Shown here: positions 1 through 64,000 of the stretch, piece by piece
How the letters are laid out: every line of letters begins with the position of its first letter
How positions within the stretch are numbered: position 1 is the stretch's first letter
NCBI GenBank assembly: GCA_963765125.1
Contig: CAVXUZ010000005.1
Coordinates: forward strand, 97,596 to 161,595
DNA from: an uncultured candidate division WWE3 bacterium
GTDB taxonomy: Bacteria > Patescibacteriota > WWE3 > UBA101185 > UBA10185
DNA length: 64,000 bases
Reading direction: 5' to 3'
Translations under genes and position numbers: made by a program
The notes under the pieces: model-generated
Seen by the model: the letters and a program-made list of their open reading frames with translations, nothing else
Told to the model about the DNA's origin: nothing
Database searches by the model: none

Positions 1-1542
1 ATTCCCAAAGAAAGCATTACTGACGCAAAGATTGATTTTATATATTTCGCGCAACTATAAGAATCAAGTTCTGAGTTTTTATAAAAAACCTCAAGCGCCC
101 TATTCTCTCTATAAGAATTATGTTTTTCATTAGAACCAATCACCTCGTATGTTCTACCAATTTCAAATAGCCTTACTTCAGGTATTCTAGCTTTTGAGTA
201 AGTTTGAAACACGTCTTTTAAAGTTGTTCTAATGCTAGTTCTCATGGCGCTTTTATCTGGAGAAAGTGCATTTGTTAAAATTACCTGATTCGTGGCTTTT
301 TCATCGATTTTAATTATTGGGTTGGTGATGTGTTCGTGAAAACCTAACCCAACCAAAGTGTCTCTGATGTAATCTTCGAAAACGTATAGTTTAGGTGTAA
401 TTTCTTTTGGAGGAGCAGCATTGATTTGGACCACAGGAATATTTTTATAATCATAGATTCTATAAATATCTGAAACAATATCGTCTTCAACAATTACGTC
501 AGTTCTAAAATATGGAATTTCCACTTCAAAACCTGTTACTTTTTCATCTACGATTTTATATTCTAGAGCCTCAAGTATTTCTTTAACTTTTGATTTATCA
601 AAATCTACACCACCAATCTTTTTAATTCTTTCATATCTTAATTCCATCTTTTGCGTTTTTGTTGGATTCGGATACCAATCATCATTTTCAAAGTATTCTC
701 CACCGGCAAGTTCTAAAATTAGATACGTTGCGCGTTCGATTGCTTTTTGAGTAAGTTCTGGGTGTAAAAATTTATCGCTTCTTAAAACTGTTTCATTTTG
801 TATTTTTAATGCCCTAGATGCTTTTCTAATTGCAACCTGATTATAGTTTCCTGCGTCGAGAATAATTTCTGTTGTGGTATCGGTAACTCCTGTTGAAGCA
901 CCACCCACGATTCCTCCCACAACAGTCGCCTCCCCTGCCTGTGTTAAAACAAAATTATCTTTTGTTAAAACAGCAATTTCTCCTAGAAGTGTAATTACTT
1001 TTTCTTCTGGTTTTGCACGTCTAATAACTATTTCTCTCGCTTTCATTTTTGACAAATCTTGTGCGTGAAGTGGCTGGCCATATTCGACCATCACATAATT
1101 AGTTATATCAACAATATTATTTATTGAAGGAATTCCATACGCTTCTAATCTACCTTTAAGCCAATCAGGTGATTTTTTAACTTTGATATTCTTAAATACT
1201 CTCGTATTAAATCTGTTCACAAGTTCAGGGCAATGTACTTCAATTTTTACTTTGTCTTTAGTTTCAAGACTTTTACCTTTTTCATTATGTATTTTTGGAT
1301 ATTTTAACTTCGCTCCTTCATAAGCAGCCAAATCTCTTGCGCATCCTAGTATGCTCAGCCAGTCCGATCGATCCATTCTGTGTTCAAGATCAAGTATGTC
1401 TGTTTTGTAGCCACCATTTTTATATTCCTGTACTGGCTTTATCTAGCATAAGACCAATTGCTGTAAAAGACGCCGCAGTTTTTTTAACTGGCGCATTTTT
1501 TAAATCAACATATTCTTTTAGCCACTCTAATGGTATTCTCAT
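1..1542 (-). CDS. pheT: Phenylalanine-tRNA ligase beta subunit (partial, runs off window); disrupted by a +1 frameshift near 1417-1445
   Basis: Reverse-strand translation from ATG at 1542 gives MRIPLEWLKEYVDLK... (PheT N-terminus), with ATGA overlap onto the pheS stop. After ~35 aa the frame stops; the +1 frame continues ...KPVQEYKNGGYKTDILDL... with B3/B4 and B5-like sequence to the window edge. Confidence 0.8.
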
Positions 1543-2546
1543 CTGTAGATCATTCCTCCGTAAAGCTTTCTAATATCATCAATACCAAATCTTTGCATAA
1601 CTAGGCGGTCGAGTCCCATTCCAAATGCAAAGCCAGTATATTTTTCAGGGTCGATTCCGCACATTTTTAAGGTGTTGTAATGAATCATCCCGCTGCCTAA
1701 AACCTCAATAAAACCTCTTTGTTTACAGACTGCACAGCCATCCCCGTTGCAGAATCTGCATTTCATATCCACACCCATCCCCGGAGAGACCTCTGGATAA
1801 TATTTATATCGGTATCGTAATTCCACGTCTTCGCCGAATAAAAATTTATGAAACGCTTCAAGCGTACCTTTGAGATGTTCCATTGTAATTCCTTCATCAA
1901 CGACAACTCCCTGATACTGGTGAAAAAATGCAGCGTTTGTATTATTTAAAGTTTCATTTCTAAAACATTTTCCAGGAAATGCAGCTCTAATAGGAGGTTT
2001 CTGCTCAGTTAGTATTCTAGCTTCAATGGATGAGGTATGTGACGACAATAAAACATCACCACCAATAAAAAGTGTATCTTGAAGATCTGTTGCAGGATGA
2101 CCTTCGGGTAAATTCAATTTTCTAAAATTAAACTCCTCGGTTTCGATTTCCGGCCCTTCAACTATCGAGTATCCGTAATATCTAAAAAAATCATTCATTT
2201 CTCTAATTACTTGCGTTGTTGGATGAAGCATTCCTGCTGAGGCGGGTCGTTCCGGGTAAGTTAAATCAATTAACGGGTCTGTAAGTGTGAGTTCTTGAAC
2301 TTCTACTTTTCTTTTTTCGACGTCTGCCTTAAGTTCATTTTGTAAAGTATTTATAATAGGGCCAAATTCTTTTTTTCCTTCTATTGGGAGCTCAGCCAAC
2401 ATTTTCATTATTTCAGTCACTTGGCCATGTTTTTTAGAGAAGAGCCCAAGGTAAACAGCGTCAAGCTCTGCTATAGACGTAGATTTATCAATTTTTTCTT
2501 TTGTGGATTTATTAACTTCGTTAATCTTTGCTTCAATCGGGTTCAT
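1539..2546 (-). CDS. pheS: Phenylalanine-tRNA ligase alpha subunit
   Basis: 335-aa ORF with class II aaRS motifs (FPGKCFRNE, GFAFGMGLDRL); conserved position upstream of pheT. Confidence 0.95.
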   Translation of the reverse strand: MNPIEAKINEVNKSTKEKIDKSTSIAELDAVYLGLFSKKHGQVTEIMKMLAELPIEGKKEFGPIINTLQNELKADVEKRKVEVQELTLTDPLIDLTYPERPASAGMLHPTTQVIREMNDFFRYYGYSIVEGPEIETEEFNFRKLNLPEGHPATDLQDTLFIGGDVLLSSHTSSIEARILTEQKPPIRAAFPGKCFRNETLNNTNAAFFHQYQGVVVDEGITMEHLKGTLEAFHKFLFGEDVELRYRYKYYPEVSPGMGVDMKCRFCNGDGCAVCKQRGFIEVLGSGMIHYNTLKMCGIDPEKYTGFAFGMGLDRLVMQRFGIDDIRKLYGGMIYR

Positions 2547-2585
2547 ATGGAACAGGCCTTATACTTTATTATACCTAAGAAAAGA

Positions 2586-2945
2586 TTACTTATTAAAGGT
2601 TTCTTTTACTTTAAGTACTACCTGTTCAAATGCGCTGGGTTGGGTTACAGCCAAATCTGATAGTGATTTTCTGTCTAATTCAATTTTTGCTGTTTTTAAA
2701 CCTTTAATAAATGTACTGTAGTTTACTTCAAAAGGTTTCAATGCAGCGTTTATTCTTACAATCCAAAGTCTTCTCAACGCTCTTCGTCTTATTTTTCTTC
2801 CACCAAATGCGCGCTCGCCTGATCTAAGAACAGCCTCATGAGCTCTAGCAAAAAGCTTGCTTCTTGTTCCTCTATAACCCTTAGCAAGTTTTACAATTTT
2901 TGCATGTTTTGCGTGTTTTCTTTGTCCGTTTTTAACTCTAGGCAT
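2586..2945 (-). CDS. rplT: 50S ribosomal protein L20
   Basis: 119-aa basic protein [26 protein letters not shown]...; sits in the infC-rpmI-rplT operon. Confidence 0.95.
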
Positions 2946-3141
2946 GATTTCCTAACATCTTTCTTAATTTTTTAATATGACCTTTATTGCCTACAGATAC
3001 TTTTCTTAGTTTTCTAAATCTTTTACTGGTGCTCCATTTAACTTTAAGGTGGCCGGTATTTATTTGGCCATGAACAAGTTTTCCTGTTTTTGTAACTCTA
3101 AATCTTTTTAGTAATGTTTTTCTTGTTTTTAGTTTTCCCAT
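2938..3141 (-). CDS. rpmI: 50S ribosomal protein L35
   Basis: 67-aa Lys/Arg-rich [24 protein letters not shown]... between infC and rplT. Confidence 0.9.
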
Positions 3142-3145
3142 ATTT

Positions 3146-3691
3146 TTATATTTTCACGAACGTTGCCGTAATTAAATTACCTTTTAGCTTTATATCGCGC
3201 TCTTCTACCTTTGCTACGTCCCTTAACTCATTAATTACGTGCTCAATCTTTTTCATGCCGATATCTGGGTAGATCATTTCTCGGCCTTTGAACTTGACGC
3301 TAATTTTAACCTTATTTCCCTCTAAAAGAAACTCCCTAGTTCTTGCGATTCTGACTTGAAGGTCTCCTTCGCCAATTGTGGGTCCAAAGATAAACTCTTT
3401 AATCTCACTTTTATGCGATTTTGCCTTAACAGCCGACATCTTTTTACGTTCTTCGTATAAAAATTTGCTGTATTCAAGTATTTTCGCAACGGGAGGATTA
3501 GCTTTTTCAGAGATTAAGACTAAATCCAATTCCTCATTTCTTGCTCTTCTCAAAGCATCTTGAGTACTAACAACACCGATGTTTTCGCCTTTGCTACCAA
3601 TCAATCTTACTTCAGGCGCCCTGATTCTCTCATTGACGAAGTGTTTTTCTCGCTTAAAGTAACGGTTTGCCTGTTTAAAAATAAATGCCAT
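3146..3691 (-). CDS. infC: Translation initiation factor IF-3
   Basis: 181 aa with IRAPEVRLIGSKGENIGVVS... typical of IF3 N/C domains; lies immediately after thrS. Confidence 0.9.
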   Translation of the reverse strand: MAFIFKQANRYFKREKHFVNERIRAPEVRLIGSKGENIGVVSTQDALRRARNEELDLVLISEKANPPVAKILEYSKFLYEERKKMSAVKAKSHKSEIKEFIFGPTIGEGDLQVRIARTREFLLEGNKVKISVKFKGREMIYPDIGMKKIEHVINELRDVAKVEERDIKLKGNLITATFVKI

Positions 3692-3706
3692 ATTCGCTTA
3701 TGATTT

Positions 3707-5503
3707 TTACCACAGCTTGAGGCTTCTGGTCAAATAGATATTTTTAATTGTCTCAATTACCTCATCTATTTGAAGGTCGTTTTTCTGCTCTCCAGTTCTT
3801 AACCTGATACTCAATTTATTACTTTGGGCTTCCTTGTCACCTAAAACGATCATATACGGTATTTTTTGGTTTTGAGCGTCTCTGATCTTTGCTCCCATAG
3901 ATTCACTTTTATCATTCAGTTCAACTCTTAACCCTGCCTCGATTAACTTACTTTTCACAGTTTTTGCGTATTCTACGTGCTTATCGCTGATCGTAATAAT
4001 TTCTATTTGGATTGGTGATAGCCAAACTGGGAAATTACCACCGTAATGTTCGATTAAAAAGCCGACAAATCTTTCATGACTGCCGAGTGGAGCACGGTGA
4101 ATTACTGCACAAAGTTTCTTTTCACCATTCTGGTCGGCGTACTCGAGACCGAATCTGGTAGGCATATATAAATCGAGTTGATTTGTCGATATTGAAAATT
4201 CTCTACCGATTGATGAAATAATATTAAAATCTATTTTAGGTCCATAAAACGCTGCGCCACCGATGTCTTCAACTGTTTTAATTCCTGATTTTTCTATTGC
4301 GCTTCTCATAATCTTTTCTGCGAGGGCCCAGGTTTTCTTATCGCCGTGATATTTATCCCACTTTTCTGGATCAGGAAGACCTATGACAATGTAGTAATCG
4401 TCTCTGCTCAAACCTAAAATCTCATAATAATATTCATGTAGTTTAATTACGTCCAAAAACTCCTTTTCAGCGTCTTCCATCGTGCAGTAAACATGTGCAT
4501 CGTTTTGTGCAATCGACCTTACTCTCATAAGGCCAAAAAGTGTTCCAGATTGTTCAAACCTGTAAACTGTGCCGTATTCAGCATATCGTAGGGGTAAATC
4601 GCGGTATGATTTGGGCGAAGACTTAAATATTTCATGATGATGAGGGCAGTTCATGCCCTTAAGGTAATAGTCTTCGTCGTCAATGGTCATGGGGCTGTAC
4701 ATATCATCTTTGTAATATGGAAGGTGCCCTGAAATCTCATAAAGTTTACCTTTTGCAATATGCGGTGTAGCAACTCTGACATACCCCCACTCCTTTTCGG
4801 TTTCTTTTGCCCATCTCTCAAGCTCTTCCCTAATTACAGTTCCTTTAGGGGTCCACAAAGGAAGACCTGGGCCAACGTTATCTGAAAAAGTAAACAAATC
4901 TAACTCTTTGCCTAATTTTCTATGATCACGTTTTTTTGCCTCTTCTAGTCTGTTTAGGTAATCATCGAGTTTTTCTTTAGTCTCAAATGCGGTAGCATAA
5001 ATTCTTTGTAGCATTTTATTTTTTTCACTGCCTTTGTAGTAAGCTCCTGCTACGCTTAAAAGTTTAAACGCCTTTACGTCACCGGTTTTTTTCGTGTGGT
5101 GGCCCATACACAAATCCACGTCTCGTGGTTTTTCTTTATCTCCCATTACGCAGATAGTAATGTCCTCACCTCTTTTAACGATTTCATCTAGATTGTTCAG
5201 TTTATATTCATTTCCTTTAAATAACGCTTTAGCTTCTTTTTCGGTTACCTTCTCCATTTTTAACGGTAAATCAGCGTCGATAATCTCCTGCATTCTTTTT
5301 TCTATGGTTGGAAAGTCTTCGGGGCTAATAATTGTATCCAAATCAAAATCAAAGTAAAAACCATGCTCAATTGGCGGCCCCATAACAAGCTTAATATCAG
5401 GGTAAAGCTCACGCATTGCCGTATGAAGAACATGTTCAGCTGAATGCCTTAGTGGCATTAATGGATCATCTTTTAACTTTTCGATTACTTTTTCTTTTGA
5501 CAT
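3707..5503 (-). CDS. thrS: Threonine-tRNA ligase
   Basis: 598 aa with class II core motifs (YRFEQSGTLFGLMRVRS, GGAAFYGPKIDF) and the anticodon-binding C-terminus. Confidence 0.95.
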   Translation of the reverse strand: MSKEKVIEKLKDDPLMPLRHSAEHVLHTAMRELYPDIKLVMGPPIEHGFYFDFDLDTIISPEDFPTIEKRMQEIIDADLPLKMEKVTEKEAKALFKGNEYKLNNLDEIVKRGEDITICVMGDKEKPRDVDLCMGHHTKKTGDVKAFKLLSVAGAYYKGSEKNKMLQRIYATAFETKEKLDDYLNRLEEAKKRDHRKLGKELDLFTFSDNVGPGLPLWTPKGTVIREELERWAKETEKEWGYVRVATPHIAKGKLYEISGHLPYYKDDMYSPMTIDDEDYYLKGMNCPHHHEIFKSSPKSYRDLPLRYAEYGTVYRFEQSGTLFGLMRVRSIAQNDAHVYCTMEDAEKEFLDVIKLHEYYYEILGLSRDDYYIVIGLPDPEKWDKYHGDKKTWALAEKIMRSAIEKSGIKTVEDIGGAAFYGPKIDFNIISSIGREFSISTNQLDLYMPTRFGLEYADQNGEKKLCAVIHRAPLGSHERFVGFLIEHYGGNFPVWLSPIQIEIITISDKHVEYAKTVKSKLIEAGLRVELNDKSESMGAKIRDAQNQKIPYMIVLGDKEAQSNKLSIRLRTGEQKNDLQIDEVIETIKNIYLTRSLKLW

Positions 5504-5599
5504 AGCAATTTCGTTTCTATGATAACCTTTTTTTGAGTTTCAATAAATACTTATTTTTATTGTAGAACGCTAGTTTGGCTATTCTGGTATAAATATAGT

Positions 5600-6298
5600 G
5601 TGATAATTAACGTATACAAAGAAAAAAATTGGACAAGTTTTGATGTAGTTGCAAAGGTCAGGGGTTACCTAAGAGCAATTACTAGTGATAAAAAAATAAA
5701 AGTTGGGCACGCAGGCACTTTAGACCCGCTGGCAGAAGGTGTTCTGTTAGTACTAACTGGTGAAGATACAAAAAACCAAGATAGATTTATGGAATTTGAA
5801 AAAGAATACGATGCAGTGATAGGATTTGGTGTTGCATCTCCGACTTACGATCTCGAAGGACCATTAAAAATTACCAAACCAGTCAAAGACATAGATCTAA
5901 AAAATACTCTTGAAGAGAAGTTAACTAAGTATCTTGGAGAATTTGAACAAAAAGTACCTCCCTACTCTGCCGTAAAGGTAAGTGGCAAACCTTTATATAA
6001 AAGTGCACGCAAGGGCGACTTGTCTGAAAACATGCTTCCAGTGAAAAAAGTAAAAATATATGATATTAAAATTCTTGATTACGGAGTTAGAGAAAACATA
6101 GCTGGGGTAAGTATTCCCACGGTGAGAATTCTTGTAAGGTGTGCTAAGGGAACTTACATAAGATCTCTCGCGCACGATCTCGGTGAAGACCTCGGTGTTG
6201 GCGCAATTTTGCTAGATTTAATAAGAACAGGTGTTGGTGATTATCGTATCGAGAATTCTATAAAAATAAGTGAATTACCAAACAAATTAAAAATGTAG
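5600..6298 (+). CDS. truB: tRNA pseudouridine(55) synthase
   Basis: GTG start; GHAGTLDPLAEGVLLV catalytic motif. Confidence 0.9.
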   Translation: MIINVYKEKNWTSFDVVAKVRGYLRAITSDKKIKVGHAGTLDPLAEGVLLVLTGEDTKNQDRFMEFEKEYDAVIGFGVASPTYDLEGPLKITKPVKDIDLKNTLEEKLTKYLGEFEQKVPPYSAVKVSGKPLYKSARKGDLSENMLPVKKVKIYDIKILDYGVRENIAGVSIPTVRILVRCAKGTYIRSLAHDLGEDLGVGAILLDLIRTGVGDYRIENSIKISELPNKLKM

Positions 6299-7216
6299 AG
6301 TTTCTTTTTCCACCATTACCTTACTGATTTTGAGAAAGCCTGTCTTTTTAGCAACATAAAAAACAACGTTGATCATGATTGTATAAATCAGAAAGGTAAA
6401 GAACCCGATAAATTGCATCAACCCAAACATCAAAATAGCCATAACTGGGTTTAGAAACCTCTTGTAAGGTTCAATAATGTTATTTACTTCACTTTCTACC
6501 GTCGACCTAATTGACATCTTTGGCAAGTCAATATTTTTAAAATTAGGAAAAGCGTTTAATAGGGTAGAACTTTCTGAGTACTCAAGTTTCGCTGGATCCA
6601 GCCCCAATGCTGTAAGTCTATTTAATTGATCGGCAGGCAGCCCCTCATTTACTTGTTGAACCATTTCCTGATTAATTTTTGGTGCAATATACTTTTCCGC
6701 GAGATCAGCAGCTTTTGAGCCAAGGTTGAGTTCAGGTTGGCTGCCTGTTGAAATTAAAACGAGAATGGTTGCAGTGATACTGTATGCAAGAATAATTCCT
6801 TTTGAAGAGTACCTTAAGATAATATTAGGATTAAATTTAATCATTTGGTTACGTAAAAGACTCGCCAAAAAATTATCATAAATAATTAGCCAGATAACGA
6901 TAAAAGAGATGATAATGGCGTACGCAGAATTTATAGGGAAGATTACTAAAAATATACCTGCAGCTACTGATAAGGGTGCAAAAACAAACTGTTCCCATTT
7001 GTACCATGAACCAGAGCCAAGTGCGTTTGTTATTAGGATTAAAGTTAAAAACAGAACCGACAATCCCAAAAACTTAAAGTCGGGCGTGAAGTAGTTTTGT
7101 TTTTCAATAAACTGCGCGATAAGCTTTGTGAGTAAAAATGATTCACCAACAATAAATAAAGAAATCACAGTGGTTTTAATGTAATAAGAGAGTGTTTTTT
7201 TAACTGATTCATCCAC
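6287..7216 (-). CDS. Hypothetical polytopic membrane protein
   Basis: 309-aa ORF with multiple hydrophobic segments; no recognisable motif. Confidence 0.55.
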   Translation of the reverse strand: MDESVKKTLSYYIKTTVISLFIVGESFLLTKLIAQFIEKQNYFTPDFKFLGLSVLFLTLILITNALGSGSWYKWEQFVFAPLSVAAGIFLVIFPINSAYAIIISFIVIWLIIYDNFLASLLRNQMIKFNPNIILRYSSKGIILAYSITATILVLISTGSQPELNLGSKAADLAEKYIAPKINQEMVQQVNEGLPADQLNRLTALGLDPAKLEYSESSTLLNAFPNFKNIDLPKMSIRSTVESEVNNIIEPYKRFLNPVMAILMFGLMQFIGFFTFLIYTIMINVVFYVAKKTGFLKISKVMVEKETLHF

Positions 7217-7249
7217 CTATTTATGATAGCAGATATTTTGTAAAGAAAT

Positions 7250-7283
7250 AAAAAAAGGGCTGAAAGTAAATTAATTTCAGCCC
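7250..7283 (-). terminator. Rho-independent terminator (GGGCTGAAA...TTTCAGCCC hairpin plus U-run on the minus strand)
   Basis: Perfect 9-bp stem at 7257-7283 preceded on the + strand by an A7 run; directly downstream of the 7290 gene. Confidence 0.7.
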
Positions 7284-7289
7284 TAACTG

Positions 7290-7856
7290 TTATTGCGGAA
7301 TAAACTTCATACCCAGATCGTTTGTAATCGTTACCAGAAGTTCGAGTGTTTCTTGCGGACTAAGCGCTGATATACATTGATCGAGCACTTCAGCAAGCAT
7401 TATCATATCCTTTGTTTCTAAAGAGTGTGCGAGCGCCGCCTGTGAGACTACTTTGTTAATAGGCACCGACTGCGTAGGTTGGCTAGTGTTTTCTATGTAC
7501 CGCTGCTTAGCTTCTTGAAAAGCAACGTGAGGGCTAAAAAACATCGACCCAATGTACTGACGACCGATATAAAGCTCTTCCCAGGAGTATGAGGCGACCT
7601 TTATTGCCTCATCAACCCCGATCCCTGCTGCGAGATCCTTTAGTACGCACCTGAACTGCATGCGATCATTATTTCTAAAGGCTGCTTCTAAAACAAGAAA
7701 ACGTGAAAATACCCACTTTGCTTTATTTTGCTGGTAAAGCTTTAGCCCAGCCTCATCGACATCCCCCGGCACAAACATTTTCAACGTTGAAAATAATTCA
7801 TTCGGATCAAATTTTTCTTTTGTTACCGTATTGGAAACATCAAGTTGGTCACTCAT
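7290..7856 (-). CDS. Hypothetical protein (start moved to the internal ATG at 7856)
   Basis: The ORF-track N-terminal extension (7857-8087) runs into the tRNA-Val trailer repeats; the ATG at 7856 has an AGGGAGAT RBS. Confidence 0.5.
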   Translation of the reverse strand: MSDQLDVSNTVTKEKFDPNELFSTLKMFVPGDVDEAGLKLYQQNKAKWVFSRFLVLEAAFRNNDRMQFRCVLKDLAAGIGVDEAIKVASYSWEELYIGRQYIGSMFFSPHVAFQEAKQRYIENTSQPTQSVPINKVVSQAALAHSLETKDMIMLAEVLDQCISALSPQETLELLVTITNDLGMKFIPQ

Positions 7857-7983
7857 ATATATCTCCCTTCTCTGATAGTTGTGTGAAATTATAGCAGATT
7901 TATATAATTTTGGATAAAAGCGAACAGGTTTTTTGTGTGCACAAAAAAATACGTCCGCAAAAAATGCGGACTTAATTTTTATG

Positions 7984-8119
7984 GTGGCAAATCGTCGCTT
8001 TGCTCCTATTGCACGCCAACTCACTAAGCTCGAGTACGAGCAAGCGATTTGGTGGCAAATCGTCGCTTTGCTCCTATTGCACGCCAACTCACTAAGCTCA
8101 CTACGTTCGCTAAGTGATT
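7984..8119 (-). repeat. Two tandem ~67-nt copies of a tRNA 3'-trailer repeat abutting the tRNA-Val CCA end
   Basis: ggtggcaaatcgtcgctttgctcctattgcacgccaactcactaagctc appears twice (7984-8050, 8051-8119). The same motif family follows tRNA-Leu(TAG) at 17108-17137 and the tRNA-Trp 3' duplicate at 41268-41335. Confidence 0.8.
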
Positions 8120-8196
8120 TGGTGAGCCCACCTGGACTCGAACCAGGGACCTCTACGATGTCAACGTAGCGCTCTAACCAGCTGAGCTATGAGCTC
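8120..8196 (-). tRNA. tRNA-Val (anticodon GAC), CCA encoded
   Basis: Manual fold: acceptor GAGCUCA/UGGGCUC, anticodon stem CUACG/CGUAG with loop UUGACAU, T-loop UUCGAGU, terminal ACCA. Confidence 0.85.
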
Positions 8197-8322
8197 TCAC
8201 CTAAAAGCAATTACCAAACAACGAACTACAAAACGCAAGAAACAATATCTAAAGCATTGAGATTTTATCTGTAAAAACAATCAAAATCAATAGCAACAAT
8301 TACACATGCTTTATCAAAAAGA

Positions 8323-8940
8323 TTACTTCTTTCTAGGAGTCAAAACCTTATCAATTATTCCATACTCAATTGTTTCTTTTGTGTCCATCCATTTATCGCG
8401 TTCAATATCGTCTAAAACTTTTTTAAATTCTTGTCCAGTATTTTCAGCAATTAATTGTGCATAGACTTCTTTGCTTTTTACCATTTCTTTTGCTTCGATC
8501 TCGATGTCGGTAGCAGTTCCTTCAAGTCCACCTCCCATAATTCTTGTTTGGTGAATCATCGATTTTGCATGTGGAAGAGCAAATCTTTTACCTTTTGTTC
8601 CTGCGCAAAGTAGTAAAGCAGCGGCAGACGCAGCGAGTCCAACATTAATTGTGCTGACCTCATTTTTTACGTGCTTTATCGTGTCGTACATTGCTTTTCC
8701 AGCGTAGGTTACTCCACCCTCTGAGTTGATGTAGACGTTGATGTCCCTCTCAGGATCAGTGCTTTCTAAGAACAGCATTTGGGCAATAAATGTGTTAGCA
8801 ACACCCATATCGATTGGTCCAGTTACAAACACAATAAAGTCTTTTAACAATCTTGAATAAATATCGTACGATCTTTCCATTCCACTTGGGTCTTTTTCAA
8901 CTACGATGGGTACTAAAGTGTTATCTCTTTTATTTATCAT
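8323..8940 (-). CDS. clpP: ATP-dependent Clp protease proteolytic subunit
   Basis: 205 aa; INSEGGVTYAGKAMYD / GLAASAAALLLCAG active-site region. Confidence 0.9.
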   Translation of the reverse strand: MINKRDNTLVPIVVEKDPSGMERSYDIYSRLLKDFIVFVTGPIDMGVANTFIAQMLFLESTDPERDINVYINSEGGVTYAGKAMYDTIKHVKNEVSTINVGLAASAAALLLCAGTKGKRFALPHAKSMIHQTRIMGGGLEGTATDIEIEAKEMVKSKEVYAQLIAENTGQEFKKVLDDIERDKWMDTKETIEYGIIDKVLTPRKK

Positions 8941-9829
8941 GATGGTTTTCTCCTTCAGTTTCTTTAATTAAACTTTCTATAATTTTATTCTTTTCCAAAA
9001 TTGCTCTAATGTAAAGTCTTTGCATCGGGTCTTTTAGCTGTTCTTTTGTTGCTTCTTCTTCAACGCCTTCAAAAGCCTTATCAATTTCTTCATCTTTAAC
9101 TTCAACTTTTTCTTCTTTAATTACTTCGCTTAGAACAAGTTCTCCTCTAATGTTTTGTTCTGCGATTTTTGTGTAGCTCTCTTTTAGCTGTTCCATCGTA
9201 ATGCCTTGCGCTTTTAAGTAGTCTTCAGTTTTCATTCCTGCTGCTAAAACTTGATCAACCATTCTTGCGATTAGTCTGTTTAATTCTTCTTCGATTAAAA
9301 TATCTGGTACATCAAATGTTGAGCTATTTATCAAAACCTCTACAACATCAGATGGATGTAAATGTGCATGTGAGTGAGAAATATCCTCGCCCTTTTTCAA
9401 CTTTTCTGCAATTTCTTTTTTCACTTCCTTGTTTTTATTTTCGTAATATTTTTTGAGCTCACTTCTATAATCTTTTAATTTTATTTCGGGCTTCATTGCA
9501 ACTGTAGCGACAAATTCAAAGTCTTTTTCCATCTCAAACTCTTTAATTTCCACTTTTGGGTTGGAGATTGGCATAATATGGTGCTCCTTCAATGCTTGTG
9601 GATAATAAAGCTGCAAAAGTTGATTAATTACATCACCATAAAGTGCTGATACACCGAGCTTTTGTTCTACTTTTTCCTTTGGTGCTTGGCCTTTTCTAAA
9701 GCCTGGAACCTCTGTTTCTTTTACAGCCTGGTCCAATACCCTATTATAAGTATCTTTCACGTACTGATTTTCAACAGTAACAGTGATATTTAGTTGTGAA
9801 TTCTTGATTTTTTCGACGTTTACTTTCAT
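8930..9829 (-). CDS. tig: Trigger factor (short form)
   Basis: 299 aa; N-terminal PGFRKGQAPKEKV ribosome-binding motif; directly upstream of clpP as in the conserved tig-clpP arrangement. Confidence 0.8.
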   Translation of the reverse strand: MKVNVEKIKNSQLNITVTVENQYVKDTYNRVLDQAVKETEVPGFRKGQAPKEKVEQKLGVSALYGDVINQLLQLYYPQALKEHHIMPISNPKVEIKEFEMEKDFEFVATVAMKPEIKLKDYRSELKKYYENKNKEVKKEIAEKLKKGEDISHSHAHLHPSDVVEVLINSSTFDVPDILIEEELNRLIARMVDQVLAAGMKTEDYLKAQGITMEQLKESYTKIAEQNIRGELVLSEVIKEEKVEVKDEEIDKAFEGVEEEATKEQLKDPMQRLYIRAILEKNKIIESLIKETEGENHHDK

Positions 9830-9909
9830 AGTAGCGAATATTTTAGCACACTTTGGTGTAAATTGATAAGAATTTACATCACAACCCTACTATTTGCTGT
9901 ATCTACGGT

Positions 9910-11146
9910 CTATTTCTGAAGCATTTTCAGTACTGGTAGCTCTTTTCCTGACAAAAACTCCAAAGAAGCCCCACCAGCAAGGCTTAAATGCGTTAGTTTT
10001 GATGTATCTGCGAACTTAAGGGCCGCTTCTACAGTATCTCCACCGCAAACGATGGTTGTTGCTTGTGAGGTTGTTTCCATAGCCTTTGCAACGCCTGCTG
10101 TGCCCTGTGAGAAGCCTTTTTCCTCAAACATACCCATTGGCCCATTCCAAAACACCATTTTTGAGGAGTTGATGACTTTTGTGTACAGTTCCACTGTTTT
10201 TGGGCCGATATCAAGGGCTTTTAGACCCATTTGGTACAAATTCGTACTTGTCAGTTACCTCATGGAGTGTTATTTCACCTGGATTTTTACCGTCTGAAGC
10301 GACGAATGCGTCTATTGGTGTAATTACTTTGCCGGGATTGTTCTGCATTATCTCCTTCGCGTATTCAACCCAGTCCTTCTTTTCTTTACGATTAGCATCG
10401 ACAAACTTATCTTCCATAAACGAAGCGCCCATCTCTTTACCGAGAGCTTTTAAAAACACGTTAGCTGTACCTCCACCAACTAGAATATGGTCAGTCTTTG
10501 AGATTAAATTATTTATTGCGTCGACTTTATCTGAAACCTTTGCTCCTCCGATGATTAGTGTAAAGGGATGTTCAGGATTCTCAATTAACTTTCCAAGTTC
10601 AGCAACTTCTTTTTCCATATATAAACCCGCTACTGCTGGTAAATGTCTAAGAATTCCTGTCGTTGATGCGTGTGCTCTATGCGCTTGAGGAAAACCATCA
10701 AATACTACTACTTCGCCATTTTTTGCTAGCTCCTGTGCAAAATTATCATCATCTAAATCCTCTTCAGGATGAAACCTCGTGTTTTCTAGCATTAGTATTT
10801 CTTTAGGATTTAATGTGGAAATTTTATTTCTTACCTCCTCGCCCACGCACTCATCAATCTTGATTACCTCTTGCCCTAAGAGCTCAGAAAGTTTTTTTGC
10901 ATGAGGTGTAGTTCTATATTTCTCTACAATTTTTCCTTCAGGCCTTTCTACATAAGTTAAAACAACAATTTTACAATTTTTATCTTGTAAATATTTAATT
11001 GTAGGGATTGTGGCTCGTATCCTTGAGTCGTCTTTTACAGCGTAAACCCCGTTTCCAAGGTCTTTTACCCCTATATCATAAGGCGATCTGTAAAGAACTG
11101 TTTTACCTGTTACATCAATGTCTTTAAGTGTTTTTAGATTAATCAT
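9910..11146 (-). CDS. pgk: Phosphoglycerate kinase, split by a +1 frameshift near 10211-10240
   Basis: ORF 10211-11146 is the PGK N-domain and ORF 9910-10239 is the PGK C-domain (DIGPKT..., GGGDT...). The frames overlap at ...EFVPNG / YQMGLKALDIGPKT. Confidence 0.85.
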
Positions 11147-11224
11147 TTTTTAAGTATATATTAATACCGTCTAAAAAAACCACGTTGATTTTACTATAAG
11201 TCTCATAAGTGCTAGAATGCGCGT

Positions 11225-13318
11225 ATGCGCGCGACAATATTCGACAATGGTCTAATAACTGACGAACAATTAAAAAAGATTGCGTATCTTTCGTATTCCC
11301 ACGAGAACAGAGAAATAAACGCGATGTTGGCAAGGGTTTCAAAGAAACTGAAATATTATATAAAATTATCGTTCGTGTTAGAGCTAATTAGCTCATTGTC
11401 GCTGTTTTTAACATTAGTATTTATCAGCTATCTTTTTTATTTGAATAACAGGCAGTTACTCACTTTTCTTATTTTATTTTTAGTGTTTCAACTCTTTGTA
11501 CTGCTGGTGAGATACAGAAAATTAAAATATCTATTCAGATACAAAAATGTCGTGAGAGATCTATCAGACAATTTACTCAGTTCAATTTTTGATGATTATA
11601 AACTTTCTCTCGGAGAAATTTTACCAAGTCATCCACAGGTGAAAAAAATTACAAAAGATATTGCGTTTGCCGCAGAGTCTCTTGTAGAACAATTAAGTTT
11701 TGCTAAAGAACTTATTGCGTTAATAGTTGGAACGATAATTCTCATATGCACTGCGTGGATTTCCCATAATGGTATATTTGCTTATCTTAGTGCAGTAGTG
11801 ATTGCAATTGTTATTTTCTACATTATTTACGCTGCTATTGAGGGTGCGTACTACGTTTACGAAGACTCTTATAAAAAATCAAGCGAAAATTACGACGCAT
11901 CGTTTATTAACTCACAGCCTTTGTTAACAAGAACTTTGATTGGTTTTGAAGAAAATCATTATCTAGAAAAAGTTAGATCGTTATCGAATCTACATACAAA
12001 CAAGAATGTAGTTGAGGCAATTGTAAAGTATATGATACCCATTGTGCTTTTAGTCATGCCTTTTGCGTTTAAAATATCTGCTGACTTTCTAATATTTCCA
12101 CTTGTGGGAATATTTATTTCAAATAGGTTATTTCACACCTCAAACCCAATTAAGAATAACTTTAATCTTGTAGCAGGAATCAAAAAGATAGGTACAGTAA
12201 ATGGGTACTTGGAAGATATTATTAATTTTGGAACCGAGATCACACCAAATATTTATAAAAAAATTAAACATGAGTACTTAGAAAAAAATAATAACGCAGA
12301 AATATCAGACCACCTTGTCTGGGGAGATTTAAAAATTAAAAATCTAAACTACACGTCTGGTAAAAATGATAAAGCAAAGCAAGTCCTCGCAGATAATCTA
12401 ATTCTTCCTTATGGAAAAATATCAATCTTAGTAGGGCAAAAAAGTATAGGAAAATCAATTTTTGGAAGAATATTAACTCTACGCTATTCAGACTTTGAGG
12501 CTGATAAATTACTTATTGGTGATAAAGATATAAGAACATTCTCAAGTTTAGACACGGGATTACGTTTGTTACATTATAGTGAGCTGCGTGACGTATCGTC
12601 ATCTTATAGAAACATACTAAGTATGTATCTTAAGCAAGATATATCAGCTAACTCTTTTGTAAGGTCTGTGTTTAGGTTCAAACAAGATATCAGTTGTGTT
12701 GAATCTTTTCTCGCTGAAAATAAAGACTATTACAAAAGTTTGATTGCGAGGTTTACACCATTAATCAAAGATAATGCGATTACGCTTCTTCAGGATGACT
12801 CTGAAAATGGACTTCCACAGCTAGTTTCAGAAATATTTCAAAAAGTAGTTATTAATGAAAACTTTGATGAATATATTGATGAGATGGAACGTAAAATAGG
12901 TAAAGAGCTTGTTAGTAAAGCACTTATATACACAGCCATAGCAGAATATATTTCATTTTCTCATTTAAAGAAATACGTGACTGAGGCTTCAGTTCACTTT
13001 ATGGATGCAAGGCTAGATGAAGCACCTATCTCAAAAGAAATGAAACTAAGGTTTCTCTATGCAATCGATGTTTTTATTGAGGGGTTGGTCTTTGTTGTAG
13101 ACGAGCCGTTCACCAATTTATCAACAAACAATACTATAAAAATATTTAGTGATTTTATTGACTACGCAAAAACGTACAACGCTGTTGTTCTAATACTAGA
13201 TGAAAATATTAATAGCGAAGTAATTGAGGTATATAAAAACAAAAATGTTTTAGGAAAGCTTCTAAGATTTGAAGAAGACGATTACGCGATGAAGATAAAA
13301 TCTAACGATTTTGAATAA
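11225..13318 (+). CDS. Hypothetical membrane-anchored P-loop NTPase (ABC-like)
   Basis: 697 aa; N-terminal TM helices, Walker A GQKSIGKS and Walker B-like VVLILDE, with an unusually long A-to-B spacing. Confidence 0.45.
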   Translation: MRATIFDNGLITDEQLKKIAYLSYSHENREINAMLARVSKKLKYYIKLSFVLELISSLSLFLTLVFISYLFYLNNRQLLTFLILFLVFQLFVLLVRYRKLKYLFRYKNVVRDLSDNLLSSIFDDYKLSLGEILPSHPQVKKITKDIAFAAESLVEQLSFAKELIALIVGTIILICTAWISHNGIFAYLSAVVIAIVIFYIIYAAIEGAYYVYEDSYKKSSENYDASFINSQPLLTRTLIGFEENHYLEKVRSLSNLHTNKNVVEAIVKYMIPIVLLVMPFAFKISADFLIFPLVGIFISNRLFHTSNPIKNNFNLVAGIKKIGTVNGYLEDIINFGTEITPNIYKKIKHEYLEKNNNAEISDHLVWGDLKIKNLNYTSGKNDKAKQVLADNLILPYGKISILVGQKSIGKSIFGRILTLRYSDFEADKLLIGDKDIRTFSSLDTGLRLLHYSELRDVSSSYRNILSMYLKQDISANSFVRSVFRFKQDISCVESFLAENKDYYKSLIARFTPLIKDNAITLLQDDSENGLPQLVSEIFQKVVINENFDEYIDEMERKIGKELVSKALIYTAIAEYISFSHLKKYVTEASVHFMDARLDEAPISKEMKLRFLYAIDVFIEGLVFVVDEPFTNLSTNNTIKIFSDFIDYAKTYNAVVLILDENINSEVIEVYKNKNVLGKLLRFEEDDYAMKIKSNDFE

Positions 13319-13664
13319 ACTCAAGCCTACTTCCGTCGAGGTCAGATATTGCAAAACAACTTCCATTTTCTGTTTGTGAAAGGCTAGAGAGAAGTGGTGC
13401 GCCAAGTAATTTATATTTTTCAAACAATCCGCCTACATTATCAACATAAAAAGAACAAGCCTGCTTACCTGGTATGCACCTACCGTTGTCTGATTCAGCT
13501 ACTGTAATAAATACCCCATCCTCGATTGTTTTAATTCTCGCTTGTTTGCCGATGTTTTCTGAAACCTTAAAGCCGAGTTTTTGGTAAAACTCTAACGACG
13601 CATTTAAATTTTTGACGTAAAAAATTACATTTCCTAATTTCATATTTAAATAATCATGGGGCAA
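13302..13664 (-). CDS. VOC/glyoxalase-family protein
   Basis: 120 aa; NVIFYVKNLNASLEFYQKLGF typical of the vicinal-oxygen-chelate fold. Confidence 0.6.
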   Translation of the reverse strand: MPHDYLNMKLGNVIFYVKNLNASLEFYQKLGFKVSENIGKQARIKTIEDGVFITVAESDNGRCIPGKQACSFYVDNVGGLFEKYKLLGAPLLSSLSQTENGSCFAISDLDGSRLEFIQNR

Positions 13665-13665
13665 A

Positions 13666-14538
13666 CTATTCCTCTAAGAAGAGAATAACTTCTTGAGCTA
13701 GTTCATGTTCTTTATTTTTAAATCTGCTACCCGATTCTGCGATTACCTTCTGAACGCAATCTTTAATGTTCAGCTTCATGATGTCCACGGCCTCTTGTAC
13801 GCTGTCGTCCTTTTTACTGAGTGGATTAATATACTCATCATTTTTGCCAACAACCACTTTAACGGGAATGTCGAGTTTATTCAAGACCATAAAATTATTC
13901 TCTTTGTCGGCAAAATTAAACATTTTTCCAAAATGATCCATAGTTAACCACGAAAGTAGCGTTTGGTATGAAATACGTAATTCAAATAATTCAGAGTCGA
14001 TAATACCCTCACCAAACCCATTCTCCTCTTTATCCTTAGCTATTTTAAGATAGTCTTTATACTTACCGTTAGACATGATGTGTGCAACTGAGTGAACATC
14101 AAACGGTGAAAGTAGAATAATCTTTTTAATGTATTTAATGTGGCTGCCTTCTGCCATGTACCTAACTGCTTTAACCGTACCGATAGAATGTCCCTGCAAA
14201 ACAATATTGTGATAGCCATTTTCTATCAAAAATTCAACCCAGGCGTCGATATCAAGATACGCTTGTTTTAAAACCTCATAATGTGACCCAAGCATTGCCG
14301 AACTACCGTCAGTTTTATCAAACTCCTTTTCACTCGCTGTACCTCTAGTTTCAACACTGAGAAAAGTATGTCCATTTTCTTTTAACGCCTCTGCAATTAC
14401 TGGTACAAAACCATTAGAATAAAAATCTTCTTCGTAGCCATGAACATTTAACACAGCGTACTTATCTTTATCTCCCCTGCTAAACAGCCCGTGTAGATAA
14501 ATTCCGTCTTTTGTAGAAGTTTTAACTAATTCAAACAT
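13666..14538 (-). CDS. Alpha/beta hydrolase
   Basis: 290 aa with a GHSIG nucleophile elbow. Confidence 0.7.
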   Translation of the reverse strand: MFELVKTSTKDGIYLHGLFSRGDKDKYAVLNVHGYEEDFYSNGFVPVIAEALKENGHTFLSVETRGTASEKEFDKTDGSSAMLGSHYEVLKQAYLDIDAWVEFLIENGYHNIVLQGHSIGTVKAVRYMAEGSHIKYIKKIILLSPFDVHSVAHIMSNGKYKDYLKIAKDKEENGFGEGIIDSELFELRISYQTLLSWLTMDHFGKMFNFADKENNFMVLNKLDIPVKVVVGKNDEYINPLSKKDDSVQEAVDIMKLNIKDCVQKVIAESGSRFKNKEHELAQEVILFLEE

Positions 14539-14642
14539 AAATTAATCATACTATTTTTTGTGTAAAGTGTTGAGAGACATTTTTCAAAGCGTTATAAAAG
14601 CGCAGCAGACAACAAGCTCATTTATGATGCTAAGATATAAAA

Positions 14643-15146
14643 ATGAAAGAAGTTGTTGTAAACGACATTATGCAAAAGAATTATATTTACGACTTAGTAT
14701 GTCCTATGGGAAAGCAATTTGACCCAGAATTTAAACCAGAACTTACACCAAAAGAAATGCTAAAACTTGGGGTATTTGGTGGAAAATACATGACGGATTG
14801 TAAAAACGAATTTCCTAAAGATTGGTATAAAGATGCAAAGCTTTGCCCAGAAAAACACGATTCGCAGCAAAATTATTTTAAAGTTAACGCAAGTCAACCG
14901 CTGTCTGTATGGAGAAAAAAAGGTTGGATTTACCACGAAGACCCGAGAGGATGGTTTCAATGGTATTGCAGATATTATATGGGTAGAAGAATATTCGATG
15001 AGGATGCGAGGCAAATAAAGAGATGGAAGGCAATGAAAAGGCACCTTATGCAATTGGTAAAAAACTGCAAAAAGGGCGATTTTACATGTCGTCCTGTGCA
15101 GCGTCAGGCTTTGCTTCATTGGGCGTACGACACTCGCAAATACTGA
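14643..15146 (+). CDS. Hypothetical protein
   Basis: 167-aa ORF, Trp/Cys-containing; no motif recognised. Confidence 0.4.
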   Translation: MKEVVVNDIMQKNYIYDLVCPMGKQFDPEFKPELTPKEMLKLGVFGGKYMTDCKNEFPKDWYKDAKLCPEKHDSQQNYFKVNASQPLSVWRKKGWIYHEDPRGWFQWYCRYYMGRRIFDEDARQIKRWKAMKRHLMQLVKNCKKGDFTCRPVQRQALLHWAYDTRKY

Positions 15147-15160
15147 TGTATACTTAAAAT

Positions 15161-15550
15161 ATGCAATTTATAAAATACTTTTCTTTTTCGTTGGTGATAT
15201 TTTTAGTTATTGATGGAATATGGCTTGGATTGATCGCCAAAAATTTATACGCTCAAAAGATTGGACATCTACTTGCGGATAAACCAAATCTAATCGCAGC
15301 ATTAATTTTTTACATATTTTTTATTGCAGTATTAACTTTAATGGTAACCATGCCTGCAATAAAAATAGGCTCACTCTCAAATGTTATTTTGTTTAGTTTG
15401 CTATTTGGTGCGGTGACATACGCGACATACGATCTGACTAATCTCGCCACGTTAAAAGATTGGCCTATAATGGTTACAGTCATAGATATTATATGGGGCG
15501 CGTTTGTTACAGGGGTTGTATCAACTCTAACCTTCATAGTTTTTAAATAA
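15161..15550 (+). CDS. Hypothetical small membrane protein
   Basis: 129 aa with 3-4 predicted TM segments. Confidence 0.5.
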   Translation: MQFIKYFSFSLVIFLVIDGIWLGLIAKNLYAQKIGHLLADKPNLIAALIFYIFFIAVLTLMVTMPAIKIGSLSNVILFSLLFGAVTYATYDLTNLATLKDWPIMVTVIDIIWGAFVTGVVSTLTFIVFK

Positions 15551-15583
15551 AAAAAAGACACCATTTTTTGTATGATGTCTTTA
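15548..15583. terminator. Bidirectional hairpin terminator between convergent genes
   Basis: GACACCAT-tttttgt-ATGATGTC hairpin with an A-run upstream and a T-run downstream. Confidence 0.5.
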
Positions 15584-15590
15584 GGCTGTA

Positions 15591-15836
15591 TTAGGCAGTA
15601 AAAGAGTTTAATAAAACAAAATTACTACCCACTTTTTTTAATGTAACTACTCTATAGCTTGTTGGAACAAAAAACATTAAACATTTCTTAAAAACGTTCT
15701 CAGTAGTAATGTATACTACAACAAGCCAAAGTCCTTTCCCTGAAATTAACGGCTTCTTTACTACTGCACCAGGAATTTCTGTATTAACTTCGAGTCTGTA
15801 GAAGAAGCCCTCCCTAATCTTAACTGATTGTGCCAT
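15591..15836 (-). CDS. Hypothetical protein
   Basis: 81-aa ORF; no homology recognised. Confidence 0.3.
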   Translation of the reverse strand: MAQSVKIREGFFYRLEVNTEIPGAVVKKPLISGKGLWLVVVYITTENVFKKCLMFFVPTSYRVVTLKKVGSNFVLLNSFTA

Positions 15837-15901
15837 TATTAAACCTCCGGTTTGATTTACGTAGCATTATACACAAATCAGCCCCAAAGCACAACTATGG
15901 G

Positions 15902-16846
15902 TTATATTAATGAGAGGGTATGAAGGTAGAAAATCATCAAACCAAGAAACGCAATACCTAAAAGAAAAGGAATAACTTTACCTTTATAAATCTTAATTAC
16001 TAAGAAAAGCAACGTTGCAGTACCTAAAAACCAAATCCAGTCTTTGCCAGGAATTGCTATGTGTTCTCCAAAATATAATGAAATGCCTCCGATAATTGCA
16101 AGATTGTAGGTGTTACTCCCGATTATGTTACCTAGTGTTAGTTTTTCGTCTTTTTCCTTAAGACTAAACAGCATTGTAAGCATTTCTGGCATTGAAGTAG
16201 AAACAGCAGTTAAAGAAAGTCCAAGAACCGTAGTGCTGTAGCCCAGTAATAAAGACAGATGTTCTGTAGAATTTACAACGAGAAGACCGCCTAAAAATAT
16301 TCCGACAAGACTTAGCAACAGCAATAATGCAGTAATCTTTGTAAATTTAACTTTTTTATGAAAGAGACTGAGTCTTTTTAAATCCTCAAGCTTACTCCCC
16401 TGCTTACCCCATCTGTATTCCATAAACGTTACAAATATTCCTACAGTAATTAAAAGTAAACCAGAAGTTAGATGCGAAATTTTAAAATAATTTAATGCAA
16501 AAAATAGAAAACTTAAAATAAGAACGATTAGACCAGCTTTTTGTGTCTTAGTAGTACCAATTCTCAACCCACCAAAAAGTATTCCTACACCTAAAATAAA
16601 AATCACGTTAACAATATTTGATCCCATCACGTTGCCTATAGCTAAGCCGTAGTCTCCATTAAAAACAGCTATCCCAGATACTGCAAATTCAGGTAACGTT
16701 GTACCAAAAGAAAGAAGCACGATACCAACAACCAAAGGTGATATTTTAAACTTATACGCAAGTTTTTCTGAAGTGTTAACGAGATAGCTAGTGCTGAGTA
16801 GTAAAGTTACAAGTCCTAATAAAAACAAAAGTATCTGAAGGGGCAT
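15902..16846 (-). CDS. Ca2+/Na+ antiporter (CaCA family, YrbG-like)
   Basis: 314 aa with two GxxLPEFAVS/alpha-repeat-like regions and about 10 TM segments. Confidence 0.7.
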   Translation of the reverse strand: MPLQILLFLLGLVTLLLSTSYLVNTSEKLAYKFKISPLVVGIVLLSFGTTLPEFAVSGIAVFNGDYGLAIGNVMGSNIVNVIFILGVGILFGGLRIGTTKTQKAGLIVLILSFLFFALNYFKISHLTSGLLLITVGIFVTFMEYRWGKQGSKLEDLKRLSLFHKKVKFTKITALLLLLSLVGIFLGGLLVVNSTEHLSLLLGYSTTVLGLSLTAVSTSMPEMLTMLFSLKEKDEKLTLGNIIGSNTYNLAIIGGISLYFGEHIAIPGKDWIWFLGTATLLFLVIKIYKGKVIPFLLGIAFLGLMIFYLHTLSLI

Positions 16847-16873
16847 AAATTAATTATACATATTTTGAAAATA

Positions 16874-17095
16874 TTATGGTTTGGTGATTTCTTTGCTTTG
16901 TTTCGAATACTTATCTATGAGTAGATAAATAATTGGTAGTATACCTACCGAGTTAATTACTAAAAGTGGAATAAACCAATATTTTTGTCCTCTTTGTGCT
17001 GATTTCCACAGAGCTATCCCTCTCCACACAGCATCCCAAGCAAGTGTAATAATAAAAACCAGCTTATTTTCAAATGTAAAATTAAAGTTGTTCAT
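16874..17095 (-). CDS. Small membrane protein (start moved to the ATG at 17095)
   Basis: The ORF-track extension overlaps tRNA-Leu; the internal start MNNFNFTFENK is followed by two TM helices. Confidence 0.45.
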   Translation of the reverse strand: MNNFNFTFENKLVFIITLAWDAVWRGIALWKSAQRGQKYWFIPLLVINSVGILPIIYLLIDKYSKQSKEITKP

Positions 17096-17137
17096 ATTGC
17101 ACTCCAACCCACTAAGCTCGAGTACGAGCAAGTGATT

Positions 17138-17222
17138 TGGTGGGCGGGGAGGGACTCGAACCCTCAATCCTTTCGGAACACGGTTCTAAGCCGTGCGCGT
17201 ATACCAATTCCGCCACTCGCCC
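17138..17222 (-). tRNA. tRNA-Leu (anticodon TAG), long variable arm, CCA encoded
   Basis: Manual fold: anticodon loop CUUAGAA, T-loop UUCGAGU, 3' CCCGCCCACCA. Immediately followed (17108-17137) by the conserved trailer motif actaagctcgagtacgagcaagtgattt. Confidence 0.8.
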
Positions 17223-17277
17223 ATTTCAATGGCTGGTTCATTATACAAAAGAAGAACGTGTTTGTTTAGGGAAAGTA

Positions 17278-17823
17278 TTAAATTTGGTCGGCGATCTCGT
17301 CCATTTGGTTCATGAAGAAGCTTACACCGCTTAACCAATGGTTTGCTCTTGGAGGTGTATATACAGGCGCCATTTTCGCAGGTGTGTTAAGACCTTTTTT
17401 TGCGTATCCTTCGTAAATACCTTTACCAACGGTTTCAATGCCCTCATCGAAGTTTTTGAAGTATATTGTTTGGTTACCGTAAATACCCCAACCCCATGCG
17501 TTATGGCTGTTTACTATTAAATGTTTACCGCAGGTTGATTCCATACAGCTAATTGCAGGTAAAAGCCTGTAATCAAGACCATATTTATCAGCAACCTCAA
17601 TAAAGGTGTCGACGTTGTCTTTTAAGGGAGAGTTGTATTTTGCTAAAAATCTAGCTAAAACCTCTCTTCTATCAAGTTTTACTGAGTTTATCTCAAATGA
17701 GACTTTGGCGTCGGTATCTTCTTTCTTTTCCTTTGCAACAACAACACCACTCAATGAAGAGGCTGTCACTAAAATAGCCAAAAAAGGCACAAATATTGAG
17801 ATGTATATCTTTAGTTTAGTCAT
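17278..17823 (-). CDS. Secreted protein, paralog A (possible cell-wall hydrolase)
   Basis: Signal peptide; shares ES(T/S)CGK, NAWGW..YG and F.NWxEGIE motifs with 17963-18754. Confidence 0.5.
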   Translation of the reverse strand: MTKLKIYISIFVPFLAILVTASSLSGVVVAKEKKEDTDAKVSFEINSVKLDRREVLARFLAKYNSPLKDNVDTFIEVADKYGLDYRLLPAISCMESTCGKHLIVNSHNAWGWGIYGNQTIYFKNFDEGIETVGKGIYEGYAKKGLNTPAKMAPVYTPPRANHWLSGVSFFMNQMDEIADQI

Positions 17824-17962
17824 ATTTAAGCTTTCAATTAGGATTATTTTAAGGCAGTAGTGTATTCATAAAATACCGTAATATCTACTATTACGAGGGT
17901 AAATTCTACCATACATTATAGGTTATGGCAAACTGTCAAAACATTGTGGTTACAACGTAAAA

Positions 17963-18754
17963 CTACTCTGTGGGTGTCTTATAATTGAGTATAAAGTCTC
18001 TGAAGTACCCCACTCCCCTGCACCAACTCCCGTTTGATGGCGGTGTGTAGGTCTTCATAATCTCGCAAAGGTCGGTAATATCGCGTGAAAAGAACCTTTT
18101 TGACATGTACTTTGAGACTACCTCGATGCCCTCGTTCCAGTCTTTGAAGCCAAATACCTGATCTCCGTAGGTTGCCCATCCCCAAGCATTGTAAGATTCA
18201 GCGCCGTCAATTGAGGGTGTATTTTTACCGCAACTAGACTCTTGGAATGCAATAGACACTACTAACCAATATGGAAGGTCGTTTTTATCAGCCTCTTCCA
18301 CAAACTTAGAACCGTATCCGTAAAGCGGGCAATTAAATGTTTTAAAAACGCTATCAACCTTTGCTGCGCGAGAGTCTTTGTAAGAAAGATTTTGATTTAC
18401 ATCGTCTAAAGTTAATGGGGTGGCTGAAAATAATGCGTATCTATCTGGAGCCTTAGCTGATACTTTTAAAAGTGGTGTATTAAAAACTGAAGCTAGCAAG
18501 AAAAGCGAAACTGCAACAGCCGATACTCCTATACCGCTATACGCTTTGAAAAACTCTAGTGAGAAAACATTTTTTGCGCCAGACCTAAAGTCCATAAACT
18601 TACCAAACAAAACTTCTTTTTTAGTTGGAACAACATTTGAAAGGGTTGAGATTGCTTCTCTTGGTATATAAGTTGGTTGGATAAAATCAACGTCAGCTGT
18701 ACTTAATGGTTTACCATCTTTAACAAAAAACTTCTTCGTATAATTTCTCGGCAC
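17963..18754 (-). CDS. Secreted protein, paralog B
   Basis: 263 aa with the same conserved C-terminal module as 17278-17823. Confidence 0.5.
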   Translation of the reverse strand: MPRNYTKKFFVKDGKPLSTADVDFIQPTYIPREAISTLSNVVPTKKEVLFGKFMDFRSGAKNVFSLEFFKAYSGIGVSAVAVSLFLLASVFNTPLLKVSAKAPDRYALFSATPLTLDDVNQNLSYKDSRAAKVDSVFKTFNCPLYGYGSKFVEEADKNDLPYWLVVSIAFQESSCGKNTPSIDGAESYNAWGWATYGDQVFGFKDWNEGIEVVSKYMSKRFFSRDITDLCEIMKTYTPPSNGSWCRGVGYFRDFILNYKTPTE

Positions 18755-18793
18755 AAAACAAAGATAACAGAATATTGGTGAGAGAGGAAGATG

Positions 18794-19267
18794 CTAAATG
18801 CTGAAAAAGTGTGCGACGAGGTAACCAAGTAGTGCTGCACACCCCGCGACTAATACCACTCTGAAGCCAGATCGTAGTTTTCTCGTTGGCAGATAGCCTA
18901 ATATATATAGCGAAATCAACGTGAAAGCAATCGAAAACAACTTAGCAGGCAGTGTGTCAAAAAATATATATGGTGCTAATGGAATAAACCCCGCAAAAAA
19001 ATATGCAAAAAACATAATCACGCCATCAATTGCAGGATCAAGCTTACTTCTATGGTCGACCTCATTTATTTCTGACTCAGTAAGAAATGAACCGGCGCCC
19101 ATCGAAGCTGCCTCTACGACTATAGTAATTAATCCAGTGACTATTATTTGCTCTTGGGGAAAGTTAGAAACTGATGCGACTCCGAAAACAACACCAAAAG
19201 TTGAAACTAAACTGTCTTCAATACCAAAAATTAAATTTCTGAGATTATTGGGGGTAAATTTTCTCAC
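18794..19267 (-). CDS. VIT1/CCC1-family membrane protein (short)
   Basis: FGIEDSLVSTFGVVFGVAS matches the VIT1 signature (fG..DGlvS.f.lv.Gv). Confidence 0.5.
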   Translation of the reverse strand: MRKFTPNNLRNLIFGIEDSLVSTFGVVFGVASVSNFPQEQIIVTGLITIVVEAASMGAGSFLTESEINEVDHRSKLDPAIDGVIMFFAYFFAGFIPLAPYIFFDTLPAKLFSIAFTLISLYILGYLPTRKLRSGFRVVLVAGCAALLGYLVAHFFSI

Positions 19268-19318
19268 AACGTAATGTTACTTGATTTTATTTGGTGATGG
19301 AAGAAGCGTTTGAGAAAT

Positions 19319-19352
19319 AAAAAAAGCTGAAGAGTGTTTTATTTTCTTCAGC
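19319..19352 (-). terminator. Rho-independent terminator
   Basis: GCTGAAGA-gtgttttatttt-TCTTCAGC hairpin with a U7 run on the minus strand, downstream of 19366 gene. Confidence 0.7.
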
Positions 19353-19365
19353 TTAGAGATTGCCC

Positions 19366-19707
19366 CTACCAGTGAATTAGCCTAATGAGAAAATACATTA
19401 ATTTCTCGAGTAAATTTACCAGTAGAACTACCAAGAGTGGAACTGTAACTACGAATAAGATTCCCAAGATGGATACATCTGTATTAGTGAGTACCCAAAA
19501 AAAGCCTCTTTTCTTAACCATGCGGCAACGTTCAAGCTCCTTAGATATGTCGTACAGCCACTGGTCATCCTCGTCGATCTCTCCTAGTATTGGTTTAGTT
19601 TTCATCCAGTTATCATAAAAAGTCTGCCAATCCTGTGGCCAGTATCCTATGACATGTCTAGCATTCCATAACTCTTGGTTTGACGATAGACTAACCTTTC
19701 GTAGCAT
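19366..19707 (-). CDS. Hypothetical small protein with C-terminal TM (paralog of 19840-20139)
   Basis: 113 aa; shares the W.QDWQTFYDNW / KEWQAFYDHQ motif with its neighbour. Confidence 0.45.
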   Translation of the reverse strand: MLRKVSLSSNQELWNARHVIGYWPQDWQTFYDNWMKTKPILGEIDEDDQWLYDISKELERCRMVKKRGFFWVLTNTDVSILGILFVVTVPLLVVLLVNLLEKLMYFLIRLIHW

Positions 19708-19776
19708 AACTACCTCCTCTCTTTTCTGTATTTATGCGATTGTATTATAAAGTGAAAATTTAAGCAAAGTTGCTAT

Positions 19777-19814
19777 AAAAAAAGCTGAAGAGTGTTTTTA
19801 TAATACCCCTCAGC
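19777..19814 (-). terminator. Rho-independent terminator
   Basis: Near-identical aaaaaaagctgaagagtgttttt hairpin plus U-run, as at 19319. Confidence 0.6.
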
Positions 19815-19839
19815 TTGTTTGTTGTTACCGGACTAGTCC

Positions 19840-20139
19840 CTATAAAAGCAACAAAAGAAAAAACAATAAGAATGGAACAGCAGTTAACAACGATACGTTA
19901 AGATAAAAAAGAAACTGCTTGTGTTGATAAATTATTGCTGCTGTTTTTTCTTTGACCAATCCTGCTAACAATAGCTGCTGAGCAAGGTGATACATGTAAC
20001 CGAGGTCATCATCCTCACTAAAGTTTTCAGCGGTAAGAATTTGGTGATCGTAAAATGCCTGCCACTCCTTTGGCTTTTCACCAATTATTAAAGTTACATT
20101 CTGCAGTTCTACAGGTAGTGCCGCTGTGCTGTTTTCCAT
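19840..20139 (-). CDS. Hypothetical small protein with C-terminal TM (paralog)
   Basis: 99 aa; see 19366-19707. Confidence 0.45.
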   Translation of the reverse strand: MENSTAALPVELQNVTLIIGEKPKEWQAFYDHQILTAENFSEDDDLGYMYHLAQQLLLAGLVKEKTAAIIYQHKQFLFYLNVSLLTAVPFLLFFLLLLL

Positions 20140-20200
20140 AATAGCCTCCTCTCTCGATTTGTTAGCAGAATTTTAGCAGAATATAGCCATATTTTCAAAA

Positions 20201-21700
20201 CTACTGGTTGATGATTTTTAGTGCCTCTATAGATGGTTCGTGTCTAGGATTAATTTCTAAAGCTTTATTAAAATACTCGCGTGCTTTTTCGATATTTCCA
20301 AGCGCTTGCTCTATCGTGCCAAGCTTGTATAAAGTCAAATAATTATTTGGCGTTATTCTATAGACGGCTTCGATATATTTTTTTGCTTCTGCGTAGTTGC
20401 CAACTTCTGCGTAAAGTGAGCCAATATTATGTACTGCCTCATATGAATTTGGATTTAATCTCAAAGCTGTTTGATAACTTTCTAAGGATTTTTCTAAATT
20501 TCCTGTTTGGTGATACAAAACCCCGAGGTTAACGTAACCCTTGTAGTTATTTTTTGAAGTTCTTGTTGTGGCTAAAAGAAGACTTTCGTCACCTTTCCAA
20601 TCAAAAGTCCTTATAAAAGTACGAGTTGCAAAAATAAAGAATATAAAAATAAAAAGCGGAATGAGTAGATTTTGTTTTTTAAATTTTTCTTCTAACTTTA
20701 TAAAAGTCAAAATAAAAAAGAGAGACATAAACGCTGATGATAAATAAAAATATCTTTCAGAAGCGTCGGCGCCTACATCAAATGGGAGTAATAGCGGTAA
20801 GACACTGAGATACGCGCAGAGAAAAAGCGTGAATAATTTCTTTTCGTGTTTGTAGAGAAAGTAAAAAAGAAAAAGTAGTGTAGCTATCGCAATCGTTATT
20901 AAAAAGTAAGTTGCAGTATTTAGAATGATTGGGTTAGGAAAGATGTATAGATTAAAAGGAAAGAATGAAAGGTTTAGCGAGCGCTGAATTATCATACCCT
21001 TAAGTACAAAGAAACTTGGTCTGACGATACTAGACGCCATACCCTCAAGAGCCTCAGCTCTAGACCGCATTATGATTGGAATAATTGTGAGTGCAAAAAT
21101 AACAAAAGGAAGTAAATAAAGACTATATATTTTTATACTCTTAAGATTTATACGATTTTTAAAATAAAATAAATCAATAGCGATAACGATGAGTAATGTG
21201 GTAACTGCCCATGGTGTTTGCACAAATGCCAGATAGAGAACGAATGTAATTACAGAAAACACGAGCCATTTTTTATATTTACTTTGCCTGTAATTAATAA
21301 ATAAATAAATTGTGAGTAAAGAAAAAAATCCATAAAGAAGATACAAAGAACCGGAAATCCATGAAACTGTTTCTGTGGTCACTGGATGCACTGCAAAAAG
21401 AACTGCGGACATAATTGCATACTTATTATCAATTAGTTTCTTCGCTATTAAATACAGAATAAAAGAATTTAATGCGTGAAAAAGTAGAGAAAAGATATGA
21501 AAGATTTGGTTGCTCATACCAAAGAATTTAAAAACCAATGCTTTATAAATTGTGAAAAGATTTAGAGTTGCTAAAGACGCGCTTAGATTTTTTACTTGCG
21601 AGTCATTTATAAAACCTTCTAGATCATCATAAAAGAGAAAATCACCATTTAAGCTATTTCCAAAGATTAGAAAGATCGTAAATAAATAAGAATGAAGCAA
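20201..21700 (-). CDS. Polytopic membrane protein with C-terminal TPR repeats (glycosyltransferase-39/ArnT-like architecture)
   Basis: 499 aa; about 11 TM segments, then TPR-like repeats (YKGYVNLGVLYHQTGNLEKSLESYQTALRLNPN...). Confidence 0.5.
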   Translation of the reverse strand: MLHSYLFTIFLIFGNSLNGDFLFYDDLEGFINDSQVKNLSASLATLNLFTIYKALVFKFFGMSNQIFHIFSLLFHALNSFILYLIAKKLIDNKYAIMSAVLFAVHPVTTETVSWISGSLYLLYGFFSLLTIYLFINYRQSKYKKWLVFSVITFVLYLAFVQTPWAVTTLLIVIAIDLFYFKNRINLKSIKIYSLYLLPFVIFALTIIPIIMRSRAEALEGMASSIVRPSFFVLKGMIIQRSLNLSFFPFNLYIFPNPIILNTATYFLITIAIATLLFLFYFLYKHEKKLFTLFLCAYLSVLPLLLPFDVGADASERYFYLSSAFMSLFFILTFIKLEEKFKKQNLLIPLFIFIFFIFATRTFIRTFDWKGDESLLLATTRTSKNNYKGYVNLGVLYHQTGNLEKSLESYQTALRLNPNSYEAVHNIGSLYAEVGNYAEAKKYIEAVYRITPNNYLTLYKLGTIEQALGNIEKAREYFNKALEINPRHEPSIEALKIINQ

Positions 21701-21785
21701 GAATATTGTGTTGGATTAACTTTTTTAGAACCATTCTATTTTCTATTATTGCACACTAATAAGTTGAAAAATTACTATACTTACA

Positions 21786-22145
21786 TGCAACGTGGGAAGA
21801 CCTATACCCTGGCAGTATTTGACACCCAGACGCAGGTACTGGGGTTTCCTCAGATTCTTTTAGGTGAAGGATATTGCACTCCCCTTGGAGAACTAAAAAA
21901 AGATATAAAAAGTGCAATAAAAGGGAAATTTGCTTTAGAGGAACAATACCATTCATACCAAGCAGCTTGTTGATCATGCGTGGCAAGGTTCTGGATTGGG
22001 CAATCAGAATGCATACAGAGCACCAGCTCAGGCAGTTGAATGCTTTTGGACAACTTGTGTAAAAGTTGGAAATGGCGAGCTGACGGCTGAGGAAGGTTTT
22101 GCGTTTTTTGTTGAAATGTGGAATAGGTATTGGGTTGCCCCATAA
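21786..22145 (+). pseudogene. Hypothetical ~120-aa protein interrupted by a +1 frameshift near 21970
   Basis: The frame of ORF 21692-21973 (MQRGKTYTLAVFD...) continues in the +1 frame as ...HAWQGSGLGNQNAYRAPAQAVECFWTTCVKVGNGELTAEEGFAFFVEMWNRYWVAP*, with no start codon of its own. Confidence 0.35.
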
Positions 22146-22159
22146 TATCCACAAAGTAA

Positions 22160-22619
22160 ACGGAGCTAAATAAGTTAGATTATCTAACCGCTCCTGAAGA
22201 ATATACGCAAGACTTCATAAAATTCTTATGCGTAAAATGATTTCTCATAGGAGGTATTTGTTGACAATATTGTCGCAGATGCCTCCTGTTTTTTTGTAGG
22301 GTATTTATAGAAGGCTTTATTTATAACTATTTTTTCTTCAAATAAATTTCAATAATTAACGGTCTTCATCAATCTTGATATTTAAAATACCCTATGTTAA
22401 GGTTGCCTCAGAGCTACTCGCATGAATCGGTGTTGGGAACAAGAGAAAATATACATTGCAGAGGTCCAATAGACCGATCGGTTGTCAGAATTCTGATGAC
22501 TTGAGTTTTGGTGAAAATGTGCGCCACTTTCTGAAGAACAATAGGAGAAGCTCACTGGGGCTATCAAGTGATAACACCGCTTGGTAGCCCTGAACTTTAA
22601 AAATCTAAGGAGAAGGAGA
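22160..22619 (+). ncRNA. Candidate structured non-coding region upstream of the RT (possible retron msr/msd)
   Basis: Non-coding and dense in perfect palindromes/hairpins: GGAGC..GTTAGATtATCTAAC..GCTCC (22172-22205), AGGAGG..GACAATATTGTC..CCTCCT (22250-22288), ACCGATCGGT and TCAGAATTCTGA (22462-22498). Same strand as the RT and immediately upstream of it. Confidence 0.35.
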
Positions 22620-23572
22620 ATGAGTAGAGGAGAAAAACGAGTTATTGAGACTTGGGAATACGCAAGTTTGGCGTGGTTATCAAAAGAGGCCAAAATTAAT
22701 GTTTGGACGTTGAGCGCAGTACTAACTAAATGTCGAACGGAGTCTTTAATTGATCGTCTCTATCGTACGGTAGAAGTACCAAAACACGGTGGTGGTAAGC
22801 GCGTAATATCTGTTCCTGACCCAGACTTACTCAAAGTGCAAAAGGCTATTAATGATCGCATTTTGAAAGAACTGCCTAGACCATCCATGCGCGTTTGGTT
22901 TTTCCGGAGGTAGCATTATTGAAGCTATTAGACCGCACTTGAAAAACAAAGTGTTGTATTCCTTTGATGTAGTAAATGCATTCGGGCAAATAGAACGTCA
23001 ATATCTTCGGTATGCACTTCGTGGACATTCTTTCAAAGATAATTGAAGAAGTACTTTTTGATCTTGCCTTTTGGAAAGGAAATCTTCCACAAGGGTCGGC
23101 AATGAGCCCAAGACTATTTGACCAGGCTTTTTATAAAACTGACACGCGAATTGCACGGCTAGCTAAGAAACTTGGAGGTGTTTACACACGCTACGCAGAC
23201 AACATCTTTTTTTCTTTACCAAGGAACCACTTTCCAGCAAAATTGCAGAGTGCTGCTCTTCGTCGAGTGCGGGCATTGGATGGGTATTTTTTCGATTGCC
23301 ACGAATTTTCAATTCGTAGATTGGACAAAGGCGCGGTTAGAATTTTGGGACTAAACATAATAAACGGAGAGCTAAGCGCTACCCGTGATTATAAGCGCAA
23401 CCTTCGCCTTGCTGTGCATCACGTAAATTACTTGGTTGACAACGAGCTTCCTTATTTCATTGAATGGTCGCGTCTCCAAGGACAAATGGCTTTTGGTGTT
23501 TTAGGTTTCTTACCAAATTCATTAATAGAAGCTTATTCATCATTAGAAGAAAGAATTAGTAACACAAAATAA
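22620..23572 (+). pseudogene. Retron-type reverse transcriptase, degenerate (two +1 frameshifts; YADD replaced by YADN)
   Basis: Frame A 22620-22913 has RT domain 1 (GGGKRVISVPDPDLLKVQKAIN). The +1 frame 22868-23045 has domain 2 (AFGFSGGSII...LYSFDVVNAFGQI). The next +1 frame 23012-23572 has domains 3-7 (LPQGSAMSPRLFD, YTRYADNIFFS, RILGLNI). AAGGAGAAGGAG RBS before the ATG at 22620. Confidence 0.75.
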
Positions 23573-23673
23573 TAACGTCTAGATTTCCCACAAAGGAACC
23601 TGGACGTTTTTTTTTGCAATGTTTCATCGAAATGAATAGTGAGATTGTTTAGTAGCTCTAAAAAACGTATATT

Positions 23674-23708
23674 TAAAAAAACACCCAGAAGTTTTTAAGG
23701 TTTCTGGG
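23674..23708 (-). terminator. Rho-independent terminator for the 23720-24289 gene
   Basis: CCCAGAA-gtttttaagg-TTTCTGGG hairpin plus U7 run on the minus strand. Confidence 0.65.
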
Positions 23709-23719
23709 TGTTCAATGCT

Positions 23720-24289
23720 TCAGACTTCATTTGAAAGTTCAAAATTTCTTTCGAAGTAATCTGCAGGCAACCGATTTTTGAGTATTTCTCCCCGTTCTTG
23801 AAGTGAGAGTTTATACCAATCTGGTACATCAGTTAAATGCCCAATTATACAAATCCACTCCAATCTGTCTTTTTTGTCCAGTGTGCTTGATCCAAATGTG
23901 GTGATTTTGCGAAAAAGGTTGTAAGAACCACCACCTATAGTTTGAAACTCAGGCCAACCTAGCGATGCACCTCCACCATCGGTTATTTGGGGCATGAATT
24001 CGTAGCTAACATCCAGAAGAGTCTGTGCTGGTTTTCCTCCTTTTAGCCACCATTTAATATCCTCTCTTATCTTTTCTTCTTTTTCTGCTCTCTGTTTCTG
24101 TTTTAGTTTCTGTCTCTGTTTTAAATTTAAATAGAGTTTAAAACCTAAAATGAAGACAGCAAAAACAAAAGCGGGTATTAACGAAAAAAGAAAGGAATTT
24201 TCTTTGTATGACGAGTACCCAATTAACACGCAAACTGCGTAAAACAAAGCAACTTCCCAAATGGGACTAAATTCTCTGAGCTTTTTCAT
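23720..24289 (-). CDS. Hypothetical membrane-anchored protein
   Basis: 189 aa with two N-terminal TM helices; convergent with the RT. Confidence 0.45.
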   Translation of the reverse strand: MKKLREFSPIWEVALFYAVCVLIGYSSYKENSFLFSLIPAFVFAVFILGFKLYLNLKQRQKLKQKQRAEKEEKIREDIKWWLKGGKPAQTLLDVSYEFMPQITDGGGASLGWPEFQTIGGGSYNLFRKITTFGSSTLDKKDRLEWICIIGHLTDVPDWYKLSLQERGEILKNRLPADYFERNFELSNEV

Positions 24290-24492
24290 CTCCGACTCCT
24301 CGTGTAGTTTTTGTTTTAACTGTAAGTAAAATTAGGGTTATTATATCAGTAATATTGCTATAAGTCTAATTAACGGTCTGAACCCTTGTAGTTCTAACGG
24401 CAGAGAACGCGCAAATACAATTCTTTCGCTACCGATTGCTTTATAGTAATTCGTACTGTAGTGTCAAATGTTGTTCCAATCAACTACGTTAA

Positions 24493-25017
24493 TTGTTTCG
24501 ATCTAAGTCACATTTAAAAAAACTTGAAAATTCTATAAATGAACTAGCAGTAATTATGTTTACGCACATTGTAAATACTATTGACAAGAGCTATGGAAGC
24601 TCTAATAATAATATTACTATGTTTAATAATGAAAGTTCTTCACAAATACCAGATAGCGCAGATGAGGCTATACATGAGGAAAAAAGTCTAGAAAATAATC
24701 CCGAATCTTTGCAGTTAATTTGTGAAGCTGCAAAAAAATCAGGCAAAGACCTACCTTTATTTTTGCTTGACGTTGGCGCGCAAATGATAAGATACCGAAA
24801 TGATTACGATGAATCTGTAAAAAAAGAAAGAGATCTAGGCGTTGAAAGATACAGACCGGATCCTTCTATTGATCCTAAATTTCAGCAAGAGTTGTTAAGG
24901 AATTCCATAATGACTGTGGAAACTGGCGTGGTTGGACCTAATGATAGCCTCATTGATACATGGGTTGCTTCGATTAAAAAGCTACGCGATGAGGGTAAAC
25001 TGCAGGATAAGCATTAA
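24493..25017 (+). CDS. Hypothetical protein
   Basis: 174 aa; shares a DP.FQ..L.RN.I motif with 25596-26186. Confidence 0.4.
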   Translation: MFRSKSHLKKLENSINELAVIMFTHIVNTIDKSYGSSNNNITMFNNESSSQIPDSADEAIHEEKSLENNPESLQLICEAAKKSGKDLPLFLLDVGAQMIRYRNDYDESVKKERDLGVERYRPDPSIDPKFQQELLRNSIMTVETGVVGPNDSLIDTWVASIKKLRDEGKLQDKH

Positions 25018-25490
25018 GCAAAGCCTTATAACAAGTAAGTAAGTAATTTCTCAGTACTATTTATTAAGTTAACGATTTAACTTGTGTTAGACGCGTGTGG
25101 ATGTTATCCGTGCTTTTTTTCTATTTTTTTGTTATCCAAGTGGATTACTATTTAATTAGTTTGATTACATTTAATAAAACCCTTATAGATTGGCTTTGAC
25201 TTGAAAGTATTAAGATATTCTAAATTGAATAATCATGCTCCATTGCTTCTGTTGTCATAAGTAAATCTGGTAATGTTTCTTCCAATGCCTTTGTGATGGT
25301 AATCCAACCCTTTACTATCCAGTTAACATTGTTTCTAGCGCTATGTAGCAGCAGATTAGGTTATGTCAGTCATTTATTAAACCATCTCAAAGTAATGCAT
25401 CTTTCACAATGCTACCTCTTATTACCTTTAATCGAAGAAGGACCTTACTACTATTTAGTGTTAGTACTTTTGAAATGAGATTTGCTAAAC

Positions 25491-25512
25491 TTGGTTGTGG
25501 TGACAGGACTTG
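25491..25512 (-). repeat. Partial duplicate of the tRNA-Pro 3' end (T-loop to CCA), att-scar-like
   Basis: Minus-sense CAAGTCCTGTCACCacaACCA versus the genuine CAAGTCCTGTCACCccgACCA, 18/21 identical; 700 bp from tRNA-Pro, same orientation. Confidence 0.6.
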
Positions 25513-25595
25513 GTCAAGAGTTTAAGGCCCGTTAATTCACGTTGTTCATAAGTGTAAGTAAGCTCGTGCTCCCTTTTTTTTCGCTGGGTTCAGCC

Positions 25596-26186
25596 CTAAT
25601 TATTTAAGTCTTGTAACAAACAAAAAAGTGTGTTGTCCAAGTTCCGCATTTTACAACAAAATATACTAACTTGATTTTTTAAAGTTTCAAAATAGTCATT
25701 AGACTTTGGGTCCTCGTATTTGTCGTAAGCTTCTTGAATAAGCATTGTCAACTCATGCAACCATGATTCATAGAGTCTAGTATCCATGCTCTTCATAGTA
25801 GGTGAAAGCGCGTTATCTTCAATTTCAGCACTAATTGGTAGGGGAAAACTTTTTGGGTACTTTTGTGATAGATACACGAAAAAATTATCTGCTATGGAAA
25901 GTCTCTCGTCGAGTTTAGGCATTTCGGGCGCGTCTTGAATGGGTACAGGAAAACCCGCACTTTTAAATTCCGATACCTCAATCATATTTCTGGCTAGTTG
26001 TTTTTGAAACTCAGGATCTAATATACTCTGGGTCTCAGTGTTATAGCCGCTCTTTTTAATTTCTTCAGCCCAGTAGCTATTTTGTAGTAATCCCCCATCG
26101 AGCTTCTTGTCCAAGTAATCATAATTTATGGGTTTTTCATTTTCGGTGTGGGTGTCTTCTTGATTATAAGTCTCAAAGTTAAGCAT
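25596..26186 (-). CDS. Hypothetical protein (single gene enclosed between tRNA-Pro and its 3'-end duplicate)
   Basis: 196-aa ORF. Confidence 0.45.
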   Translation of the reverse strand: MLNFETYNQEDTHTENEKPINYDYLDKKLDGGLLQNSYWAEEIKKSGYNTETQSILDPEFQKQLARNMIEVSEFKSAGFPVPIQDAPEMPKLDERLSIADNFFVYLSQKYPKSFPLPISAEIEDNALSPTMKSMDTRLYESWLHELTMLIQEAYDKYEDPKSNDYFETLKNQVSIFCCKMRNLDNTLFCLLQDLNN

Positions 26187-26213
26187 AAAGTGTTTTCTTT
26201 CTACTAATTATTT

Positions 26214-26291
26214 CTGGTCGGGGTGACAGGACTTGAACCTGCGACCTCGCGGTCCCAAACCGCGCGCTCTAGCCAACTGAGCTACACCCCG
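26214..26291 (-). tRNA. tRNA-Pro (anticodon TGG), CCA encoded
   Basis: Manual fold: anticodon stem CGCGG/CCGCG with loop UUUGGGA, T-loop UUCAAGU, acceptor CGGGGUG/CACCCCG. Confidence 0.85.
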
Positions 26292-26336
26292 TAAATTTAA
26301 CAATAAAGTCTACGCCATTTTAGCACAAGAAATGTT

Positions 26337-26633
26337 TTATTTGTTGGTTGGGTTGTACATGTTTTTTCTCGTGATTGCACCTATGCAGATGGTTTGTAGT
26401 TCACCTGTGTTTGTTGTATTTTTGATTTTTATTTCAAGACCACTACATTTGCAGATTTGGTATACCCCGTTTCTAATGGTTGTTTTTTCACAATTTAGTA
26501 TTCCAGACATAATTACTACAAAACTGATGACAACAATCGTTAATACTGTTCCACCAAAAATTATTAACCAATGGTCTTTTAGATATTCTTTTTGGTCTTC
26601 TGTTAAATTAAAGTTGATGCTTCGTATGTTCAT
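26337..26633 (-). CDS. Hypothetical small membrane protein
   Basis: 98 aa; ATGA overlap with the upstream gene. Confidence 0.4.
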   Translation of the reverse strand: MNIRSINFNLTEDQKEYLKDHWLIIFGGTVLTIVVISFVVIMSGILNCEKTTIRNGVYQICKCSGLEIKIKNTTNTGELQTICIGAITRKNMYNPTNK

Positions 26634-27328
26634 AGTTCAGGTATTAACTCACTTAGTATAACGCTAAAAGGTTTTGATTCGTAGACTAATCTCTTGTTAT
26701 TAACTAAATCTACAAGATGAATTTTAATTGTGTATTCGCATTCTTTATCAATACTACACTGTGCAAAATCAACTGCGTCTTCATCAAGATTTCGCGAAAA
26801 CTCTGAAACAACAAAAACGTCATTGTTAAGAAAGTAACCTCTATCGAAATAACAATTAAAGGATGTATTACAATCAACAACTCTAGCATTTATGATTTTA
26901 TCGTCGCGGACTCCATAAAAATGCACTTGGTTTGGTTTGTACCCATCTCTTTCAATGTTTCTATAATCTAAAAATAGTCTTTCGCTTGGTGAAAATACAA
27001 CCTTCTTTAAATTTTTGTGCGCTTCGATATTTTTTAAAAACTCCTCTTCCCTCCCCGGCTCTTCATAAGAAAGAACTGTCATCCACTTTGTATTATAAAT
27101 TTCGTTTTCTTCTTTTAATTCAAAATCGTCTGCGTTAATTTCAGTTAAATCGTTATTTTTTAAGTTTGTAATCCATCTTTGAAAACTGTTATGTTCTTCA
27201 ACTTTTGAGGGGAGTTTTGATCTGTCGATAGAAAATTGTTGGTAGAAATTTATTGCAACGCCGCAAATCACCAAACCAAATAATAAACCAACAATGAGAT
27301 TATCAATTTTAACTTTTTTCATAGGCAA
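26630..27328 (-). CDS. Hypothetical protein with N-terminal TM anchor
   Basis: 232-aa ORF. Confidence 0.45.
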   Translation of the reverse strand: MPMKKVKIDNLIVGLLFGLVICGVAINFYQQFSIDRSKLPSKVEEHNSFQRWITNLKNNDLTEINADDFELKEENEIYNTKWMTVLSYEEPGREEEFLKNIEAHKNLKKVVFSPSERLFLDYRNIERDGYKPNQVHFYGVRDDKIINARVVDCNTSFNCYFDRGYFLNNDVFVVSEFSRNLDEDAVDFAQCSIDKECEYTIKIHLVDLVNNKRLVYESKPFSVILSELIPEL

Positions 27329-27467
27329 TCTTTATTATACAGCGAAGGTTTTATATCTTACTAGCAAGAATAATGCGTGGCGACCAAAACAGGCAATATG
27401 AGCATTTTAGGTTGCTTTTGGACTGAAAGTTCTATATTATGGGCTAACCCCCCGAAAGGAGATACAT

Positions 27468-28103
27468 ATGAAAAGACAAATCGACGAAGGATTTTGCGGT
27501 CCTGCGGTGCTACAGCATTTTCTCAACATTTACGGGCATTCCGTGTCACAGAACAACATTGCCGATATACTAGGCGGGTATAGCAATGTTAAAACGCATG
27601 GTGTAACCACAAATGAGATGGCCGTAGCCTTGAATAGTATCAACCCAGATCTTGTTATTTGGGAGAAAGAAAATTCAACTTGGCGCGACGCTGCAATACT
27701 ACTTAATAAATACAGCGATGAACCAGCCGGAAACGGTGTTGTTATAAATATTCAAGGAATCTACGTTGATGCAGATATGCTAGTACCTGGAGCAGCGGAA
27801 CAGATAAAAATCGTGTCTGACTCGTCTGTGGGTAATGAGCCGGTAAGTGACGCCGATATTATTAAAAGGGCGTTAGAAGAAGATAACGGCCATTTCATCG
27901 TTGTTACAAATATTTATGATAACGGTCAGGTAAGATTTTTAGATCCTTCTTTTAGCTACCCAAGAATTTTAGGTAGAAACACATTAAGTAGACGCTGGTG
28001 GGAGGTTTTTGAGACGCAAATACTTAAAAACGTTATGCTTGTGTTAGTGAAAAAGGGAGATAATTTTCCATCTGAGTTGGGGTTCGTAGAGGTCATCGCC
28101 TAG
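27468..28103 (+). CDS. Hypothetical protein, possible papain-like (C39-like) cysteine peptidase
   Basis: The N-terminal EGFCGPAVLQHFLNIYG resembles the Cys-box of C39/peptidase_C39_2 domains; AAAGGAG RBS. Confidence 0.35.
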   Translation: MKRQIDEGFCGPAVLQHFLNIYGHSVSQNNIADILGGYSNVKTHGVTTNEMAVALNSINPDLVIWEKENSTWRDAAILLNKYSDEPAGNGVVINIQGIYVDADMLVPGAAEQIKIVSDSSVGNEPVSDADIIKRALEEDNGHFIVVTNIYDNGQVRFLDPSFSYPRILGRNTLSRRWWEVFETQILKNVMLVLVKKGDNFPSELGFVEVIA

Positions 28104-28135
28104 GCTGTTACCATCCGCTAAATAGCAGCCTATTT

Positions 28136-29143
28136 TTAGATCGAAACACTTTTAATCATATTTTGCCACTTTTCGTAGGAATTTTTCATTTCATTGATAA
28201 ATCTTTCTTCTTCACCATATTTATTATCAAATCTTTTTAAAAGATCAAGATAAAACAAAATAGATTTCCACTTTGCAATTGTGTAATAGAATAAAAGTGC
28301 AAAATCTACCGTCTTAGGATTTATATTTTTAAACCACTCCGCCTTAATACTTTCGTTAAAAAGTTTTCGATACTCCCCTGCTTTTTCAAATGGTAGAAAA
28401 TCATAAAAAATCGAAACTGCGTCGCTCACATCTTTTAATGGATTTCCATATTTCACATGATCCCAATCTATTAATGAAATAACATTTCTTGATTTATGGT
28501 CGATCAAAATGTTTCTCGGGTTAATATCGTTGTGAATAATTGAGCGAATGTCTAATTTATTAAGCGTACTCTCGTAACCTGTTTTTAAAGATTTATAAAG
28601 ATCTAAAATATCGCTAATTTCTAATATACTATTTTTCTCAAGTAATTCTTTTTCTGTTATCAACTGGTCTAATGTATCTACACCGTTTTTTTGAGTGGTT
28701 TGGCATAGATCAAGATTTTTTAAACTCTCATTAGAAAGTGACGCAGATACATATTCATTTATATGCTCAGCCAAAGTGCTAACAGTGCTTTTTTCGTATT
28801 CGTTTACGTGTGACTGCGCGCCTGAAATATACGTCATTAGGTTCCAGTAATAACCACACTGTTGATGAAAGATTTCTCCTGATTTTGTAAGAATTGGACG
28901 TCGTGCCTCTATACCATTTGCGATTAGAGCGTTACAGACTTTTACCTCATTATCATACCCAGAAATCTGCTCAGGAGTTTTAGCCTTTAAAATATAATTA
29001 TCATCAGCGCATACTAAAAGATAAAGATAGGCAGAACTCCACCCTTGATATTTATCCATATCAATAATTTCATATTCAACAATGTTTGAATTAAAATTAC
29101 TTATTACTGATTCTAGATCTGATTCTGAAATTGGATTGGGCAT
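28136..29143 (-). CDS. APH/choline-kinase-family phosphotransferase
   Basis: HNDINPRNILID (Brenner HxDxxxxN) and IDWDH (D.D) motifs. Confidence 0.65.
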   Translation of the reverse strand: MPNPISESDLESVISNFNSNIVEYEIIDMDKYQGWSSAYLYLLVCADDNYILKAKTPEQISGYDNEVKVCNALIANGIEARRPILTKSGEIFHQQCGYYWNLMTYISGAQSHVNEYEKSTVSTLAEHINEYVSASLSNESLKNLDLCQTTQKNGVDTLDQLITEKELLEKNSILEISDILDLYKSLKTGYESTLNKLDIRSIIHNDINPRNILIDHKSRNVISLIDWDHVKYGNPLKDVSDAVSIFYDFLPFEKAGEYRKLFNESIKAEWFKNINPKTVDFALLFYYTIAKWKSILFYLDLLKRFDNKYGEEERFINEMKNSYEKWQNMIKSVSI

Positions 29144-29180
29144 TATAACTATTATAGACCTTGAAGAAGAAGAAAAAAGA

Positions 29181-29804
29181 CTAATTTAATAATATTTCAA
29201 TGTTTTTGTAAAGTTCATCAACGTAATTACGCACTTTAGGTATATTTTCTATATTTTTTATTTCACGGAATGTTTCTTCCAAGTTATATTTTGGTACACC
29301 GATAGCTTGTAAAAATAAAGATACACTTTCAGTGTCTGGAGTTTTTAACAAATATTTTTTCAGAGTGCTGTGCCATTTAAGAATAATGTTAGGGTCTATA
29401 CCCGACTCTAATTCTTCTTTTACGGGGTCTCCAAAAATATTTATAAAAAAAGTCCAATCGTTAATTTTGTCGTAAAACGAAATATCTTCGAATAGCTTAA
29501 CAGTCTGAAACGCATTGTTACCCTGTTCTAGATATTGATAAATATTATGAGAAAAAAGAAAATCTTCCCTAATGTTGTCAATCAACGCATGCAATTTTAC
29601 ACCTGTAGTAAACGCATTACAATTTGCTAGATCTTCAATGCTGTTCACTTCTGGGTGAGTTTCCTGTCTTCCTATTGGTGCTATGTATCTAATGTCAGGA
29701 AAACTAGTTCCTAAGAAAAAGCATGCTTTGTCCAAGTGACTGAACAGTTTATCGTAAATTTTATTTGCCAAAACTATATGCGTAATTGGTGCCGCCATAA
29801 TCAA
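29181..29804 (-). CDS. Hypothetical protein
   Basis: 207-aa ORF immediately upstream of the kinase. Confidence 0.4.
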   Translation of the reverse strand: MIMAAPITHIVLANKIYDKLFSHLDKACFFLGTSFPDIRYIAPIGRQETHPEVNSIEDLANCNAFTTGVKLHALIDNIREDFLFSHNIYQYLEQGNNAFQTVKLFEDISFYDKINDWTFFINIFGDPVKEELESGIDPNIILKWHSTLKKYLLKTPDTESVSLFLQAIGVPKYNLEETFREIKNIENIPKVRNYVDELYKNIEILLN

Positions 29805-29908
29805 ATTGTAGTAAATCTATCTTAAAAAAAACAGTACTTCGCAAACGTCAATTTTAGAGGCTTTTAGTGCCTTAGAAAAAGCAAATGTGCATACTGTATA
29901 ATTAACAC

Positions 29909-30229
29909 ATGAAATTTAATTTAAGATTTGTATATTTGTATTTAGTCTCATTTATTGGTTTAGTAGTATGCGTTGTTGCGTTGGTTAGCCTTGTTGATTT
30001 GGGTATTAAATCTACATTGTTTAAAGACGCAGATAAGTATGAGTATTACAACCCAGGTGTTGAAGACATCAAATATGACGAAGAATTGGCAAAAAGATCA
30101 GCGGAAGTAGAACAAGCACGATCTAGACAACGCACAGTTTCAAACTCTGTAGCTATGTTATTAGTTGGTGCACCTCTCTATTTATACCACTGGAGAGTAA
30201 TTCAGAGGGAGTTTAAAAAGATTAGTTAG
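29909..30229 (+). CDS. Hypothetical two-TM protein
   Basis: 106-aa ORF. Confidence 0.4.
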   Translation: MKFNLRFVYLYLVSFIGLVVCVVALVSLVDLGIKSTLFKDADKYEYYNPGVEDIKYDEELAKRSAEVEQARSRQRTVSNSVAMLLVGAPLYLYHWRVIQREFKKIS

Positions 30230-30288
30230 TATTTTTATTTGGTGGACTAGAAGCGACGACGTGTTAACTATTTAGGAATTTTAGTACT

Positions 30289-31875
30289 TCAGAACGAATC
30301 CATATCTGTTTGATAGTGATTTATTTTAAGATCTATGTTTGTTTCATAAAGTTTTTCTAATATTCTTTTTTCCTCAAGTATGCTCGTTTTATCTAATACT
30401 ACATTTGACGGTATAGAAATTGTTACATCGCAAGTAATGGTTAGGTTGTCTAGTTGATCGGCTGCGTCTATCGCGTCAATACTGCTAATTGAAATTGATT
30501 TTAATTCACCCTCTGGAACTACCCTAGATATCATTTCCGCAAGATCGTTTTTTATTTTTGATAACTTATCATCCTGGGTCCCTCTTAGGCTAATAATAGG
30601 CACTAACGTAATATCTAAATTTATTTTTATCCCCGTGTCCTTCTCTACATCAGCCTGCAGGGTGTCTTTATCTTTGCTAGAAAAACCATTTGTTGGGTTA
30701 ATTCGTAATACCGTAGCTACATTCCATATATCGGACACTTTAGCTATTTCGACAGTACTTATCTGTATAGAGGAATCCTTGTTAAAAATATATTTTTTAA
30801 GTGAGTCAATAATTTTAACTTTAATGCTATCATTTTGTTCTTTTTCTGCGCTGACTATTGAGAGTGCTCTCTGAATACTAAACGAAACATCTACCTTGCT
30901 GTTTAGTGTTGTTTCGAGTTTGGAAATAATTGAATTTTGTTGTTGATAATCAATAATTACATCTTCTGGTACTATAACGTCCGCTGCAATGTACACAGTA
31001 TTTCCATCAGGAGAGTATTTTATATCTGTTTGTATATTTTGAACCACGACCTTTTTTGATATTTGTTTTAATGACTCTTCGATTATGTTTTTACTCTTAT
31101 CATAAACACTGTTTTGAAATGAATAATCTTTTAGATAAAGCAAAAGAGGGAGCGCGGTAATTACGAGTATGGCAGTTATTGTAATAAATCCTTTTATCCG
31201 TATTTTTGTACCGTCTCTGCTGTTTATACCTGTCAAGCTAAACACAATAGTCGAAATAAAAATAATCGATATTATGTTAGCAAAAAAAAGCATAAATCCG
31301 CCGGTGGATACCTCATAGTTTTGGAGCGCCAGACCAATTCCAGAGACACACAGTGGTGGCATAAGCGCGGTGGCAATAGCTACACCTGCTAAACTATCCG
31401 AAATCTTCTTTTGTACAATTGACAGCGCAGCAATCATTCCGGCAGCTAGCGCGATGATGATGTCTAGTAATGTCGGTGATGCCCTAGCCAAAATCTCTTT
31501 GCTTAAAAGCTTTATCGGAGAAAAGTAGGTTATCGCGTAAGCGCTTAAAATTGCTATAAACATTGAAAAAATTAAGAGCTTCATAGCTTGAAATAATTGA
31601 TTTTTATTATCCGACGCAACCCCCAACGATATTTTCATAAGTGGCCACATTAGAGGAGATATAAGCATTCCTCCAATTATTACCGGAGGTGAATTTAATA
31701 TTAACCCTAAGGAACACACTGTCGTTGCTGATATCAATAAAATAAAAAAGCTTATTGATGCTTGTGAGTAAATACTAACTTTTTGTACCACTGCATTCCT
31801 GTCAATATTTTTTAGGTCATTTACGAGCTTCATTTTTTGCTCAAGAAAGTCAAAAAGCGCGAGTAATATATTCAT
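30289..31875 (-). CDS. DUF389-family membrane protein
   Basis: GGMLISPLM...LAGVAIATALMPPLC conserved DUF389 block, followed by a large extracytoplasmic C-terminal domain. Confidence 0.55.
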   Translation of the reverse strand: MNILLALFDFLEQKMKLVNDLKNIDRNAVVQKVSIYSQASISFFILLISATTVCSLGLILNSPPVIIGGMLISPLMWPLMKISLGVASDNKNQLFQAMKLLIFSMFIAILSAYAITYFSPIKLLSKEILARASPTLLDIIIALAAGMIAALSIVQKKISDSLAGVAIATALMPPLCVSGIGLALQNYEVSTGGFMLFFANIISIIFISTIVFSLTGINSRDGTKIRIKGFITITAILVITALPLLLYLKDYSFQNSVYDKSKNIIEESLKQISKKVVVQNIQTDIKYSPDGNTVYIAADVIVPEDVIIDYQQQNSIISKLETTLNSKVDVSFSIQRALSIVSAEKEQNDSIKVKIIDSLKKYIFNKDSSIQISTVEIAKVSDIWNVATVLRINPTNGFSSKDKDTLQADVEKDTGIKINLDITLVPIISLRGTQDDKLSKIKNDLAEMISRVVPEGELKSISISSIDAIDAADQLDNLTITCDVTISIPSNVVLDKTSILEEKRILEKLYETNIDLKINHYQTDMDSF

Positions 31876-31965
31876 GTGAAAACTATATCAGTTAAGCCAT
31901 TTAAGTTAAAGCTAAGCACAAATGTTTTTGCAGAAAATAAAGCTGATACAACAGCTAAATATTTA

Positions 31966-31980
31966 TGGTGGGCGAAGAGG
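31966..31980 (-). repeat. 15-nt duplicate of the tRNA-Leu(UAA) 3' end (tggtgggcgaagagg)
   Basis: Identical to the 3' end of the tRNA-Leu at 36750-36835, 4.8 kb away. Confidence 0.55.
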
Positions 31981-32084
31981 TATCTTTCACTTCGTTAAAG
32001 TTGCATCCACAACGACTAAACTCGCCTCGCTCGTTAAGTCTTGTGTAGGAGTCAAAGACATCCCTACTGCTCCATCAAAACAAA

Positions 32085-32148
32085 AAATCCAACCACAAGG
32101 GTTGGTTTTTCTTTTGTTTGGTGGGCCATCTGTCAGGATGTGCGAACT
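32085..32148 (+). repeat. Hairpin-plus-T-run, then 30-nt repeat tggtgggccatctgtcaggatgtgcgaact (copy 1)
   Basis: CCAACC-acaag-GGTTGG stem and T-run at 32085-32117; the 30-mer at 32119-32148 is identical to 33888-33917. Confidence 0.6.
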
Positions 32149-32192
32149 ATTTATATAGAAATTGTCGTCGGGCTATAAAGCTTGGCTGAACT

Positions 32193-32753
32193 TTATTGCA
32201 TTAGTGGAAAATCCCTGCTCTCCGTAATTTGGGTGAAGGTATCATTTAGTATTGCGAATGTTATGGTGTTCAAGTTAAAGGTAAAGTCAAAGTTTAAGTT
32301 CTTAGCTTCTTCTAAAGCCTGTTTATATAACGGTTCATCTAAGGGTACTTTTGTCGGATTTTTCAGATCGTATTGAGCGTTCTTATCTACAAACTGGCCT
32401 AGTCCAACATGTGGTATAAATTCAATATCTTTTCTTAAGAATTGTTCAAGCATCCCTGTATATAAGATATCGTGCAATTTAATTATTTCCTCCCTTCCTT
32501 CTTCTAAGGTTAAAAATAAGAAGTTATCCCAGGATTTAGTTAGACCTTTAATGTGTGCGTTAAAGCTTTTAAAACTCTTCAACCTATCTCACACATGTTC
32601 TAAAAGTAAATCCTCAGAGATCGATTTAGCTGAGATTGGAAATACTATAGTTACATGTGGCCTAATAAGATTGAACTGTGTGTCGTACTTTTTTCTGAAA
32701 CCATCTATCTTATCCAATTCAGATTTTACATACGCTACTAAAACAAAATACAT
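32193..32753 (-). pseudogene. 2H-phosphoesterase (LigT/CPDase-like) gene with an in-frame TGA at 32589-32591
   Basis: The upstream segment MYFVLVAYVKSELDK...RPHVTIVFP (H-x-T-x motif 1) is in the same frame as ORF 32193-32582 (..FIPHVGLGQF, motif 2), separated by a single TGA. Confidence 0.5.
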
Positions 32754-32782
32754 ATTTGCAATTCTATATTAAAATCTCCAAA

Positions 32783-32802
32783 AGTTCGACTCCCTCATGG
32801 GT
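32783..32802 (+). repeat. 20-nt direct repeat agttcgactccctcatgggt (inverted partial copy of the tRNA-Leu T-loop/acceptor)
   Basis: Matches agttcgactccctcttgggt at 36550-36569, one mismatch, same orientation, 3.77 kb apart. Confidence 0.55.
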
Positions 32803-32869
32803 TTGTCGAAAAAGAGGTTGATATGACAACTATAAGTCTATGGTGAGCCATCGTAGAGGATGTTTGGAA

Positions 32870-33487
32870 CTATTGCATTGCTGAAGTACCACTTAGATGA
32901 GATGTATCGTCAAATACAACTGGTGTAATTGTATTTTCCTCAAAGTCAAAGATTGAGATTGAAGCATTCTTTGGATCGTACTTGAATGATTCTTTTTTAG
33001 GTACTGACAATAAATAAGGCATTAGTGCTCTAATAGATCCTCCGTGAGTTACTATTCCAATTACAGCATTACTATTATCAGTATTTACTTGTTTAATATT
33101 ACTTATAAGTCGATGTTCGAAGTCTTTCCATGACTCACCTTTAGGCGGTACGAAGTCATAACGCTGTTCAAGAGATAACGGATCAAGAACAGTTTTTATT
33201 TCAGACCAGGGTTTTCCTGAATAATCTCCCCAGTTCCTTTCTTCCATGCCTGTAAGCGGTATAACTGGTATATTGCAAATCTTACTGATTATTTCAGCAC
33301 TTTGTAGTGCCCGAAATTCATTAGATGCATATAAAACATTGCAATTCAGTTCTTTCAACTTTTCACTTGTCTGTTGTATTTGTCTTATACCATTTTCAGT
33401 TAAATTATCAGGATCACCAAACTTATGTAACACATTTTTAACATTTGTTGCAGTTTCACCGTGTCTTACTAAAATTAATCTATTCAT
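32870..33487 (-). CDS. Histidine phosphatase-family protein (phosphoglycerate-mutase-like)
   Basis: N-terminal LVRHGETATN catalytic RHG motif; 205 aa. Confidence 0.7.
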   Translation of the reverse strand: MNRLILVRHGETATNVKNVLHKFGDPDNLTENGIRQIQQTSEKLKELNCNVLYASNEFRALQSAEIISKICNIPVIPLTGMEERNWGDYSGKPWSEIKTVLDPLSLEQRYDFVPPKGESWKDFEHRLISNIKQVNTDNSNAVIGIVTHGGSIRALMPYLLSVPKKESFKYDPKNASISIFDFEENTITPVVFDDTSHLSGTSAMQ

Positions 33488-33564
33488 TAGGATATTTTAA
33501 CAGAAAGTTCTAAATTCTCTCTTGGGTATATAAAAATAATGTTGTTGTGACAGTGTAAATTCTT

Positions 33565-33917
33565 TGGTGGGCGAGGAGGGAGTCGGTCACATGTTTTTCA
33601 TCTCTAGCTCATTACACTCGCAAGATCTGAAAGCATTCGATCCCGCCTCCTTCACTTCGTTCAGTCCGGTATTCGCCTCCTACTTTTACCAACAAAAAAG
33701 TGTCCATCAAACCTTTAGGTCTGCTGTACACTTTTCTGGTGGGCGAAGAGGGAGTCGGTCACCTGTTCTCGCCTGCTGGCTCGCCAGTCGACCCCGGCTC
33801 GGCACCGTCGTGCCTGCGCCTTTCGCCTCCCTTACTAGTCATAAGAAAAAAATATCCGGCATTGTAGCCGGCTATCTTTTTCTGGTGGGCCATCTGTCAG
33901 GATGTGCGAACTGCTTT
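33565..33917. repeat. Tandem att-scar-like array: two 26-nt tRNA-Leu(UAA) 3'-end duplicates, each followed by a core element, then hairpin plus 30-nt repeat copy 2
   Basis: tggtgggcgaGgagggagtcggtcac at 33565-33590 and tggtgggcgaagagggagtcggtcac at 33737-33762. Each is followed by a core related to 36599-36715. CCGGC-attgta-GCCGG hairpin plus T-run at 33856-33885, then the 30-mer at 33888-33917. Confidence 0.65.
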
Positions 33918-33955
33918 AGTTACTATTAACTACTAAAAAGTCTTAAAATAGATAT

Positions 33956-34798
33956 ATGTTGTATCATAGTGTCATGGAATTAAAAACAGCTAAGTTACAA
34001 AAACATTTCTACATGTACTGCGCGATGTTTTACGCAGATAATCGTACTATCGGTCATAAAGATTGGGTCTCAGAACTTAAAGATAAAGTTATTACTGCAC
34101 TTGAGAAATCAAACACACCAAAACTAGATATGCCCATGCATAGCTACCATTACCTTATGGGAATATTTAATCCAGAAGGTTACGAGGACCATGGGAGATT
34201 AATGATTCCTCCTAAAGAAGTTTTAGATTATGTTGAGCGAGTATCCGCACTCCCGGAATTACAAGAAATATGGAAACAATACGAGCCTGATTTTGATACT
34301 AGACTTAAGGATTTTGAGGAGCGTTTTATTGATATAGAAAACCTTTTTAAAAACCATTTTGATTATGAGCCTGATATTAAAACCTTTTATTTAACAAGAA
34401 ATTGGGATACATCGGGAAAATGTATTATAACTAAAGATGGTTACTACATTTTAGTTGGGTGGAAAAAAGAGGGCATAAATTTAAACCAAATACTACATGA
34501 ATTAACTCACAGTTATTTAGATAAATGTACATTAACCATTCCGAGGGACGTAAACGATTACCTTAAAAAAATGCCAGAGGAAGTTTTAGGATCTTATGCG
34601 AATCCCCATGCTTATATAGAAGAATCCATAATCCGGGCACTTGTATTGTATTTAAGTCATTCGGAAGAAAATATACAAAACTATTCTTTAGTAGGAACCG
34701 ACTTGGATATGATATTACCTGCAAAGTACTTAGATGTTTTGGAAAAAGATAAGCCCGAAAAGTTAACTATAGAATATCTCAATAAACTAGCCTATTAA
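33956..34798 (+). CDS. Hypothetical HExxH protein (putative zinc metallopeptidase)
   Basis: 280 aa with QILHELTHSY; adjacent to the Cys-rich peptide/rSAM pair. Confidence 0.45.
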   Translation: MLYHSVMELKTAKLQKHFYMYCAMFYADNRTIGHKDWVSELKDKVITALEKSNTPKLDMPMHSYHYLMGIFNPEGYEDHGRLMIPPKEVLDYVERVSALPELQEIWKQYEPDFDTRLKDFEERFIDIENLFKNHFDYEPDIKTFYLTRNWDTSGKCIITKDGYYILVGWKKEGINLNQILHELTHSYLDKCTLTIPRDVNDYLKKMPEEVLGSYANPHAYIEESIIRALVLYLSHSEENIQNYSLVGTDLDMILPAKYLDVLEKDKPEKLTIEYLNKLAY

Positions 34799-34888
34799 TA
34801 AACATTATTTTTGCTAAGAAAAGGTAAAGGGACTACTTCCAAGTGTATAAGAAGTAATCCCTTTTTTGGTGACGCTTGCCGGTAGTCT

Positions 34889-35050
34889 TTAGTCTTTTGG
34901 ACAGGACTGATCGTGCGGGCACGGGTCGTTGGTATTGCCACTGCAGGAATGCCCAGAACAATCTGACGAACACTTGCCGTCGGAAGGGCAATCAGCAAAG
35001 GCAGCTAACTGAGGTTGCCAGCGAACAACTTGCGTGAAATCGGTACCCAT
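34889..35050 (-). CDS. 53-aa six-cysteine RiPP-precursor-like peptide (SCIFF-like), not in the ORF track
   Basis: AAGGAG RBS 8 nt upstream of the ATG at 35050, 19 nt after the rSAM stop. Product MGTDFTQVVRWQPQLAAFADCPSDGKCSSDCSGHSCSGNTNDPCPHDQSCPKD. About 50% GC in a ~33% GC genome. Confidence 0.6.
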   Translation of the reverse strand: MGTDFTQVVRWQPQLAAFADCPSDGKCSSDCSGHSCSGNTNDPCPHDQSCPKD

Positions 35051-35069
35051 TGTCGTTTTCTCCTTTCTT

Positions 35070-36401
35070 TTAGAATTCGGACAACATGTCTTGTAGAAGC
35101 AGTAGCTTCACAATTATACAAGACTCTTGAAAAGTGTTCTCGCCTAAGTATCTAGAAATCGGACAGAAACCTTGGCAATTCCACCTTGCAAAACAATTTG
35201 AACACAGGTTTTTAGGTAATCCTCCATGTACCACAATGCGTGCGTGAGCATCGGGATTCATTACAGGTACCTGTGTGGTAGACCCAAAACTTCCATAGAA
35301 GAACAGTTCAGAGCCTGGATGCTGCTTCTTTGTGATACGCGAGCATCCGGAGACTGAACCATCGGGGCATACGCAAAACATTGTGCCTGTACTTGCTCCA
35401 CAGAATTGTAATTTATCTCTGCGGAATGTATCCAAAGTGCAAACAACGCGTAAACCTAGTTCCACTCCTATCCTACGAGCTTCTGTGTAGTATTTTACAA
35501 AAAGCCCCGGATCAACATCTAAATCAGTGGCGCCACTTGCTTTACCACAAAGTGATAGCGGCTCAAAGTGCACGAGTCCGTTCACTCCGTTTAACGCTTC
35601 TTTAGCAAGGAACCTTACAAAATTCGGCATTTCCTCCACACTCTTACTTGTTACTGTGGCACGAATAGAAAATGCTAGGCCAGCAGCCTTCAGATTTGCA
35701 ACCCCTTTCATGGCTGCTTTGAAAGAACCTTTGCCACCTACCATAGGGCGTTGCAGGTCTTGCACTGTTGCGACACCATCCAATGAGATTGTGATGTTAT
35801 CAACATTGTGTGACTTCAGCCATTCTGCAAACTTTGTAGTAATCAGTGTGGCGTTAGTCACTATGCTCACATGCAGTGTTATATCAAGCTTCTCGGCCAC
35901 TTGTAAGGCGTATAGGACGCATACCTTGAGCAGATTCTTTCGCTTCAGAGATTCCCCACCACCATGAAATGTTAGGGTGAAGTGTTTTCTGCCGCGGGAC
36001 TGTGCTAAACGCAATGCATAACTTATTGCGTTCTTTGCTACATCTTCAGGGATAGTTGTAGAATCACAACCCGCCTTTGCGTAGCAGTAGATACACCGAA
36101 GATTGCAGTCGTTGGTTAAAGATAAAGTAATTCCTTGCTCCCCAGGTAACGATTGAGTCGGTAAAGACCAATGTTCCGGAAGTGCGAGTAACCCGTTATC
36201 TGAAAGAAACTTAACCATAACTGGGTTGAATCCGTCTGCAGTACTGCCTTCTGAAACTGCAGAAATTAGCGTCTGAAGTTGTTCTGCTCCGCCTTGTGAT
36301 AACTTGGTTACCAAGCCATGCAATGGGGCATACAACAAGAAAGACGGTTCGTTCGGATACAGAATAAGAAAAAGCCAATCTTTAGGCTTTAGTGTGTCCA
36401 T
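35070..36401 (-). CDS. Radical SAM / SPASM-domain peptide-modifying enzyme
   Basis: CNLRCIYCYA (CxxxCxxC) and a C-terminal Cys cluster (CGASTGTMFCVCPDGSVSGC...CSNCFARWNCQGFCP) typical of SPASM. Start moved to MDTLKPKD (GAGAGGAG RBS). GC-richer than the surrounding sequence. Confidence 0.8.
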   Translation of the reverse strand: MDTLKPKDWLFLILYPNEPSFLLYAPLHGLVTKLSQGGAEQLQTLISAVSEGSTADGFNPVMVKFLSDNGLLALPEHWSLPTQSLPGEQGITLSLTNDCNLRCIYCYAKAGCDSTTIPEDVAKNAISYALRLAQSRGRKHFTLTFHGGGESLKRKNLLKVCVLYALQVAEKLDITLHVSIVTNATLITTKFAEWLKSHNVDNITISLDGVATVQDLQRPMVGGKGSFKAAMKGVANLKAAGLAFSIRATVTSKSVEEMPNFVRFLAKEALNGVNGLVHFEPLSLCGKASGATDLDVDPGLFVKYYTEARRIGVELGLRVVCTLDTFRRDKLQFCGASTGTMFCVCPDGSVSGCSRITKKQHPGSELFFYGSFGSTTQVPVMNPDAHARIVVHGGLPKNLCSNCFARWNCQGFCPISRYLGENTFQESCIIVKLLLLQDMLSEF

Positions 36402-36549
36402 CGCATCTTTTCTCCTCTCGATGATTATTTGATTTGTTGGCGTATTTATAGCATGAAAATGGCAATACCTCAATTTAAGATCTATTAACATGAGGCTATC
36501 TTTTTTTAAATGTGGGAAAATATAATTAAGTTTATGCCGTAAACACAAG

Positions 36550-36598
36550 AGTTCGACTCCCTCTTGGGTATTTGGTGGGCGAAGAGGGAGTCGGTCAC
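36550..36598. repeat. Inverted-repeat hairpin built from the tRNA-Leu 3' end: 20-nt repeat (36550-36569) plus 26-nt 3'-end duplicate (36573-36598)
   Basis: GTTCGACTCCCTCTT-gggtatttggtgggcg-AAGAGGGAGTCG, a perfect 12-bp inverted repeat. Confidence 0.65.
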
Positions 36599-36715
36599 AT
36601 GTCTTTCAACTCTAAATTCGCTCAAGCTCATTAAGATTTGAAAGCATTCGACCCCGCCTCCTTCACTCACTTCGTTCGCTCAGTCCGGCATTCTCGTCTC
36701 TCCTCAAAATGAAAA
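36599..36715 (-). repeat. Conserved ~115-nt non-coding core element (tRNA-3'-end-associated mini-element, copy B)
   Basis: gtcacatgtctttcaactctaaattcgc(tc)aagctcattaagatttgaaagcattcgacccc... is about 90% identical to 41362-41470 next to tRNA-Trp, with diverged copies at 33591-33700 and 33763-33850. Confidence 0.7.
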
Positions 36716-36748
36716 AGCTGAAAGTATTAAAACACTTCCAGCTTTTCC
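36706..36748 (-). terminator. Rho-independent terminator of tRNA-Leu(UAA)
   Basis: AAAAGCTG...CAGCTTTT 8-bp stem directly 3' of the tRNA, with a U-run on the minus strand. Confidence 0.55.
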
Positions 36749-36749
36749 A

Positions 36750-36835
36750 TGGTGGGCGAAGAGGGAGTCGAACCCTCACGTCCTAATGGACAAGAGATTT
36801 TAAGTCTCTCGTGTCTGCCATTCCACCACTCGCCC
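36750..36835 (-). tRNA. tRNA-Leu (anticodon TAA), long variable arm, CCA encoded
   Basis: Manual fold: anticodon loop CUUAAAA, T-loop UUCGACU, 3' CUCUUCGCCCACCA. Confidence 0.85.
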
Positions 36836-36892
36836 ATAAAATTCTTCGTAGCAAGGCATATTATACATATTACATCGAGGGATTTGTAGTGG

Positions 36893-37285
36893 TTACCGCT
36901 CGTTAATTAAATCAGCCAATTCCTTAAGTTCGTCCATTGTTGTTTTGTATGTCGGTTGCGCTCCGAACTTTCCTTTATAAATAGGAATTAGTTTAGCGTG
37001 AAGGTGTGGCACGTCTAGTCCTTCAAAAATGACGGATGTTCTTAAAATTTCTGGCAACTTTTGGTCTAAGATTTTTGCAACTTCTTTAACCGCGTCCATC
37101 AGTGGTGTAAGTTCGGTTGTTTCAACGTTAACCAAATAACTATCTTCATGTTTTTTTGGGATGACAAGGGTCATACCGCGTTCATACGGATTTATGTCTA
37201 AGAACGCAATAAACTTTTTATTCTCCCAAATTTTATAAGATGGAATTTCACCACGCGCGATTTTACAAAATAAACAGTCTTCCAT
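36893..37285 (-). CDS. HIT-family (histidine triad) hydrolase
   Basis: 130 aa; HLHAKLIP HxHxH motif. Confidence 0.8.
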   Translation of the reverse strand: MEDCLFCKIARGEIPSYKIWENKKFIAFLDINPYERGMTLVIPKKHEDSYLVNVETTELTPLMDAVKEVAKILDQKLPEILRTSVIFEGLDVPHLHAKLIPIYKGKFGAQPTYKTTMDELKELADLINER

Positions 37286-37292
37286 AATTGCT

Positions 37293-37368
37293 TGGCGCCC
37301 CCGGCGGGAGTCGAACCCACGACCTCTTCCTTAGAAGGGAATTGCTCTATCCTCTGAGCTACGAGGGC
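37293..37368 (-). tRNA. tRNA-Arg (anticodon TCT), CCA encoded
   Basis: Manual fold: acceptor GCCCUCG/CGGGGGC, anticodon loop CUUCUAA (U33, A37), T-loop UUCGACU. Confidence 0.75.
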
Positions 37369-37534
37369 TTAAAAATAAGCCAAATTCAAGCATTTTGTAT
37401 TTTACACGATTGAGGGCAAAGAATAAACCTAGATTATGTAGTTTTTGTAAAATTGTTTCTCAGTAGGTAGGGGTGTATAATCCTGAAAAATAGTGCTTAA
37501 AAAGGTTAATATCATAGTGTTGAGGAGGCATATT

Positions 37535-38578
37535 ATGGAAGGGTTAGGTATTTACGGAGGTTGGTTGACGGTAAACCGCTTTTGTAATTTTAGATGCGGC
37601 TGGTGTTACGCTAAGGGGACAAAATTTAAATCAGAAGATAGTATGTCTGTTGAGCTTGCTAAGAATCTGATTAATTTGATGCACACAATTGGAGTTCATA
37701 ACGTAATACTTATCGGCGGAGAAACTTTGTTTTGGCCCCACTTGTTTTCTATCGCGACGTACATTAAGTCTCTAGGTATGACGAGTGCGGTTGTTACAAA
37801 TGGCTGGTTGTTGGGATTTGAAAAGTTTCGAAAAAAAGTAGAGACCTCAGATATTACTTCTCTCAGTATTTCACTAAAAGCAGGTAACAGGCACCAATAT
37901 GAGAAGCTAACTGGCTTTGATGGATTCGAAAAGGTAGTTGATGGTCTTCGCGAAGTTTCCAAGTGGAAAAACATAAGGGTGGAAACCACAACCGTTGTGA
38001 ACACAGAAGTACTAAGGAATATTGATGAGATAGCAAAGTTGGCGTTTGATAACGGGGCAGAATCTTTCAACATCTCAATGTGTGGTCCAGTGATTAGCGA
38101 TGGTGTATTTGACAACCGATTTGTTCCAGAACCAAAAGATGTTGTGAATACATTTTTGAGTAAATACGAATTACTTCATTCGCTAAGTAAAGGAAAATTT
38201 TCTATCGAGGCAGCACTTCCTACCTGTCTTTGGCCAAAGGAGTTTTTACATAAGCTGGAAGAAAACGATCAGATATCTTATGGGTGTCACTTTAAAACGA
38301 GAAGTGGGGTCATCTTTGACAGATTAGGTAGAATTATACCGTGCAATCAGCTTTTCGATTACCCTATGGGGCAATATGGCGAAGACTTTACAGATCTAGC
38401 TAGCTTTTCCGAAGTTTGGAATAGCCCCCAGCTAAATGCATTTTATGATAAAATGCTTGAGTACCCAGCAATAGCCTGCGTTAAATGCGGCGAATTTGAT
38501 AAGTGTGGCGGTGGTTGCCCACTAAACTGGTTTGTTAGGGATCCAGAGACAGTAATAGAAAAAGGAGAGCGCGTATGA
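37535..38578 (+). CDS. Radical SAM / SPASM-domain enzyme (second copy), translationally coupled to a Cys-rich peptide
   Basis: CNFRCGWCYAKG CxxxCxxC and C-terminal CVKCGEFDKCGGGCP SPASM-like cluster. Start moved to the ATG at 37535 (GAGGAGG RBS). The stop TGA overlaps the peptide ATG (ATGA). Confidence 0.8.
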   Translation: MEGLGIYGGWLTVNRFCNFRCGWCYAKGTKFKSEDSMSVELAKNLINLMHTIGVHNVILIGGETLFWPHLFSIATYIKSLGMTSAVVTNGWLLGFEKFRKKVETSDITSLSISLKAGNRHQYEKLTGFDGFEKVVDGLREVSKWKNIRVETTTVVNTEVLRNIDEIAKLAFDNGAESFNISMCGPVISDGVFDNRFVPEPKDVVNTFLSKYELLHSLSKGKFSIEAALPTCLWPKEFLHKLEENDQISYGCHFKTRSGVIFDRLGRIIPCNQLFDYPMGQYGEDFTDLASFSEVWNSPQLNAFYDKMLEYPAIACVKCGEFDKCGGGCPLNWFVRDPETVIEKGERV

Positions 38579-38745
38579 ACGCAAATCTAATGGATTTGGC
38601 TGCACAAAGAAAGAGCACCGGTGTAGTTCTAGACAAGCGTCCTTCAGGTAATCAAACTAAGACGATTATTATGGGGCATTGTCAGTGCAGATGCGCAAAT
38701 TGCAAATGTAATTGCTTTTGTGCGCAATGCAAAGCTAGTTTGTAA
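38575..38745 (+). CDS. 56-aa Cys-rich RiPP-precursor-like peptide (8 Cys in the last 20 residues), not in the ORF track
   Basis: AAGGAG 7 nt upstream. Product MNANLMDLAAQRKSTGVVLDKRPSGNQTKTIIMGHCQCRCANCKCNCFCAQCKASL; ATGA overlap with the rSAM stop. Confidence 0.65.
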   Translation: MNANLMDLAAQRKSTGVVLDKRPSGNQTKTIIMGHCQCRCANCKCNCFCAQCKASL

Positions 38746-38757
38746 CTGCTCAAATTT

Positions 38758-38798
38758 GGGGGATATTTAAGGTACCTAACTACTTTTAGATATCCCCC
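38758..38798 (+). promoter_or_regulatory. Perfect 9-bp stem hairpin (GGGGGATAT...ATATCCCCC) between the peptide and the HExxH gene
   Basis: 23-nt loop containing the palindrome AGGTACCT; no U-run, so possibly an attenuator or processing site rather than a terminator. Confidence 0.4.
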
Positions 38799-38833
38799 TT
38801 ATCCATGAGGCATTTAATTTAGATACTTGATGG

Positions 38834-39226
38834 ATGATCACATATAAATATATTGAAAACTACTTCAAAGATGACTCAGATTCGGAAGAGTTTTGTAAAA
38901 AACACAACATTGTGTACTTCAAGCCCACCCGAGAAAGAAAAGCTTGGTTAAAAAAGTGGCTTAAGGACGTAAAATTACCAAAAATTGAGTGCAAACGCGA
39001 CATAACGTGCTATTGGCGAGATTTTGGAACATGGGGAATGTACCACCCAGAAGATAATTCTATATCAATATGTCCTTATGAGATTGAGCGAGCTGGAGGA
39101 CTAGAGCAAGTTATACTTCATGAAATTGTGCATTTAGAGCACCCCGAACTTGATAAGTTACCACACAACCAAAAAGAAGATAAAATAAATGGACTAGGTA
39201 ATAAACCTAAAAAAGATAAAGCGTAG
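38834..39226 (+). CDS. YgjP/DUF45-like zinc metallopeptidase (HExxH)
   Basis: DFGTWGMY...ICPYEI...VILHEIVHLEH matches the WGSC / HELxH architecture of the YgjP (WLM-like) family. Confidence 0.5.
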   Translation: MITYKYIENYFKDDSDSEEFCKKHNIVYFKPTRERKAWLKKWLKDVKLPKIECKRDITCYWRDFGTWGMYHPEDNSISICPYEIERAGGLEQVILHEIVHLEHPELDKLPHNQKEDKINGLGNKPKKDKA

Positions 39227-39256
39227 ACTTTTTTGTAATCTACGCTTTTATTTCAG

Positions 39257-39643
39257 TTACCGCTGGTTGTTGTTCGCCTTGTTGATGTACAGATCGAGAG
39301 GATCTGCGGGTCCAAATTTGTCGATCATAAGCATGTTTAAAACCACATAGTTGACGTACAAACCCACGGCCAGTACTCCAGCGTAGCCAATTATGAGCCA
39401 TATTCCTTTTAAACTAAAAATATCGAGTAACAGGGTGAGTATTAGAAATACTAGTATGGTAAAAACAACGTAAAGACCCACACCGGTTTTCACTATAATG
39501 AAAGCCTTTTCGAACCAACTTAACGGTTTGTTTTCCATTTCAGCCTCCTCCGAGTTTAGTTGTCCTATAGTATACAAGATGGTTTGGTGATAGGCAACAT
39601 CTTCATAGGCAATAAAAAAGTGCAAATTTTGATGGATTTGCAC
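39257..39643 (-). CDS. Hypothetical small membrane protein
   Basis: 128 aa with 3 TM segments. Confidence 0.4.
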   Translation of the reverse strand: MQIHQNLHFFIAYEDVAYHQTILYTIGQLNSEEAEMENKPLSWFEKAFIIVKTGVGLYVVFTILVFLILTLLLDIFSLKGIWLIIGYAGVLAVGLYVNYVVLNMLMIDKFGPADPLDLYINKANNNQR

Positions 39644-39662
39644 TTTGATTTAACAGCCAGTA

Positions 39663-39911
39663 CTAAACTTTGTGACCATACTTCAATAAACCAATGTTTA
39701 TTGCCTCATGCACCAGGGCAATGAAATTTACCAAAGCGACTAGGCCAAAAATTACCAAAAGCACCCTAATATTCATCCCGTTGTCAATCCGATGGATAAT
39801 GTAGGCAAATGTAGCTATCCCGCATATGAGAACGTTTACTACAAGGTTCGCTTTAAAGACCTTCACAAATGCTTTTTTCGAACAATAAAAAATAGCATTA
39901 AGTTTTTTCAT
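39663..39911 (-). CDS. Hypothetical small membrane protein
   Basis: 82 aa with 2 TM segments. Confidence 0.4.
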   Translation of the reverse strand: MKKLNAIFYCSKKAFVKVFKANLVVNVLICGIATFAYIIHRIDNGMNIRVLLVIFGLVALVNFIALVHEAINIGLLKYGHKV

Positions 39912-39980
39912 GCCATCCTCTCCTCTTATTTTGTCGATTGGCTGTAATATACGCTAGTTTTAAAATTTAAACAATTTTTA

Positions 39981-40715
39981 CTATTTATGATCACCAAACC
40001 TATGTACTATCTTATTTTGTAATTTCTTATAATTACGTTTGGATAAAATTAAATATAATTCGCTTTTTAACATTTTTTTATAAAAATTTAGTCTTCCTTC
40101 TTCATCTAACCTTCTTACTGAAAAATGAATTCCTGGAGAACGAAGAATCTTAGTGTTATATCCTGCTTGATGTAGCTTGCTGCTCAAATCAAAATCCTCA
40201 GCAAGCGATAGGCTTGTATCAAATTCACCAACTTTTTTAAACGCATCTTTCTTTACAAATATGAACGTACCCACAGACCCGTGTGTCCATTTTCTAAAAA
40301 TATCTAAGTAAAGAATATTAAAAGCACTGCTCGTTAAGTGATCGTCGAGTCTGTGGCTCATTGGTATATTCCAAGCAGTTACCGAGTCGGCCCTGCCCGA
40401 CGAAACGAGTCCGTCTAATGTTTTAAGAAAGTTTTTAGAAGGCTTAACGTCGGCATCGAAGAAAATTAAATTATTTGTTTTAGCTTTAGACGCAGCATAA
40501 TTTCTTTGAAATGACTGCCCCTTTTGTGGAGAAATAAAAGTTGTTATTTTAAGTGAAGATTTAAATTCATCAGCTTTCTCTATCGTTTTATCTTTAGATT
40601 TTGCATCAGCCACGATTACTTCAAAATCCTTGTGCGTTTGCTCTTTTAGAGCGTTTAACAGGATGGGGAGATATTCCTCTTCATTAAGTGTTGGTATGCA
40701 GATGCTAAATTTCAT
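39981..40715 (-). CDS. Family-2 glycosyltransferase
   Basis: SICIPTLNEEEYL...VIVADAKSKDKT GT-A N-terminus; 244 aa. Confidence 0.7.
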   Translation of the reverse strand: MKFSICIPTLNEEEYLPILLNALKEQTHKDFEVIVADAKSKDKTIEKADEFKSSLKITTFISPQKGQSFQRNYAASKAKTNNLIFFDADVKPSKNFLKTLDGLVSSGRADSVTAWNIPMSHRLDDHLTSSAFNILYLDIFRKWTHGSVGTFIFVKKDAFKKVGEFDTSLSLAEDFDLSSKLHQAGYNTKILRSPGIHFSVRRLDEEGRLNFYKKMLKSELYLILSKRNYKKLQNKIVHRFGDHK

Positions 40716-40756
40716 TTGAGTTTATCGGCAGATTAAATCGAAGTTGTAAGAGCTGG

Positions 40757-41245
40757 CTAATTCCTAGTCCATTCAGCTTTTACACCCTTGACTTTTCTAT
40801 CCGCTAAAACCAACTCATCATATATGCCGTCTATTAAATCGTAGTTCTTTCCTTCATCTATTGTTACCCATGCATATTTATCAGTCTCATCTTTTTGTAA
40901 TGTAATATTTCCAGATTCGTAATCAGCTTTGCATGAAATAACCAACGAAGGATTACCGTCTGAGTGTATTGTCGCTAAACTTGTTACATACTCAATGTTG
41001 TTTATCTCTAGTCCTACTTCTTCTTTTACTTCTCTGCGTAAAACTTTCTCTAAAACGTTGTACCAATAAAATTCAGTATCTTTTGGTAGCGATACATAAT
41101 CTTCTGTTTCTAACTTACCTCCAGGTACAGTCCATTTACCAGGAAATCTCTTTTTATCTTTTGAACGTCTGGTTATAAGGTATTTACCGTTTTTGACGAT
41201 TATTGCGGTGATAACAATTTCGTGTAGTAATTTATCTTTTTCCAT
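40757..41245 (-). CDS. NUDIX hydrolase
   Basis: Nudix box GGKLE...REVKEEVGLEI. Confidence 0.8.
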   Translation of the reverse strand: MEKDKLLHEIVITAIIVKNGKYLITRRSKDKKRFPGKWTVPGGKLETEDYVSLPKDTEFYWYNVLEKVLRREVKEEVGLEINNIEYVTSLATIHSDGNPSLVISCKADYESGNITLQKDETDKYAWVTIDEGKNYDLIDGIYDELVLADRKVKGVKAEWTRN

Positions 41246-41267
41246 ACTTTTTTAGTATAAATCTGGA

Positions 41268-41505
41268 GGCAAATCGTCGCTAACGCTCCTATTGCATCTC
41301 AGAGTTCTAAAGCTCACTTTGTTCGCTAAGTGCTTTGGAGCGGAAAACGGGATTCGGTCACATGTCTTTCAACTCTAAATTCGCAAGCTCATTAAGATAT
41401 GAAAGCATTCGACCCCACCTCAGTCGCTTACGCTCCTTCCGGCATTCTCGTCCCCTATTCCCCATGAATAAGCCCACTAACCCTTTGGGTTACTGCGCAT
41501 CTTCA
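41268..41505 (-). repeat. tRNA-Trp-associated mini-element: core copy C (41362-41505), 26-nt duplicate of the tRNA-Trp 3' end (41336-41361), then trailer-repeat copy (41268-41335)
   Basis: tggagcggaaaacgggattcggtcac duplicates the T-loop-to-CCA segment of the adjacent tRNA-Trp. The core is about 90% identical to 36599-36715. The trailer aaagcacttagcgaacaaagtgagc...gcgacgatttgcc resembles the trailers after tRNA-Val and tRNA-Leu(TAG). Confidence 0.7.
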
Positions 41506-41582
41506 TGGAGCGGGAAACGGGATTCGAACCCGCGACCTCCTCCTTGGAAGGGAGGCGCTCTAGCCAGCTGAGCTATTCCCGC
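41506..41582 (-). tRNA. tRNA-Trp (anticodon CCA), CCA end encoded
   Basis: Manual fold: acceptor GCGGGAA/UUCCCGC, anticodon stem CCUCC/GGAGG with loop CUUCCAA, T-loop UUCGAAU. Confidence 0.85.
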
Positions 41583-41626
41583 ACAAACACTAACTGCGTT
41601 TTATGCGCAGAGCATATTGTACCCAT

Positions 41627-42076
41627 TTAATAATGTTTTTTCAAAAGGTTTTTCTTCCTTTTCTCGTACTCATGCTCTGAGATTTTTCCGTTGTTTTTAA
41701 GTTCTGCCAGCCTCTTCATGGATAATTCAAAGTCTTTTATGACAAGACTTCCCTCTTTCTCACCCATCAAATGCTTATGTGATTGGTACATTTTCTCGTC
41801 GATGATTTTTTTCATCTTAACAGCAGATTTTTTATCAATCCATCTAATTCTTATGTATTGGTGGCCAGTTGAAAGAATATCAATATGTGCAAATTTTACA
41901 ATATATTTTTGTAAGTCAACCTGTGCGATGTGATTATATCCAACAGTGACCTCTTCGTGTGTCATCAAGTGCCTTTTTTTGTAAACAATTTTATCGTCAT
42001 AAAGATATAAATGAGGTCTAAAAAGTGTGAGATTGTACAGTCTATTTCCAGCAACGTGAATTAGAAGAGTTGACAT
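41627..42076 (-). CDS. Hypothetical protein with C-terminal SHOCT-like motif
   Basis: The C-terminal ...LAELKNNGKISEHEYEKRKKNLL resembles the SHOCT short C-terminal domain. Confidence 0.4.
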   Translation of the reverse strand: MSTLLIHVAGNRLYNLTLFRPHLYLYDDKIVYKKRHLMTHEEVTVGYNHIAQVDLQKYIVKFAHIDILSTGHQYIRIRWIDKKSAVKMKKIIDEKMYQSHKHLMGEKEGSLVIKDFELSMKRLAELKNNGKISEHEYEKRKKNLLKKHY

Positions 42077-42135
42077 ACTTACATCTTACCATTAGTTACA
42101 AATAGATAAAAACGCGCTTTAATAACAAAAAAAGC

Positions 42136-43093
<958 letters not shown>

Positions 43094-43095
43094 AG

Positions 43096-44562
43096 ATGTT
43101 AAAAAAGTATTTTAATCAGAAAAATATTTATCACCTTATATTTATTTTAATATTTGTAATCGGAATCTATCTTAGGTTTTCTGATTTAGGTTATTCAAGT
43201 TTTTATGGTGATGAAACAAAAACATTTTATTTAGACAAAACAGTCTCCGCTTCAAAATATTTTTTCGATCAGCGAAAAGGCCCTGTACAATTTTTGGTTG
43301 TTTGGTTAAGTGAAAAAATAGTCGGTGGGCATGATGAATTACTAACCAGAATACCTTTTGCTCTTGCAGGTTCGCTGTCTATCATAGGTTTTTACTTAGT
43401 GGTGAAAAAAATGTTTAGTGAAAAGGTTGCGCTTGTTGCAACTGCGCTATTTGCGCTGAACGGCTTTTATATAGCATTTTCACGTACAATCCAATATCAA
43501 AGTTTTTTGCTACTGTTTGGATTTTTTTCAATCTATTTGTGTCTAAAATATTTAGAAAATAAAAAAATAATTTACGCAATTATTTCAAGTGTGTTACTCG
43601 GTTTGGCGTACCTCAGTCATTACGATGCAGTATTTTTTAATGTTGTGATTGCATTTTATGTTTTAAAAAATATTCTTGAAAAGAAAGTAAGCCTAAAAGA
43701 GATTACAAAATATTATTTGCTCCCGTTAACCTTAGTCGTTGGTGCATTTTATTTACCATACATAGTAAATGGGTTCATGAGCGAAAACACAGTCAATTAC
43801 CTAAGTAGACGTCTTTCAGGTTTTGAATATGGTACGAATTCGAGTTGGTATACATTTTGGGTATACAATCCTTCTTACATATGGATATTTGCCAGTTTAT
43901 TCGCAATCCCCTACTTTTTTAAAAAGGATTGGAAAAGTAACATAATTTTATTCTGGTTCCTAATTCCATTTATTATCTTTGAGTTTGGCTTTTCAAATCC
44001 AGGTACTCACATTCACAACTACTTCATCCCGTTATTTATAATTATTGCTTTAGGAATAGACTATATCGTCAGCTTTGTACGCGAAAAGAAGCAAATACTT
44101 GTCTATTTTGCAATCTTGGCTTTTATTGTTGCACCGGCGTTATTGGCTAATGCTTATGTCTATTTACCTGTTTTAAACAACGGATTTCCATGGAAAGACT
44201 CAAAACTTGCCTTTATGCCACGAGAAAAGGTAGACAAAAGATATCATCTATTTCTATACGGATTTCCATACGAGCGTGGTTGGCGAGAGATTTCAGAATA
44301 CATAAACAAAAAAGGTGGCGTAAGACAAATATTTACAAACGATAACGATACAGCTGCCCAGTATTATTTACGTGGTATAGCGTACACAATCCCAGGACCT
44401 AATTTTTTGCCTCAATACTATCTAGAAGTGTTTGACGGTCAGGAGTTCATGACGACAGAACAAGTACTAATAGATAACTCGATTTCTAAATATACTGTAG
44501 AAAGAGAATTTTTTGTTGGTGATGTAAAGACAGCTGTCTTATATAAATTAAACTCGAAATAA
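43096..44562 (+). CDS. Polytopic membrane protein, glycosyltransferase-39/ArnT-like
   Basis: 488 aa with about 12 TM helices; YGDETKTFY..DE-like loop near the N-terminus. Confidence 0.45.
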   Translation: MLKKYFNQKNIYHLIFILIFVIGIYLRFSDLGYSSFYGDETKTFYLDKTVSASKYFFDQRKGPVQFLVVWLSEKIVGGHDELLTRIPFALAGSLSIIGFYLVVKKMFSEKVALVATALFALNGFYIAFSRTIQYQSFLLLFGFFSIYLCLKYLENKKIIYAIISSVLLGLAYLSHYDAVFFNVVIAFYVLKNILEKKVSLKEITKYYLLPLTLVVGAFYLPYIVNGFMSENTVNYLSRRLSGFEYGTNSSWYTFWVYNPSYIWIFASLFAIPYFFKKDWKSNIILFWFLIPFIIFEFGFSNPGTHIHNYFIPLFIIIALGIDYIVSFVREKKQILVYFAILAFIVAPALLANAYVYLPVLNNGFPWKDSKLAFMPREKVDKRYHLFLYGFPYERGWREISEYINKKGGVRQIFTNDNDTAAQYYLRGIAYTIPGPNFLPQYYLEVFDGQEFMTTEQVLIDNSISKYTVEREFFVGDVKTAVLYKLNSK

Positions 44563-44594
44563 AAAAAGACCCTGATGTTTTTATTATCAGGGTC
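44561..44594. terminator. Hairpin terminator (GACCCTGAT...ATCAGGGTC) between convergent genes
   Basis: 9-bp perfect stem with an A7 run on the + side (U-run on the minus strand). Confidence 0.55.
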
Positions 44595-44859
44595 TATCTG
44601 AGTAATGCGGTTGCACGATATCTTTATTGAGATTCGCAATCTCCAATAAAATCTTATTGCCGTCAGGGATGTAAACACCTCTGCGTACTTTTTTGCAGAG
44701 CTTAATTACGTATTTAATAACCGTTGTTTCGGTTACTCCCTTAGGCCCTTGAGTATAAAAGAAAAGCTTATTATATACTCTTACCGGATTTCCTCCATAT
44801 ACCCACGATGTCTGTAAAAAATTGATGACCCTTTTTTTTTGTTGCACAGTCAGCGCCAT
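44587..44859 (-). CDS. Hypothetical protein
   Basis: 90-aa ORF. Confidence 0.35.
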   Translation of the reverse strand: MALTVQQKKRVINFLQTSWVYGGNPVRVYNKLFFYTQGPKGVTETTVIKYVIKLCKKVRRGVYIPDGNKILLEIANLNKDIVQPHYSDRP

Positions 44860-44916
44860 CTCAACCTCCTCATTTATTTAAGATGCTAGTATTATACCAC
44901 AGTACTATAGGTTTTG

Positions 44917-45831
44917 CTATTTCTTTATTCTACGTTTGATTAAGACAAATATTAACCAAGCAACAAGGATGAATGGCACATAGACGACAATCCAGATGGC
45001 CCCATTACCTATCTTGATTAGATCCATTAGCATAGCTCTTGAAGCTTCTTTAAAGATTGCTTCTGGTCTCCACGCCTGTGCAGGTGTGTAAGGTAGACCG
45101 AGCTCATCTGTGGCAAGGTTAATACTAATTAGCGATGTATCAGAAGAATTTTTCAAATATTCTATTTGACCTTTGTAGTAGTCGATTTGGTCTTGTACTG
45201 CAAATATTTGCATTTGTACATTTAAAATGTCTTCGATTGATACTGCTCTGTTATAGATTTCTTCAAATCGTGTTTTAGTTGCTTCTAGTTTTGTTAATCT
45301 TTCTTGAATGTCCGTGTATTGATCTGTGATATCCGAGCCAGAAGTGTTTTCTGATACGACTTTGATGGAGATTGTTCTAAATCTTTTCATTGCCTCATCT
45401 AACTGGTTTGTGGGCACTCTTACTGTGATGTATCCACTTTCTCCAAGTTCTGGAGTGTTTATATTAGAATCAACAACATATCCTCCTAGTTCTTTTACAC
45501 TTGATTTGATGATTTCTAAAGTATCTCTAACGTTTTTCACTTGTAGTGACATACTGGCGTTTGTGATTACTCTTCTGTCTGTGATATCTGGTCTTGGAGC
45601 AATATTGTCCATAGGAACTGGCATAGATTTTGTTGATACAGCCATGTCTTCTGCATAAGGGGCACTACCCATCATGATTTCAGATTGGTTGCCAACAAAC
45701 CCCGCGCCTCTGCCATAAGGGCGAACTGTGTTTGGGCTGCTAGATCCTAGAATTAAAATGATGATAATTAAAACAGAGACTAGTTTGTGGGTTTTAATCC
45801 ACGTGATTATTTTTTGTATTGTTTCTTTCAT
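44917..45831 (-). CDS. Hypothetical protein with N- and C-terminal TM anchors (DUF4349-like architecture)
   Basis: Start moved to ATG 45831 (MKETIQKIITW...) to remove the overlap with sodA. Confidence 0.45.
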   Translation of the reverse strand: MKETIQKIITWIKTHKLVSVLIIIILILGSSSPNTVRPYGRGAGFVGNQSEIMMGSAPYAEDMAVSTKSMPVPMDNIAPRPDITDRRVITNASMSLQVKNVRDTLEIIKSSVKELGGYVVDSNINTPELGESGYITVRVPTNQLDEAMKRFRTISIKVVSENTSGSDITDQYTDIQERLTKLEATKTRFEEIYNRAVSIEDILNVQMQIFAVQDQIDYYKGQIEYLKNSSDTSLISINLATDELGLPYTPAQAWRPEAIFKEASRAMLMDLIKIGNGAIWIVVYVPFILVAWLIFVLIKRRIKK

Positions 45832-45865
45832 ATACGTTAAATTCTCGCACCGTGCCTGCGCCTTG

Positions 45866-46474
45866 TCAAAGTTTGTTATATTTTTCTGATACGATTGTCC
45901 AGTTAATAAGCTCCATCCAATTTTCAACGTATTCTGCTCGCCTATTTTGGTAGTTTAAATAGTAAGCGTGTTCCCATACATCGAGTGCAATTAAAGGTAT
46001 TTTATTTTCAGACAGAGGTGAATTTTGATTTGGTGTCGAGTAGATCTCTAATTTACTATCTGAGTTAACTACTAGCCACGCCCATCCGCTTCCGAATCTC
46101 GAGAGCGCGGCTTTTGCAAGTAAGCTTTTCATATTTTGAAGTGATTCAAATGTTCTTTCGATTTCTGTAGCAAGTTTTCCTGTGGGAGCTTTTTCTCCTC
46201 CAGGCGTCATTATTTCCCAATAAATGTTGTGATTATAGTAGCCTCCTCCGTTGTTTAAGACGCTTGTTCTTATTTCTTCTGGGATGCTATTAATTTCTCT
46301 AAGTATTTTTTCTATCCCCCATTGTTGTATGGTTTGGTGATTTTCTAGTGCTGTATTGAGGTTCGCCGTGTAGGTGGCATGGTGCTTAGAATGGTGTAGT
46401 TCCATTGTTTTTGTGTCAATTACTGGTTCTAGCGCTGTGTAAGAGTAACTTAGTTTTGGCAGTTCAAATGGCAT
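45866..46474 (-). CDS. sodA: Fe/Mn superoxide dismutase
   Basis: ELHHSKHHATY and DVWEHAYYL metal-ligand motifs; 202 aa. Confidence 0.9.
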   Translation of the reverse strand: MPFELPKLSYSYTALEPVIDTKTMELHHSKHHATYTANLNTALENHQTIQQWGIEKILREINSIPEEIRTSVLNNGGGYYNHNIYWEIMTPGGEKAPTGKLATEIERTFESLQNMKSLLAKAALSRFGSGWAWLVVNSDSKLEIYSTPNQNSPLSENKIPLIALDVWEHAYYLNYQNRRAEYVENWMELINWTIVSEKYNKL

Positions 46475-46539
46475 TTTTATTTTCCTTTCAGGAACATATT
46501 TATAACTATCAATATATTATCACCTTCGTGCATGCTTTT

Positions 46540-48066
46540 TCAATAATCAGTATTTACCTTGTAGATATAGTTTAATTCCAATCCTTTTCTGCTGATAATC
46601 TCATACGGCTCTATACCAAAAACCTCTTCTTTACACATAAGAATGTGCGCGTTTTCTGGGCTTTCAACGACCGAAAATTTGTTTTGTGAGTAATATTCAA
46701 CTATATTTTTTTGTCCACATACGTAAACATCTGTATTTACCTCAAAAGTCTTTTTTACAAAATCACTCGCTTCTTTATAACTTAGATCAAGATAATCACC
46801 ACCAAATAATTTCTCCCCCAAATTACGCCCTCCTGAAATCTCATTATAATAAGTGTATTGATAGGGATGTAACTCAATAATATCTTTTACAACGTTTATC
46901 ATGGACGCAAAGACTATGAGGACAAAAATACTTTGCAATGATTCATCTTTTGCATCGAGAACAATTTCAATAAATATAATTGCAGCTACTATACCTATTA
47001 CAGGTAGTAGAAAAAGAACACTTTCAATTCCCTGTGCGTATTTAATATCAAAAATCCAAAATATAACTGCAAATAAAATAAGTGTCGAACTAAATAAAAA
47101 GAAGAGATCATCACGGAGCTTTTTAAAAAAGTAATAAACGCCAAGAGTTAGAAGAATAAGTAAAGGTACTGGTATTGTGTGAAGCGCAAGTGCGGCGTGA
47201 TAAGTTAAAGTAGGTACGGTTTGGTTAATGCCAAGAAATAGTATTGGCTGTAAATCACCAACCCAGATATTAAACAAAGAGATAACACGAGGAATGGGAT
47301 TAACTGCAATATAAGGCCATGTACCGAGCATTATTAGATGTGCAATACCCGCGACTAAAAGAAACTCAAGCAAAAAGTTTAGAATGCTACTTACTTTTTT
47401 AGTTGGTTTAAAAATGAAGCTATGGAAAAAATTAATGAATACTATTATGTATAGCGCGTAACCTAAGATATTAATACTTTGTGTTATTCCAAATAGAACC
47501 CCAAGAGTGATTACTTTGATTGAAGCTAGATGTGATGTTCTACTTTGAAGTTTTGAAAATATGTACAGACCGCTCAGAGATAAAAAGAAAAATATTGAAA
47601 AAGAAATGTTTTGCGGAGTATTAAAAATATGTCCAATTAAACGTGGTTGAATGAGAATAAAAAAAGGACCGAGTGCTGCGAGTAACGGGTTTTTATACTT
47701 TTTGTAAATAAGTAGATAAGAAATAAATATAATAGACGAAAATAGAATTGCGTTAATAAGATGAAACACATCAAAGTTTTTAAAAACGTTAAAAATAATT
47801 AAAACCGATGAATATAGTGGATAGTTATAATTTTGAAGCTGATCAATGCTATTTATGGTTTCCTGATTAAATAGCTTGTAGGAATCAACAGAAAACACAG
47901 TGTTTATAACGTGGTTTATGAATGATACGCCGTTTTCATAGAATGCTATTTCATTTTGATTGACACCAATTTTATTAAAGTACGAAAGACTAAAGAGAAT
48001 ATAGGCAATGATGATTAAAGCGAAGGGCCAATGTTTTAATATTTTATTAATGCGATAGAGAAACAT
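46540..48066 (-). CDS. Hypothetical polytopic membrane protein (possible glycosyltransferase)
   Basis: 508 aa with many TM segments. Confidence 0.45.
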   Translation of the reverse strand: MFLYRINKILKHWPFALIIIAYILFSLSYFNKIGVNQNEIAFYENGVSFINHVINTVFSVDSYKLFNQETINSIDQLQNYNYPLYSSVLIIFNVFKNFDVFHLINAILFSSIIFISYLLIYKKYKNPLLAALGPFFILIQPRLIGHIFNTPQNISFSIFFFLSLSGLYIFSKLQSRTSHLASIKVITLGVLFGITQSINILGYALYIIVFINFFHSFIFKPTKKVSSILNFLLEFLLVAGIAHLIMLGTWPYIAVNPIPRVISLFNIWVGDLQPILFLGINQTVPTLTYHAALALHTIPVPLLILLTLGVYYFFKKLRDDLFFLFSSTLILFAVIFWIFDIKYAQGIESVLFLLPVIGIVAAIIFIEIVLDAKDESLQSIFVLIVFASMINVVKDIIELHPYQYTYYNEISGGRNLGEKLFGGDYLDLSYKEASDFVKKTFEVNTDVYVCGQKNIVEYYSQNKFSVVESPENAHILMCKEEVFGIEPYEIISRKGLELNYIYKVNTDY

Positions 48067-48108
48067 TTTATATACATAGAGAATACCAAATTTAGTCTGT
48101 AAGAAATA

Positions 48109-49380
48109 TTACGTAGTAACTAATGCTCTATTATAGATATTTTTTATATCGACTGTTGCGTTACCGATAATTGTGATTTTTGGCATCTGTGTAGATAAAT
48201 AACGAAATATATCAAAAAGACTTTCTGGTGACGTATTTCTTAGTATGTCAATTTCATTTATATGTGAGAAAACGGTACTTTGATATAAAAATAGTTCTGA
48301 GTAGTGATCAGCTCTCAATGAAGTCTTCTCAAGACTAAAAATAAAATCATTAATTATCCTTAATTTTATTTGTTCCAGCTCGTATGCATTAACTTTTTGT
48401 TCACTTAAAAAGTTGAGCGTGTAAAAAAATATATTTAAAAATTCTTTTAAAGAGATATCTGGAATTTCAGTGTAAAGACCGAGTAATCCATATGAAAAAG
48501 ATGAGAAAGACGCGATGTCCAATATGTAAGGCGCTGTTTGCGTGTATTTTCCTAGGTTATATAAAAGCATTTCTTTTAATACAGCTGCTCCTATAATCGC
48601 GTTGTAGTGGGCTAGACTAGATGATGGGTAGCCGTGATAATCAATTTTTAAGTGACATAGCTTAGAGTTTGCTCTTTTCTCAAATTGTGTAGCAAAATCT
48701 TTATTTTGCTTGTGCGTTAGGATAGTTATCGGTGTAGCTTGAATATCAACTTGTTTTTGAAAATATAACTTAGTCAGTGATTTGATGTTTGAGGTTTTAA
48801 CGTTGCCACAGATTGTTAATACAAAATTGTTTGGTGAATAAAGTCGTTTCTTAAAATTTACCAACTTCTCTATAGTAATATTATCTACGTCACTAACATC
48901 TCCGGTATTGTATTTACTAAATCTTTGGTTTGGATAAAGAATTTTGTATGCTATTCGCCCAATATGTTTTCTTACGTCTTCCCTATTTTGATCGATTTCA
49001 CACTTAATTATTTTCTTTAACCTATCAAGAGAATTTGCATCAAAATTCAGGTTATAAAATAGTTCAGAGAGAAATTCTAACCCAATTTCAACATTATTTT
49101 TTAAAACTTTAACAAAAAAAGCTACGTCGTCTCGACTTGTTGTGCCGGTAATTTTTCCACCGACTTTGGTTACTAGGTGTTTTAGTTCATCATTTGGGTA
49201 TTTTTGTGAGCCACAAAAAGATATGTGCTCAAGCATATGAGCGACTCCTACTTCGTTATCACTCTCGTAGTTGCTTCCTGCAAGGCCTCTTAGGCAAATA
49301 GTAGCTGATTCTAGGCAATTACTGACTACTATTACACGCAGGCCATTAGGGAGCCTAAAAGTTGAAACATCACCCATCAA
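48109..49380 (-). CDS. M16-family (pitrilysin-like) zinc peptidase
   Basis: HMLEHISFCGS inverted zincin HxxEH motif. Confidence 0.8.
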   Translation of the reverse strand: MMGDVSTFRLPNGLRVIVVSNCLESATICLRGLAGSNYESDNEVGVAHMLEHISFCGSQKYPNDELKHLVTKVGGKITGTTSRDDVAFFVKVLKNNVEIGLEFLSELFYNLNFDANSLDRLKKIIKCEIDQNREDVRKHIGRIAYKILYPNQRFSKYNTGDVSDVDNITIEKLVNFKKRLYSPNNFVLTICGNVKTSNIKSLTKLYFQKQVDIQATPITILTHKQNKDFATQFEKRANSKLCHLKIDYHGYPSSSLAHYNAIIGAAVLKEMLLYNLGKYTQTAPYILDIASFSSFSYGLLGLYTEIPDISLKEFLNIFFYTLNFLSEQKVNAYELEQIKLRIINDFIFSLEKTSLRADHYSELFLYQSTVFSHINEIDILRNTSPESLFDIFRYLSTQMPKITIIGNATVDIKNIYNRALVTT

Positions 49381-49416
49381 AAAATACTAAAAAAAGATTG
49401 TTAAATATGAATTAAA

Positions 49417-49980
49417 TTGTGTTATTATTATTTTATGATTCAGTCCTGCCATTTAAAAAGATTTCTAACGTTTGCAGTATTGTTGGTGATGTTATCACCT
49501 TTTGTTCTAGCAGCCGACCTCTCACTTACTAAAATTGGTAGTCTTTCTACAAATGGAGCAGCATACTCTGAATGGTGGTATACAGGCACTAACCCGGTCA
49601 TTTCTGGTACTGCAGAAGCTGGTGAGGACGTAGAAATTACTGTTGGCAGTGAAAAAGATACTGTAACAGCCGATTCTGCAGGAAATTGGACATACAGCCT
49701 AACAGGTACAGGAGACGTTAAGGTTTCATTAGTATCCGGTGGTGATTCTTACAGCTTCACAATTCATTTAGGTCAAAGCGTACCAACAGGCACCACAAAG
49801 CAAACAACTCCTTCAAAAGAAACAACTACACCAGTTCCAGGAACAGGTTCAACTCAATTGTTTGGTTTAACTGCAGGCCTTTCGATGGTATTGATAGGTT
49901 TGTTTGTCTACATTAGAGCAAAAAAGAACACGAAAGAAGCATACGCAAAAGAAGTGTTAAAAACTGTAGATAAGCTTTAA
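49417..49980 (+). CDS. Secreted Thr/Gly-rich surface protein with C-terminal TM anchor
   Basis: Signal peptide, T/S/G-rich low-complexity region, C-terminal hydrophobic segment plus KKNTKE. Confidence 0.5.
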   Translation: MCYYYFMIQSCHLKRFLTFAVLLVMLSPFVLAADLSLTKIGSLSTNGAAYSEWWYTGTNPVISGTAEAGEDVEITVGSEKDTVTADSAGNWTYSLTGTGDVKVSLVSGGDSYSFTIHLGQSVPTGTTKQTTPSKETTTPVPGTGSTQLFGLTAGLSMVLIGLFVYIRAKKNTKEAYAKEVLKTVDKL

Positions 49981-49991
49981 TTTCACACTAA

Positions 49992-50384
49992 TTAATATTT
50001 TTTTGATATCTCACTAAGGGATTTAATAACGTATGTTTCATTGGCAAGTTTTTCAACTATGCTAGGTTTTACACCGATGTGATCAAATAGATATATTCTT
50101 TTGTTTAGTAATCGTGCGATAAGAAGTTCCATGATCATGCCTCTACTTAAAGCTGCAGAGTCAACGTAGACGTACACCACGTGGCATTCTTTCATATTCA
50201 TATATATTACCGGCAGCATTTTGATTGCACCAAAGTGAATGTGTCGCCACTGTTTGATATCACGCCCTAATACAAATGTTTTATCGCCCCAACTTTCAAC
50301 TATGGCAGATATCTCGCCAAGTTTTTGTTTGAGCTCCTCTTTGTTGCTGTGATTCGTGTATTTATATGAAATAAACACTTTCAT
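49992..50384 (-). CDS. Hypothetical protein, nucleoside-2-deoxyribosyltransferase-like (flavodoxin-like fold)
   Basis: MKVFISY...VYVDSAALSRGMIMELLIARLLNKRIYLF resembles the NDT/Rcl-family C-terminal motif; weak. Confidence 0.3.
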   Translation of the reverse strand: MKVFISYKYTNHSNKEELKQKLGEISAIVESWGDKTFVLGRDIKQWRHIHFGAIKMLPVIYMNMKECHVVYVYVDSAALSRGMIMELLIARLLNKRIYLFDHIGVKPSIVEKLANETYVIKSLSEISKKY

Positions 50385-50433
50385 ATGGATTTAATTAGTA
50401 TTTTACCTGATTTTATTGTGATATCATAATTTC

Positions 50434-50871
50434 GTGAGAGAATTCAGGGGTTTACTTCTTATATTGTTTTCCATTATTGCAGCGCGTTTAATTAGCGAAA
50501 CTTCGTCCTGCAGTCCTGGCGCTGACCAATTTTGCGAAATCGGGTTACTTATTATCGTTCCTTTTATACTCTCTGGCTACTTTGTAGATTCACTTTTTGA
50601 AGAATTAATCTCTTCTGACAGCAAAAAAAATAAAATTATGCATTTAGTTTTTGGGTTACCTTATGTTGCGGTTATGACGTTTTTCGTAATACGTTTTGTA
50701 AGCACCATTACCATAGTAACTGTTGAATACATTGTTTCCGTAAACTTGCTTCTAGCATTTCTAATATTTTTGGTTGTTTACTGGCTTAATACCCACGTTT
50801 TAATTAGAAAACTTAACAAGATCTTTATGATCACTTTCCTTGTTTCGCTGTTAATCTTCCAATTTATATAA
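50434..50871 (+). CDS. Hypothetical membrane protein
   Basis: 145 aa with 4 TM segments. Confidence 0.45.
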   Translation: MREFRGLLLILFSIIAARLISETSSCSPGADQFCEIGLLIIVPFILSGYFVDSLFEELISSDSKKNKIMHLVFGLPYVAVMTFFVIRFVSTITIVTVEYIVSVNLLLAFLIFLVVYWLNTHVLIRKLNKIFMITFLVSLLIFQFI

Positions 50872-50911
50872 AAAGAAAAGCCACGTGGTTAAACGAGGCT
50901 TTTTATAGAAA

Positions 50912-51178
50912 CTAAAGCTTTTTTACAGCTTCTATTGCATTTGTGATTGAGGTGCGGTCTACTTTGACTGATAACTCTTTTGCTTCTGCAAAGGCCTTAT
51001 CTACATCTTTTCTGAGTTCCGCGTAAGGGCACATTTTGTTGAACTGGCTTCTAGACATAGTTTCGCTACCTTGATTTGGGTCCCTTGTTGGCACAGCGAG
51101 CCATCTACCGTCGTTCTGGAGGGCAACAAGCACCCACTTTTTCTTACCTTTTCTCTTTTGGTAAACAATATAAGGCAT
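50912..51178 (-). CDS. Hypothetical protein
   Basis: 88-aa ORF. Confidence 0.35.
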   Translation of the reverse strand: MPYIVYQKRKGKKKWVLVALQNDGRWLAVPTRDPNQGSETMSRSQFNKMCPYAELRKDVDKAFAEAKELSVKVDRTSITNAIEAVKKL

Positions 51179-51304
51179 GTCGGCTCCTTTCTTATTAGTT
51201 TGTTAGTAATATACCAAGAAACTAATCCTATAGCTAGGGCAGCCGACACGATTTTCTGGAAAAATTAGTGGTAACCTATTTTTACAAGCTACCACTAAAT
51301 AAAA

Positions 51305-51433
51305 TTACTTTTTTGATTTTTTAGCTTTTTTTACAGTTTTTCTTTTAGCTGGTTTTTTTGCAACTTTTTTCTTAACGATTTTCTTTGCAACTTTTTTTAC
51401 AGCTTTTTTAACTTTTTTAACTTTCTTTACCAT
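51305..51433 (-). CDS. 42-aa lysine-rich (KKVxKK repeat) histone-H1-like peptide, not in the ORF track
   Basis: AGGAGG RBS 9 nt upstream of the ATG at 51433. Product MVKKVKKVKKAVKKVAKKIVKKKVAKKPAKRKTVKKAKKSKK. Confidence 0.5.
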   Translation of the reverse strand: MVKKVKKVKKAVKKVAKKIVKKKVAKKPAKRKTVKKAKKSKK

Positions 51434-51462
51434 TGACAATCACCTCCTAAAAAATTTATAAA

Positions 51463-51699
51463 TTAATACTCGGGTTCTTCATCCCAATCATCACCAAAAT
51501 CACCGCTTAGATTATCTAGCTCATCAAGTTCGTCATCGTCTAATGTTTCGTCTTTCTTACCACTTGTGTTCGTTGAATCATCTTCAAATTCTTCTTTTAC
51601 TTCTTCATATAGTACCCATTCGTCGTCAGTTACTTCATCCTTTGGTTCCCATGCCGGATCTATCTTTAATTGTTTGATGATTTCATCTCTAGTAAGCAC
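51463..51699 (-). CDS. Highly acidic 78-aa protein
   Basis: The C-terminal half is dominated by D/E (DDELDELDNLSGDFGDDWDEEPEY). Confidence 0.45.
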   Translation of the reverse strand: MLTRDEIIKQLKIDPAWEPKDEVTDDEWVLYEEVKEEFEDDSTNTSGKKDETLDDDELDELDNLSGDFGDDWDEEPEY

Positions 51700-51938
51700 T
51701 CCTATAACACCTCCTCAAAAATATTTAATTTTATAATTTGGAATCTGCACAAAAGTCTACTTACTTCTAAGTAATGAGCAGAAAATATTTTCAAATAAAT
51801 ATAATTAATATATTTCACAATTATTCACTGAAAAAATATGTAATATTTGTGAATAAAATAATTTTCTTACAAATATATTTTAAGTCAATAGTGAATTTAT
51901 TTTTTATTATTATGTAAATTATTGTTAATATTAGAGAG

Positions 51939-54041
51939 ATGCTAAGGCTTATAAAAAGTAAATACAAAATTGCACTAGTTAGTTTTGCAATTCTCTTCGG
52001 AGAGTTGTTATTAATTAGGCTACTTGGTACTGAAGTAAGAATATTTGCGTACGTGCCAAACCTTATACTACTGGCAATATTCGTAGGTTCTGGTATAGGT
52101 ATGATGATTAAAAAGACAATACCTTTGTATCTTACTAACATTGCGTTGGTAATAATCTTAGCGTGTGTATTTTCTGGTTATTTCAAATTAATAACCGACG
52201 TACTCGCTCCAATAAGCGATAGTTTTATATGGTTTACATCATCTCCAAAAACATCAGTAAATATCATATTGGGGTTATTAATGATGATATTTCTATATTT
52301 TATAGTTCTATTTTCTTTTATTCCTCTTGGACAATATCTTGGAAATATATTTAAAGGTACAAATAATACGATACTAGATTATTCTGTTAACGTTCTATTC
52401 TCTCTATTTGGAACATTAGCATTCTCGTTATATTCTTTTTATACAATATCACCGTATGTATCAATACTAGTATTTATGGTGCTAGTCGCGCTGTTAACAG
52501 AAAAAAAATATTTACTTTACGCTATATTACCTATTCTCGTCATCTCTCCAATAATATTAATTAATCAAATAACTGTTAAAGATACTGTGTGGTCTCAATA
52601 TCAAAAATTATCAATTAAAGAATTACCTAATCTTGAACTGTTTCCTTCAGGAAAAATGTTGTCAGTTAATGACGTTGGTTATATGGGCCTGCTAGATTTA
52701 TCAGAAAATTATCAAAATAATCTTCCTGAGAAACTTACGCGTCTTAATGTACCTTTTGATATTGAAACTCTTAAATATAGTAATCAATACGATATACCAT
52801 ATATTTTAAAACCAAACGTTAAAAGGGTACTTATAATTGGTGCAGGAGGTGGAAATGACGCAGCTGGAGCTTTACGTGCAGGTGTAGAGCATATCGATGC
52901 CGTTGAGATTGATCAGCAGATTATAAACTTTGGAAGAAGTCTTCACCCAGAAAAACCTTATGATGATGCACGTGTAAATATTATTGTTGATGATGGGCGC
53001 GCTTTTTTGAGAAGAACGCAGGATAAATATGATTTAGTCATTATGGGACTTGCAGATTCACACACATTAAATTCAAATCTAACTAATATTCAGCTCGACA
53101 ATTACCTTTACACTAAAGAAAGTATTTCTGAGGTTTACAAAGTACTTAACGATGACGGAATGCTTTTTGTTTCTTTTGACGTTCGCGCTCCGTGGATAGG
53201 AAGAAGAATTAGCAAAAACTTTGAATTAGCATTTGGTCATCCCCCACTAGCCTACACGATGCAGACCGACGCACCGATTTATGGTTGGGGCGGTGTATTT
53301 TTTGTCAATCAGAAAAATCACCAAACATTATTGGATAATATTGAAAGTAACAAGACTCTTGCAAAATATTTAAATCAACGTCGTTTGTTTTTTACTGAAC
53401 CAGAAAGGTTTCTTACTGACGATTGGCCGTACTTATACCTACAAAACGCAAAAATACCTGTAATTCATCTTAACGTTTCAATATTGTTGCTAATAGCTTT
53501 AGCAGTATTTATATATAAGCAAAAATTACAAAAAGAGTTTAACGCCACTGCATTTTTACTCGGAGCTGGATTTTTACTATACGAGTTCCAAAATATTGGT
53601 AAAACGTCGTTGTTATACGGTAATACATGGACCACAAACGTAATTACAATCAGTGCTATTCTCACACTTGTTCTGTTAGCTAACCTTTTTGCAGCAAAAA
53701 TAAAAATAGACCAGAGGATTATTTACATATTATTAATTTTAAGTTTTCTATTACAGCTTGCTATTCCTTTAAGTTTTTATAACCAATTCACAACGCTTTT
53801 TAAATATGCAGTCGTACCATTCATTTTGAATCTTCCATTATTCTTTGGTGGAATAATATTTGTAAACATATTTAATAACAGTGAACAAAAAGATAAGTAT
53901 TTTGCAAGTAATCTTATTGGATCTGCAGTGGGTGGTATATTGTCATTTTTATCGTATGCATTTGGAATTCAATCATTGTTGTACATTAGTCTGGCAATGT
54001 ACTTAATAGTTCTATTTATAAATAGAAAATCGTTTAAGTAA
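51939..54041 (+). CDS. Membrane-bound spermidine-synthase-like aminopropyltransferase/methyltransferase
   Basis: N- and C-terminal polytopic membrane domains flank VLIIGAGGGNDAAGAL...DAVEIDQ, a class I SAM-fold (spermidine synthase family). Confidence 0.65.
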   Translation: MLRLIKSKYKIALVSFAILFGELLLIRLLGTEVRIFAYVPNLILLAIFVGSGIGMMIKKTIPLYLTNIALVIILACVFSGYFKLITDVLAPISDSFIWFTSSPKTSVNIILGLLMMIFLYFIVLFSFIPLGQYLGNIFKGTNNTILDYSVNVLFSLFGTLAFSLYSFYTISPYVSILVFMVLVALLTEKKYLLYAILPILVISPIILINQITVKDTVWSQYQKLSIKELPNLELFPSGKMLSVNDVGYMGLLDLSENYQNNLPEKLTRLNVPFDIETLKYSNQYDIPYILKPNVKRVLIIGAGGGNDAAGALRAGVEHIDAVEIDQQIINFGRSLHPEKPYDDARVNIIVDDGRAFLRRTQDKYDLVIMGLADSHTLNSNLTNIQLDNYLYTKESISEVYKVLNDDGMLFVSFDVRAPWIGRRISKNFELAFGHPPLAYTMQTDAPIYGWGGVFFVNQKNHQTLLDNIESNKTLAKYLNQRRLFFTEPERFLTDDWPYLYLQNAKIPVIHLNVSILLLIALAVFIYKQKLQKEFNATAFLLGAGFLLYEFQNIGKTSLLYGNTWTTNVITISAILTLVLLANLFAAKIKIDQRIIYILLILSFLLQLAIPLSFYNQFTTLFKYAVVPFILNLPLFFGGIIFVNIFNNSEQKDKYFASNLIGSAVGGILSFLSYAFGIQSLLYISLAMYLIVLFINRKSFK

Positions 54042-54693
54042 GCTTTCCGTCTGTTAAGCAAAGTATCTTACTGCCCAGTTTTGCATATTCTTTTTCGTGA
54101 GTAACCATTACTATTGTCTGACCCTTTTTATTCAAATCAATTAATACATTTAATACTTTATCTGCGGTTTCTGAATCGAGATTTGCAGTTGGTTCATCAG
54201 CGAAAATTATTTTGGGTTTATCAGCAATTGCACGTGCGATACTTACTCTTTGTTGCTCTCCTCCTGATAATTGGCTTGGTAAGTTATATCGCTTATCAAA
54301 CAGTCCTACACTATCGAGTGCAGCCGCGGCAATATCGTTAGCCTCATTATTACTGTAACCAACCATTAGCAGTGGCACGTAGACGTTTTCGATCGCATCC
54401 ATTGTTGGTATTAGGGCGTAGTCTTGAAAGACATAACCTAGATTTCTAAGCCTGTAGTCGGTCCTCTGACCGTTTTTGAGCGTAGTGACATCTTTATCAT
54501 CAATTAGCACCTTACCCTCCGTAGGATGATCTAGGAGCCCCAGCTGGTATAAAAGAGTACTTTTACCCGATCCTGAGCGTCCTGTAATCGTCACAAAAGC
54601 ACCACTTTTTATATCAAAGCTTACGTGGTCAAGGGCAACTACACGCTTTGTACCTGTAACATATACTCTTGTTAAATCTATTGCTTTAATCAT
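54034..54693 (-). CDS. ABC transporter ATP-binding protein (MacB/LolD-like)
   Basis: GRSGSGKSTLL Walker A, LSGGEQQRVSIARA signature, IFADEPT Walker B. Confidence 0.9.
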   Translation of the reverse strand: MIKAIDLTRVYVTGTKRVVALDHVSFDIKSGAFVTITGRSGSGKSTLLYQLGLLDHPTEGKVLIDDKDVTTLKNGQRTDYRLRNLGYVFQDYALIPTMDAIENVYVPLLMVGYSNNEANDIAAAALDSVGLFDKRYNLPSQLSGGEQQRVSIARAIADKPKIIFADEPTANLDSETADKVLNVLIDLNKKGQTIVMVTHEKEYAKLGSKILCLTDGKLT

Positions 54694-55949
54694 TATCTTC
54701 CTAAAATTGCATCTAGCGTGTTTTGTTTGACTATGTGACGCGCTGGGAGATAACCCGCTATGCCGGTGGTTACTAACATTAATAAACTTCTAACTACAGT
54801 TTCCGAATATTCTGCAACGATGACCCCATCCGAGAACGGAAAATCTATTGGGTTTTCAATAAAGTATGGTACTAAAACACCATATAATAACGGCAAACTA
54901 ACCATAGCGCCAAAAACTACATAGAATAACGCCTGAATAATGTAAGAGAGCTCAATTGCAAATGGCGAAATTCCGATCCCTTTAAGTATCCCAATTTGCT
55001 TTCGTTGTGTAATTGCGTTTACAAAAATAATGATAAAGATTGTGATTGAAGCAACTGCGAGACTTATTGACCCAATAACGTCACCTAATATTGCAAATGT
55101 ATCAACAATGTCGGTTACGAAGCTCGGTTGATATTGGCTTTTTATTTTGATATCCACGTATTTTTGTAAACCAGAGCGTTGAAGTTCGCGTTGAACAGAT
55201 GCGGGTTGTACACCATCTTTTACCCTGATTGCGATCTCGGATGGCTCAAAACTCTCAATTCCTACAAGATCTCTAAAAAGTTCTTCTGACATAATTACTC
55301 TGCCATCAAGTTCATTCACCTTGGATTCGACGATACCTACAATATTCACCCTTCTAGTAACATCACCAACCGTAATTTCTACGCTATCTCCAATATCTAC
55401 ATTGTCTAGATTTTCTAAACCAATTGCCTCAGCTCTGCCATAAGCTGACGAAAGATCAACTCCTAAAACTACTTCATCGCGGGAGCCTGAATTAAAGAAT
55501 CTGCCTGTTTTTATGTTGTTTGAAATATTGACGACTTTTTGTTCGTTTTGGAGGTTTATTCCTAAAATACGGGTATTAATTTGGTTTGGTGTTTCATCGC
55601 TTGGTACTCTCGCATTATAATCTGCTAATACCGTACTACTTGTTAAATAGCGTACAGAAAATGAATCTGCACCTTTGAGATTTCTAACTGCTTCAAGTAT
55701 TTGAGGAACTCTATCCATGTGTTTTTTATTTGTTGGAACCGAAACAAACACGTCGGCGTAGTACTTCTCCTCGTTCGCTTTTATAGCGCCCTCAGGAAGC
55801 CCTACAAGAATTCCTCTGACTACAAGTAGATTTAAAAAGGTAAGTGTCATTACTAATATTATTAGTAAGTTAGATAGCACACCCGACCTTTTTACTCTTG
55901 TCGTTGCAAGCAACCAAGCTACCTTGTAAGAATTCGGGATCTTAAACAT
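54693..55949 (-). CDS. ABC transporter permease (FtsX/MacB-like)
   Basis: 418 aa: N-terminal TM, periplasmic domain, C-terminal FtsX-like 3-TM bundle. ATGA overlap with the ATPase gene. Confidence 0.8.
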   Translation of the reverse strand: MFKIPNSYKVAWLLATTRVKRSGVLSNLLIILVMTLTFLNLLVVRGILVGLPEGAIKANEEKYYADVFVSVPTNKKHMDRVPQILEAVRNLKGADSFSVRYLTSSTVLADYNARVPSDETPNQINTRILGINLQNEQKVVNISNNIKTGRFFNSGSRDEVVLGVDLSSAYGRAEAIGLENLDNVDIGDSVEITVGDVTRRVNIVGIVESKVNELDGRVIMSEELFRDLVGIESFEPSEIAIRVKDGVQPASVQRELQRSGLQKYVDIKIKSQYQPSFVTDIVDTFAILGDVIGSISLAVASITIFIIIFVNAITQRKQIGILKGIGISPFAIELSYIIQALFYVVFGAMVSLPLLYGVLVPYFIENPIDFPFSDGVIVAEYSETVVRSLLMLVTTGIAGYLPARHIVKQNTLDAILGR

Positions 55950-55976
55950 ACTCGAGTATTATACTTGAATATTCGA

Positions 55977-56228
55977 TTAGAAGTCTTTCTTGGGTCTAGC
56001 TTCGTTTACCTTTAACGCTCTACCTTCGACGTCTTTTCCGTCCATCGCGGCCATAGCTTTATCGGCATCAGCATCTTCGAGCTCTACAAAACCAAATCCT
56101 TTTGATCTGTTTGTTGCTCTATCCATGATAACTACTGCAGACAGTACTTCACCAAAGTCGGCAAATAAGGCTGATAAATCATTATCTCTTACGCCGTATG
56201 GTAAATTACCTACATATAATTTTTTCAT
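55977..56228 (-). CDS. RNA-binding protein (RRM domain)
   Basis: LYVGNLPYGV (RNP2) and KGFGFVE (RNP1). Confidence 0.8.
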   Translation of the reverse strand: MKKLYVGNLPYGVRDNDLSALFADFGEVLSAVVIMDRATNRSKGFGFVELEDADADKAMAAMDGKDVEGRALKVNEARPKKDF

Positions 56229-56361
56229 TTGAATTGAACACCTCCTTCATTAACTGTGTCTAATGAAAGAAGCGAAAAAGAGTCAGTCATTAAATCACAA
56301 AATTTACAAGACGAATTATAGCACTATTTATTGATTTTGTATGGTGAAGTTGCAAATCTTG

Positions 56362-57528
56362 CTAAACCCCAAACATATAGAGTTCTGACTCTGCCCTTGT
56401 TACCGCGGTGTAGAGCCATCTCCTCCATTCGTCGTCTGTCATTTTCTTAAATCTTTCCTCAAAAAGAACTACTCTTTTTGCCTGACTTCCTTGCGCTTTG
56501 TGCACTGTGAGCGCATATCCGTAATCAAAAAGATCTCCCTTTAAAGCTAGAGCACGATCTTGTGTAAAATTAATTCCAATTGGTGCGCCAAACTGTGGTC
56601 CATAAATTAGTCCGCGATATAATGCGTTTGTATCGTCCATTAGTATTTCTGCTTTGTACCAATCTGTCTCTTCAGGTTCTAATGCTTTTATTGTTCCAAG
56701 CATTCCGTTGTAAACTCCCTTCTTATTATTATTTCGTAAACAGATTGCCCTATCCCCTACCTGTGGTTCAGGCAAATCAAAACCAATAGAGTTTCTGATA
56801 AATTGATTTATTTTATTTCTGGTTGAGTTGTACCCGCATAAAATAAGCATTTCTCTGGAATAGTTTTCAAGCAGGTCCGTACTCATATAGGAGAAATCCT
56901 GATCTTCGGAAGAGTATTTAATAATATTTGCCCCGTATGTGTTTGCAGGTATTACACCATCTTCCCGCGCTAAAATCGAAACTTTTATAATGGGGTTATC
57001 TTTGGCTTGACGATGTATTTGCTCAAGTTTGATATGTGGTTTTTCCATAAGATTAAATGAACCTTTTATGGGTGGTAGCTGGCCATGATCACCAACCGCA
57101 AGAATCGGAATATTAAAGGAGAGTAAATCATGCCAGATATTTGCATCAATCATTGACGCCTCGTCCACAATGATTAAGTCGGCTTCAACTAGGTCTTTTT
57201 TAGCCCAACCGATTATTACACCCTGCGCGTTCTCAATTGGGTCATATATCAACCCGTGGATGGTACTCACAGTATCGCGCCACGACAACGCTTTATGTTG
57301 CTCAAGACGATTTTTGAGGTTTTGAGTAGCACGGCCTGTATAACTACAAAATGCCACTTTAAGCTTTTTATCTCTTATATCGTCGATTCTTTGTTTTATG
57401 ATGGAAATTAGAGTTGTTTTACCTGTACCTGCGTAACCTCCTAAAGTAATAAATTGAGTATTTTTATCAAAAAGAAACCACTTCAGTATTTTTTTAGCTG
57501 CGCTTTGCTGATCTTTAGAAAGTTCCAC
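56362..57528 (-). CDS. RecD/Pif1-like SF1 DNA helicase
   Basis: GGYAGTGKTT Walker A, AVGDHGQLPP, C-terminal LTVHKAQGSQ (motif VI). Confidence 0.75.
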   Translation of the reverse strand: MELSKDQQSAAKKILKWFLFDKNTQFITLGGYAGTGKTTLISIIKQRIDDIRDKKLKVAFCSYTGRATQNLKNRLEQHKALSWRDTVSTIHGLIYDPIENAQGVIIGWAKKDLVEADLIIVDEASMIDANIWHDLLSFNIPILAVGDHGQLPPIKGSFNLMEKPHIKLEQIHRQAKDNPIIKVSILAREDGVIPANTYGANIIKYSSEDQDFSYMSTDLLENYSREMLILCGYNSTRNKINQFIRNSIGFDLPEPQVGDRAICLRNNNKKGVYNGMLGTIKALEPEETDWYKAEILMDDTNALYRGLIYGPQFGAPIGINFTQDRALALKGDLFDYGYALTVHKAQGSQAKRVVLFEERFKKMTDDEWRRWLYTAVTRAESELYMFGV

Positions 57529-57550
57529 GTTCTAATTCTATACGATATTT

Positions 57551-57952
57551 TTACTCAGTAGTAATTCCGTCAAACTCTTCATCTGCAGACATTGCTTGTT
57601 CCTTTGTAACATGAACAGTGCCGTCTTTATGATGAGAAGGCGAATAAATCGTGTAAAGTTTTAATGGTTCAATGGCGGATTTGTTTATAATGTTGTGTTG
57701 AGCGCCCGCTGGGACAATAATTGCGTCGCCGTCATGAACATCGTAAGTTGTTTCATTAATTACAACCTCACCCTCGCCGCTTTCAAATCTAAAAAACTGG
57801 TCAGTGTCTTCGTGCACCTCCATACCGATATCTTCATTGGGGTTAAGTGACATTAGTACTAACTGGCTGTAGACGCCTGTGTATAGTACTTTTCTAAAAT
57901 TAGTATTATCTAACGTTGATTTTTCTATATTTTGATTAAATCCTTTTTTCAT
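57551..57952 (-). CDS. Cupin-domain protein
   Basis: 133 aa; cupin motifs G(X)5HXH-like (GMEVHEDTDQ...) and a second His. Confidence 0.55.
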   Translation of the reverse strand: MKKGFNQNIEKSTLDNTNFRKVLYTGVYSQLVLMSLNPNEDIGMEVHEDTDQFFRFESGEGEVVINETTYDVHDGDAIIVPAGAQHNIINKSAIEPLKLYTIYSPSHHKDGTVHVTKEQAMSADEEFDGITTE

Positions 57953-57972
57953 AGCTTTATTCTAACAGAAAT

Positions 57973-58003
57973 AAAAAAAGACCCCAATTTTTTTATTGGG
58001 GTC
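57973..58003 (-). terminator. Rho-independent terminator (GACCCCAAT...ATTGGGGTC)
   Basis: 9-bp perfect stem with a U7 run on the minus strand, downstream of 58032 gene. Confidence 0.7.
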
Positions 58004-58031
58004 TAGTTACTTACTTGATCATTTCAGAAGG

Positions 58032-59792
58032 TTACTGGTTAAAATCCGGGACTTCGATCAAATCGCCGATTTTCGCTGGAATTACATAGTCTGTGTACCA
58101 TTGGTTAATTTTACCAAGGACGCCAGTATTCCAATCGTACCAATTATCGGGCATCGGAGCTTTTCCGGCTTTAACGAGGAACGTAGCGTACGACCACTGA
58201 TCAGTGCCGGGCATTTTCATAATATTGAATTTGCCATCTTTGATCTTAGTCATCGCAAAGCTTAGTGACAGCGAGCAGGGCTCATACTGATAAAATTCAT
58301 CAGGAGCAAGTATCTTGCCGTCAATTACCGGGTAGAGTCTATCGTTGAAGCTCATAAGATTAGGTTGCAGGACACCCTGATTGTCTTTTACAAGACGAGG
58401 CATTCCAACCTCATACATTAAGAGCTGCCAAACGTTTTCATCACCGGCTTCGGTATTTGTTTCAGCTTTGAAGAAAGGACCGTCTGGTGCTCCATCATGG
58501 ATACCTTCAAGACCTTTTTCACCTTCAGCCCAGGCTACTACCCACCACTCTGACTTAGTGCATACCTTTTCGGCTATGCAGTCATTTATTACCCTTGCAA
58601 CTGCAGGTTTGACATCTTCGGTTCCATACAGATTGGGACCTAAGCAGTCAACACCGGAACCGCGTGTATTTTCATACTGACAGACCGGGCATGGGTAAAC
58701 GGGGCATACTGGTTTCCAGTTATCGCCTGTTTCACAAGATACTGCAACTACATGCAAAACGCCGGATCCTTTATAACCTTTTTCAGTATCCCAAGGGAAG
58801 TCATACGCTCCCGGGGCGACAATAAACGAAGTTGTTTCGTTAATCGTACCGCCAGGGGTACCGTACATAATGACGCCCTCTGGTAAGATCAAAGTTAACC
58901 TTATACCTACCGATCCATCTTCTTGGATTACACATTCTAACTTGTAGTCAGGTTCACCTTCGATGTCTGCTGGACAAGCTCCGGGATTAATATCTGGCGC
59001 ATTTTCATCAGGCCATACCCAGATTGTCTCGTCGTTTACGCAGTAGGGTGTTGCATTCTCAGTCTTTATCTCTGTCCTTGTCCCACAGGGATTACCGTCA
59101 GGATCAGCCAGATTGATCACCCTTGTAAAGGTTCTGGTATGTCCGCCATTTGAATAGACCGGATCACCCCAATCTGGTAGCGGAAGTACATCACCAAACA
59201 CCTGACAAGCTGCGCACGGTCCTTCTACAGCACCTGCAGGAACTTCGCCAGGGAAATACCATTCAGTTTTATTGTTATAACAAAACTCTTTGGCTTTCTG
59301 CTCTTCGGTTTCAGTTCTTATTCCACAGCTTTTTTGAGGCCAATCGGCGTCAAATGTTGGTGTGGAGATCGTTCTTGTCCGGGTGTGGCCGTCGGGGCTG
59401 TATACCCAGAGAGAAACAATTGGTGTTCCGTCAATTTTATTGGCACAGTCTGTACAGTAGGCTGGTCTTGATATTTCCCAGTTTTTGTACTCGGTGAATG
59501 TGCCATTTCCGGTTACCCTTTTCCAGATAAACGCGAGTGTTCCCGACGCTTTACCGCTGGCGTTGTACGCTTTGCATTCTCCGTCGCCTGTAACATCGTG
59601 GAGGTAGTACCAATGACTACCACTTTGATAACGTGTACCAATTGCGATTGTTGATTCAGCAGCTGCACACTTACAGTTATTTTCACCCTCTTTCCATCCA
59701 ATTGGCCAGGCAAAAACTGCCACAACCGTAACCAGGGAAAGAGCAACAGCAATCACTAGTGCAAAAGGTATTTTCTTGAATATTGTTTTCAT
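58032..59792 (-). CDS. Large secreted Cys-rich hypothetical protein
   Basis: Signal peptide; 586 aa with about 30 Cys. Confidence 0.5.
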   Translation of the reverse strand: MKTIFKKIPFALVIAVALSLVTVVAVFAWPIGWKEGENNCKCAAAESTIAIGTRYQSGSHWYYLHDVTGDGECKAYNASGKASGTLAFIWKRVTGNGTFTEYKNWEISRPAYCTDCANKIDGTPIVSLWVYSPDGHTRTRTISTPTFDADWPQKSCGIRTETEEQKAKEFCYNNKTEWYFPGEVPAGAVEGPCAACQVFGDVLPLPDWGDPVYSNGGHTRTFTRVINLADPDGNPCGTRTEIKTENATPYCVNDETIWVWPDENAPDINPGACPADIEGEPDYKLECVIQEDGSVGIRLTLILPEGVIMYGTPGGTINETTSFIVAPGAYDFPWDTEKGYKGSGVLHVVAVSCETGDNWKPVCPVYPCPVCQYENTRGSGVDCLGPNLYGTEDVKPAVARVINDCIAEKVCTKSEWWVVAWAEGEKGLEGIHDGAPDGPFFKAETNTEAGDENVWQLLMYEVGMPRLVKDNQGVLQPNLMSFNDRLYPVIDGKILAPDEFYQYEPCSLSLSFAMTKIKDGKFNIMKMPGTDQWSYATFLVKAGKAPMPDNWYDWNTGVLGKINQWYTDYVIPAKIGDLIEVPDFNQ

Positions 59793-60007
59793 TTTTTCTC
59801 CTTTTTAAAGACTTCGTTAATGAAAAAATTCTTGAAATATCTTGTTACAATGCCCTCTCTTTCTTTGTTGTTTATTTCAGGCCGTATTGCATGAGCTGTC
59901 TTTTAAAGACTAAGCTCTAACCTTCTTTTATAAATGTTCATGGATTTTTGTTTCCACGGCGGAATTATAACAAATATATAAAACAATGCAAATTGCTATA
60001 GGTAATG

Positions 60008-60703
60008 TTAGTTTGAGCAGTCTGTGAGCATTTCTTCTGGAAAATCGTAAGATGAGAGCGCGCAGGGTATTTGACCGTTGCCATCGTGTACAATTTGCCA
60101 TGGTCCATTAATGCTGGTTGCTAGAAATATACCGCCTGATTCCCCAATTCCAAAAGAAACACTGCCCCTTGCGTGGGTATCAGTTTCTTGATCGATTTTT
60201 ATTGTTAGTGAATTTTCATATTTTGGGTATTTCTCAATAAACGCGTCTGTTATCTCGTTTTTAATATTCTTTGGTGCTATTAAGCCTGTGCATCTCCAGT
60301 TAATTTCAGTTGTTTTAGTTTCTTCCCAAACTACACATGCTGGATGACAGCCTTCTTTTGTTGCATTTAAATTAGCATCAAACCACCACGTTTTTGTAAA
60401 TGAGTTATACATACCATCTGACAATGATTCGCCGCCTTTAATACACTGCGCCTCAGCAATAGCTTTTGCTTCTTCTTCACTAATTAGTGATGGATCATTG
60501 GTAGGTGTTTCATCAGTAATTTCTGGGCATGGTGAAAATTCACAATCTGGTCCAACTCTACCAACAGATGTTCCATCAGGACATATTTTAGCTTCTGCTG
60601 TGCAGGCGACTGGTTTTGTAGTATTAGATTTATAAATATACACAGCGCCGACTACCAAGAGAACAATTAGAGCAGAAAAAATGAACGTGAATATGTTTTT
60701 CAT
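60008..60703 (-). CDS. Secreted Cys-containing hypothetical protein
   Basis: 231 aa with signal peptide/TM. Confidence 0.45.
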   Translation of the reverse strand: MKNIFTFIFSALIVLLVVGAVYIYKSNTTKPVACTAEAKICPDGTSVGRVGPDCEFSPCPEITDETPTNDPSLISEEEAKAIAEAQCIKGGESLSDGMYNSFTKTWWFDANLNATKEGCHPACVVWEETKTTEINWRCTGLIAPKNIKNEITDAFIEKYPKYENSLTIKIDQETDTHARGSVSFGIGESGGIFLATSINGPWQIVHDGNGQIPCALSSYDFPEEMLTDCSN

Positions 60704-60721
60704 ATACTAATTATAATCCCT

Positions 60722-61174
60722 TTAGAAAAATCTTACAGGAATAATGAGGCTGTCATTAAGTTCTTTTATGTCTGATGGATTAGATTTTTGTAGCTCAAGT
60801 GTTCCATCTTTTGCGTATGGCTCAGGAAATTCTATTGTAACTTCAAAATCTATAAACTCATCTGTCATCCATTCTTTATCGGTAGAAACATAAGTTTCAA
60901 CAAATTCATCTTGGACGCCGTAGTAAAGAACAATTGGAAAATTTGCCTCGAACCACCAACCGCCCCTAGCTTTGCCCTTAACAACGAGCGGACTCGTAAC
61001 AATATCGTTTGGTTGTGGGTAGTCTACAATGATATTTACTTTTTCTGCTACTTTCTCTTGCGGGGTAACATTTACCTGCCCATCACCAAACCTAATACTT
61101 TTATAGTTGAGAATTAGATAAACAATACAAAAACCAACAAATGCAGCGAGAAAAAAGTTGAATATCTTTGACAT
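60722..61174 (-). CDS. Hypothetical protein with N-terminal TM anchor
   Basis: 150-aa ORF. Confidence 0.4.
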   Translation of the reverse strand: MSKIFNFFLAAFVGFCIVYLILNYKSIRFGDGQVNVTPQEKVAEKVNIIVDYPQPNDIVTSPLVVKGKARGGWWFEANFPIVLYYGVQDEFVETYVSTDKEWMTDEFIDFEVTIEFPEPYAKDGTLELQKSNPSDIKELNDSLIIPVRFF

Positions 61175-61205
61175 ATATAAAGTATATCACTAGAAAATAT
61201 GCTAT

Positions 61206-62969
61206 TTAAACAACGCGAAGATTTTTGAAATGAGGAACTGCGCTAAGTTTTTGCTTGAGCTTCTGTTCACTTGATGATTTTATGTTTTCTGCGACAACTC
61301 TTAAATAGAATTGCTCACCTTTCTTACCTCTATTAAAGGTTATCTTTACAATGTTTCCTCCGTATTTCGCAATATTATCAGTTACTATTTTTAGTAAGCC
61401 AGGTTTATCGTTTCCTGTAATTTCTATTGTTGTCCATTTCAATTTGTCTTTTATAAGGCCAATGTCATCTAAGATCGCCTCAAATTTAAAAATGTTTAAA
61501 TAACCTTTTGCTGCTTTGTAATAAATATTTTCTACATTTTCACAACCTAATTCATGCACAATTTTGTTTACGTCGGTATCAATATCTCGAAGATCTAAAA
61601 TGCCACGTTTTATTAGAATTTCTTCTAACAGTAATTTACCATTTGTAATTACTTTGATTTTTTCATCACCAATAATTTTCCTTTCGATTAATAGTTTAGT
61701 TTCTGGTAAACAAACTTTCATTAGCATCTTATCAGAATTTGTTTGCCTTTCGCCCGTAATAATTCTTACTACATCTGTGTTAGAAAGATTAGTTGTTAGT
61801 GCACCTTGCTTTCCGTTAATGATTGCTCCCACAGCGGTATCGCCAAGCCCGGTACTTAGATAGTATGCAAAATCAATTGCTTTAGCTTTTTGTGGCAAAA
61901 ACATTAAATCCTTTTCAGGTGTAAAAACGAGCTTAAGTTTGTATTGGCTGCCATTATTTTTGAGAAGAGTGTCGAGGTAGCCATAATTGTTAAATGATTC
62001 CATTGAGGCTGTTACTACCGCAATCTCGATAGCCCCATGCGTGGTGTTTACAGTAGTTTGAAGGGCTTGATACCCATTTAGCCTTTTATTTGAGCCTATA
62101 AACTCATCGTATCTTTCGTAATCTATGAGATGTTCAAATTCGTTGTGCAGTTTGTAAATTGATTTATAGCAATCTTCCTCCGTATTAACTATTACGCGGT
62201 AGCTAATAATGTCGTTCAAATTTTTAAAACTTCCATGAGACGTTATGCCTTTTAAAGATGATATTTTTAACTTTTGATACGCATGGAAGTAACCACTTGT
62301 AATAATGTTCACTTTTGCTTTAGGTAATGCCTTGCTTATTCTTTTACAAATTAATGCCTTTTCATTTTTTGATAATCTTTTATCGCTATCGATTGCTTTT
62401 TTAACTTGTGCGAACTTTTCGTAGTTTAGATATTTAAATGAAAGATCCTCAATTTCTGTTTTTACTATCCAAAGACCTAGTGACTCGGCTAGCTTTGCAT
62501 ATACTTCGAGGCTTTCCCTCGCTTTACGAATTTGCTTTTCTTTTGGTAAAAACTCAAGTGTTCTTAAATTATGTAGTCTATCTGCAAGTTTCAAAATTGA
62601 TACGCGTTGGTCTAGATATGTGCCTTTTAACAATTTTCTAAGAGTGTTTAAATCAGAAACATCCTTTTTTTCAAGTTTAAATTTTGTAACGCTTTCTACT
62701 AGAAATGCTACATTATTTCCAAAGCGTTTATTTATGGTTGATGATTTTATTGCGCAGTCCTCTATAACATCATGAAGTAGCGCAGAAATAAGCAAGTTCT
62801 CATCTCGAACACCCCAGGATTTTAAAATGTTAAATACCTCAATGCAGTGATTAATGTAGGGCTCGCCTGATTTTCTAAACTGCCCTTTATGATTTTCAGA
62901 CGCAAAAAAATATGCATCTAAAACATTTTTAGTTGGGCATAGTTTTTTTATTTCTTCTGGAATAACCAT
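61206..62969 (-). CDS. rel: Bifunctional (p)ppGpp synthetase/hydrolase (RelA/SpoT homolog)
   Basis: HD hydrolase motif LLHDVIEDC, RelA/SpoT synthetase region, C-terminal TGS/ACT-like regions; 587 aa. Confidence 0.85.
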   Translation of the reverse strand: MVIPEEIKKLCPTKNVLDAYFFASENHKGQFRKSGEPYINHCIEVFNILKSWGVRDENLLISALLHDVIEDCAIKSSTINKRFGNNVAFLVESVTKFKLEKKDVSDLNTLRKLLKGTYLDQRVSILKLADRLHNLRTLEFLPKEKQIRKARESLEVYAKLAESLGLWIVKTEIEDLSFKYLNYEKFAQVKKAIDSDKRLSKNEKALICKRISKALPKAKVNIITSGYFHAYQKLKISSLKGITSHGSFKNLNDIISYRVIVNTEEDCYKSIYKLHNEFEHLIDYERYDEFIGSNKRLNGYQALQTTVNTTHGAIEIAVVTASMESFNNYGYLDTLLKNNGSQYKLKLVFTPEKDLMFLPQKAKAIDFAYYLSTGLGDTAVGAIINGKQGALTTNLSNTDVVRIITGERQTNSDKMLMKVCLPETKLLIERKIIGDEKIKVITNGKLLLEEILIKRGILDLRDIDTDVNKIVHELGCENVENIYYKAAKGYLNIFKFEAILDDIGLIKDKLKWTTIEITGNDKPGLLKIVTDNIAKYGGNIVKITFNRGKKGEQFYLRVVAENIKSSSEQKLKQKLSAVPHFKNLRVV

Positions 62970-63070
62970 AGCTCAGATTCATGTAATAGTATTACCTGAG
63001 CAAGATATTTGCAAATGTTGTTGTTAAAACCTTTGCTTATTCAATATTTAAGTCGCCAACGTAGAAGTTT

Positions 63071-63446
63071 TCAAGAGCCGGTACGTGCTTTATCTGAATG
63101 TGATGTTCCGCTTCCCATAGGTCTTGTATTAAAAAGCTTTGTTGCGTCGATTCCGCAACCTTCGTACACCGCCTCTTTACCAGGGTGTTTAGTTCCAAAA
63201 TTTGATGCGTCGTATATTTTACTATCTATAATTAGCCAGCAGTCTTCTGGAGACGAATGGTTCTGCTACGTCATCAAGCGTGTACTTTACGACTGGTTTT
63301 ACTTCTTGTGCTGTGGATTGTTTTGTTTCTTGAGGTACTACTACTGCGGTGTCAGTTTGTACTTGTTTAGATTGTTTTGTAAAAAATAGAAAACCTACGA
63401 TAGCCAAAAAAATAATTAGAATAGGAATTAGTTGTTTTTTGTTCAT
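63071..63446 (-). CDS. Membrane-anchored cytochrome b5-like heme-binding protein, +1 frameshift near 63250
   Basis: ORF 63222-63446 (N-terminal TM, ...KYTLDDVAE) continues in the +1 frame as HSSPEDCWLIIDSKIYDASNFGTKHPGKEAVYEGCGIDATKLF (cyt-b5 HPGG signature). Confidence 0.55.
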
Positions 63447-63535
63447 ATACCCATTTTAACAGACTTCGGAGTAACATTTCTGCTACAACGGCATCTTAAA
63501 AATGCTTAATCAAATGCTGTAGATTTACGCCCGTA

Positions 63536-63952
63536 TTATTTTATTGGTAATGACTCGCAGGCAACCCCATCTTTATCGCCGTCTAAGCGGTAAAGATCAT
63601 TGCTTACTCTCTCAAAAAATGATTGAGCTTTTGGTTGGGTTGTAAAATCATCGCAATTATAGTCACTTGCTCTCTTACCCTTGCTGAAGTCGGTCGTAAT
63701 ATTTCCGTCGATGTCAAAAAGAACATTGCCGGACGCATCACGAGAAACCTTTGATTCTTCAAAAGATCTTGTTTCCAGAAGCTTTCCTAAATCAAAATCA
63801 TTTTGAGAAATCTCAAGGCCCAACGCTGCAGCTAGGGCGAGAAATGCAATTATGAGTGCTATTCTTGCTTTTTCCCAAAAAATAAATAATACGGCGACAA
63901 TAGCCATAAGTACGATGATTAGCCCTAATCGGACATTTTTGCTTCCTCGCAC
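63536..63952 (-). CDS. Excalibur-domain (Ca-binding) secreted protein
   Basis: C-terminal [10 protein letters not shown] matches the Excalibur DxDxDGxxCE motif. Confidence 0.7.
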
Positions 63953-64000
63953 TTTATTGAATGAAGTACCTTTTTTCTTTGGCGCTTCAGTTTCTGATGG

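Follow-up and report, generated by a model that had tools for sequence, protein, structure and literature searches.

tRNA genes are classic landing sites for mobile DNA. To our knowledge, the elements that land there are kilobase-sized, encode their integrase and duplicate 15-50 nt of tRNA sequence. In the window analysed here (the whole stretch of 64,000 nt), a repeat of about 70 nt directly adjoins encoded CCA ends of tRNA genes, which raises the question of what this repeat is and how it came to lie there. A sequence-only reading of the window had described it as two tandem 67-nt units behind tRNA-Val, with the same motif behind tRNA-Leu(TAG) and behind a displaced 3' duplicate of tRNA-Trp. 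It had proposed either a conserved tRNA 3'-processing signal or terminator, or an att-like or mobile repeat. We assigned the following features.

8262..8290, minus strand: sigma-70-like promoter upstream of tRNA-Val (consensus match only)
8120..8196, minus strand: tRNA-Val(GAC), discriminator A73, CCA encoded
8050..8119, minus strand: trailer unit Val1, 70 nt, ends GCCACCA
8117-8113 paired with 8093-8089: outer stem P1 of the Val1 5' hairpin, enclosing stem P1a
8086-8050, minus strand: 3' domain of Val1
7982..8049, minus strand: trailer unit Val2, 68 nt, with a 5' hairpin apex (GCUCG-UACU-CGAGC) unlike that of Val1
7944..7971, minus strand: intrinsic terminator after Val2, GTCCGCA..TGCGGAC (7971-7953) plus a T run
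17138..17222, minus strand: tRNA-Leu(TAG), A73, CCA encoded
17087..17137, minus strand: decayed trailer unit behind tRNA-Leu(TAG) (E about 3e-4)
31967..32043, minus strand: hybrid relative of the unit (covariance-model E = 0.02)
41506..41582, minus strand: tRNA-Gly(TCC), discriminator U73
41336..41505, minus strand: 170-nt mini-element inserted after the CCA of tRNA-Gly(TCC), a separate element family
41359-41336, minus strand: displaced T-loop-to-CCA copy of tRNA-Gly, which is the end of the mini-element
41264..41335, minus strand: Gly-type trailer unit, 72 nt, ends GCCTCCA, with 2 mismatches in P1

All 6 tRNA genes in the window lie on the minus strand and encode CCA. Val1 and Val2 stand head to tail, the first directly after tRNA-Val, and both end in ...TTTGCCACCA. 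The tandem arrangement against the CCA was as first described; the length was not, the two copies measuring 70 and 68 nt and units in general 68-72 nt. The 3' 50 nt of Val1 and Val2 are identical, and the first 20 nt differ and hold two hairpin apex types. A 30-mer of the unit occurred twice in the window (0.00 expected by chance), and the 3' motif AGCGACGATTTGCCNCC occurred three times (0.18 expected). Both nhmmer and a covariance model recovered full units, at E-values between 1e-9 and 1e-21. Tandem Repeats Finder did not report the two-unit Val array in the window, since it holds no more than two copies and these differ in their 5' parts. A unit does follow tRNA-Leu(TAG), not as the clean 30-nt motif placed at 17108-17137 but as a decayed unit (17137-17087) running into an ATG (GCAATATGAAC). 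Here the 5' hairpin, which belongs to the Val2 type, has stayed intact, and the 3' domain, which contains this ATG, is degenerate from GCAAT on. At the third locus, the tRNA at 41506-41582 proved to be tRNA-Gly(TCC) with U73 rather than tRNA-Trp. The trailer behind its displaced 3' duplicate was confirmed as a full 72-nt unit at 41335-41264. In the hybrid, a 5' hairpin like that of the trailer is joined to TGCAA and to 16 nt copied from the 3' end of tRNA-Leu.

Since a promoter-like site precedes tRNA-Val and a terminator follows Val2, a single transcription unit is predicted for the tRNA and both units. The N-terminal extension of the open reading frame (ORF) at 7290-8087 had been called an artefact, and we agree: the extra part spans the terminator and one unit, and the real start is marked by an ATG at 7859 with a GGGAG ribosome-binding site. 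The downstream 189-aa ORF had no Pfam match.

We scanned public sequence collections for further units. A strict pattern matched 3 contigs among 185,579 species genomes. A looser pattern gave 4 matches in a metagenome collection, 2 of them true and 2 (L005 and L007) chance matches permitted by the variable gap of the pattern. Both scans used exact patterns, so the true distribution of the units is underestimated. Units were present in five public contigs from related uncultured bacteria.

L002: tRNA-Gly(CCC), then a unit
L001: tRNA-Gly(CCC), then a 169-nt mini-element, a displaced tRNA end and a unit
L003: tRNA-Ile(GAT), then two tandem units (L003a and L003b), the second with a 32-nt insert in the 3' hairpin
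L004: tRNA-Ile(TAT), then a unit
L006: ClpP and tRNA-Val(GAC), then a unit, with the gene order of the window

Every true match in these contigs begins directly behind the encoded CCA of tRNA-Gly, tRNA-Ile or tRNA-Val or behind a preceding unit. We then searched the window and 23 loci (330 kb) with nhmmer, all filters off, and with the covariance model. The 9 full units, the decayed unit and the hybrid all adjoin a CCA, be it that of a tRNA, a displaced tRNA fragment or a previous unit. The hybrid was the only extra match, and neither method found a copy away from a tRNA end in the 330 kb. Two contigs of closer relatives, L026 and L027, ended or became chimeric before the informative region. 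A blastn search in distant mode found no match to the unit in phage and plasmid collections, and the trailer pattern had no match in viral contigs. All inferences below rest on 9 full units from about 6 organisms. These data support the view that the repeat behind tRNA ends is a specific family attached to encoded CCA ends.

The 3' end of the unit reads GCC-N-CCA, and N was the discriminator base of the preceding tRNA in 9 of 9 full units. A-type ends (CACCA) stand behind tRNA-Val, tRNA-Ile(GAT) and tRNA-Ile(TAT), and U-type ends (CUCCA) behind tRNA-Gly(TCC) and tRNA-Gly(CCC). The decayed Leu(TAG) unit has lost its 3' end and was not scored. What unit and tRNA have in common is C-N73-CCA, the last five bases of the tRNA. 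We also looked for a T-box-like pairing of the NCCA end with UGGN, in which N would complement position 73. In the model register, the 3 Gly units had A opposite U, but in the 6 A-type units the A faced C or G. Another register, GGUG:CACC, bulges a C and gives A73 a U as its partner, so that the outcome depends on the alignment.

A general tRNA 3'-processing signal or terminator of the lineage, as first proposed, would account for a position immediately 3' of the CCA and for predicted transcription with the tRNA. We hold it to be extremely improbable. In the window, tRNA-Pro, tRNA-Arg and tRNA-Leu(TAA), three of the six, have no unit behind them, and neither have about 20 tRNAs at related loci; all of these encode CCA, and tRNAs with and without a unit did not differ in CCA encoding, a difference that the sequence-only reading had suggested looking for. 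Just two of the six window tRNAs, Val and Leu(TAG), have a unit directly behind them, that at Gly(TCC) standing behind the displaced fragment. The unit contains no U tract, and the Val array is followed by a separate intrinsic terminator of its own. The unit is also rare in public data (3 of 185,579 species genomes with the strict pattern; 2 true metagenome matches with the looser one). At the orthologous ClpP-tRNA-Val locus, the trailer was absent in 7 related lineages (L008/9, L010, L012, L015-17, L018/19 and L021-23), including the closest relative compared (ClpP identity 84%, tRNA identity 92%). A terminator directly follows the CCA at the unit-less locus, and the window and L006 are where this locus has a unit. 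By its ClpP homologues, the window falls within the candidate phyla radiation (CPR), most likely in candidate division WWE3; an exact look-up of its ClpP protein had no match. These results contradict a general processing or terminator role. The L010 sequence reads CCA|TAAGAAAAG-terminator and that of the window CCA|[138 nt]|TAAAAATT-terminator, a pair that agrees with an exact insertion or an exact deletion.

Comparison among units shows a grouping by type and not by genome alone. The Gly unit of the window was 88-89% identical to the Gly units of L001 and L002, and 70-79% identical to the Val units of the window. L003a and L003b were 77% identical, the 32-nt insert being in L003b. Dissimilar units gave rise to tandem arrays on two occasions, once as Val1/Val2 and once as L003a/L003b.

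Other DNA has been inserted at tRNA ends. We found displaced copies of the T-loop-to-CCA segment at three tRNAs of the window.

25507-25492: displaced Pro copy, after a single ORF
36588-36573, 33752-33737, 33580-33565 and 31981-31966: four displaced Leu(TAA) copies
41351-41336: displaced Gly copy

These copies of the last 16 nt of a tRNA mark the borders of mini-elements or cassettes at Gly, Pro and Leu, not trailer units. Such classical tRNA-end insertions, with a gene or mini-element inside, occurred in the window (Gly, Pro and Leu(TAA)) and in L001 (Gly); displaced T-loop-to-CCA copies were not found in the relatives without trailers. A 17-mer of the mini-element had two matches in viral contigs, both in coding regions and due to chance. 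A hairpin module (AGCGAACGNAGTGAG) is common to trailer and mini-element.

The trailer had been read as an older 3' flank into which the core of the mini-element inserted. The order of events stands: L002 and L001 represent the empty and the filled site for the mini-element, with the trailer present in both, and the trailer therefore predates the ~170-nt mini-element. The 169-nt insertion of L001 ends in a 16-nt copy of the tRNA end, followed by the trailer. In L002, a HIT-gene cassette lies directly after the trailer CCA, between CTCCA|GATGTTTGAARTTCCGA repeats. In a deeper sense, the trailer is not ancestral. In the WWE3 genomes L015-17, Gly(TCC), Arg and Leu(TAA) form a compact cluster with 14-nt spacers and no trailer, whereas in the window about 4.1 kb and 0.46 kb lie between them, with accessory genes (NUDIX, glycosyltransferase, radical SAM and HIT). 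This difference assigns the unit to inserted material rather than to an ancient flank.

Among the readings first offered, the att-like or mobile repeat fits best. We tentatively favor, at somewhat less than an even chance, an insertion module: a miniature, non-coding and non-autonomous element that enters directly behind the CCA, renews its target in doing so and shares the transcript of the tRNA. It would be inserted in trans by a site-specific enzyme, for which we consider two candidates: a tyrosine-type recombinase crossing over within C-N73-CCA, or a single-strand (HUH-type) enzyme reading the hairpin foot. With C-N73-CCA as reaction core, the target would be re-created at the unit's own end on each insertion. 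The re-created target would admit a second unit or other DNA (mini-element, gene cassettes) after either CCA. Core identity would limit units with a U end to U73 tRNAs and those with an A end to A73 tRNAs, and the resident unit would be transcribed passively as a tRNA 3' trailer. We consider insertion the best reading because of the zero-spacer junctions behind six tRNAs, the discriminator-matched ends and the recurrent dissimilar tandems, and also because of presence and absence at orthologous sites, unit types that cross genomes and co-occurring insertions after the CCA. It is from the observed position, structure, distribution and end match that we infer an act of insertion, an enzyme and a single-stranded intermediate. 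The enzyme is hypothetical, because Pfam searches of ~58 window ORFs and 10 ORFs of L002 and L003 found no integrase, transposase, HUH enzyme, recombinase or reverse transcriptase. Several points speak against an insertion module. The duplicated core of 5-6 nt is much shorter than the 16-24-nt copies of the classical insertions in the same genome, and a 70-bp double-stranded circle is implausible as an intermediate. The two hairpins are dissimilar, unlike IS200/IS605 ends, and terminal inverted repeats are not conserved. Copy number is low, and the L001 and L002 units are apparently under purifying selection.

We next assessed the structure of the unit, for which a curated and a model-based alignment agreed. 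The 5' hairpin has an outer stem P1 (5-7 bp), an inner stem P1a and an apex flanked by GA...GA. Both sides had changed in 8 of its 11 pairs, and 95.7% of cells were paired; when the partner strand was slid as a control, pairing dropped to 27-46% of cells. The covariation check proposed earlier was clearly positive, with a score for the 5' helix of 0.366 vs 0.181 in shuffles (reached by 0 of 500). G-U pairs outnumbered C-A pairs (6 vs 1), and the tRNA-sense strand folded better in 9 of 9 units (mean -19.4 vs -14.9 kcal/mol). The G-U pairs and predicted folding point to a structure of the tRNA-sense strand, as RNA or single-stranded DNA, and the better sense-strand folding suggests a single-stranded form (ssDNA or RNA) as the one that is active or selected.

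The 3' domain follows the almost invariant order UGGNG/UGAG - U - GCAAU - AGGAGC - N3-4 - GCG(A/C)CGA - (U/A)UUGC - C-N-CCA. Being almost invariant, it offers covariation that neither supports nor contradicts its fold. The conserved pairing is that of GCAA(U) with (A)UUGC. The GCAAA-gcgacga-TTTGC mini-hairpin, earlier ascribed to every unit, is present in the two Val units but only there (relatives have GCGCA, GCGTT or GCGAA). Its likening to a T-arm plus CCA minihelix did not survive: the mini-hairpin lacks conservation, predicted minimum-energy folds pair the C-N-CC bases and leave no free tail, and Rfam searched permissively (E up to 10) gave a tRNA-model match at the true tRNA only. With Rfam 15, only tRNAs reached the gathering threshold in the window, and nothing credible appeared at E up to 10 at both loci. 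A Shine-Dalgarno role of the invariant AGGAG was rejected, as the spacing to start codons is wrong except at the decayed Leu copy.

These structures also lend support to the main and serious rival to an insertion module: that the unit is a host-selected trailer RNA, released after the tRNA CCA and acting as a stable sRNA or as a processing or insulating module. We judge this unlikely, though well worth weighing. A helix plus N-CCA would give a tRNA-like, exonuclease-resistant and repairable 3' terminus. Such an RNA is in keeping with the predicted transcription unit of promoter-like site, tRNA, two units and terminator, with sense-strand-specific hairpins that covary and contain G-U pairs, and with a same-strand gene starting 10-30 nt after the unit at 5 of 7 loci. 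Precedents are the E. coli rtT RNA (tyrT trailer) and sRNAs derived from tRNA 3' external transcribed spacers (3'ETS). The orthologous units of L001 and L002 were 93% identical with differences confined to loops, while the intergenic flanks could not be aligned; the flanking proteins were 70-77% and the tRNA 97% identical. This looks like purifying selection on the resident copy, and host function would fit too. The identities of the flanking proteins and the tRNA make the taxon labels of the two contigs (WWE3 for L001, 'Saccharibacteria' for L002) unreliable, and cross-phylum spread was rejected. The window Gly unit, cut off from its tRNA by the terminator-bearing mini-element, is the only one with P1 mismatches, which also favors a trailer RNA; however, the L001 unit is likewise displaced from its tRNA and its P1 is intact. 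A trailer RNA leaves the zero-spacer position behind six tRNAs and the discriminator tracking unexplained. Most relatives and most tRNAs do without the unit; it has decayed at the Leu(TAG) locus, and its own CCA is predicted to be paired rather than free. The genes downstream of units are unrelated to each other (NUDIX, HIT, HD, a possible acetyltransferase and unknowns). An insertion module and a trailer RNA are not exclusive, because a mobile module can be a functional RNA too.

Two other explanations are less likely than the trailer RNA. Displaced tRNA fragments mark the ends of tRNA-integrating islands (Islander, PMC4383910), and serial integration beside tRNAs is known from tycheposons (bioRxiv 10.1101/2020.12.28.424599). 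By this precedent, the unit could be a recombination-site relic, an att arm left at a tRNA/island junction, with the 3' domain a protein-binding site in double-stranded DNA. The unit does always lie at the border between a tRNA and variable accessory genes, every relative has a variable hot spot downstream of tRNA-Val, and the 3' domain is conserved in sequence without covariation. We nevertheless regard a relic as improbable. The units lack the long tRNA copy and the GACC junction signature, unlike the true att duplicates of the window, and a search to the right of the Val locus gave no island-side repeat. Compensatory changes and a G-U bias in the 5' hairpin are unexpected for a double-stranded binding site, and directly tandem units are hard to derive from island ends.

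Spread through RNA would instead explain why the DNA boundaries match expected mature RNA ends, why units stand head to tail with zero spacer and why structure is sense-strand-specific. A reverse transcriptase would copy processed unit RNA (5' A... to ...CCA 3'), beginning at 3' CCA ends or jumping to them from another template, and cDNA concatemers (tRNA-CCA/unit-CCA/unit-CCA) would recombine into tRNA genes. The reverse transcriptase of the Mauriceville retroplasmid, which starts at the 3' CCA and captures tRNAs, provides a precedent. We think this origin very improbable: neither the window nor the loci yielded a reverse transcriptase, the discriminator match is unexplained and the right-hand junction would require a second mechanism.

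The insertion module that we prefer could belong to something larger. Unit, 170-nt mini-element and CCA-ended cassette borders may be parts of one undescribed CPR system, in which the tRNA 3' end (helix plus N73-CCA) would anchor like attI and modules would be added serially, each with a mimic of the tRNA end. The unit would then be the minimal self-propagating, gene-less module, and an enzyme recognising tRNA-like ends would move it as folded ssDNA or RNA. We offer this extension as speculative and rather doubtful.

If the unit is a true insertion module, it would be the smallest tRNA-end-specific element described, rebuilding with 70 nt the last five bases of the tRNA including the discriminator. 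Such an element would also illustrate how hot spots of insertion can grow by themselves in the very small genomes of candidate-phyla bacteria. If it is a selected trailer RNA instead, it would be a new conserved RNA motif of tRNA 3'-end metabolism, from organisms in which RNA processing has hardly been studied. On either reading, annotators gain a defined motif in place of a unit that now creates false ORF extensions.

We compared the unit with known systems. A type III antitoxin of the ToxI kind was rejected, as the 189-aa ORF downstream had no Pfam match and other units precede unrelated genes. A riboswitch or 5'-UTR of nucleotide hydrolases was rejected on anatomy or on the unrelated downstream genes, and a tRNA mimic or decayed tRNA on the lack of a tRNA-model match and of a conserved T-arm. 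A MITE was also rejected: end complementarity (AAATCGCTTGCTC / GAGCAAAGCGACGATTT) is present in the window Val2 unit only and absent in L003, L004 and L006.

Integron attC sites resemble the unit in size range (57-141 nt), in conserving structure more than sequence in part, in strand-specific folding, in a variable insert at a hairpin apex (32 nt in L003b) and in the same-strand single-gene cassettes nearby. However, the unit has an invariant 3' domain, precedes genes and is anchored at a tRNA CCA rather than attI, with no IntI. An attC identity was rejected, as unit ends show no RYYYAAC/GTTRRRY core sites on either strand.

PATEs (IS200/IS605) and REP/REPIN sequences are likewise tiny and non-coding, with one-strand hairpins in fixed orientation, and insert 3' of a short specific sequence without classical target duplication; all units here begin after C-N-CCA on the tRNA strand. 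In contrast to their similar subterminal hairpins, the left and right hairpins of the unit are dissimilar: the 5' hairpin is variable and covarying, and the 3' hairpin is invariant and unrelated in sequence. The target is the element's own 3' end, the units are few and confined to tRNA ends, and the 64-kb window holds no TnpA/RAYT.

Functional RNAs cut from tRNA trailers offer a further comparison. The sRNA 3'ETS-leuZ comes from a tRNA 3' external transcribed spacer and is cut out by tRNA processing, and the unit could likewise be a functional RNA made from a tRNA trailer in this way. Unlike the unit, 3'ETS sRNAs are single-locus and lineage-specific, do not occur behind several tRNAs and have neither a CCA-mimicking end nor tandem units. 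In E. coli, the tyrT trailer consists of 178-bp units, each ending in the tRNA-Tyr 3' end, and yields the rtT RNA. The link between rtT and tyrT is mentioned in bioRxiv 10.1101/2024.07.17.603846. Like these repeats, the units lie in tandem in a tRNA 3' trailer, carry a copy of the tRNA terminus with CCA and are co-transcribed (here by prediction). They differ in having no sequence or Rfam similarity, in being shorter and in starting with zero spacer from the CCA. They also occur behind six tRNAs in several organisms and copy only C-N73-CCA.

Finally, we compared the unit with tRNA islands and tycheposons. The unit repeats 5-6 nt of the tRNA end vs 16-48 nt in islands; it is 68-72 nt long and gene-less, with its own two-hairpin anatomy, direct tandems and no integrase nearby. 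In an Islander-type test, a direct repeat of at least 15 nt of the tRNA was absent from the units, and the bounded element contained no integrase. The likeness to these systems is one of place and habit: a site at the tRNA 3' end, a distal copy of the tRNA end, repeated insertions at the same spot and accessory genes downstream.

The ~170-nt mini-elements, a family separate from the 68-72-nt trailer unit, insert immediately 3' of the CCA of tRNA-Gly and tRNA-Leu(TAA). Three parts make up each element: a terminator-like hairpin, a core that is conserved (GAGAATGCCGGA...GGGGTCGAATGCTTTC-hairpin-GAAAGACATGTGACCGA), and 16-24 nt copied from the T-loop-to-CCA segment of the tRNA. We located the following copies.

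Window 41336-41505, minus strand: mini-element copy
Window 36573-36749, minus strand: mini-element copy
Window about 33565-33736, minus strand: mini-element copy
Window 33737-33870, minus strand: mini-element copy
L001 (related contig with tRNA-Gly(CCC)) 1517-1685: mini-element copy

The mini-element fold is very stable (z = -3.4 to -6.0), and the 5' part is complementary to the element's own tRNA-derived 3' part. We observed no family match for the mini-element in Rfam. The related contig L002 represents the empty site of the L001 copy.

tRNA-Pro(TGG) is separated by a single ORF from a displaced copy of its own T-loop-to-CCA segment. The ORF had no Pfam match. The displaced copy is preceded by GACC, a junction signature also found in the mini-element.

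Window 25492-25507: displaced tRNA-Pro T-loop-to-CCA copy, 2 substitutions
Window 25596-26186: ORF, 196 aa

Directly after the L002 trailer unit is a HIT-family gene bounded by 22-nt direct repeats, and the surrounding DNA holds several more copies of a TTYRAAGTTCCRA motif, which could be recombinase-binding sites. In L003, where two tandem units follow tRNA-Ile(GAT), a hairpin-forming insert sits at the exact junction GCAAT / AGGAGC of the second unit; therefore, the 3' hairpin apex of the trailer unit tolerates insertions.

L002 4298-4319 and 4974-4995, minus strand: 22-nt direct repeat CTCCAGATGTTTGAARTTCCGA
L003 3970-4001, minus strand: 32-nt insert GAGCAACGCTTGCCTTTTGCTTCGCAAAACGT

The rRNA operon spacer is disrupted in L003 (1-7886), with the 16S gene ending at 442 and the 23S gene starting at 4802. 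The two are separated by about 4 kb of accessory genes, which comprise NUDIX, a glyoxalase-like gene and unknowns. tRNA-Ile(GAT), together with both trailer units, has the opposite orientation to tRNA-Ala and the 23S gene. The tRNA end is duplicated by a gap in the assembly (run of N) in this contig.

The tRNA-Val to truB interval is a variable hot spot (window 5600-8200; orthologous loci L008-L023), where the small genes differ by lineage and include Cupin_2, GGACT, aldose epimerase, VTT and unknowns. Phosphoglycerate kinase is apparently carried by two overlapping ORFs of 311 aa and 109 aa (window 9910-10239 and 10211-11146, minus strand). This split appears to reflect a frameshift or sequencing error; the gene is intact in the related contig L027 (422 aa).

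Downstream of tRNA-Leu(TAA) is an array of single genes, all on the same strand (window 30200-36750, minus), namely radical SAM, histidine phosphatase, 2'-5' RNA-ligase-like and DUF389 genes. The spacers between them are short and each has a ...CACCA end; four of these copy the Leu 3' end. Inverted tRNA-Leu T-arm copies lie just beyond borders with CCA ends; the result is a head-to-head palindrome whose centre is close to the CCA.

Window 33912-33877 and 32148-32113, minus strand: 36-nt repeat AGTTCGCACATCCTGACAGATGGCCCACCA
Window about 32855-32825 and 30269-30234, minus strand: looser relatives of this repeat
Window about 36546-36567 and 32782-32799: inverted T-arm copies CCCAAGAGGGAGTCGAACTCTTG and CCATGAGGGAGTCGAAC

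We did not observe an integrase within the 64-kb window holding the array. The layout resembles a cassette array with the tRNA as its anchor.

What the first reader, a model, noticed from the sequence alone, without database searches (positions are those of the whole stretch)
22160..23572. Retron-like locus: palindrome-dense non-coding region immediately upstream of a short RT whose YADD box reads YADN and which carries two +1 frameshifts
The RT has domains 1-7 in order across three frames and is only about 320 aa. It has no maturase/X or endonuclease domain and carries an SP rather than an SQ motif, which is more retron- or Abi-like than group-II or DGR. The 460-nt region upstream on the same strand is non-coding and packed with perfect palindromes that could form the stacked hairpins of an msr/msd RNA. 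The two catalytic aspartates being YADN would inactivate polymerisation if real. This is either a decayed retron, an RT repurposed for binding, or an artefact-laden intact retron (see the frameshift finding). A frameshifted ~120-aa ORF lies just upstream (21786-22145) and a 2-TM protein is convergent downstream, as possible effector candidates. The locus is GC-richer than its surroundings.
Basis: partly seen in the sequence, partly recalled or inferred. Interest (0 to 1): 0.65.

Follow-up and report, generated by a model that had tools for sequence, protein, structure and literature searches.

The report
Frameshifted retron-like RT with partner RNA
This is a broken copy of a reverse transcriptase gene and its partner RNA, from a previously undescribed retron-like family in tiny Patescibacteria, whose members all carry an unusual Asp-to-Asn change in the enzyme's active site and have no toxin gene beside them.

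Summary
The reverse transcriptase (RT) is real (22620-23572, +) and is read in three frames through two +1 shifts. Its fold and sequence are retron-type: the best PDB matches are Ec86, Eco2 and Eco7. Group II, DGR and UG/Abi affinities are far weaker.

YADN is not decay. 128 of 128 clade members have Asn there, and their YADD relatives form the sister group.

Only part of the 460-nt upstream region matters. The conserved RNA spans 22408-22590 and has its own promoter. Its parts are:
- a covarying closing stem;
- an invariant unpaired G next to that stem;
- a variable hairpin;
- an invariant GUCAGAAYUCUGAC hairpin;
- an unstructured stretch of about 48 nt;
- a terminator-like hairpin.

This RNA precedes the RT in about 45 independent loci, and it sits before each RT copy in one tandem duplication. 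No Rfam family matches it.

No effector is conserved. The neighbours are housekeeping genes (cysS, hisS, efp). The upstream ORF and the 2-TM protein have no counterparts at other loci.

Deleting one base near 22881 and one near 23030 restores a 316-aa ORF scoring 412 bits, at the top of the family. The breaks are therefore very recent or are consensus errors.

Verdict: a retron-like RT plus ncRNA of a new variant kind. Its function and its DNA product are unproven.

The parts
22375..22403 (+). Sigma-70-type promoter of the ncRNA: -35 TTGATA (22375-22380), 17-nt spacer with TG, -10 TAAGGT (22398-22403). The inferred transcription start is about 22408-22411.
   Evidence: In 26 of 37 related loci the best TTGACA-N16-18-TAnnnT match ends 7-10 nt before the closing stem. 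Scores of 10/12 or better occur in 27% of loci against 2.4% of shuffles. Coordinates checked.
22408..22556 (+). Conserved ncRNA core (covariance model R1).
   Evidence: cmsearch gives 74.4 bits, E 3.6e-17, as the only hit in the 64-kb window. There is one + strand hit in front of every family RT. Covariation: 93% of cells are paired against 30-44% for slid controls, with 133 double-change cells against 14-44 and 0 of 500 shuffles reaching the observed values. No Rfam family matches.
22411..22419 (+). P1 5' strand (a2-like), GAGCTACTC. It pairs with 22545-22553.
   Evidence: RNAalifold helix; all 8-9 pairs show compensatory changes across loci.
22420..22420 (+). Unpaired G immediately 3' of P1, the candidate branching/priming G. 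It faces G22544.
   Evidence: The 5'-TCG and GGA-3' columns are invariant in the 28-sequence alignment. The position matches the retron priming G (PMC7736814; PMC10849725).
22426..22478 (+). P2, a hairpin of variable length (stem ATCGGT/ACCGAT at 22426-22431 and 22473-22478).
   Evidence: The base helix covaries, with all 4 of 4 pairs showing double changes. The loop varies from about 10 to about 90 nt between loci.
22480..22501 (+). P3, a near-invariant hairpin GGTTGTCAGAATTCTGATGACT (core GTCAGAAYTCTGA). It is the candidate RT handle or template boundary.
   Evidence: The core occurs exactly once per family locus and always upstream of the RT. There are 9 pairs; the 5 inner pairs are invariant or nearly so, and 3 outer pairs show compensatory changes.
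22502..22544 (+). Single-stranded stretch of 43 nt (41-61 nt in the family), the candidate template.
   Evidence: The length is constrained (mean 48 nt). It has no more structure than shuffled sequence (mean z = 0.09 over 39 loci). Weak motifs are UUA near P3, a GC-rich centre, and a terminal G next to P1.
22545..22553 (+). P1 3' strand (a1-like), GAGAAGCTC.
22558..22606 (+). Terminator-like GC-rich hairpin (22558-22590, 14 bp by the fold, which takes 22557-22591, -22.4 kcal/mol) with a T/A-rich tail TGAACTTTAAAAATCT.
   Evidence: All 39 loci have a strong hairpin (-11 to -32 kcal/mol) starting 1-11 nt after P1. In 27 of 39 there are at least 4 T in the next 9 nt.
22607..22619 (+). Ribosome-binding site AAGGAGAAGGAGA of the RT.
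   Evidence: Read directly from the sequence.
22620..23572 (+). Retron-type reverse transcriptase of the YADN clade, interrupted by two 1-nt insertions. Frame A runs from 22620 to about 22881, frame B to about 23030, and frame C to 23572.
   Evidence: Pfam RVT_1 1.5e-16. PADLOC retron RT models score up to 4e-38. Intact homologues of 35-62% identity cover 95-99% of it. All 41 family-invariant residues are kept. The repaired ORF scores 412 bits on the family HMM.
22877..22882 (+). Frameshift 1: one extra base, most likely one C of the CC in AGACCATCC.
   Evidence: Deleting it gives ...ELPRHPCAFGFSGGS, which matches P0002 ...LPRHPSAFGFSGGS. This deletion gives the best HMM score.
23025..23033 (+). 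Frameshift 2: one extra base within GACATTCTTTC.
   Evidence: The best HMM score comes from deleting 23030, and neighbouring positions are nearly as good.
23196..23210 (+). Motif 5 / C, R-Y-A-D-N: the catalytic loop with Asn in place of the second Asp.
   Evidence: Read from the frame C translation. Invariant in 128 of 128 clade sequences.

Best explanation
The locus is one copy of a two-part module, a small RNA gene plus a reverse transcriptase gene. The module defines a deep clade of retron-type RTs found almost entirely in Patescibacteria (the 'YADN clade', about 80 clusters at 50% identity).

Shown:
- The RNA has its own promoter.
- Its ends pair in a 9-bp covarying stem, P1, which resembles the retron a2/a1 repeats.
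- An invariant unpaired G sits directly 3' of the 5' strand of P1.
- A variable hairpin (P2) and a sequence-invariant hairpin (P3) follow.
- Next comes an unstructured stretch of about 48 nt and of fixed length, which runs back to P1.
- A terminator-like hairpin separates the RNA from the RT ribosome-binding site.
- The RT keeps every polymerase motif, including the motif-A Asp and the aromatic residue in the position of the HIV-1 Y115 / MMLV F155 'steric gate' (D..NAF). The one exception is that the second Asp of YADD is always Asn.

Inferred:
- The RT binds its RNA, probably through P3.
- It uses the 2'-OH of the conserved G as primer, as retron RTs do.
- It copies the 48-nt stretch from the base next to P1 (a G) towards P3, making a short, hairpin-less msDNA-like product.
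- RT mRNA arises by read-through of the terminator, so the RNA is in excess over the enzyme.
- Because no effector gene travels with the module, the RNP or its DNA product either works with an unlinked partner or has a non-toxin role.

In this window the RT is interrupted by two single-base insertions, so as written it cannot be made. Nothing else in the gene or the RNA is degraded, so the breaks are either very recent or are errors of the consensus sequence.

The confidence of 0.6 is a blend. I put about 0.85-0.9 on the identity (a retron-like RT plus cognate ncRNA of a distinct YADN clade, with this copy interrupted). I put about 0.4 on the specific mechanism (G-primed copying of the 48-nt stretch).
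For: RT type:
- PADLOC retron RT models are the only strong hits.
- The profile search of PDB gives Ec86 3.7e-32, Kva2, Ec67, Ec83, Ec78 and Eco8, against 1e-13 for group II RTs and 1e-7 for Drt2.
- The AF2 model (pLDDT 92) matches 17 retron RT chains first, at TM about 0.7.
- The best NCBIfam model is retron_St85_RT.

Clade and YADN:
- RYADN is invariant in the 20-sequence alignment and in 64 of 64 close hits.
- It is present in nearly all of the top 80 or so representatives from an exhaustive HMM search.
- Average-linkage clustering splits 128 YADN sequences from 59 YADD sequences exactly.

RNA:
- The core hairpin occurs once per locus.
- RNAalifold finds P1, P2 and P3.
- The CM finds one hit per RT, including both copies in the L035 tandem.
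- The 48-nt region is unstructured.
- Promoter register is, and the terminator-like hairpin.

Retron-like geometry follows the criteria of PMC10849725: an inverted repeat longer than 8 bp, a priming G near the 5' end, hairpins next to the RT, and a first templated base that is usually G.

No effector.

State of this copy.
Against: - No DNA product, RNA transcript or enzyme activity has been observed for any member.
- The second Asp of YXDD is a metal ligand, and by my recollection of HIV-1 RT mutagenesis its loss inactivates that enzyme. Polymerisation is therefore an assumption. It is supported only by the retention of all other catalytic motifs and by the analogy with viral RdRps, which work with GDN (Mononegavirales) or ADN (birnavirus) in the same motif.
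- The candidate template has no long hairpin, which reviews treat as a universal msd feature (PMC8632793).
- The G follows CTC rather than the usual TTA.
- The NAXXH and VTG signatures are only partly kept.
- A terminator between the RNA and the RT is not a canonical retron feature. It could equally mean that the RNA is a cis-acting leader.
Confidence: 0.6

Rival explanations
1. The frameshifts are consensus or assembly errors, and the locus is intact and functional in the organism.
For: - All three shifts in this locus, and the one other shift I found in the window (the TrxB-like gene at 42106-43093), are +1. Each can be explained by one extra base in a short run: CC, TTT, TT and A5.
- A housekeeping thioredoxin-reductase-like gene is unlikely to be a true pseudogene in a reduced genome.
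- The repaired RT scores 412 bits, at the top of the family. It has no in-frame stops and keeps all 41 invariant residues.
- The ncRNA, promoter and hairpin are intact.
Against: - The rest of the window is well assembled: 89% lies in long ORFs, and many exceed 500 aa.
- Three shifts in 1.8 kb against one found in the other 62 kb is strong clustering. My estimate is about 0.03 expected, but the survey for other shifts was heuristic, not exhaustive.
- The runs involved are short, which is not typical of homopolymer miscalls.
- Sporadic split RTs also occur at other loci (L007, L075, L077-79).
Confidence: 0.4
2. The YADN RT is not a processive polymerase. The conserved RNA is a cis-acting leader or protein-binding RNA: the RT binds P3/P1 and sets terminator read-through (autoregulation), or the RNP acts through RNA binding only.
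For: - A metal-ligand Asp has been invariably replaced.
- The RNA ends in a terminator-like hairpin placed between the promoter and the RT RBS in all 39 loci. This is the layout of an attenuator.
- There is no msd-type hairpin.
- There is no effector to be held in check by msDNA.
Against: - Proteins that keep an RT fold without catalysis usually lose several catalytic residues. This clade keeps the motif A Asp, the first motif C Asp, LPQG..SP, the RT1 Lys/Arg and the aromatic gate over about 60% sequence divergence.
- The fixed 41-61 nt length of an unstructured segment bounded by P3 and by a stem with an adjacent invariant G is what a template needs. A leader does not need it.
Confidence: 0.2
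3. It is a fragment of a group II intron, a DGR, or a UG/Abi (for example UG38) reverse transcriptase rather than a retron relative.
For: - DGRs dominate the RT content of CPR genomes (PMC8632793).
- A small CPR-specific UG/Abi group, UG38, exists (PMC9226505), and I could not compare it by sequence.
- The family falls below the NCBIfam retron cut-off: 121-149 bits against 235.
Against: - No group II intron RNA or other Rfam family is found in the window or in the loci.
- There is no X/maturase or endonuclease domain.
- There is no TR/VR-type repeat of the upstream region in the window, and motif 4 reads SP rather than SQ.
- Sequence and fold searches rank retron RTs 10 to 20 orders of magnitude above group II, Drt2, DRT9 and DGR RTs.
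Confidence: 0.04
4. The +1 shifts are programmed (ribosomal frameshifting or transcriptional slippage) and form part of the gene's expression.
For: All shifts go in the same direction.
Against: - About 55 independent homologues are single uninterrupted ORFs across both sites.
- The few other split copies break at different places, and some break by -1.
- Shift 1 is not at a stop codon or a slippery motif.
Confidence: 0.02

Closest known systems
Retrons (for example Retron-Eco1/Ec86, Eco2/Ec67, Eco7/Ec78, Kva2)
   Same: - The RT sequence and fold are closest to these.
- The ncRNA lies directly upstream on the same strand.
- The 5' and 3' ends of the RNA pair in a 9-bp inverted repeat.
- A conserved unpaired G sits at the 3' end of the 5' strand.
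- Stem-loops follow the G.
- The base next to the 3' strand is G, the usual first templated base (PMC10849725).
- The H of region X and the G of VTG are kept.
   Different: - YADD is replaced by YADN in every member.
- NAXXH reads AIxPH, and VTG reads (I/M)LG.
- The G follows CTC rather than TTA.
- The would-be msd is about 48 nt, unstructured, and has no long hairpin.
- A terminator-like hairpin lies between the RNA and the RT.
- There is no effector gene or fused effector domain.
- Neighbours are housekeeping genes with synteny kept over deep divergence, rather than defence islands or prophages.
- The host range is almost entirely Patescibacteria.
'Orphan' retrons without an associated protein (about 25% of retrons; the Ec107/Eco5 branch) discussed by Mestre et al. 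2020 (PMC7736814)
   Same: An RT plus ncRNA with no linked effector. Those authors left the same open question: an effector acting in trans, or a different function.
   Different: Those orphans belong to ordinary YADD/VTG retron clades and are thought to have lost a PRTase partner. This is an entire deep clade that never shows a partner and has its own active-site signature and RNA architecture.
Single-gene RT plus ncRNA defence systems of the UG/Abi lineage (DRT2/UG2, DRT9/UG28)
   Same: The system consists of an RT and an upstream structured ncRNA only. The DNA product itself, not a co-encoded toxin, is the effector. In DRT2 a stem brings the ends of the template together.
   Different: - Sequence and fold similarity are much weaker: Drt2 at 1e-7, and DRT9 at TM 0.55.
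- There is no C-terminal alpha-repeat domain.
- The RNA loop length varies from about 110 to about 190 nt because of P2, which argues against a coding rolling-circle template of the DRT2 kind.
Viral RdRps with Asn in motif C (GDN of Mononegavirales, ADN of birnaviruses). This comparison is from my own knowledge and was not tested here.
   Same: The same palm-domain position, the second acidic residue of motif C, is Asn in enzymes that are catalytically active.
   Different: They are unrelated polymerases that make RNA. The comparison shows only that Asn at this position need not abolish catalysis.

Membership tests
Retron | RT belongs to the retron/retron-like RT lineage | tested here: met
   The best HMM, PDB-profile and fold matches are all retron RTs. 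However, scores lie below NCBIfam's curated cut-off (121-149 against 235 bits), and no retron type stands out. No joint phylogeny with the Mestre set was run.
Retron | Catalytic YXDD box in RT5 | tested here: not met
   YADN in 128 of 128 clade sequences; YADD in the sister sequences.
Retron | Region X NAXXH motif (H the most conserved residue; PMC7736814) | tested here: inconclusive
   Aligned to Ec86 N-A-T-P-H, the family reads A-I-x-P-H. P and H are invariant, and N and A are lost.
Retron | Region Y VTG triplet in RT7 (G the most conserved residue) | tested here: inconclusive
   The family reads (I/M)-L-G in R.LGLN. G is invariant, and V and T are replaced.
Retron | ncRNA adjacent to the RT, with complementary 5' and 3' ends (a1/a2 inverted repeat longer than 8 bp) | tested here: met
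   P1 is 9 bp, and every pair shows compensatory change across 39 loci. 93% of cells are paired against 30-44% in slid controls.
Retron | Conserved branching G at the end of a2 | tested here: inconclusive
   An invariant unpaired G is in the right place, although its context is CTC-G rather than TTA-G. Branching itself cannot be tested with these tools.
Retron | msr with short stem-loops | tested here: met
   P2 (variable) and P3 (invariant) follow the G.
Retron | msd folds into a long hairpin (10-50 bp stem) | tested here: not met
   The 41-61 nt segment between P3 and P1 folds no better than shuffled sequence (mean z = 0.09).
Retron | Associated effector gene or fused domain (about 75% of retrons) | tested here: not met
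   No neighbour is conserved across the family. The neighbours are CysRS, HisRS, EF-P, PGI, DnaX and similar housekeeping genes. N-terminal extensions have no Pfam domain.
Retron | Production of msDNA (a branched RNA-DNA molecule) | not testable with these tools
   Needs expression followed by PAGE or sequencing with and without DBR1 and RNase.
Group II intron | Intron RNA domains (V/VI) flanking the ORF, and a maturase X domain | tested here: not met
   Rfam finds only tRNAs in the window and nothing at the locus. Pfam finds RVT_1 only. Group II RTs match at 1e-13 against 1e-32 for retron RTs.
Diversity-generating retroelement | Template/variable repeat pair and an SQ-type motif 4 | tested here: not met
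   The upstream region has no repeat anywhere in the 64 kb. Motif 4 is QGSAMSP. A DGR RT is only fold hit number 31.
UG/Abi RTs (including CPR group UG38) | Membership of the UG/Abi lineage, with a C-terminal alpha-repeat domain | tested here: inconclusive
   Drt2 and DRT9 are much weaker matches than retron RTs, and the protein ends after a short thumb.

The most novel reading that the evidence does not exclude
The YADN clade is a domesticated, mostly vertically inherited RT-RNA particle of Patescibacteria that is not a toxin-antitoxin defence system. In this reading an Asn-substituted active site makes a short defined single-stranded DNA from a 48-nt internal template bounded by an invariant hairpin, or the enzyme only primes. 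The product serves a cellular function, possibly tied to the translation genes it sits beside (cysS, hisS, efp). That would be a new functional class of prokaryotic reverse transcriptase.
Probability: 0.2. Interest if true: 0.85.

Novelty: new variant of a known kind. Interest (0 to 1): 0.62.

Why it matters
Every characterised retron pairs its RT and msDNA with a toxic effector, and every one has YXDD. This finding exposes a deep clade that breaks three of the usual rules together:
- the active site reads YADN;
- the template has no hairpin;
- no effector is present.

The clade also sits next to core genes in bacteria with minimal genomes. It comprises about 80 clusters at 50% identity, found almost entirely in Patescibacteria.

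The case gives a natural test of whether the second motif-C aspartate is dispensable for RT chemistry. It also bears on the open question of what 'orphan' retrons do (raised in PMC7736814). The RNA is absent from Rfam 15, and the module is compact (about 190 nt of RNA plus about 320 aa of protein), so it could be tested directly in E. coli.

The particular copy in this window is interrupted. Its value is as the pointer to the family, not as a working example.

Tried and rejected
- Effector candidates: the upstream ORF has no homologue in 5.8 billion proteins. Neither it nor the 2-TM protein occurs at any related locus or hits PADLOC or Pfam.
- DGR: no TR/VR repeat.
- Group II intron and known RNA families: nothing in Rfam at gathering or at E <= 10.
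- Programmed frameshift: rejected, because homologues are intact and the other split copies break elsewhere.
- The 10-nt perfect repeat 22297-22306 / 22385-22394 as a1/a2: rejected. It is not conserved, and it spans the promoter rather than the conserved RNA.
- A long msd hairpin: looked for and not found.
- A small ORF in the 48-nt stretch, and an SD-like reading of the invariant GGAG: no conserved start codon follows.
- A DRT2-like rolling-circle coding template: unlikely, because the loop length varies with P2.
- Phage origin: the core clade is absent from IMG/VR. Only distant YADD retron RTs and two borderline YADN hits without the RNA were found.
- Literature: no paper in the library mentions YADN in an RT, or retrons in Patescibacteria, Saccharibacteria or Parcubacteria.
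- UG38 supplementary data were not available.
- The look-up of encoding contigs could not locate the window's own contig.
Full report
**1. What is in the sequence**

Translating 22560-23600 in three frames shows one RT whose motifs run in order through frame A, frame B and frame C:
- Frame A, from ATG 22620: ...PKHGGGKRVISVPDP...QKAINDRILKELPR.
- Frame B: HPCAFGFSGGSIIEAIRPHL...FDVVNAFGQ...
- Frame C, to TAA 23572: ...LPQGSAMSPRLFD...YTRYADNIFFS...LGLNIING...

Both transitions are +1. Pfam finds only RVT_1.

The upstream ORF (21785-22145) also needs a +1 shift. A 189-aa ORF with two N-terminal hydrophobic helices lies convergent at 23720-24289. The locus is slightly richer in GC than the window (40.1% against 36.2%), but other stretches reach 42-45%. 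The 480 nt upstream fold better than shuffled sequence (z = -4.7).

**2. The RT is retron-type and belongs to a distinct clade**

- The reconstructed protein hits PADLOC retron RT models and nothing else strongly (RT_III-A 4e-38, RT_II-A 2e-34, and many other types at 1e-23 to 1e-31).
- A profile of 20 homologues finds retron RTs first in the PDB: Ec86 3.7e-32, Kva2, Ec67, Ec83, Ec78 and Eco8. Group II RTs come at 1e-13, Drt2 at 1e-7, and R2 at 1e-4.
- An AlphaFold model of homologue P0006 (pLDDT 92) has 17 retron RT chains as its best Foldseek matches (TM about 0.7). Group II, G2L4, DRT9, DGR and DRT2 follow.
- NCBIfam's best model is retron_St85_RT at 121-149 bits, below its 235-bit cut-off. 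All 22 tested members hit all PADLOC retron types about equally.

The family is thus retron-like but falls in none of the catalogued types.

**3. YADN is a family trait, not decay**

- The homology search returned 87 proteins. P0002-P0064 are single intact ORFs of 35-62% identity covering 95-99% of the query. Where they are named, they come from Pacebacteria, Moranbacteria or the Patescibacteria group.
- In the alignment, R-Y-A-D-N is invariant. So are GFSGG, PH, the motif A Asp (D..NAF), LPQG..SP..FD and LGLN.
- All 64 close hits have RYADN. All but one of the more distant hits (P0072) have RYADD.
- An exhaustive HMM search of 1.84 billion representatives gives about 80 clusters above roughly 170 bits. 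Nearly all of these are YADN, and they are followed by ordinary YADD retron-type RTs.
- Average-linkage clustering of 187 sequences splits exactly into 128 YADN and 59 YADD at the first division. The mean within-clade distance is 0.61.

The Asn is therefore an old, fixed signature of a deep clade.

Against Ec86, the retron signatures are only half kept: NAXXH reads AIxPH, and VTG reads (I/M)LG (definitions from PMC7736814).

**4. The partner RNA**

Upstream regions of distant loci share short, nearly identical blocks. The core GTCAGA..TCTGA occurs exactly once per family locus and always upstream of the RT.

An unbiased search for the best long-range stem found, in most loci, a 5' strand ending in CTC followed by G, paired to a 3' strand starting with GAG. 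The sequences differ between loci. Examples are TGCTGCTC/GAGCAGCA, GCTGTGCTC/GAGTGCAGC, TGGTTGCTC/GAGCAACCA and GTGTAACTC/GAGTTACAT.

RNAalifold on 28 sequences predicts P1 (closing stem), P2 (base of a hairpin of variable length) and P3 (the invariant hairpin).

A covariance model finds one + strand hit in front of every family RT, including members not used to build it. In the window it finds only 22408-22556 (74.4 bits, E 3.6e-17). L035 carries two RNA-RT modules in tandem, and each RT has its own RNA.

On 39 sequences:
- 93% of cells are paired, against 30-44% when partners are slid;
- 133 cells have changes on both sides, against 14-44 in the slid controls;
- 0 of 500 shuffles reach the observed values.

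Other features of the RNA:
- The segment between P3 and the 3' strand of P1 is 41-61 nt (mean 48) and no more structured than shuffled sequence (mean z = 0.09). It carries only weak motifs.
- A promoter of the form TTGACA-17-TAnnnT ends 7-10 nt before P1 in 26 of 37 loci. The window has TTGATA and TAAGGT at 22375-22403.
- Every locus has a strong hairpin 1-11 nt after P1, and in 27 of 39 it is followed by a T-rich tail. The window's hairpin is at 22558-22590.
- No Rfam family matches.

- two non-conserved hairpins;
- the terminator of the upstream ORF (22249-22295);
- the promoter;
- the real RNA;
- its terminator-like hairpin.

**5. No effector, and a housekeeping context**

Clustering all ORFs of 79 loci shows no neighbour shared across the family. 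The commonest downstream genes are CysRS (9 of 33 non-redundant loci), EF-P (4) and PGI (3), and HisRS in the branch nearest the window. Upstream genes include DnaX, helicases and GtrA. No Toprim, NDT, PRTase, TIR, protease, HNH/ATPase or 2-TM effector appears.

The RT-cysS adjacency persists between genomes whose CysRS proteins are only 35-40% identical. This points to long vertical inheritance rather than defence-island traffic.

The window's upstream ORF has no homologue anywhere. Neither it nor the 2-TM protein occurs at other loci. The core clade is absent from IMG/VR viral contigs. The window's genome is itself a Patescibacteria genome.

**6. The frameshifts**

About 55 independent homologues are uninterrupted. 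The few other split copies (L007, L075, L077-79) break elsewhere or by -1. Programmed frameshifting is therefore rejected.

I deleted one base at each candidate pair of positions and scored the product against the family HMM. The lesions localise to 22877-22882 (best: one C of the CC at 22881/2, giving ELPRHPCAFGFSGG, which matches P0002) and to 23025-23033. The repaired 316-aa ORF scores 412 bits, among the best in the family. All 41 invariant residues are kept and there are no in-frame stops.

The window is otherwise well assembled (89% in long ORFs). One other gene, a thioredoxin-reductase-like ORF at 42106-43093, is also split by a +1 shift, consistent with an extra A in an A5 run.

So four +1 shifts are known in the window, and three of them lie within 1.8 kb. 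A broken housekeeping gene argues for sequence error. The clustering argues for real, recent decay of a dispensable locus, or for a locally poor consensus. I cannot decide between these without reads.

**7. Mechanism**

Shown: a retron-type RT is strictly coupled to an RNA that has
- a closing stem with an adjacent invariant G;
- two stem-loops;
- a fixed-length single-stranded segment.

Inferred: retron-style 2'-OH priming from that G, with copying of the 48-nt segment towards P3. This fits the operational retron criteria and the finding that the first templated base is usually G (PMC10849725). It departs from them in the CTC context, the missing msd hairpin, the terminator, YADN and the missing effector.

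Whether YADN supports polymerisation is unknown. Two arguments favour activity: the conservation of every other catalytic motif, and (from my own knowledge) the existence of active GDN and ADN viral polymerases. The alternative is an RNA-binding or autoregulatory role, and I give it about 0.2.

**8. Novelty**

I found no description of this clade, of YADN in RTs, or of retrons in Patescibacteria. One caveat remains: UG38, a small CPR group of UG/Abi RTs (PMC9226505), could not be compared directly.

I file the finding as a new variant of a known kind: retron-like, but failing the YXDD, msd-hairpin and effector features. The copy in this window is interrupted.

Noticed in passing
window 42106-43093 (+): A thioredoxin-reductase-like gene (Pfam Pyr_redox_2 positions 1-234 and 218-291) is split by a +1 frameshift. 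The split is consistent with one extra A in the AAAAA run near 42846. It is the only other frameshift I found in the window.
   Followed up: partly
L035 474-3277: Two complete ncRNA-plus-RT modules lie in tandem (RNA 474-661 with RT 741-1802, then RNA 1908-2097 with RT 2150-3277). The RNA and the RT therefore duplicate as one unit.
   Followed up: partly
L002, L004, L036-L040, L046-L048, L052, L055, L065 (cysS); L015, L018, L023, L029 (hisS); four further non-redundant loci (efp; members not itemised): The RT is repeatedly followed by translation genes: CysRS on the same strand, sometimes only 62 nt away; HisRS; or an EF-P gene. The cysS adjacency survives down to 35% CysRS identity. I did not establish whether this is functional or only conserved synteny.
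   Followed up: partly
P0092 (L005 1176-3119), P0098, P0095, P0108, P0055, P0029: Some clade members carry N-terminal extensions of 100-300 aa that are variable, often strongly acidic, and have no Pfam domain.
   Followed up: partly
window 22297-22306 and 22385-22394: A perfect 10-nt inverted repeat (TAGGGTATTT / AAATACCCTA) brackets an AT-rich 78 nt that includes the -35 element of the ncRNA promoter. It is not conserved at other loci.
   Followed up: no
window 21785-22145 (+): An orphan ORF of about 120 aa needs a +1 shift near 21965 and is followed by a clean hairpin-T7 terminator (22249-22295). It has no homologue in the 5.8-billion-protein collection.
   Followed up: yes
window 24493-25017 (+) and 25596-26186 (-); also 19366-19707 (-) and 19840-20139 (-): By eye these form pairs of small paralogous ORFs. 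One pair shares DP(K/E)FQ..L.RN.I, and the other shares (Q/K)(D/E)WQ.FYD with a C-terminal hydrophobic tail. No family was assigned.
   Followed up: no
L007 4839-5998; L075 671-1637; L077-L079: Other metagenomic copies of the RT, or of distant relatives, are also split by single frameshifts at different positions, some of them -1.
   Followed up: partly
P0125, P0129, P0147 (representative search): Proteins with two RT domains scored just below the clade, both domains being YxDD. P0129 additionally carries a protein kinase domain. They are not part of the YADN clade.
   Followed up: no
L074 / L117 (same 105,993-bp contig, listed in IMG/VR as viral); P0156, P0163, P0166: These are borderline RTs with YADN or YGDN at about 25% identity to the clade, and L074 and L117 lack the conserved RNA hairpin. 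They may mark the root of the D-to-N change.
   Followed up: no

Follow-up and report, generated by a model that had tools for sequence, protein, structure and literature searches.

Positions 31966-36749 of the window, the 64-kb stretch of DNA analysed here, and probably the DNA down to ~30240, are reasonably likely to consist of small non-autonomous modules that accreted one by one at the 3' end of tRNA-Leu(UAA). The data support a mosaic made by repeated insertion at this site. The boundaries of the modules were located, the modules occurred independently in other contigs, a recurrent element (E) had a conserved fold and the window contained no recombinase. An earlier note on this DNA had proposed insertions at a tRNA hotspot with no recombinase nearby, and this core idea holds, while its details do not. 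It had described an island of ~4.8 kb beginning at 31966; the mosaic was found, but the island probably continues past 31966 to a degenerate F-like site behind the DUF389 gene at ~30240.

Modules behind tRNA-Leu(UAA)

The tRNA gene is neighboured by HIT, tRNA-Arg and a radical-SAM gene (domain scan). Two conserved elements recur behind it. E is a folded element of ~130 nt with a copy of the tRNA end as its 3' terminus, or ~170 nt including a leading terminator hairpin. F is a 30-nt site ending in GCCCACCA that forms the right end of gene cassettes. The features are as follows:

36750-36835, minus strand: tRNA-Leu(UAA), anchor of the stack (ARAGORN; Rfam tRNA 55.4 bits); the repeated segment comprises its final 21 nt
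36573-36749, minus strand: E1 unit (model score 123.8 bits); terminator ~36710-36749, E body 36594-36709, copy of tRNA nt 56-76 at 36573-36593
36546-36572, minus strand: short left-end motif AATACCCAAGAGGGAGTCGAACTCTTG, inverted copy of the tRNA T-arm/acceptor
33913-36545, minus strand: cargo of cassette 1 (GC 45-50%)
35070-36401, minus strand: rSAM1 (cassette 1)
34889-35050, minus strand: 53-aa Cys-rich peptide (cassette 1)
33956-34798, plus strand: HExxH protein (cassette 1)
33883-33912, minus strand: F site AGTTCGCACATCCTGACAGATGGCCCACCA, right end of cassette 1
33737-33882, minus strand: E2 unit of the short-P3 subfamily (54 bits); terminator, E body and 21-nt tRNA-end copy
33565-33736, minus strand: E3 unit (123.1 bits); tRNA-end copy with the CCTCGCCC variant
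33506-33564, minus strand: long left-end motif (…TGTCACAACAAC…ACCCAAGAGAGAATTTAGAACT), opens the histidine-phosphatase cassette
32870-33487, minus strand: cargo of cassette 2, histidine phosphatase; 90% nt identity to L005-7, where F precedes it
32841-32871, minus strand: F' (F-b type, diverged) AGTTCCAAACATCCTCTACGATGGCTCACCA; overlaps the phosphatase stop codon
32783-32840, minus strand: long left-end motif including the 32783 repeat, opens cassette 3
32193-32753, minus strand: cargo of cassette 3, 2H-phosphoesterase pseudogene with one in-frame stop
32119-32148, minus strand: F site, same sequence as the 33883 copy, right end of cassette 3
31966-32118, minus strand: E4 unit; terminator, decayed E body and 15-nt tRNA-end remnant
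30240-31965, minus strand: possible older cassette; terminator 31941-31956, DUF389 gene 30289-31875 and F-like site
41336-41505, minus strand: E5 unit (128.9 bits) behind tRNA-Gly(UCC) (41506-41582); 20/21 copy of the tRNA-Gly 3' end
25492-25621, minus strand: E6, decayed E (23.3 bits); 19/21 copy of the tRNA-Pro 3' end

Domain scans confirmed the DUF389, histidine phosphatase and radical-SAM genes named earlier, and the 2H-phosphoesterase pseudogene was likewise a reading frame with a single in-frame stop. The F-like site at 30240-30269 is degenerate (19/30 matches, judged by eye), and no DUF389 gene was called at the corresponding place in L043 or L046.

The four partial copies of the tRNA-Leu(UAA) 3' end reported earlier, all in the orientation of the tRNA, are real, but those described as 26 nt long match the tRNA over 21 nt (C56 to A76, CGACTCCCTCTTCGCCCACCA). 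The 26-nt blocks do not vary from copy to copy; their other 5 nt, GTGAC when read on the tRNA strand, are part of the element itself and stand in place of the tRNA's GGGTT. Over the 21 nt, the copies at 36573, 33737 and 33565 have 0, 0 and 1 mismatches, respectively, and a 15-nt remnant is left at 31966. The CCTCGCCC variant of E3 occurs in tRNA-Leu of other lineages. The earlier note had overlooked two further copies, behind tRNA-Gly (41336) and tRNA-Pro (25492), as well as the fact that the copies are the termini of a longer conserved element, and the F family as a whole (33883, 32119 and the diverged 32841). T-loops and CCA ends of tRNAs are alike everywhere, which could favour chance similarity, or a local duplication by slippage or homologous recombination with no dedicated mechanism. 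However, no matches were expected by chance (none in 100 shuffles), the same elements were present in unrelated contigs and MAGs and the boundaries were exact, so that this explanation is extremely improbable.

The rSAM/peptide/HExxH and histidine-phosphatase modules occurred apart from each other elsewhere with 90-95% DNA identity. L004 was 89.6% identical over 33883-36593 in the order RarA, F, HExxH-peptide-rSAM, left-end motif and tRNA-Leu, with E1 missing. L001-3 were 95% identical over 33880-35112; the match runs from F (33880) inward and the DNA beyond F is unrelated. In L005-7, the order was HIT, tRNA-Leu, MBL gene, F and histidine phosphatase. Homology broke off exactly at the ...CCA junctions, and together with the occurrence of the modules in other contexts this bears out successive insertions at the tRNA-Leu(UAA) hotspot. 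Compared with 90-95% for cassette DNA, identity was 44-54% for the HIT protein and 80-85% for tRNA-Leu, and the flanking core genes reached only ~45-55% at the protein level. Relatives with at least 90% protein identity were found for the phosphatase and the HExxH protein, but none for HIT and DUF389. The comparison with related genomes that the earlier note had suggested showed far less DNA behind tRNA-Leu in syntenic relatives: the interval from HIT to APH was 1.2 kb in L046 and 7.7 kb in this genome. As the compared relatives are distant, part of the differences could be ordinary divergence. No circular or empty-junction sequences were seen.

Fold and tRNA matching of the E element

An E unit comprises a terminator hairpin, a folded body of ~105 nt and a copy of tRNA nt 56-76, and carries no genes. 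Its length is constant with 170-177 nt; cargo-less units overall span about 150-177 nt. In the window, E follows tRNA-Leu, tRNA-Gly and tRNA-Pro, and in Saccharibacteria MAGs it was found behind Ser(GGA), Ser(CGA), Gly(CCC), Pro and Leu(UAG). Each copy reproduces the terminal 20-21 nt of the tRNA it stands behind and has a 5' segment complementary to that stretch. Cores with 93% identity were located at different tRNAs, their ends matching each host tRNA, which strains a simple attP/attB model.

E is predicted to fold into three helices, and covariation supports this. In the alignment, 93% of cells were paired and eight pairs showed compensatory changes; the covariation score was 0.22 versus 0.10 in shuffles (0/500), and slid controls gave at most 0.065. 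Single-sequence folding z-scores were only -0.7 to -2.1. In a permutation test (p = 0.004), the 5' segment found its best pairing partner in the 3' segment of the same element; it also covaried with T-loop nt 59-60, which are unpaired inside the tRNA. The closing helix is tRNA-specific and, on the tRNA-sense strand, includes several G-U pairs. The earlier note had named a structured RNA, conserved irrespective of the flanks, as the observation that would speak against its proposal; a conserved folded element does exist, but the flanking genes vary.

E might be a functional small RNA that mimics the CCA-ended 3' strand of the acceptor/T-arm of the adjoining tRNA; it could, for instance, decoy or regulate enzymes or toxins that bind tRNA ends, and its location at cassette junctions would then be secondary. 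The conserved, covarying three-helix fold, the closing helix with its G-U pairs, the constant unit length, the high GC content within an AT-rich genome and the place behind tRNA genes in several genomes are in line with such a role. It is nevertheless unlikely. E is directly preceded by a strong terminator and has no promoter, which fits a role as DNA. No Rfam 15 family matched E, F or the left-end motifs in 31800-37000 (E up to 10), and over the whole window the Rfam 15 covariance models matched six tRNAs only. Relatives lack E behind the same tRNAs (L040, L046 and L047 behind tRNA-Gly and tRNA-Leu, L046 and L047 also behind tRNA-Pro), tandem or decayed copies (E2-E3, E4, E6) lie far from any tRNA, and the ends of E fall on homology breakpoints.

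The repeats had previously been taken for classic attL/attR sites of tyrosine integrases. Such decayed islands would have arisen by crossing over in the T-loop, with the tRNA restored, the old 3' end displaced and the integrases lost later. The direct-orientation fragments do share the T-loop start and run to CCA, which is the signature used for mapping tDNA islands, E3 has a 3' end of foreign type and E6 delimits a one-gene unit, with a 196-aa ORF between E6 and tRNA-Pro (26215-26291). At E1, E2, E3 and E5, however, the interval from tRNA to fragment holds the terminator and E body alone, giving four units of about 150-177 nt without cargo. The copies are the ends of a folded element whose core recurs behind no fewer than six different tRNAs, each time with the end of that tRNA; double-stranded arm sites need neither a covarying fold nor a 5' segment that is complementary to one particular tRNA; and gene cassettes are closed by F instead of a tRNA fragment. 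Nor did the window, or the surroundings of E and F in 47 loci, show a tyrosine integrase. This explanation is quite unlikely. A single tyrosine integrase in L027 was unconnected with E or F sites.

F sites, left-end motifs and recombinases

F and tRNA-Leu share only GCCCACCA, the last 8 nt of F. F was present in 19 metagenome contigs, frequently as same-strand arrays downstream of tRNA-Leu, with up to four copies 0.8-2 kb apart (three to four in L013, L015, L018 and L020, three in the window), and the cargo of these contigs consisted of diverse small enzymes. In L005, L009, L012, L023, L024 and L043, F lay on the same strand as the upstream tRNA-Leu. The short left-end motif was also found behind tRNA-Leu in L004 and L040 and behind F in L015 and L025, the long one after F in L005, L008, L015 and L020; in the junction comparison, every combination of left and right ends was met at ...CCA. 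The direct repeat of 20-24 nt at 32783 and 36550 was verified, its two copies being 92% identical, and is complementary to the T-arm and acceptor region of the tRNA (94%). It does not bracket a 3.8-kb unit as had been suggested: it is a left-end motif, present after ...CCA junctions in many contigs, and the rSAM/HExxH and histidine-phosphatase blocks travel apart (L004 and L001 versus L005).

F and left-end motif together probably form a simple, roughly 53-bp palindromic site. With the short motif, a 53-nt AGTTCG...CGAACT arrangement can be read from the sequence, its centre lying inside GCCCACCA, and the tRNA end and short motif together give a perfect inverted repeat of 19 bp (z = -7.7). Relative to the tRNA, F has the distal AGTTCG/GGTTCG motif 4 nt farther out from the centre. 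No similar sequence was found in IMG/VR or among 50,697 phage records.

Domain scans of 42 ORFs of at least 180 aa and of 10 of the 27 non-overlapping ORFs of 95-179 aa revealed no integrase, resolvase or transposase, nor did NCBIfam models applied to ten ORFs, of which nine were without Pfam match; the earlier statement that the window encodes no recombinase is thus upheld. A split retron-type reverse transcriptase (22581-23572) was the sole gene of mobile-element type in the window. The only recombinase adjoining F was an IS3-disrupted large serine recombinase in L026/L028, a C-terminal fragment that contains Zn_ribbon_recom and ends atop F and a left-end-like sequence. It had just two homologues in 5.8 billion proteins, and its nearest full-length relative was 32% identical with no usable flank.

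Serine integrases use attP and attB with offset half-sites. The F cassettes could have been moved by a large serine recombinase, with F plus short motif as attP of ~53 bp and the tRNA end plus short motif as attB, and recombinase-less cassettes mobilised in trans like pseudo-SCC elements by Ccr. The location of the L026/L028 fragment, the symmetry of both sites and the tandem F arrays without recombinase are consistent with this, and the 4-nt shift between F and tRNA may resemble the half-site offset. The proposal is possible but doubtful, as it depends on one pseudogene with few homologues, the long and commoner left-end motif breaks the 53-bp symmetry, the fold of F plus short motif was no better than in shuffles and E is left unexplained.

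Proposed assembly and related systems

In the stepwise accretion that we favour, the newest module would adjoin the tRNA and the oldest, most decayed one would lie farthest off. Decay does grow with distance from the tRNA, as seen for the 2H pseudogene and for E4, the farthest and most decayed E unit. Two kinds of module would be involved, gene-less E units of about 170 nt and gene cassettes (rSAM, peptide and HExxH; histidine phosphatase; 2H pseudogene; perhaps DUF389), the latter with a conserved left-end motif right after ...CCA and the 30-nt F at the end; the final 8 nt of F (GCCCACCA) are those of the tRNA end. Seven events, namely E4, 2H, histidine phosphatase, E3, E2, rSAM cassette and E1, would regenerate the entire arrangement. 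The exchange may have been site-specific recombination at or beside ...CCA by a putative enzyme acting in trans and encoded elsewhere. E itself is probably an attachment site folding as a single strand, its closing helix reproducing the target part of its own tRNA gene, and may be likened to integron attC or CTX-phage attP.

Direct tRNA 3' fragments are used by Islander to map tDNA islands (PMC4383910), and tycheposons are tandem elements parted by partial tRNAs with degenerate remnants (10.1101/2020.12.28.424599). Displaced fragments of this kind were present at 36573, 33737, 33565, 31966, 41336 and 25492. The likeness to tDNA islands and Prochlorococcus tycheposons extends to the hotspot at the tRNA 3' end, direct partial tRNA copies between successive elements, newer elements pushing older ones outward, degenerate remnants and adaptive small cargo. 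Here, by contrast, no unit contains or adjoins an integrase, and units without genes can measure just 150-177 nt. The tRNA fragment is joined to a conserved folded body having a complementary segment that matches the tRNA, and the cassettes end in a 30-nt site that is not tRNA.

Integron arrays share the same-strand sites between one- or two-gene cassettes, a site that abuts or overlaps the stop codon and diverse cargo. Their attC sites keep the fold better than the stem sequence and act as folded single strands; E is likewise conserved more in fold and could act in the same form. Unlike in integrons, no intI is found beside the tRNA, the anchor is the tRNA 3' end and not attI, and no RYYYAAC ... 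GTTRRRY (R''/R' boxes) can be read in F, E or the left-end motifs. F, unlike attC, is conserved in sequence, and the cassettes carry genes in both orientations.

SCCmec, pseudo-SCC and the Enterococcus cassette chromosome (Ccr) form tandem composite islands with short direct repeats at the 3' end of rlmH, and many SCC-type units lack a recombinase and are served in trans. Tandem islands that sit behind a single conserved gene between short direct repeats, and recombinase-less units, are also seen here, but the target is a tRNA, the units are much smaller and the link to a serine recombinase is one pseudogene; the serine recombinase of SCC-like elements (Resolvase, Recombinase and Zn-ribbon) is absent from the window. 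In attP of CTX-phage and IMEX, the chromosomal target is rebuilt as a duplex by a hairpin in ssDNA, and tandem arrays form at one site. E would form a comparable copy of its target if it folded as ssDNA, and tandem arrays are seen here too; dif-like sequences and phage genes are missing. CIMEs of streptococcal ICEs are att-flanked, lack recombination genes and accrete at a tRNA-linked site; they derive from ICEs by deletion and retain ICE att sites. The modules resemble them in accreting without recombination genes at such a site, but have no known parent element.

The region is made up of small modules stacked on one another and exchanged independently, every one of which terminates in the last bases of the tRNA or an imitation of them, and points to a poorly known route of gene swapping in the tiny-genome Saccharibacteria.

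Copies of tRNA ends and element E

A search with the last 21 nt of the tRNA-Leu(UAA) gene returned two exact copies (36573 and 33737) and one with a single mismatch (33565), all on the strand of the tRNA, while none was obtained in 100 shuffles. A 15-nt remnant of the same end lies at 31966. The partial copies in tRNA orientation that were described in the earlier note are thus real. Its 26-nt blocks are identical among the copies, but only tRNA nt 56-76 (CGACTCCCTCTTCGCCCACCA) are shared with the tRNA gene; upstream of these 21 nt, the copies have GTGAC and tRNA-Leu has GGGTT.

Each copy forms the 3' terminus of a segment that is rich in GC, measures ~105-135 nt and has a strong T-run hairpin in front of it on the tRNA strand. 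Complete units of this element, termed E, are 146-177 nt long. E1 to E4 lie behind tRNA-Leu(UAA), and further units were found behind other tRNA genes.

Features of the window
36750-36835, minus strand: tRNA-Leu(UAA) gene (ARAGORN and Rfam)
41336-41505: E5, behind tRNA-Gly(UCC); core 93% identical to E1 (BLAST)
25492-25621: E6, decayed sixth copy found with the covariance model; its terminus matches the tRNA-Pro end at 19/21 nt
7982-8119, 17095-17137 and 41264-41335, minus strand: units of a third family

Instead of the Leu sequence, the terminus of E5 matches the 3' end of tRNA-Gly at 20/21 nt, with the same junction position in the T-loop. The covariance model was built from eight units and gave E2 a score of 54 bits. 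Within 25492-26291, a 196-aa ORF without family match lies between tRNA-Pro and E6, and a related MAG (L033) carries an intact E directly behind tRNA-Pro.

A search of GTDB genomes with the 3' junction of E gave no match. The E-core pattern was found in four MAGs among 185,579 species genomes, all of them Saccharibacteria, where the tRNAs preceding E are Ser(GGA), Gly(CCC), Pro(UGG) and Leu(UAG); in one further genome, E lies behind tRNA-Ser(CGA) and tRNA-Ser(GGA). In each case, E carries the last 20-21 nt of its own neighbouring tRNA. Several loci are syntenic with the window, and on this basis its organism was classed as a Saccharibacterium. Neither E nor F, a 30-nt site closing gene cassettes, was found in viral contigs or phage records. 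GCA_964590955.1 (L043) shows the order tRNA-Leu(UAG), one-gene cassette, F, terminator and E, the terminus of which matches the tRNA-Leu(UAG) end at 20/21 nt. The window is built by the same grammar.

An unusual tRNA, tmRNA or known RNA was dismissed, as Rfam gave no match and ARAGORN only six tRNAs. The group I introns of Patescibacteria tRNAs are unrelated and sit in the anticodon loop (PMC13011429).

Other units carrying tRNA ends were also noticed. In the Saccharibacteria locus L044 (9248-9477), a 19-nt copy of the tRNA-Ala(CGC) 3' end lies ~150 nt downstream of that tRNA with a different junction, not GTGACC, which suggests further families of such units. The third family in the window consists of ~70-nt units ending in ...GATTTGCC(A/T)CCA and stacked directly after ...CCA, with two copies in tandem after tRNA-Val, a partial one after tRNA-Leu(UAG) and one after E5. 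All of them fold as two hairpins, and none was found in the loci compared.

Fold of E and its closing helix

The fold of E was predicted by RNAalifold on a MAFFT alignment as a three-way junction. In this prediction, the closing helix P1 pairs the 5' end of E with the tRNA-derived segment, P2 is a short hairpin and P3 is a hairpin of ~25 bp with conserved internal mismatches. Counts of the pairs speak for this fold.

Statistics of the predicted E fold
Cells paired: 93% as observed, no control
Pairs changed on both sides: 8/30; as many or more in 3/500 shuffles
Covariation score: 0.22; shuffles 0.10, with 0/500 reaching 0.22; partners slid by 1-3 columns ≤0.065

Pairing of the 5' segments with their own 3' segments summed to -112.6 kcal/mol, compared with -93.9 ± 7.0 kcal/mol for the 3' segments of other units; such an advantage was found in 0.4% of permutations. 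Examples of P1 are GTGGTGAG / CTCACCAC for Pro and GGGAGTGGGAT / ATCCCGCTCCC for Ser. One and the same tRNA-Ser end is matched by two different 5' segments in two genomes. Whether the 5' segment reads GGGAG or GGGAT follows nt 59-60 of the T-loop (CU in Leu, AU in Ser), which have no pairing partner inside a tRNA. The 5' segment is thus under selection for complementarity and is no copy of tRNA sequence. Mere duplication of a 21-nt target site by a transposase does not account for E, as its 5' segment is also tRNA-specific and terminal inverted repeats are missing.

The favoured reading is that E may be a folded attachment site with a closing helix imitating the target DNA. A function as small RNA is a live rival, and the fold could be used either as RNA or as single-stranded DNA. 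Single-sequence folding z-scores of E were modest (-0.7 to -2.1), and no promoter was found between the terminator and E.

Site F, cassettes and their movement

Identical copies of F (TGGTGGGCCATCTGTCAGGATGTGCGAACT) lie at 32119 and 33883, where chance alone would give none, and a diverged form, F', lies at 32841. Only GCCCACCA is common to F and tRNA-Leu. A degenerate pattern covering both forms matched 19 JGI metagenome contigs, several with arrays of two to four same-strand copies spaced by 0.8-2 kb with one or two genes in between. F often lies 0-10 nt past a stop codon, and in six loci (L005, L009, L012, L023, L024, L043) it is on the strand of the upstream tRNA-Leu. The cargo of the arrays is varied and comprises HD and NUDIX hydrolases, nucleotidyltransferases, inositol monophosphatase, LysM, S51 peptidase, a radical-SAM enzyme and, by eye only, a possible toxin-antitoxin pair.

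At many junctions, one of two conserved left-end motifs follows right after ...CCA, namely a short one (AATACCCAAGAGGGAGTCGAACT) or a long one of ~58 nt, the end of which is a degenerate short motif. The repeat at 32783 and 36550, reported earlier as an inverted partial tRNA copy, was confirmed as an inverted copy of the T-arm/acceptor segment; both copies are left-end motifs. F and the short motif together read as a 53-nt AGTTCG...CGAACT arrangement centred in GCCCACCA, and the tRNA end with the short motif forms a 19-bp perfect inverted repeat (z = -7.7). By eye, the arms of F are only weakly similar to E. coli dif and R boxes are missing, and F is therefore not claimed as a dif/Xer site or an integron attC. 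IS200/IS605-like ends were rejected, as no left-end hairpin is common to the cassettes.

Module boundaries lie at ...CCA, and the right ends (tRNA, E, F) and left ends (terminator, short motif, long motif) assort freely. From the tRNA side, the string reads tRNA / terminator-E1 / short motif-rSAM...F / terminator-E2 / terminator-E3 / long motif-histidine phosphatase-F' / long motif-2H-F / terminator-E4. Insertions at the tRNA-Leu end, each pushing older material outward, would yield exactly this string in the order E4, 2H cassette, histidine-phosphatase cassette, E3, E2, rSAM cassette and E1. The proposed order fits the decay that grows with distance from the tRNA (E4 remnant, 2H pseudogene), the related locus L004 as the state before arrival of E1, and the CCTCGCCC end retained by E3, which is typical of other lineages.

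Matches of related loci to the window
L001-3: 33880-35112, 95%; match begins at F, DNA beyond unrelated
L004: 33883-36593, 89.6%; RarA, F, HExxH, peptide, rSAM, short motif, directly followed by tRNA-Leu; no E1
L005-7: 33572-32991, 90%; HIT, tRNA-Leu, MBL-fold gene, F, with the histidine-phosphatase cassette right after ...CCA

Core markers of the relatives are far more diverged (HIT 44-54% identical, tRNA-Leu 80-85%). The phosphatase and HExxH proteins have relatives with at least 90% identity, HIT and DUF389 none. The block of rSAM1 and the Cys-rich peptide (34880-36400) has a GC content of 45-50% compared with 33-38% around it. This pattern amounts to horizontal exchange of separate modules, and the 3.8-kb segment proposed earlier as a unit is therefore not one: its rSAM/HExxH block (L001-3, L004) and its histidine-phosphatase block (L005-7) occur separately. 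The assignments of DUF389, His_Phos_1 and Radical_SAM were confirmed with Pfam, and the reading frame of the 2H-phosphoesterase pseudogene contains one in-frame stop. The annotated TTG start of rSAM1 (492 aa) is probably an over-extension; the L004 homologue has 443 aa, which would place the start at ATG 36401. IS3-family insertions occur in cassette arrays of relatives (L026 445-2508; L005 1803-1925), one breaking a large serine recombinase next to F and one truncating a histidine-phosphatase gene.

A degenerate F-like site (AGTTAACACGTCGTCGCTTCTAGTCCACCA; 30240-30269, minus strand; 19/30 matches by eye) lies 19 nt past the DUF389 stop. Thus, the island may extend beyond the left boundary drawn earlier, and DUF389 with this site may represent an even older cassette. 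No DUF389 gene was called at the corresponding place in L043 or GCA_002305115.1 (L046).

L046 is syntenic with the window (DUF4349, PMT, Pyr_redox, tRNA-Gly, tRNA-Arg, HIT, APH). As to the presence/absence variation that the earlier note had asked about, the HIT-APH distance is 1.2 kb in L046, with one gene and an inverted tRNA-Leu in between, and 7.7 kb in the window. The loci L040-42 retain tRNA-Gly, tRNA-Arg, HIT and tRNA-Leu, with no E or F within the ≤~1.7 kb available beyond tRNA-Leu. The interval between tRNA-Gly(UCC) and tRNA-Arg is a second variable hotspot, with 190 nt in L040, deformylase and SpoVS in L046, and, in the window, E5 together with ~4 kb of genes (37369-41505: E5, NUDIX, GT2, small ORFs, an M76-like HExxH protein and a second radical-SAM gene).

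Candidate mechanism and known systems

Pfam detected no integrase, resolvase or transposase in 42/42 ORFs of ≥180 aa and 10/27 non-overlapping ORFs of 95-179 aa, and neither did an NCBIfam scan of ten ORFs, nine of them without Pfam match. Among the ORFs scanned, the stated lack of an integrase or recombinase in the 64-kb window was borne out. A retron-type reverse transcriptase is split into two ORFs (22581-22913 and 23012-23572, both plus strand); its C-terminal part matches NCBIfam retron_St85_RT (E = 2.5e-19) with YADN in place of YADD. It is probably a pseudogene, and the upstream 22.1-22.6 kb could hold msr/msd RNA. The only recombinase adjoining F is the IS3-disrupted fragment of a large serine recombinase in L026/L028 (Zn_ribbon_recom). 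Just two homologues were found, one of them at the end of a contig, and the fragment is therefore a lead, not a result. The weak tblastn similarity of F flanks to the C-terminus of the recombinase was judged to be driven by F itself and was set aside.

Site-specific recombination in trans probably accounts for these arrangements. A tentative and rather doubtful proposal is an undescribed cassette-exchange system in Saccharibacteria, with tRNA 3' ends as landing sites and E and F as attachment sites. The folded E (~130 nt) would form a duplex that imitates the last third of the particular tRNA gene targeted, and F would be a second, 30-nt attachment site. Cassettes may enter as single-stranded DNA, e.g. 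by natural competence, and either a host enzyme or a recombinase encoded at another place would insert them at ...CCA. If true, this would be an integron-like platform without integron integrase.

The window matches the overall pattern of tRNA-seeded islands, i.e. tandem elements with partial tRNA separators, as outlined in the tycheposon preprint and for Islander, but differs in that no integrase was found. There is also a resemblance to integrons and SCC-like elements as arrays of units without a recombinase, but attC boxes are missing and no intact serine recombinase was found, so that a defining feature is lacking in each case. Literature searches turned up no account of E, of F or of arrays of this kind in Saccharibacteria, and with moderate probability the two sites mark a cassette system of its own.

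Although ultra-small bacteria such as Saccharibacteria have very small genomes with few recognisable mobile elements, strains differ in their gene content. A compact system that stacks and swaps one-gene modules behind tRNA genes by means of a tRNA-matched folded element and a short conserved site would, if real, explain how accessory functions, here including a putative peptide-modification cassette, pass between lineages with only half of their core protein sequence in common. Pairing matched to a particular tRNA, as in E, is unusual in the design of an attachment site or of an RNA and lends itself to testing. As signatures, E and F are searchable and would give a direct map of the variable gene pool of these organisms.
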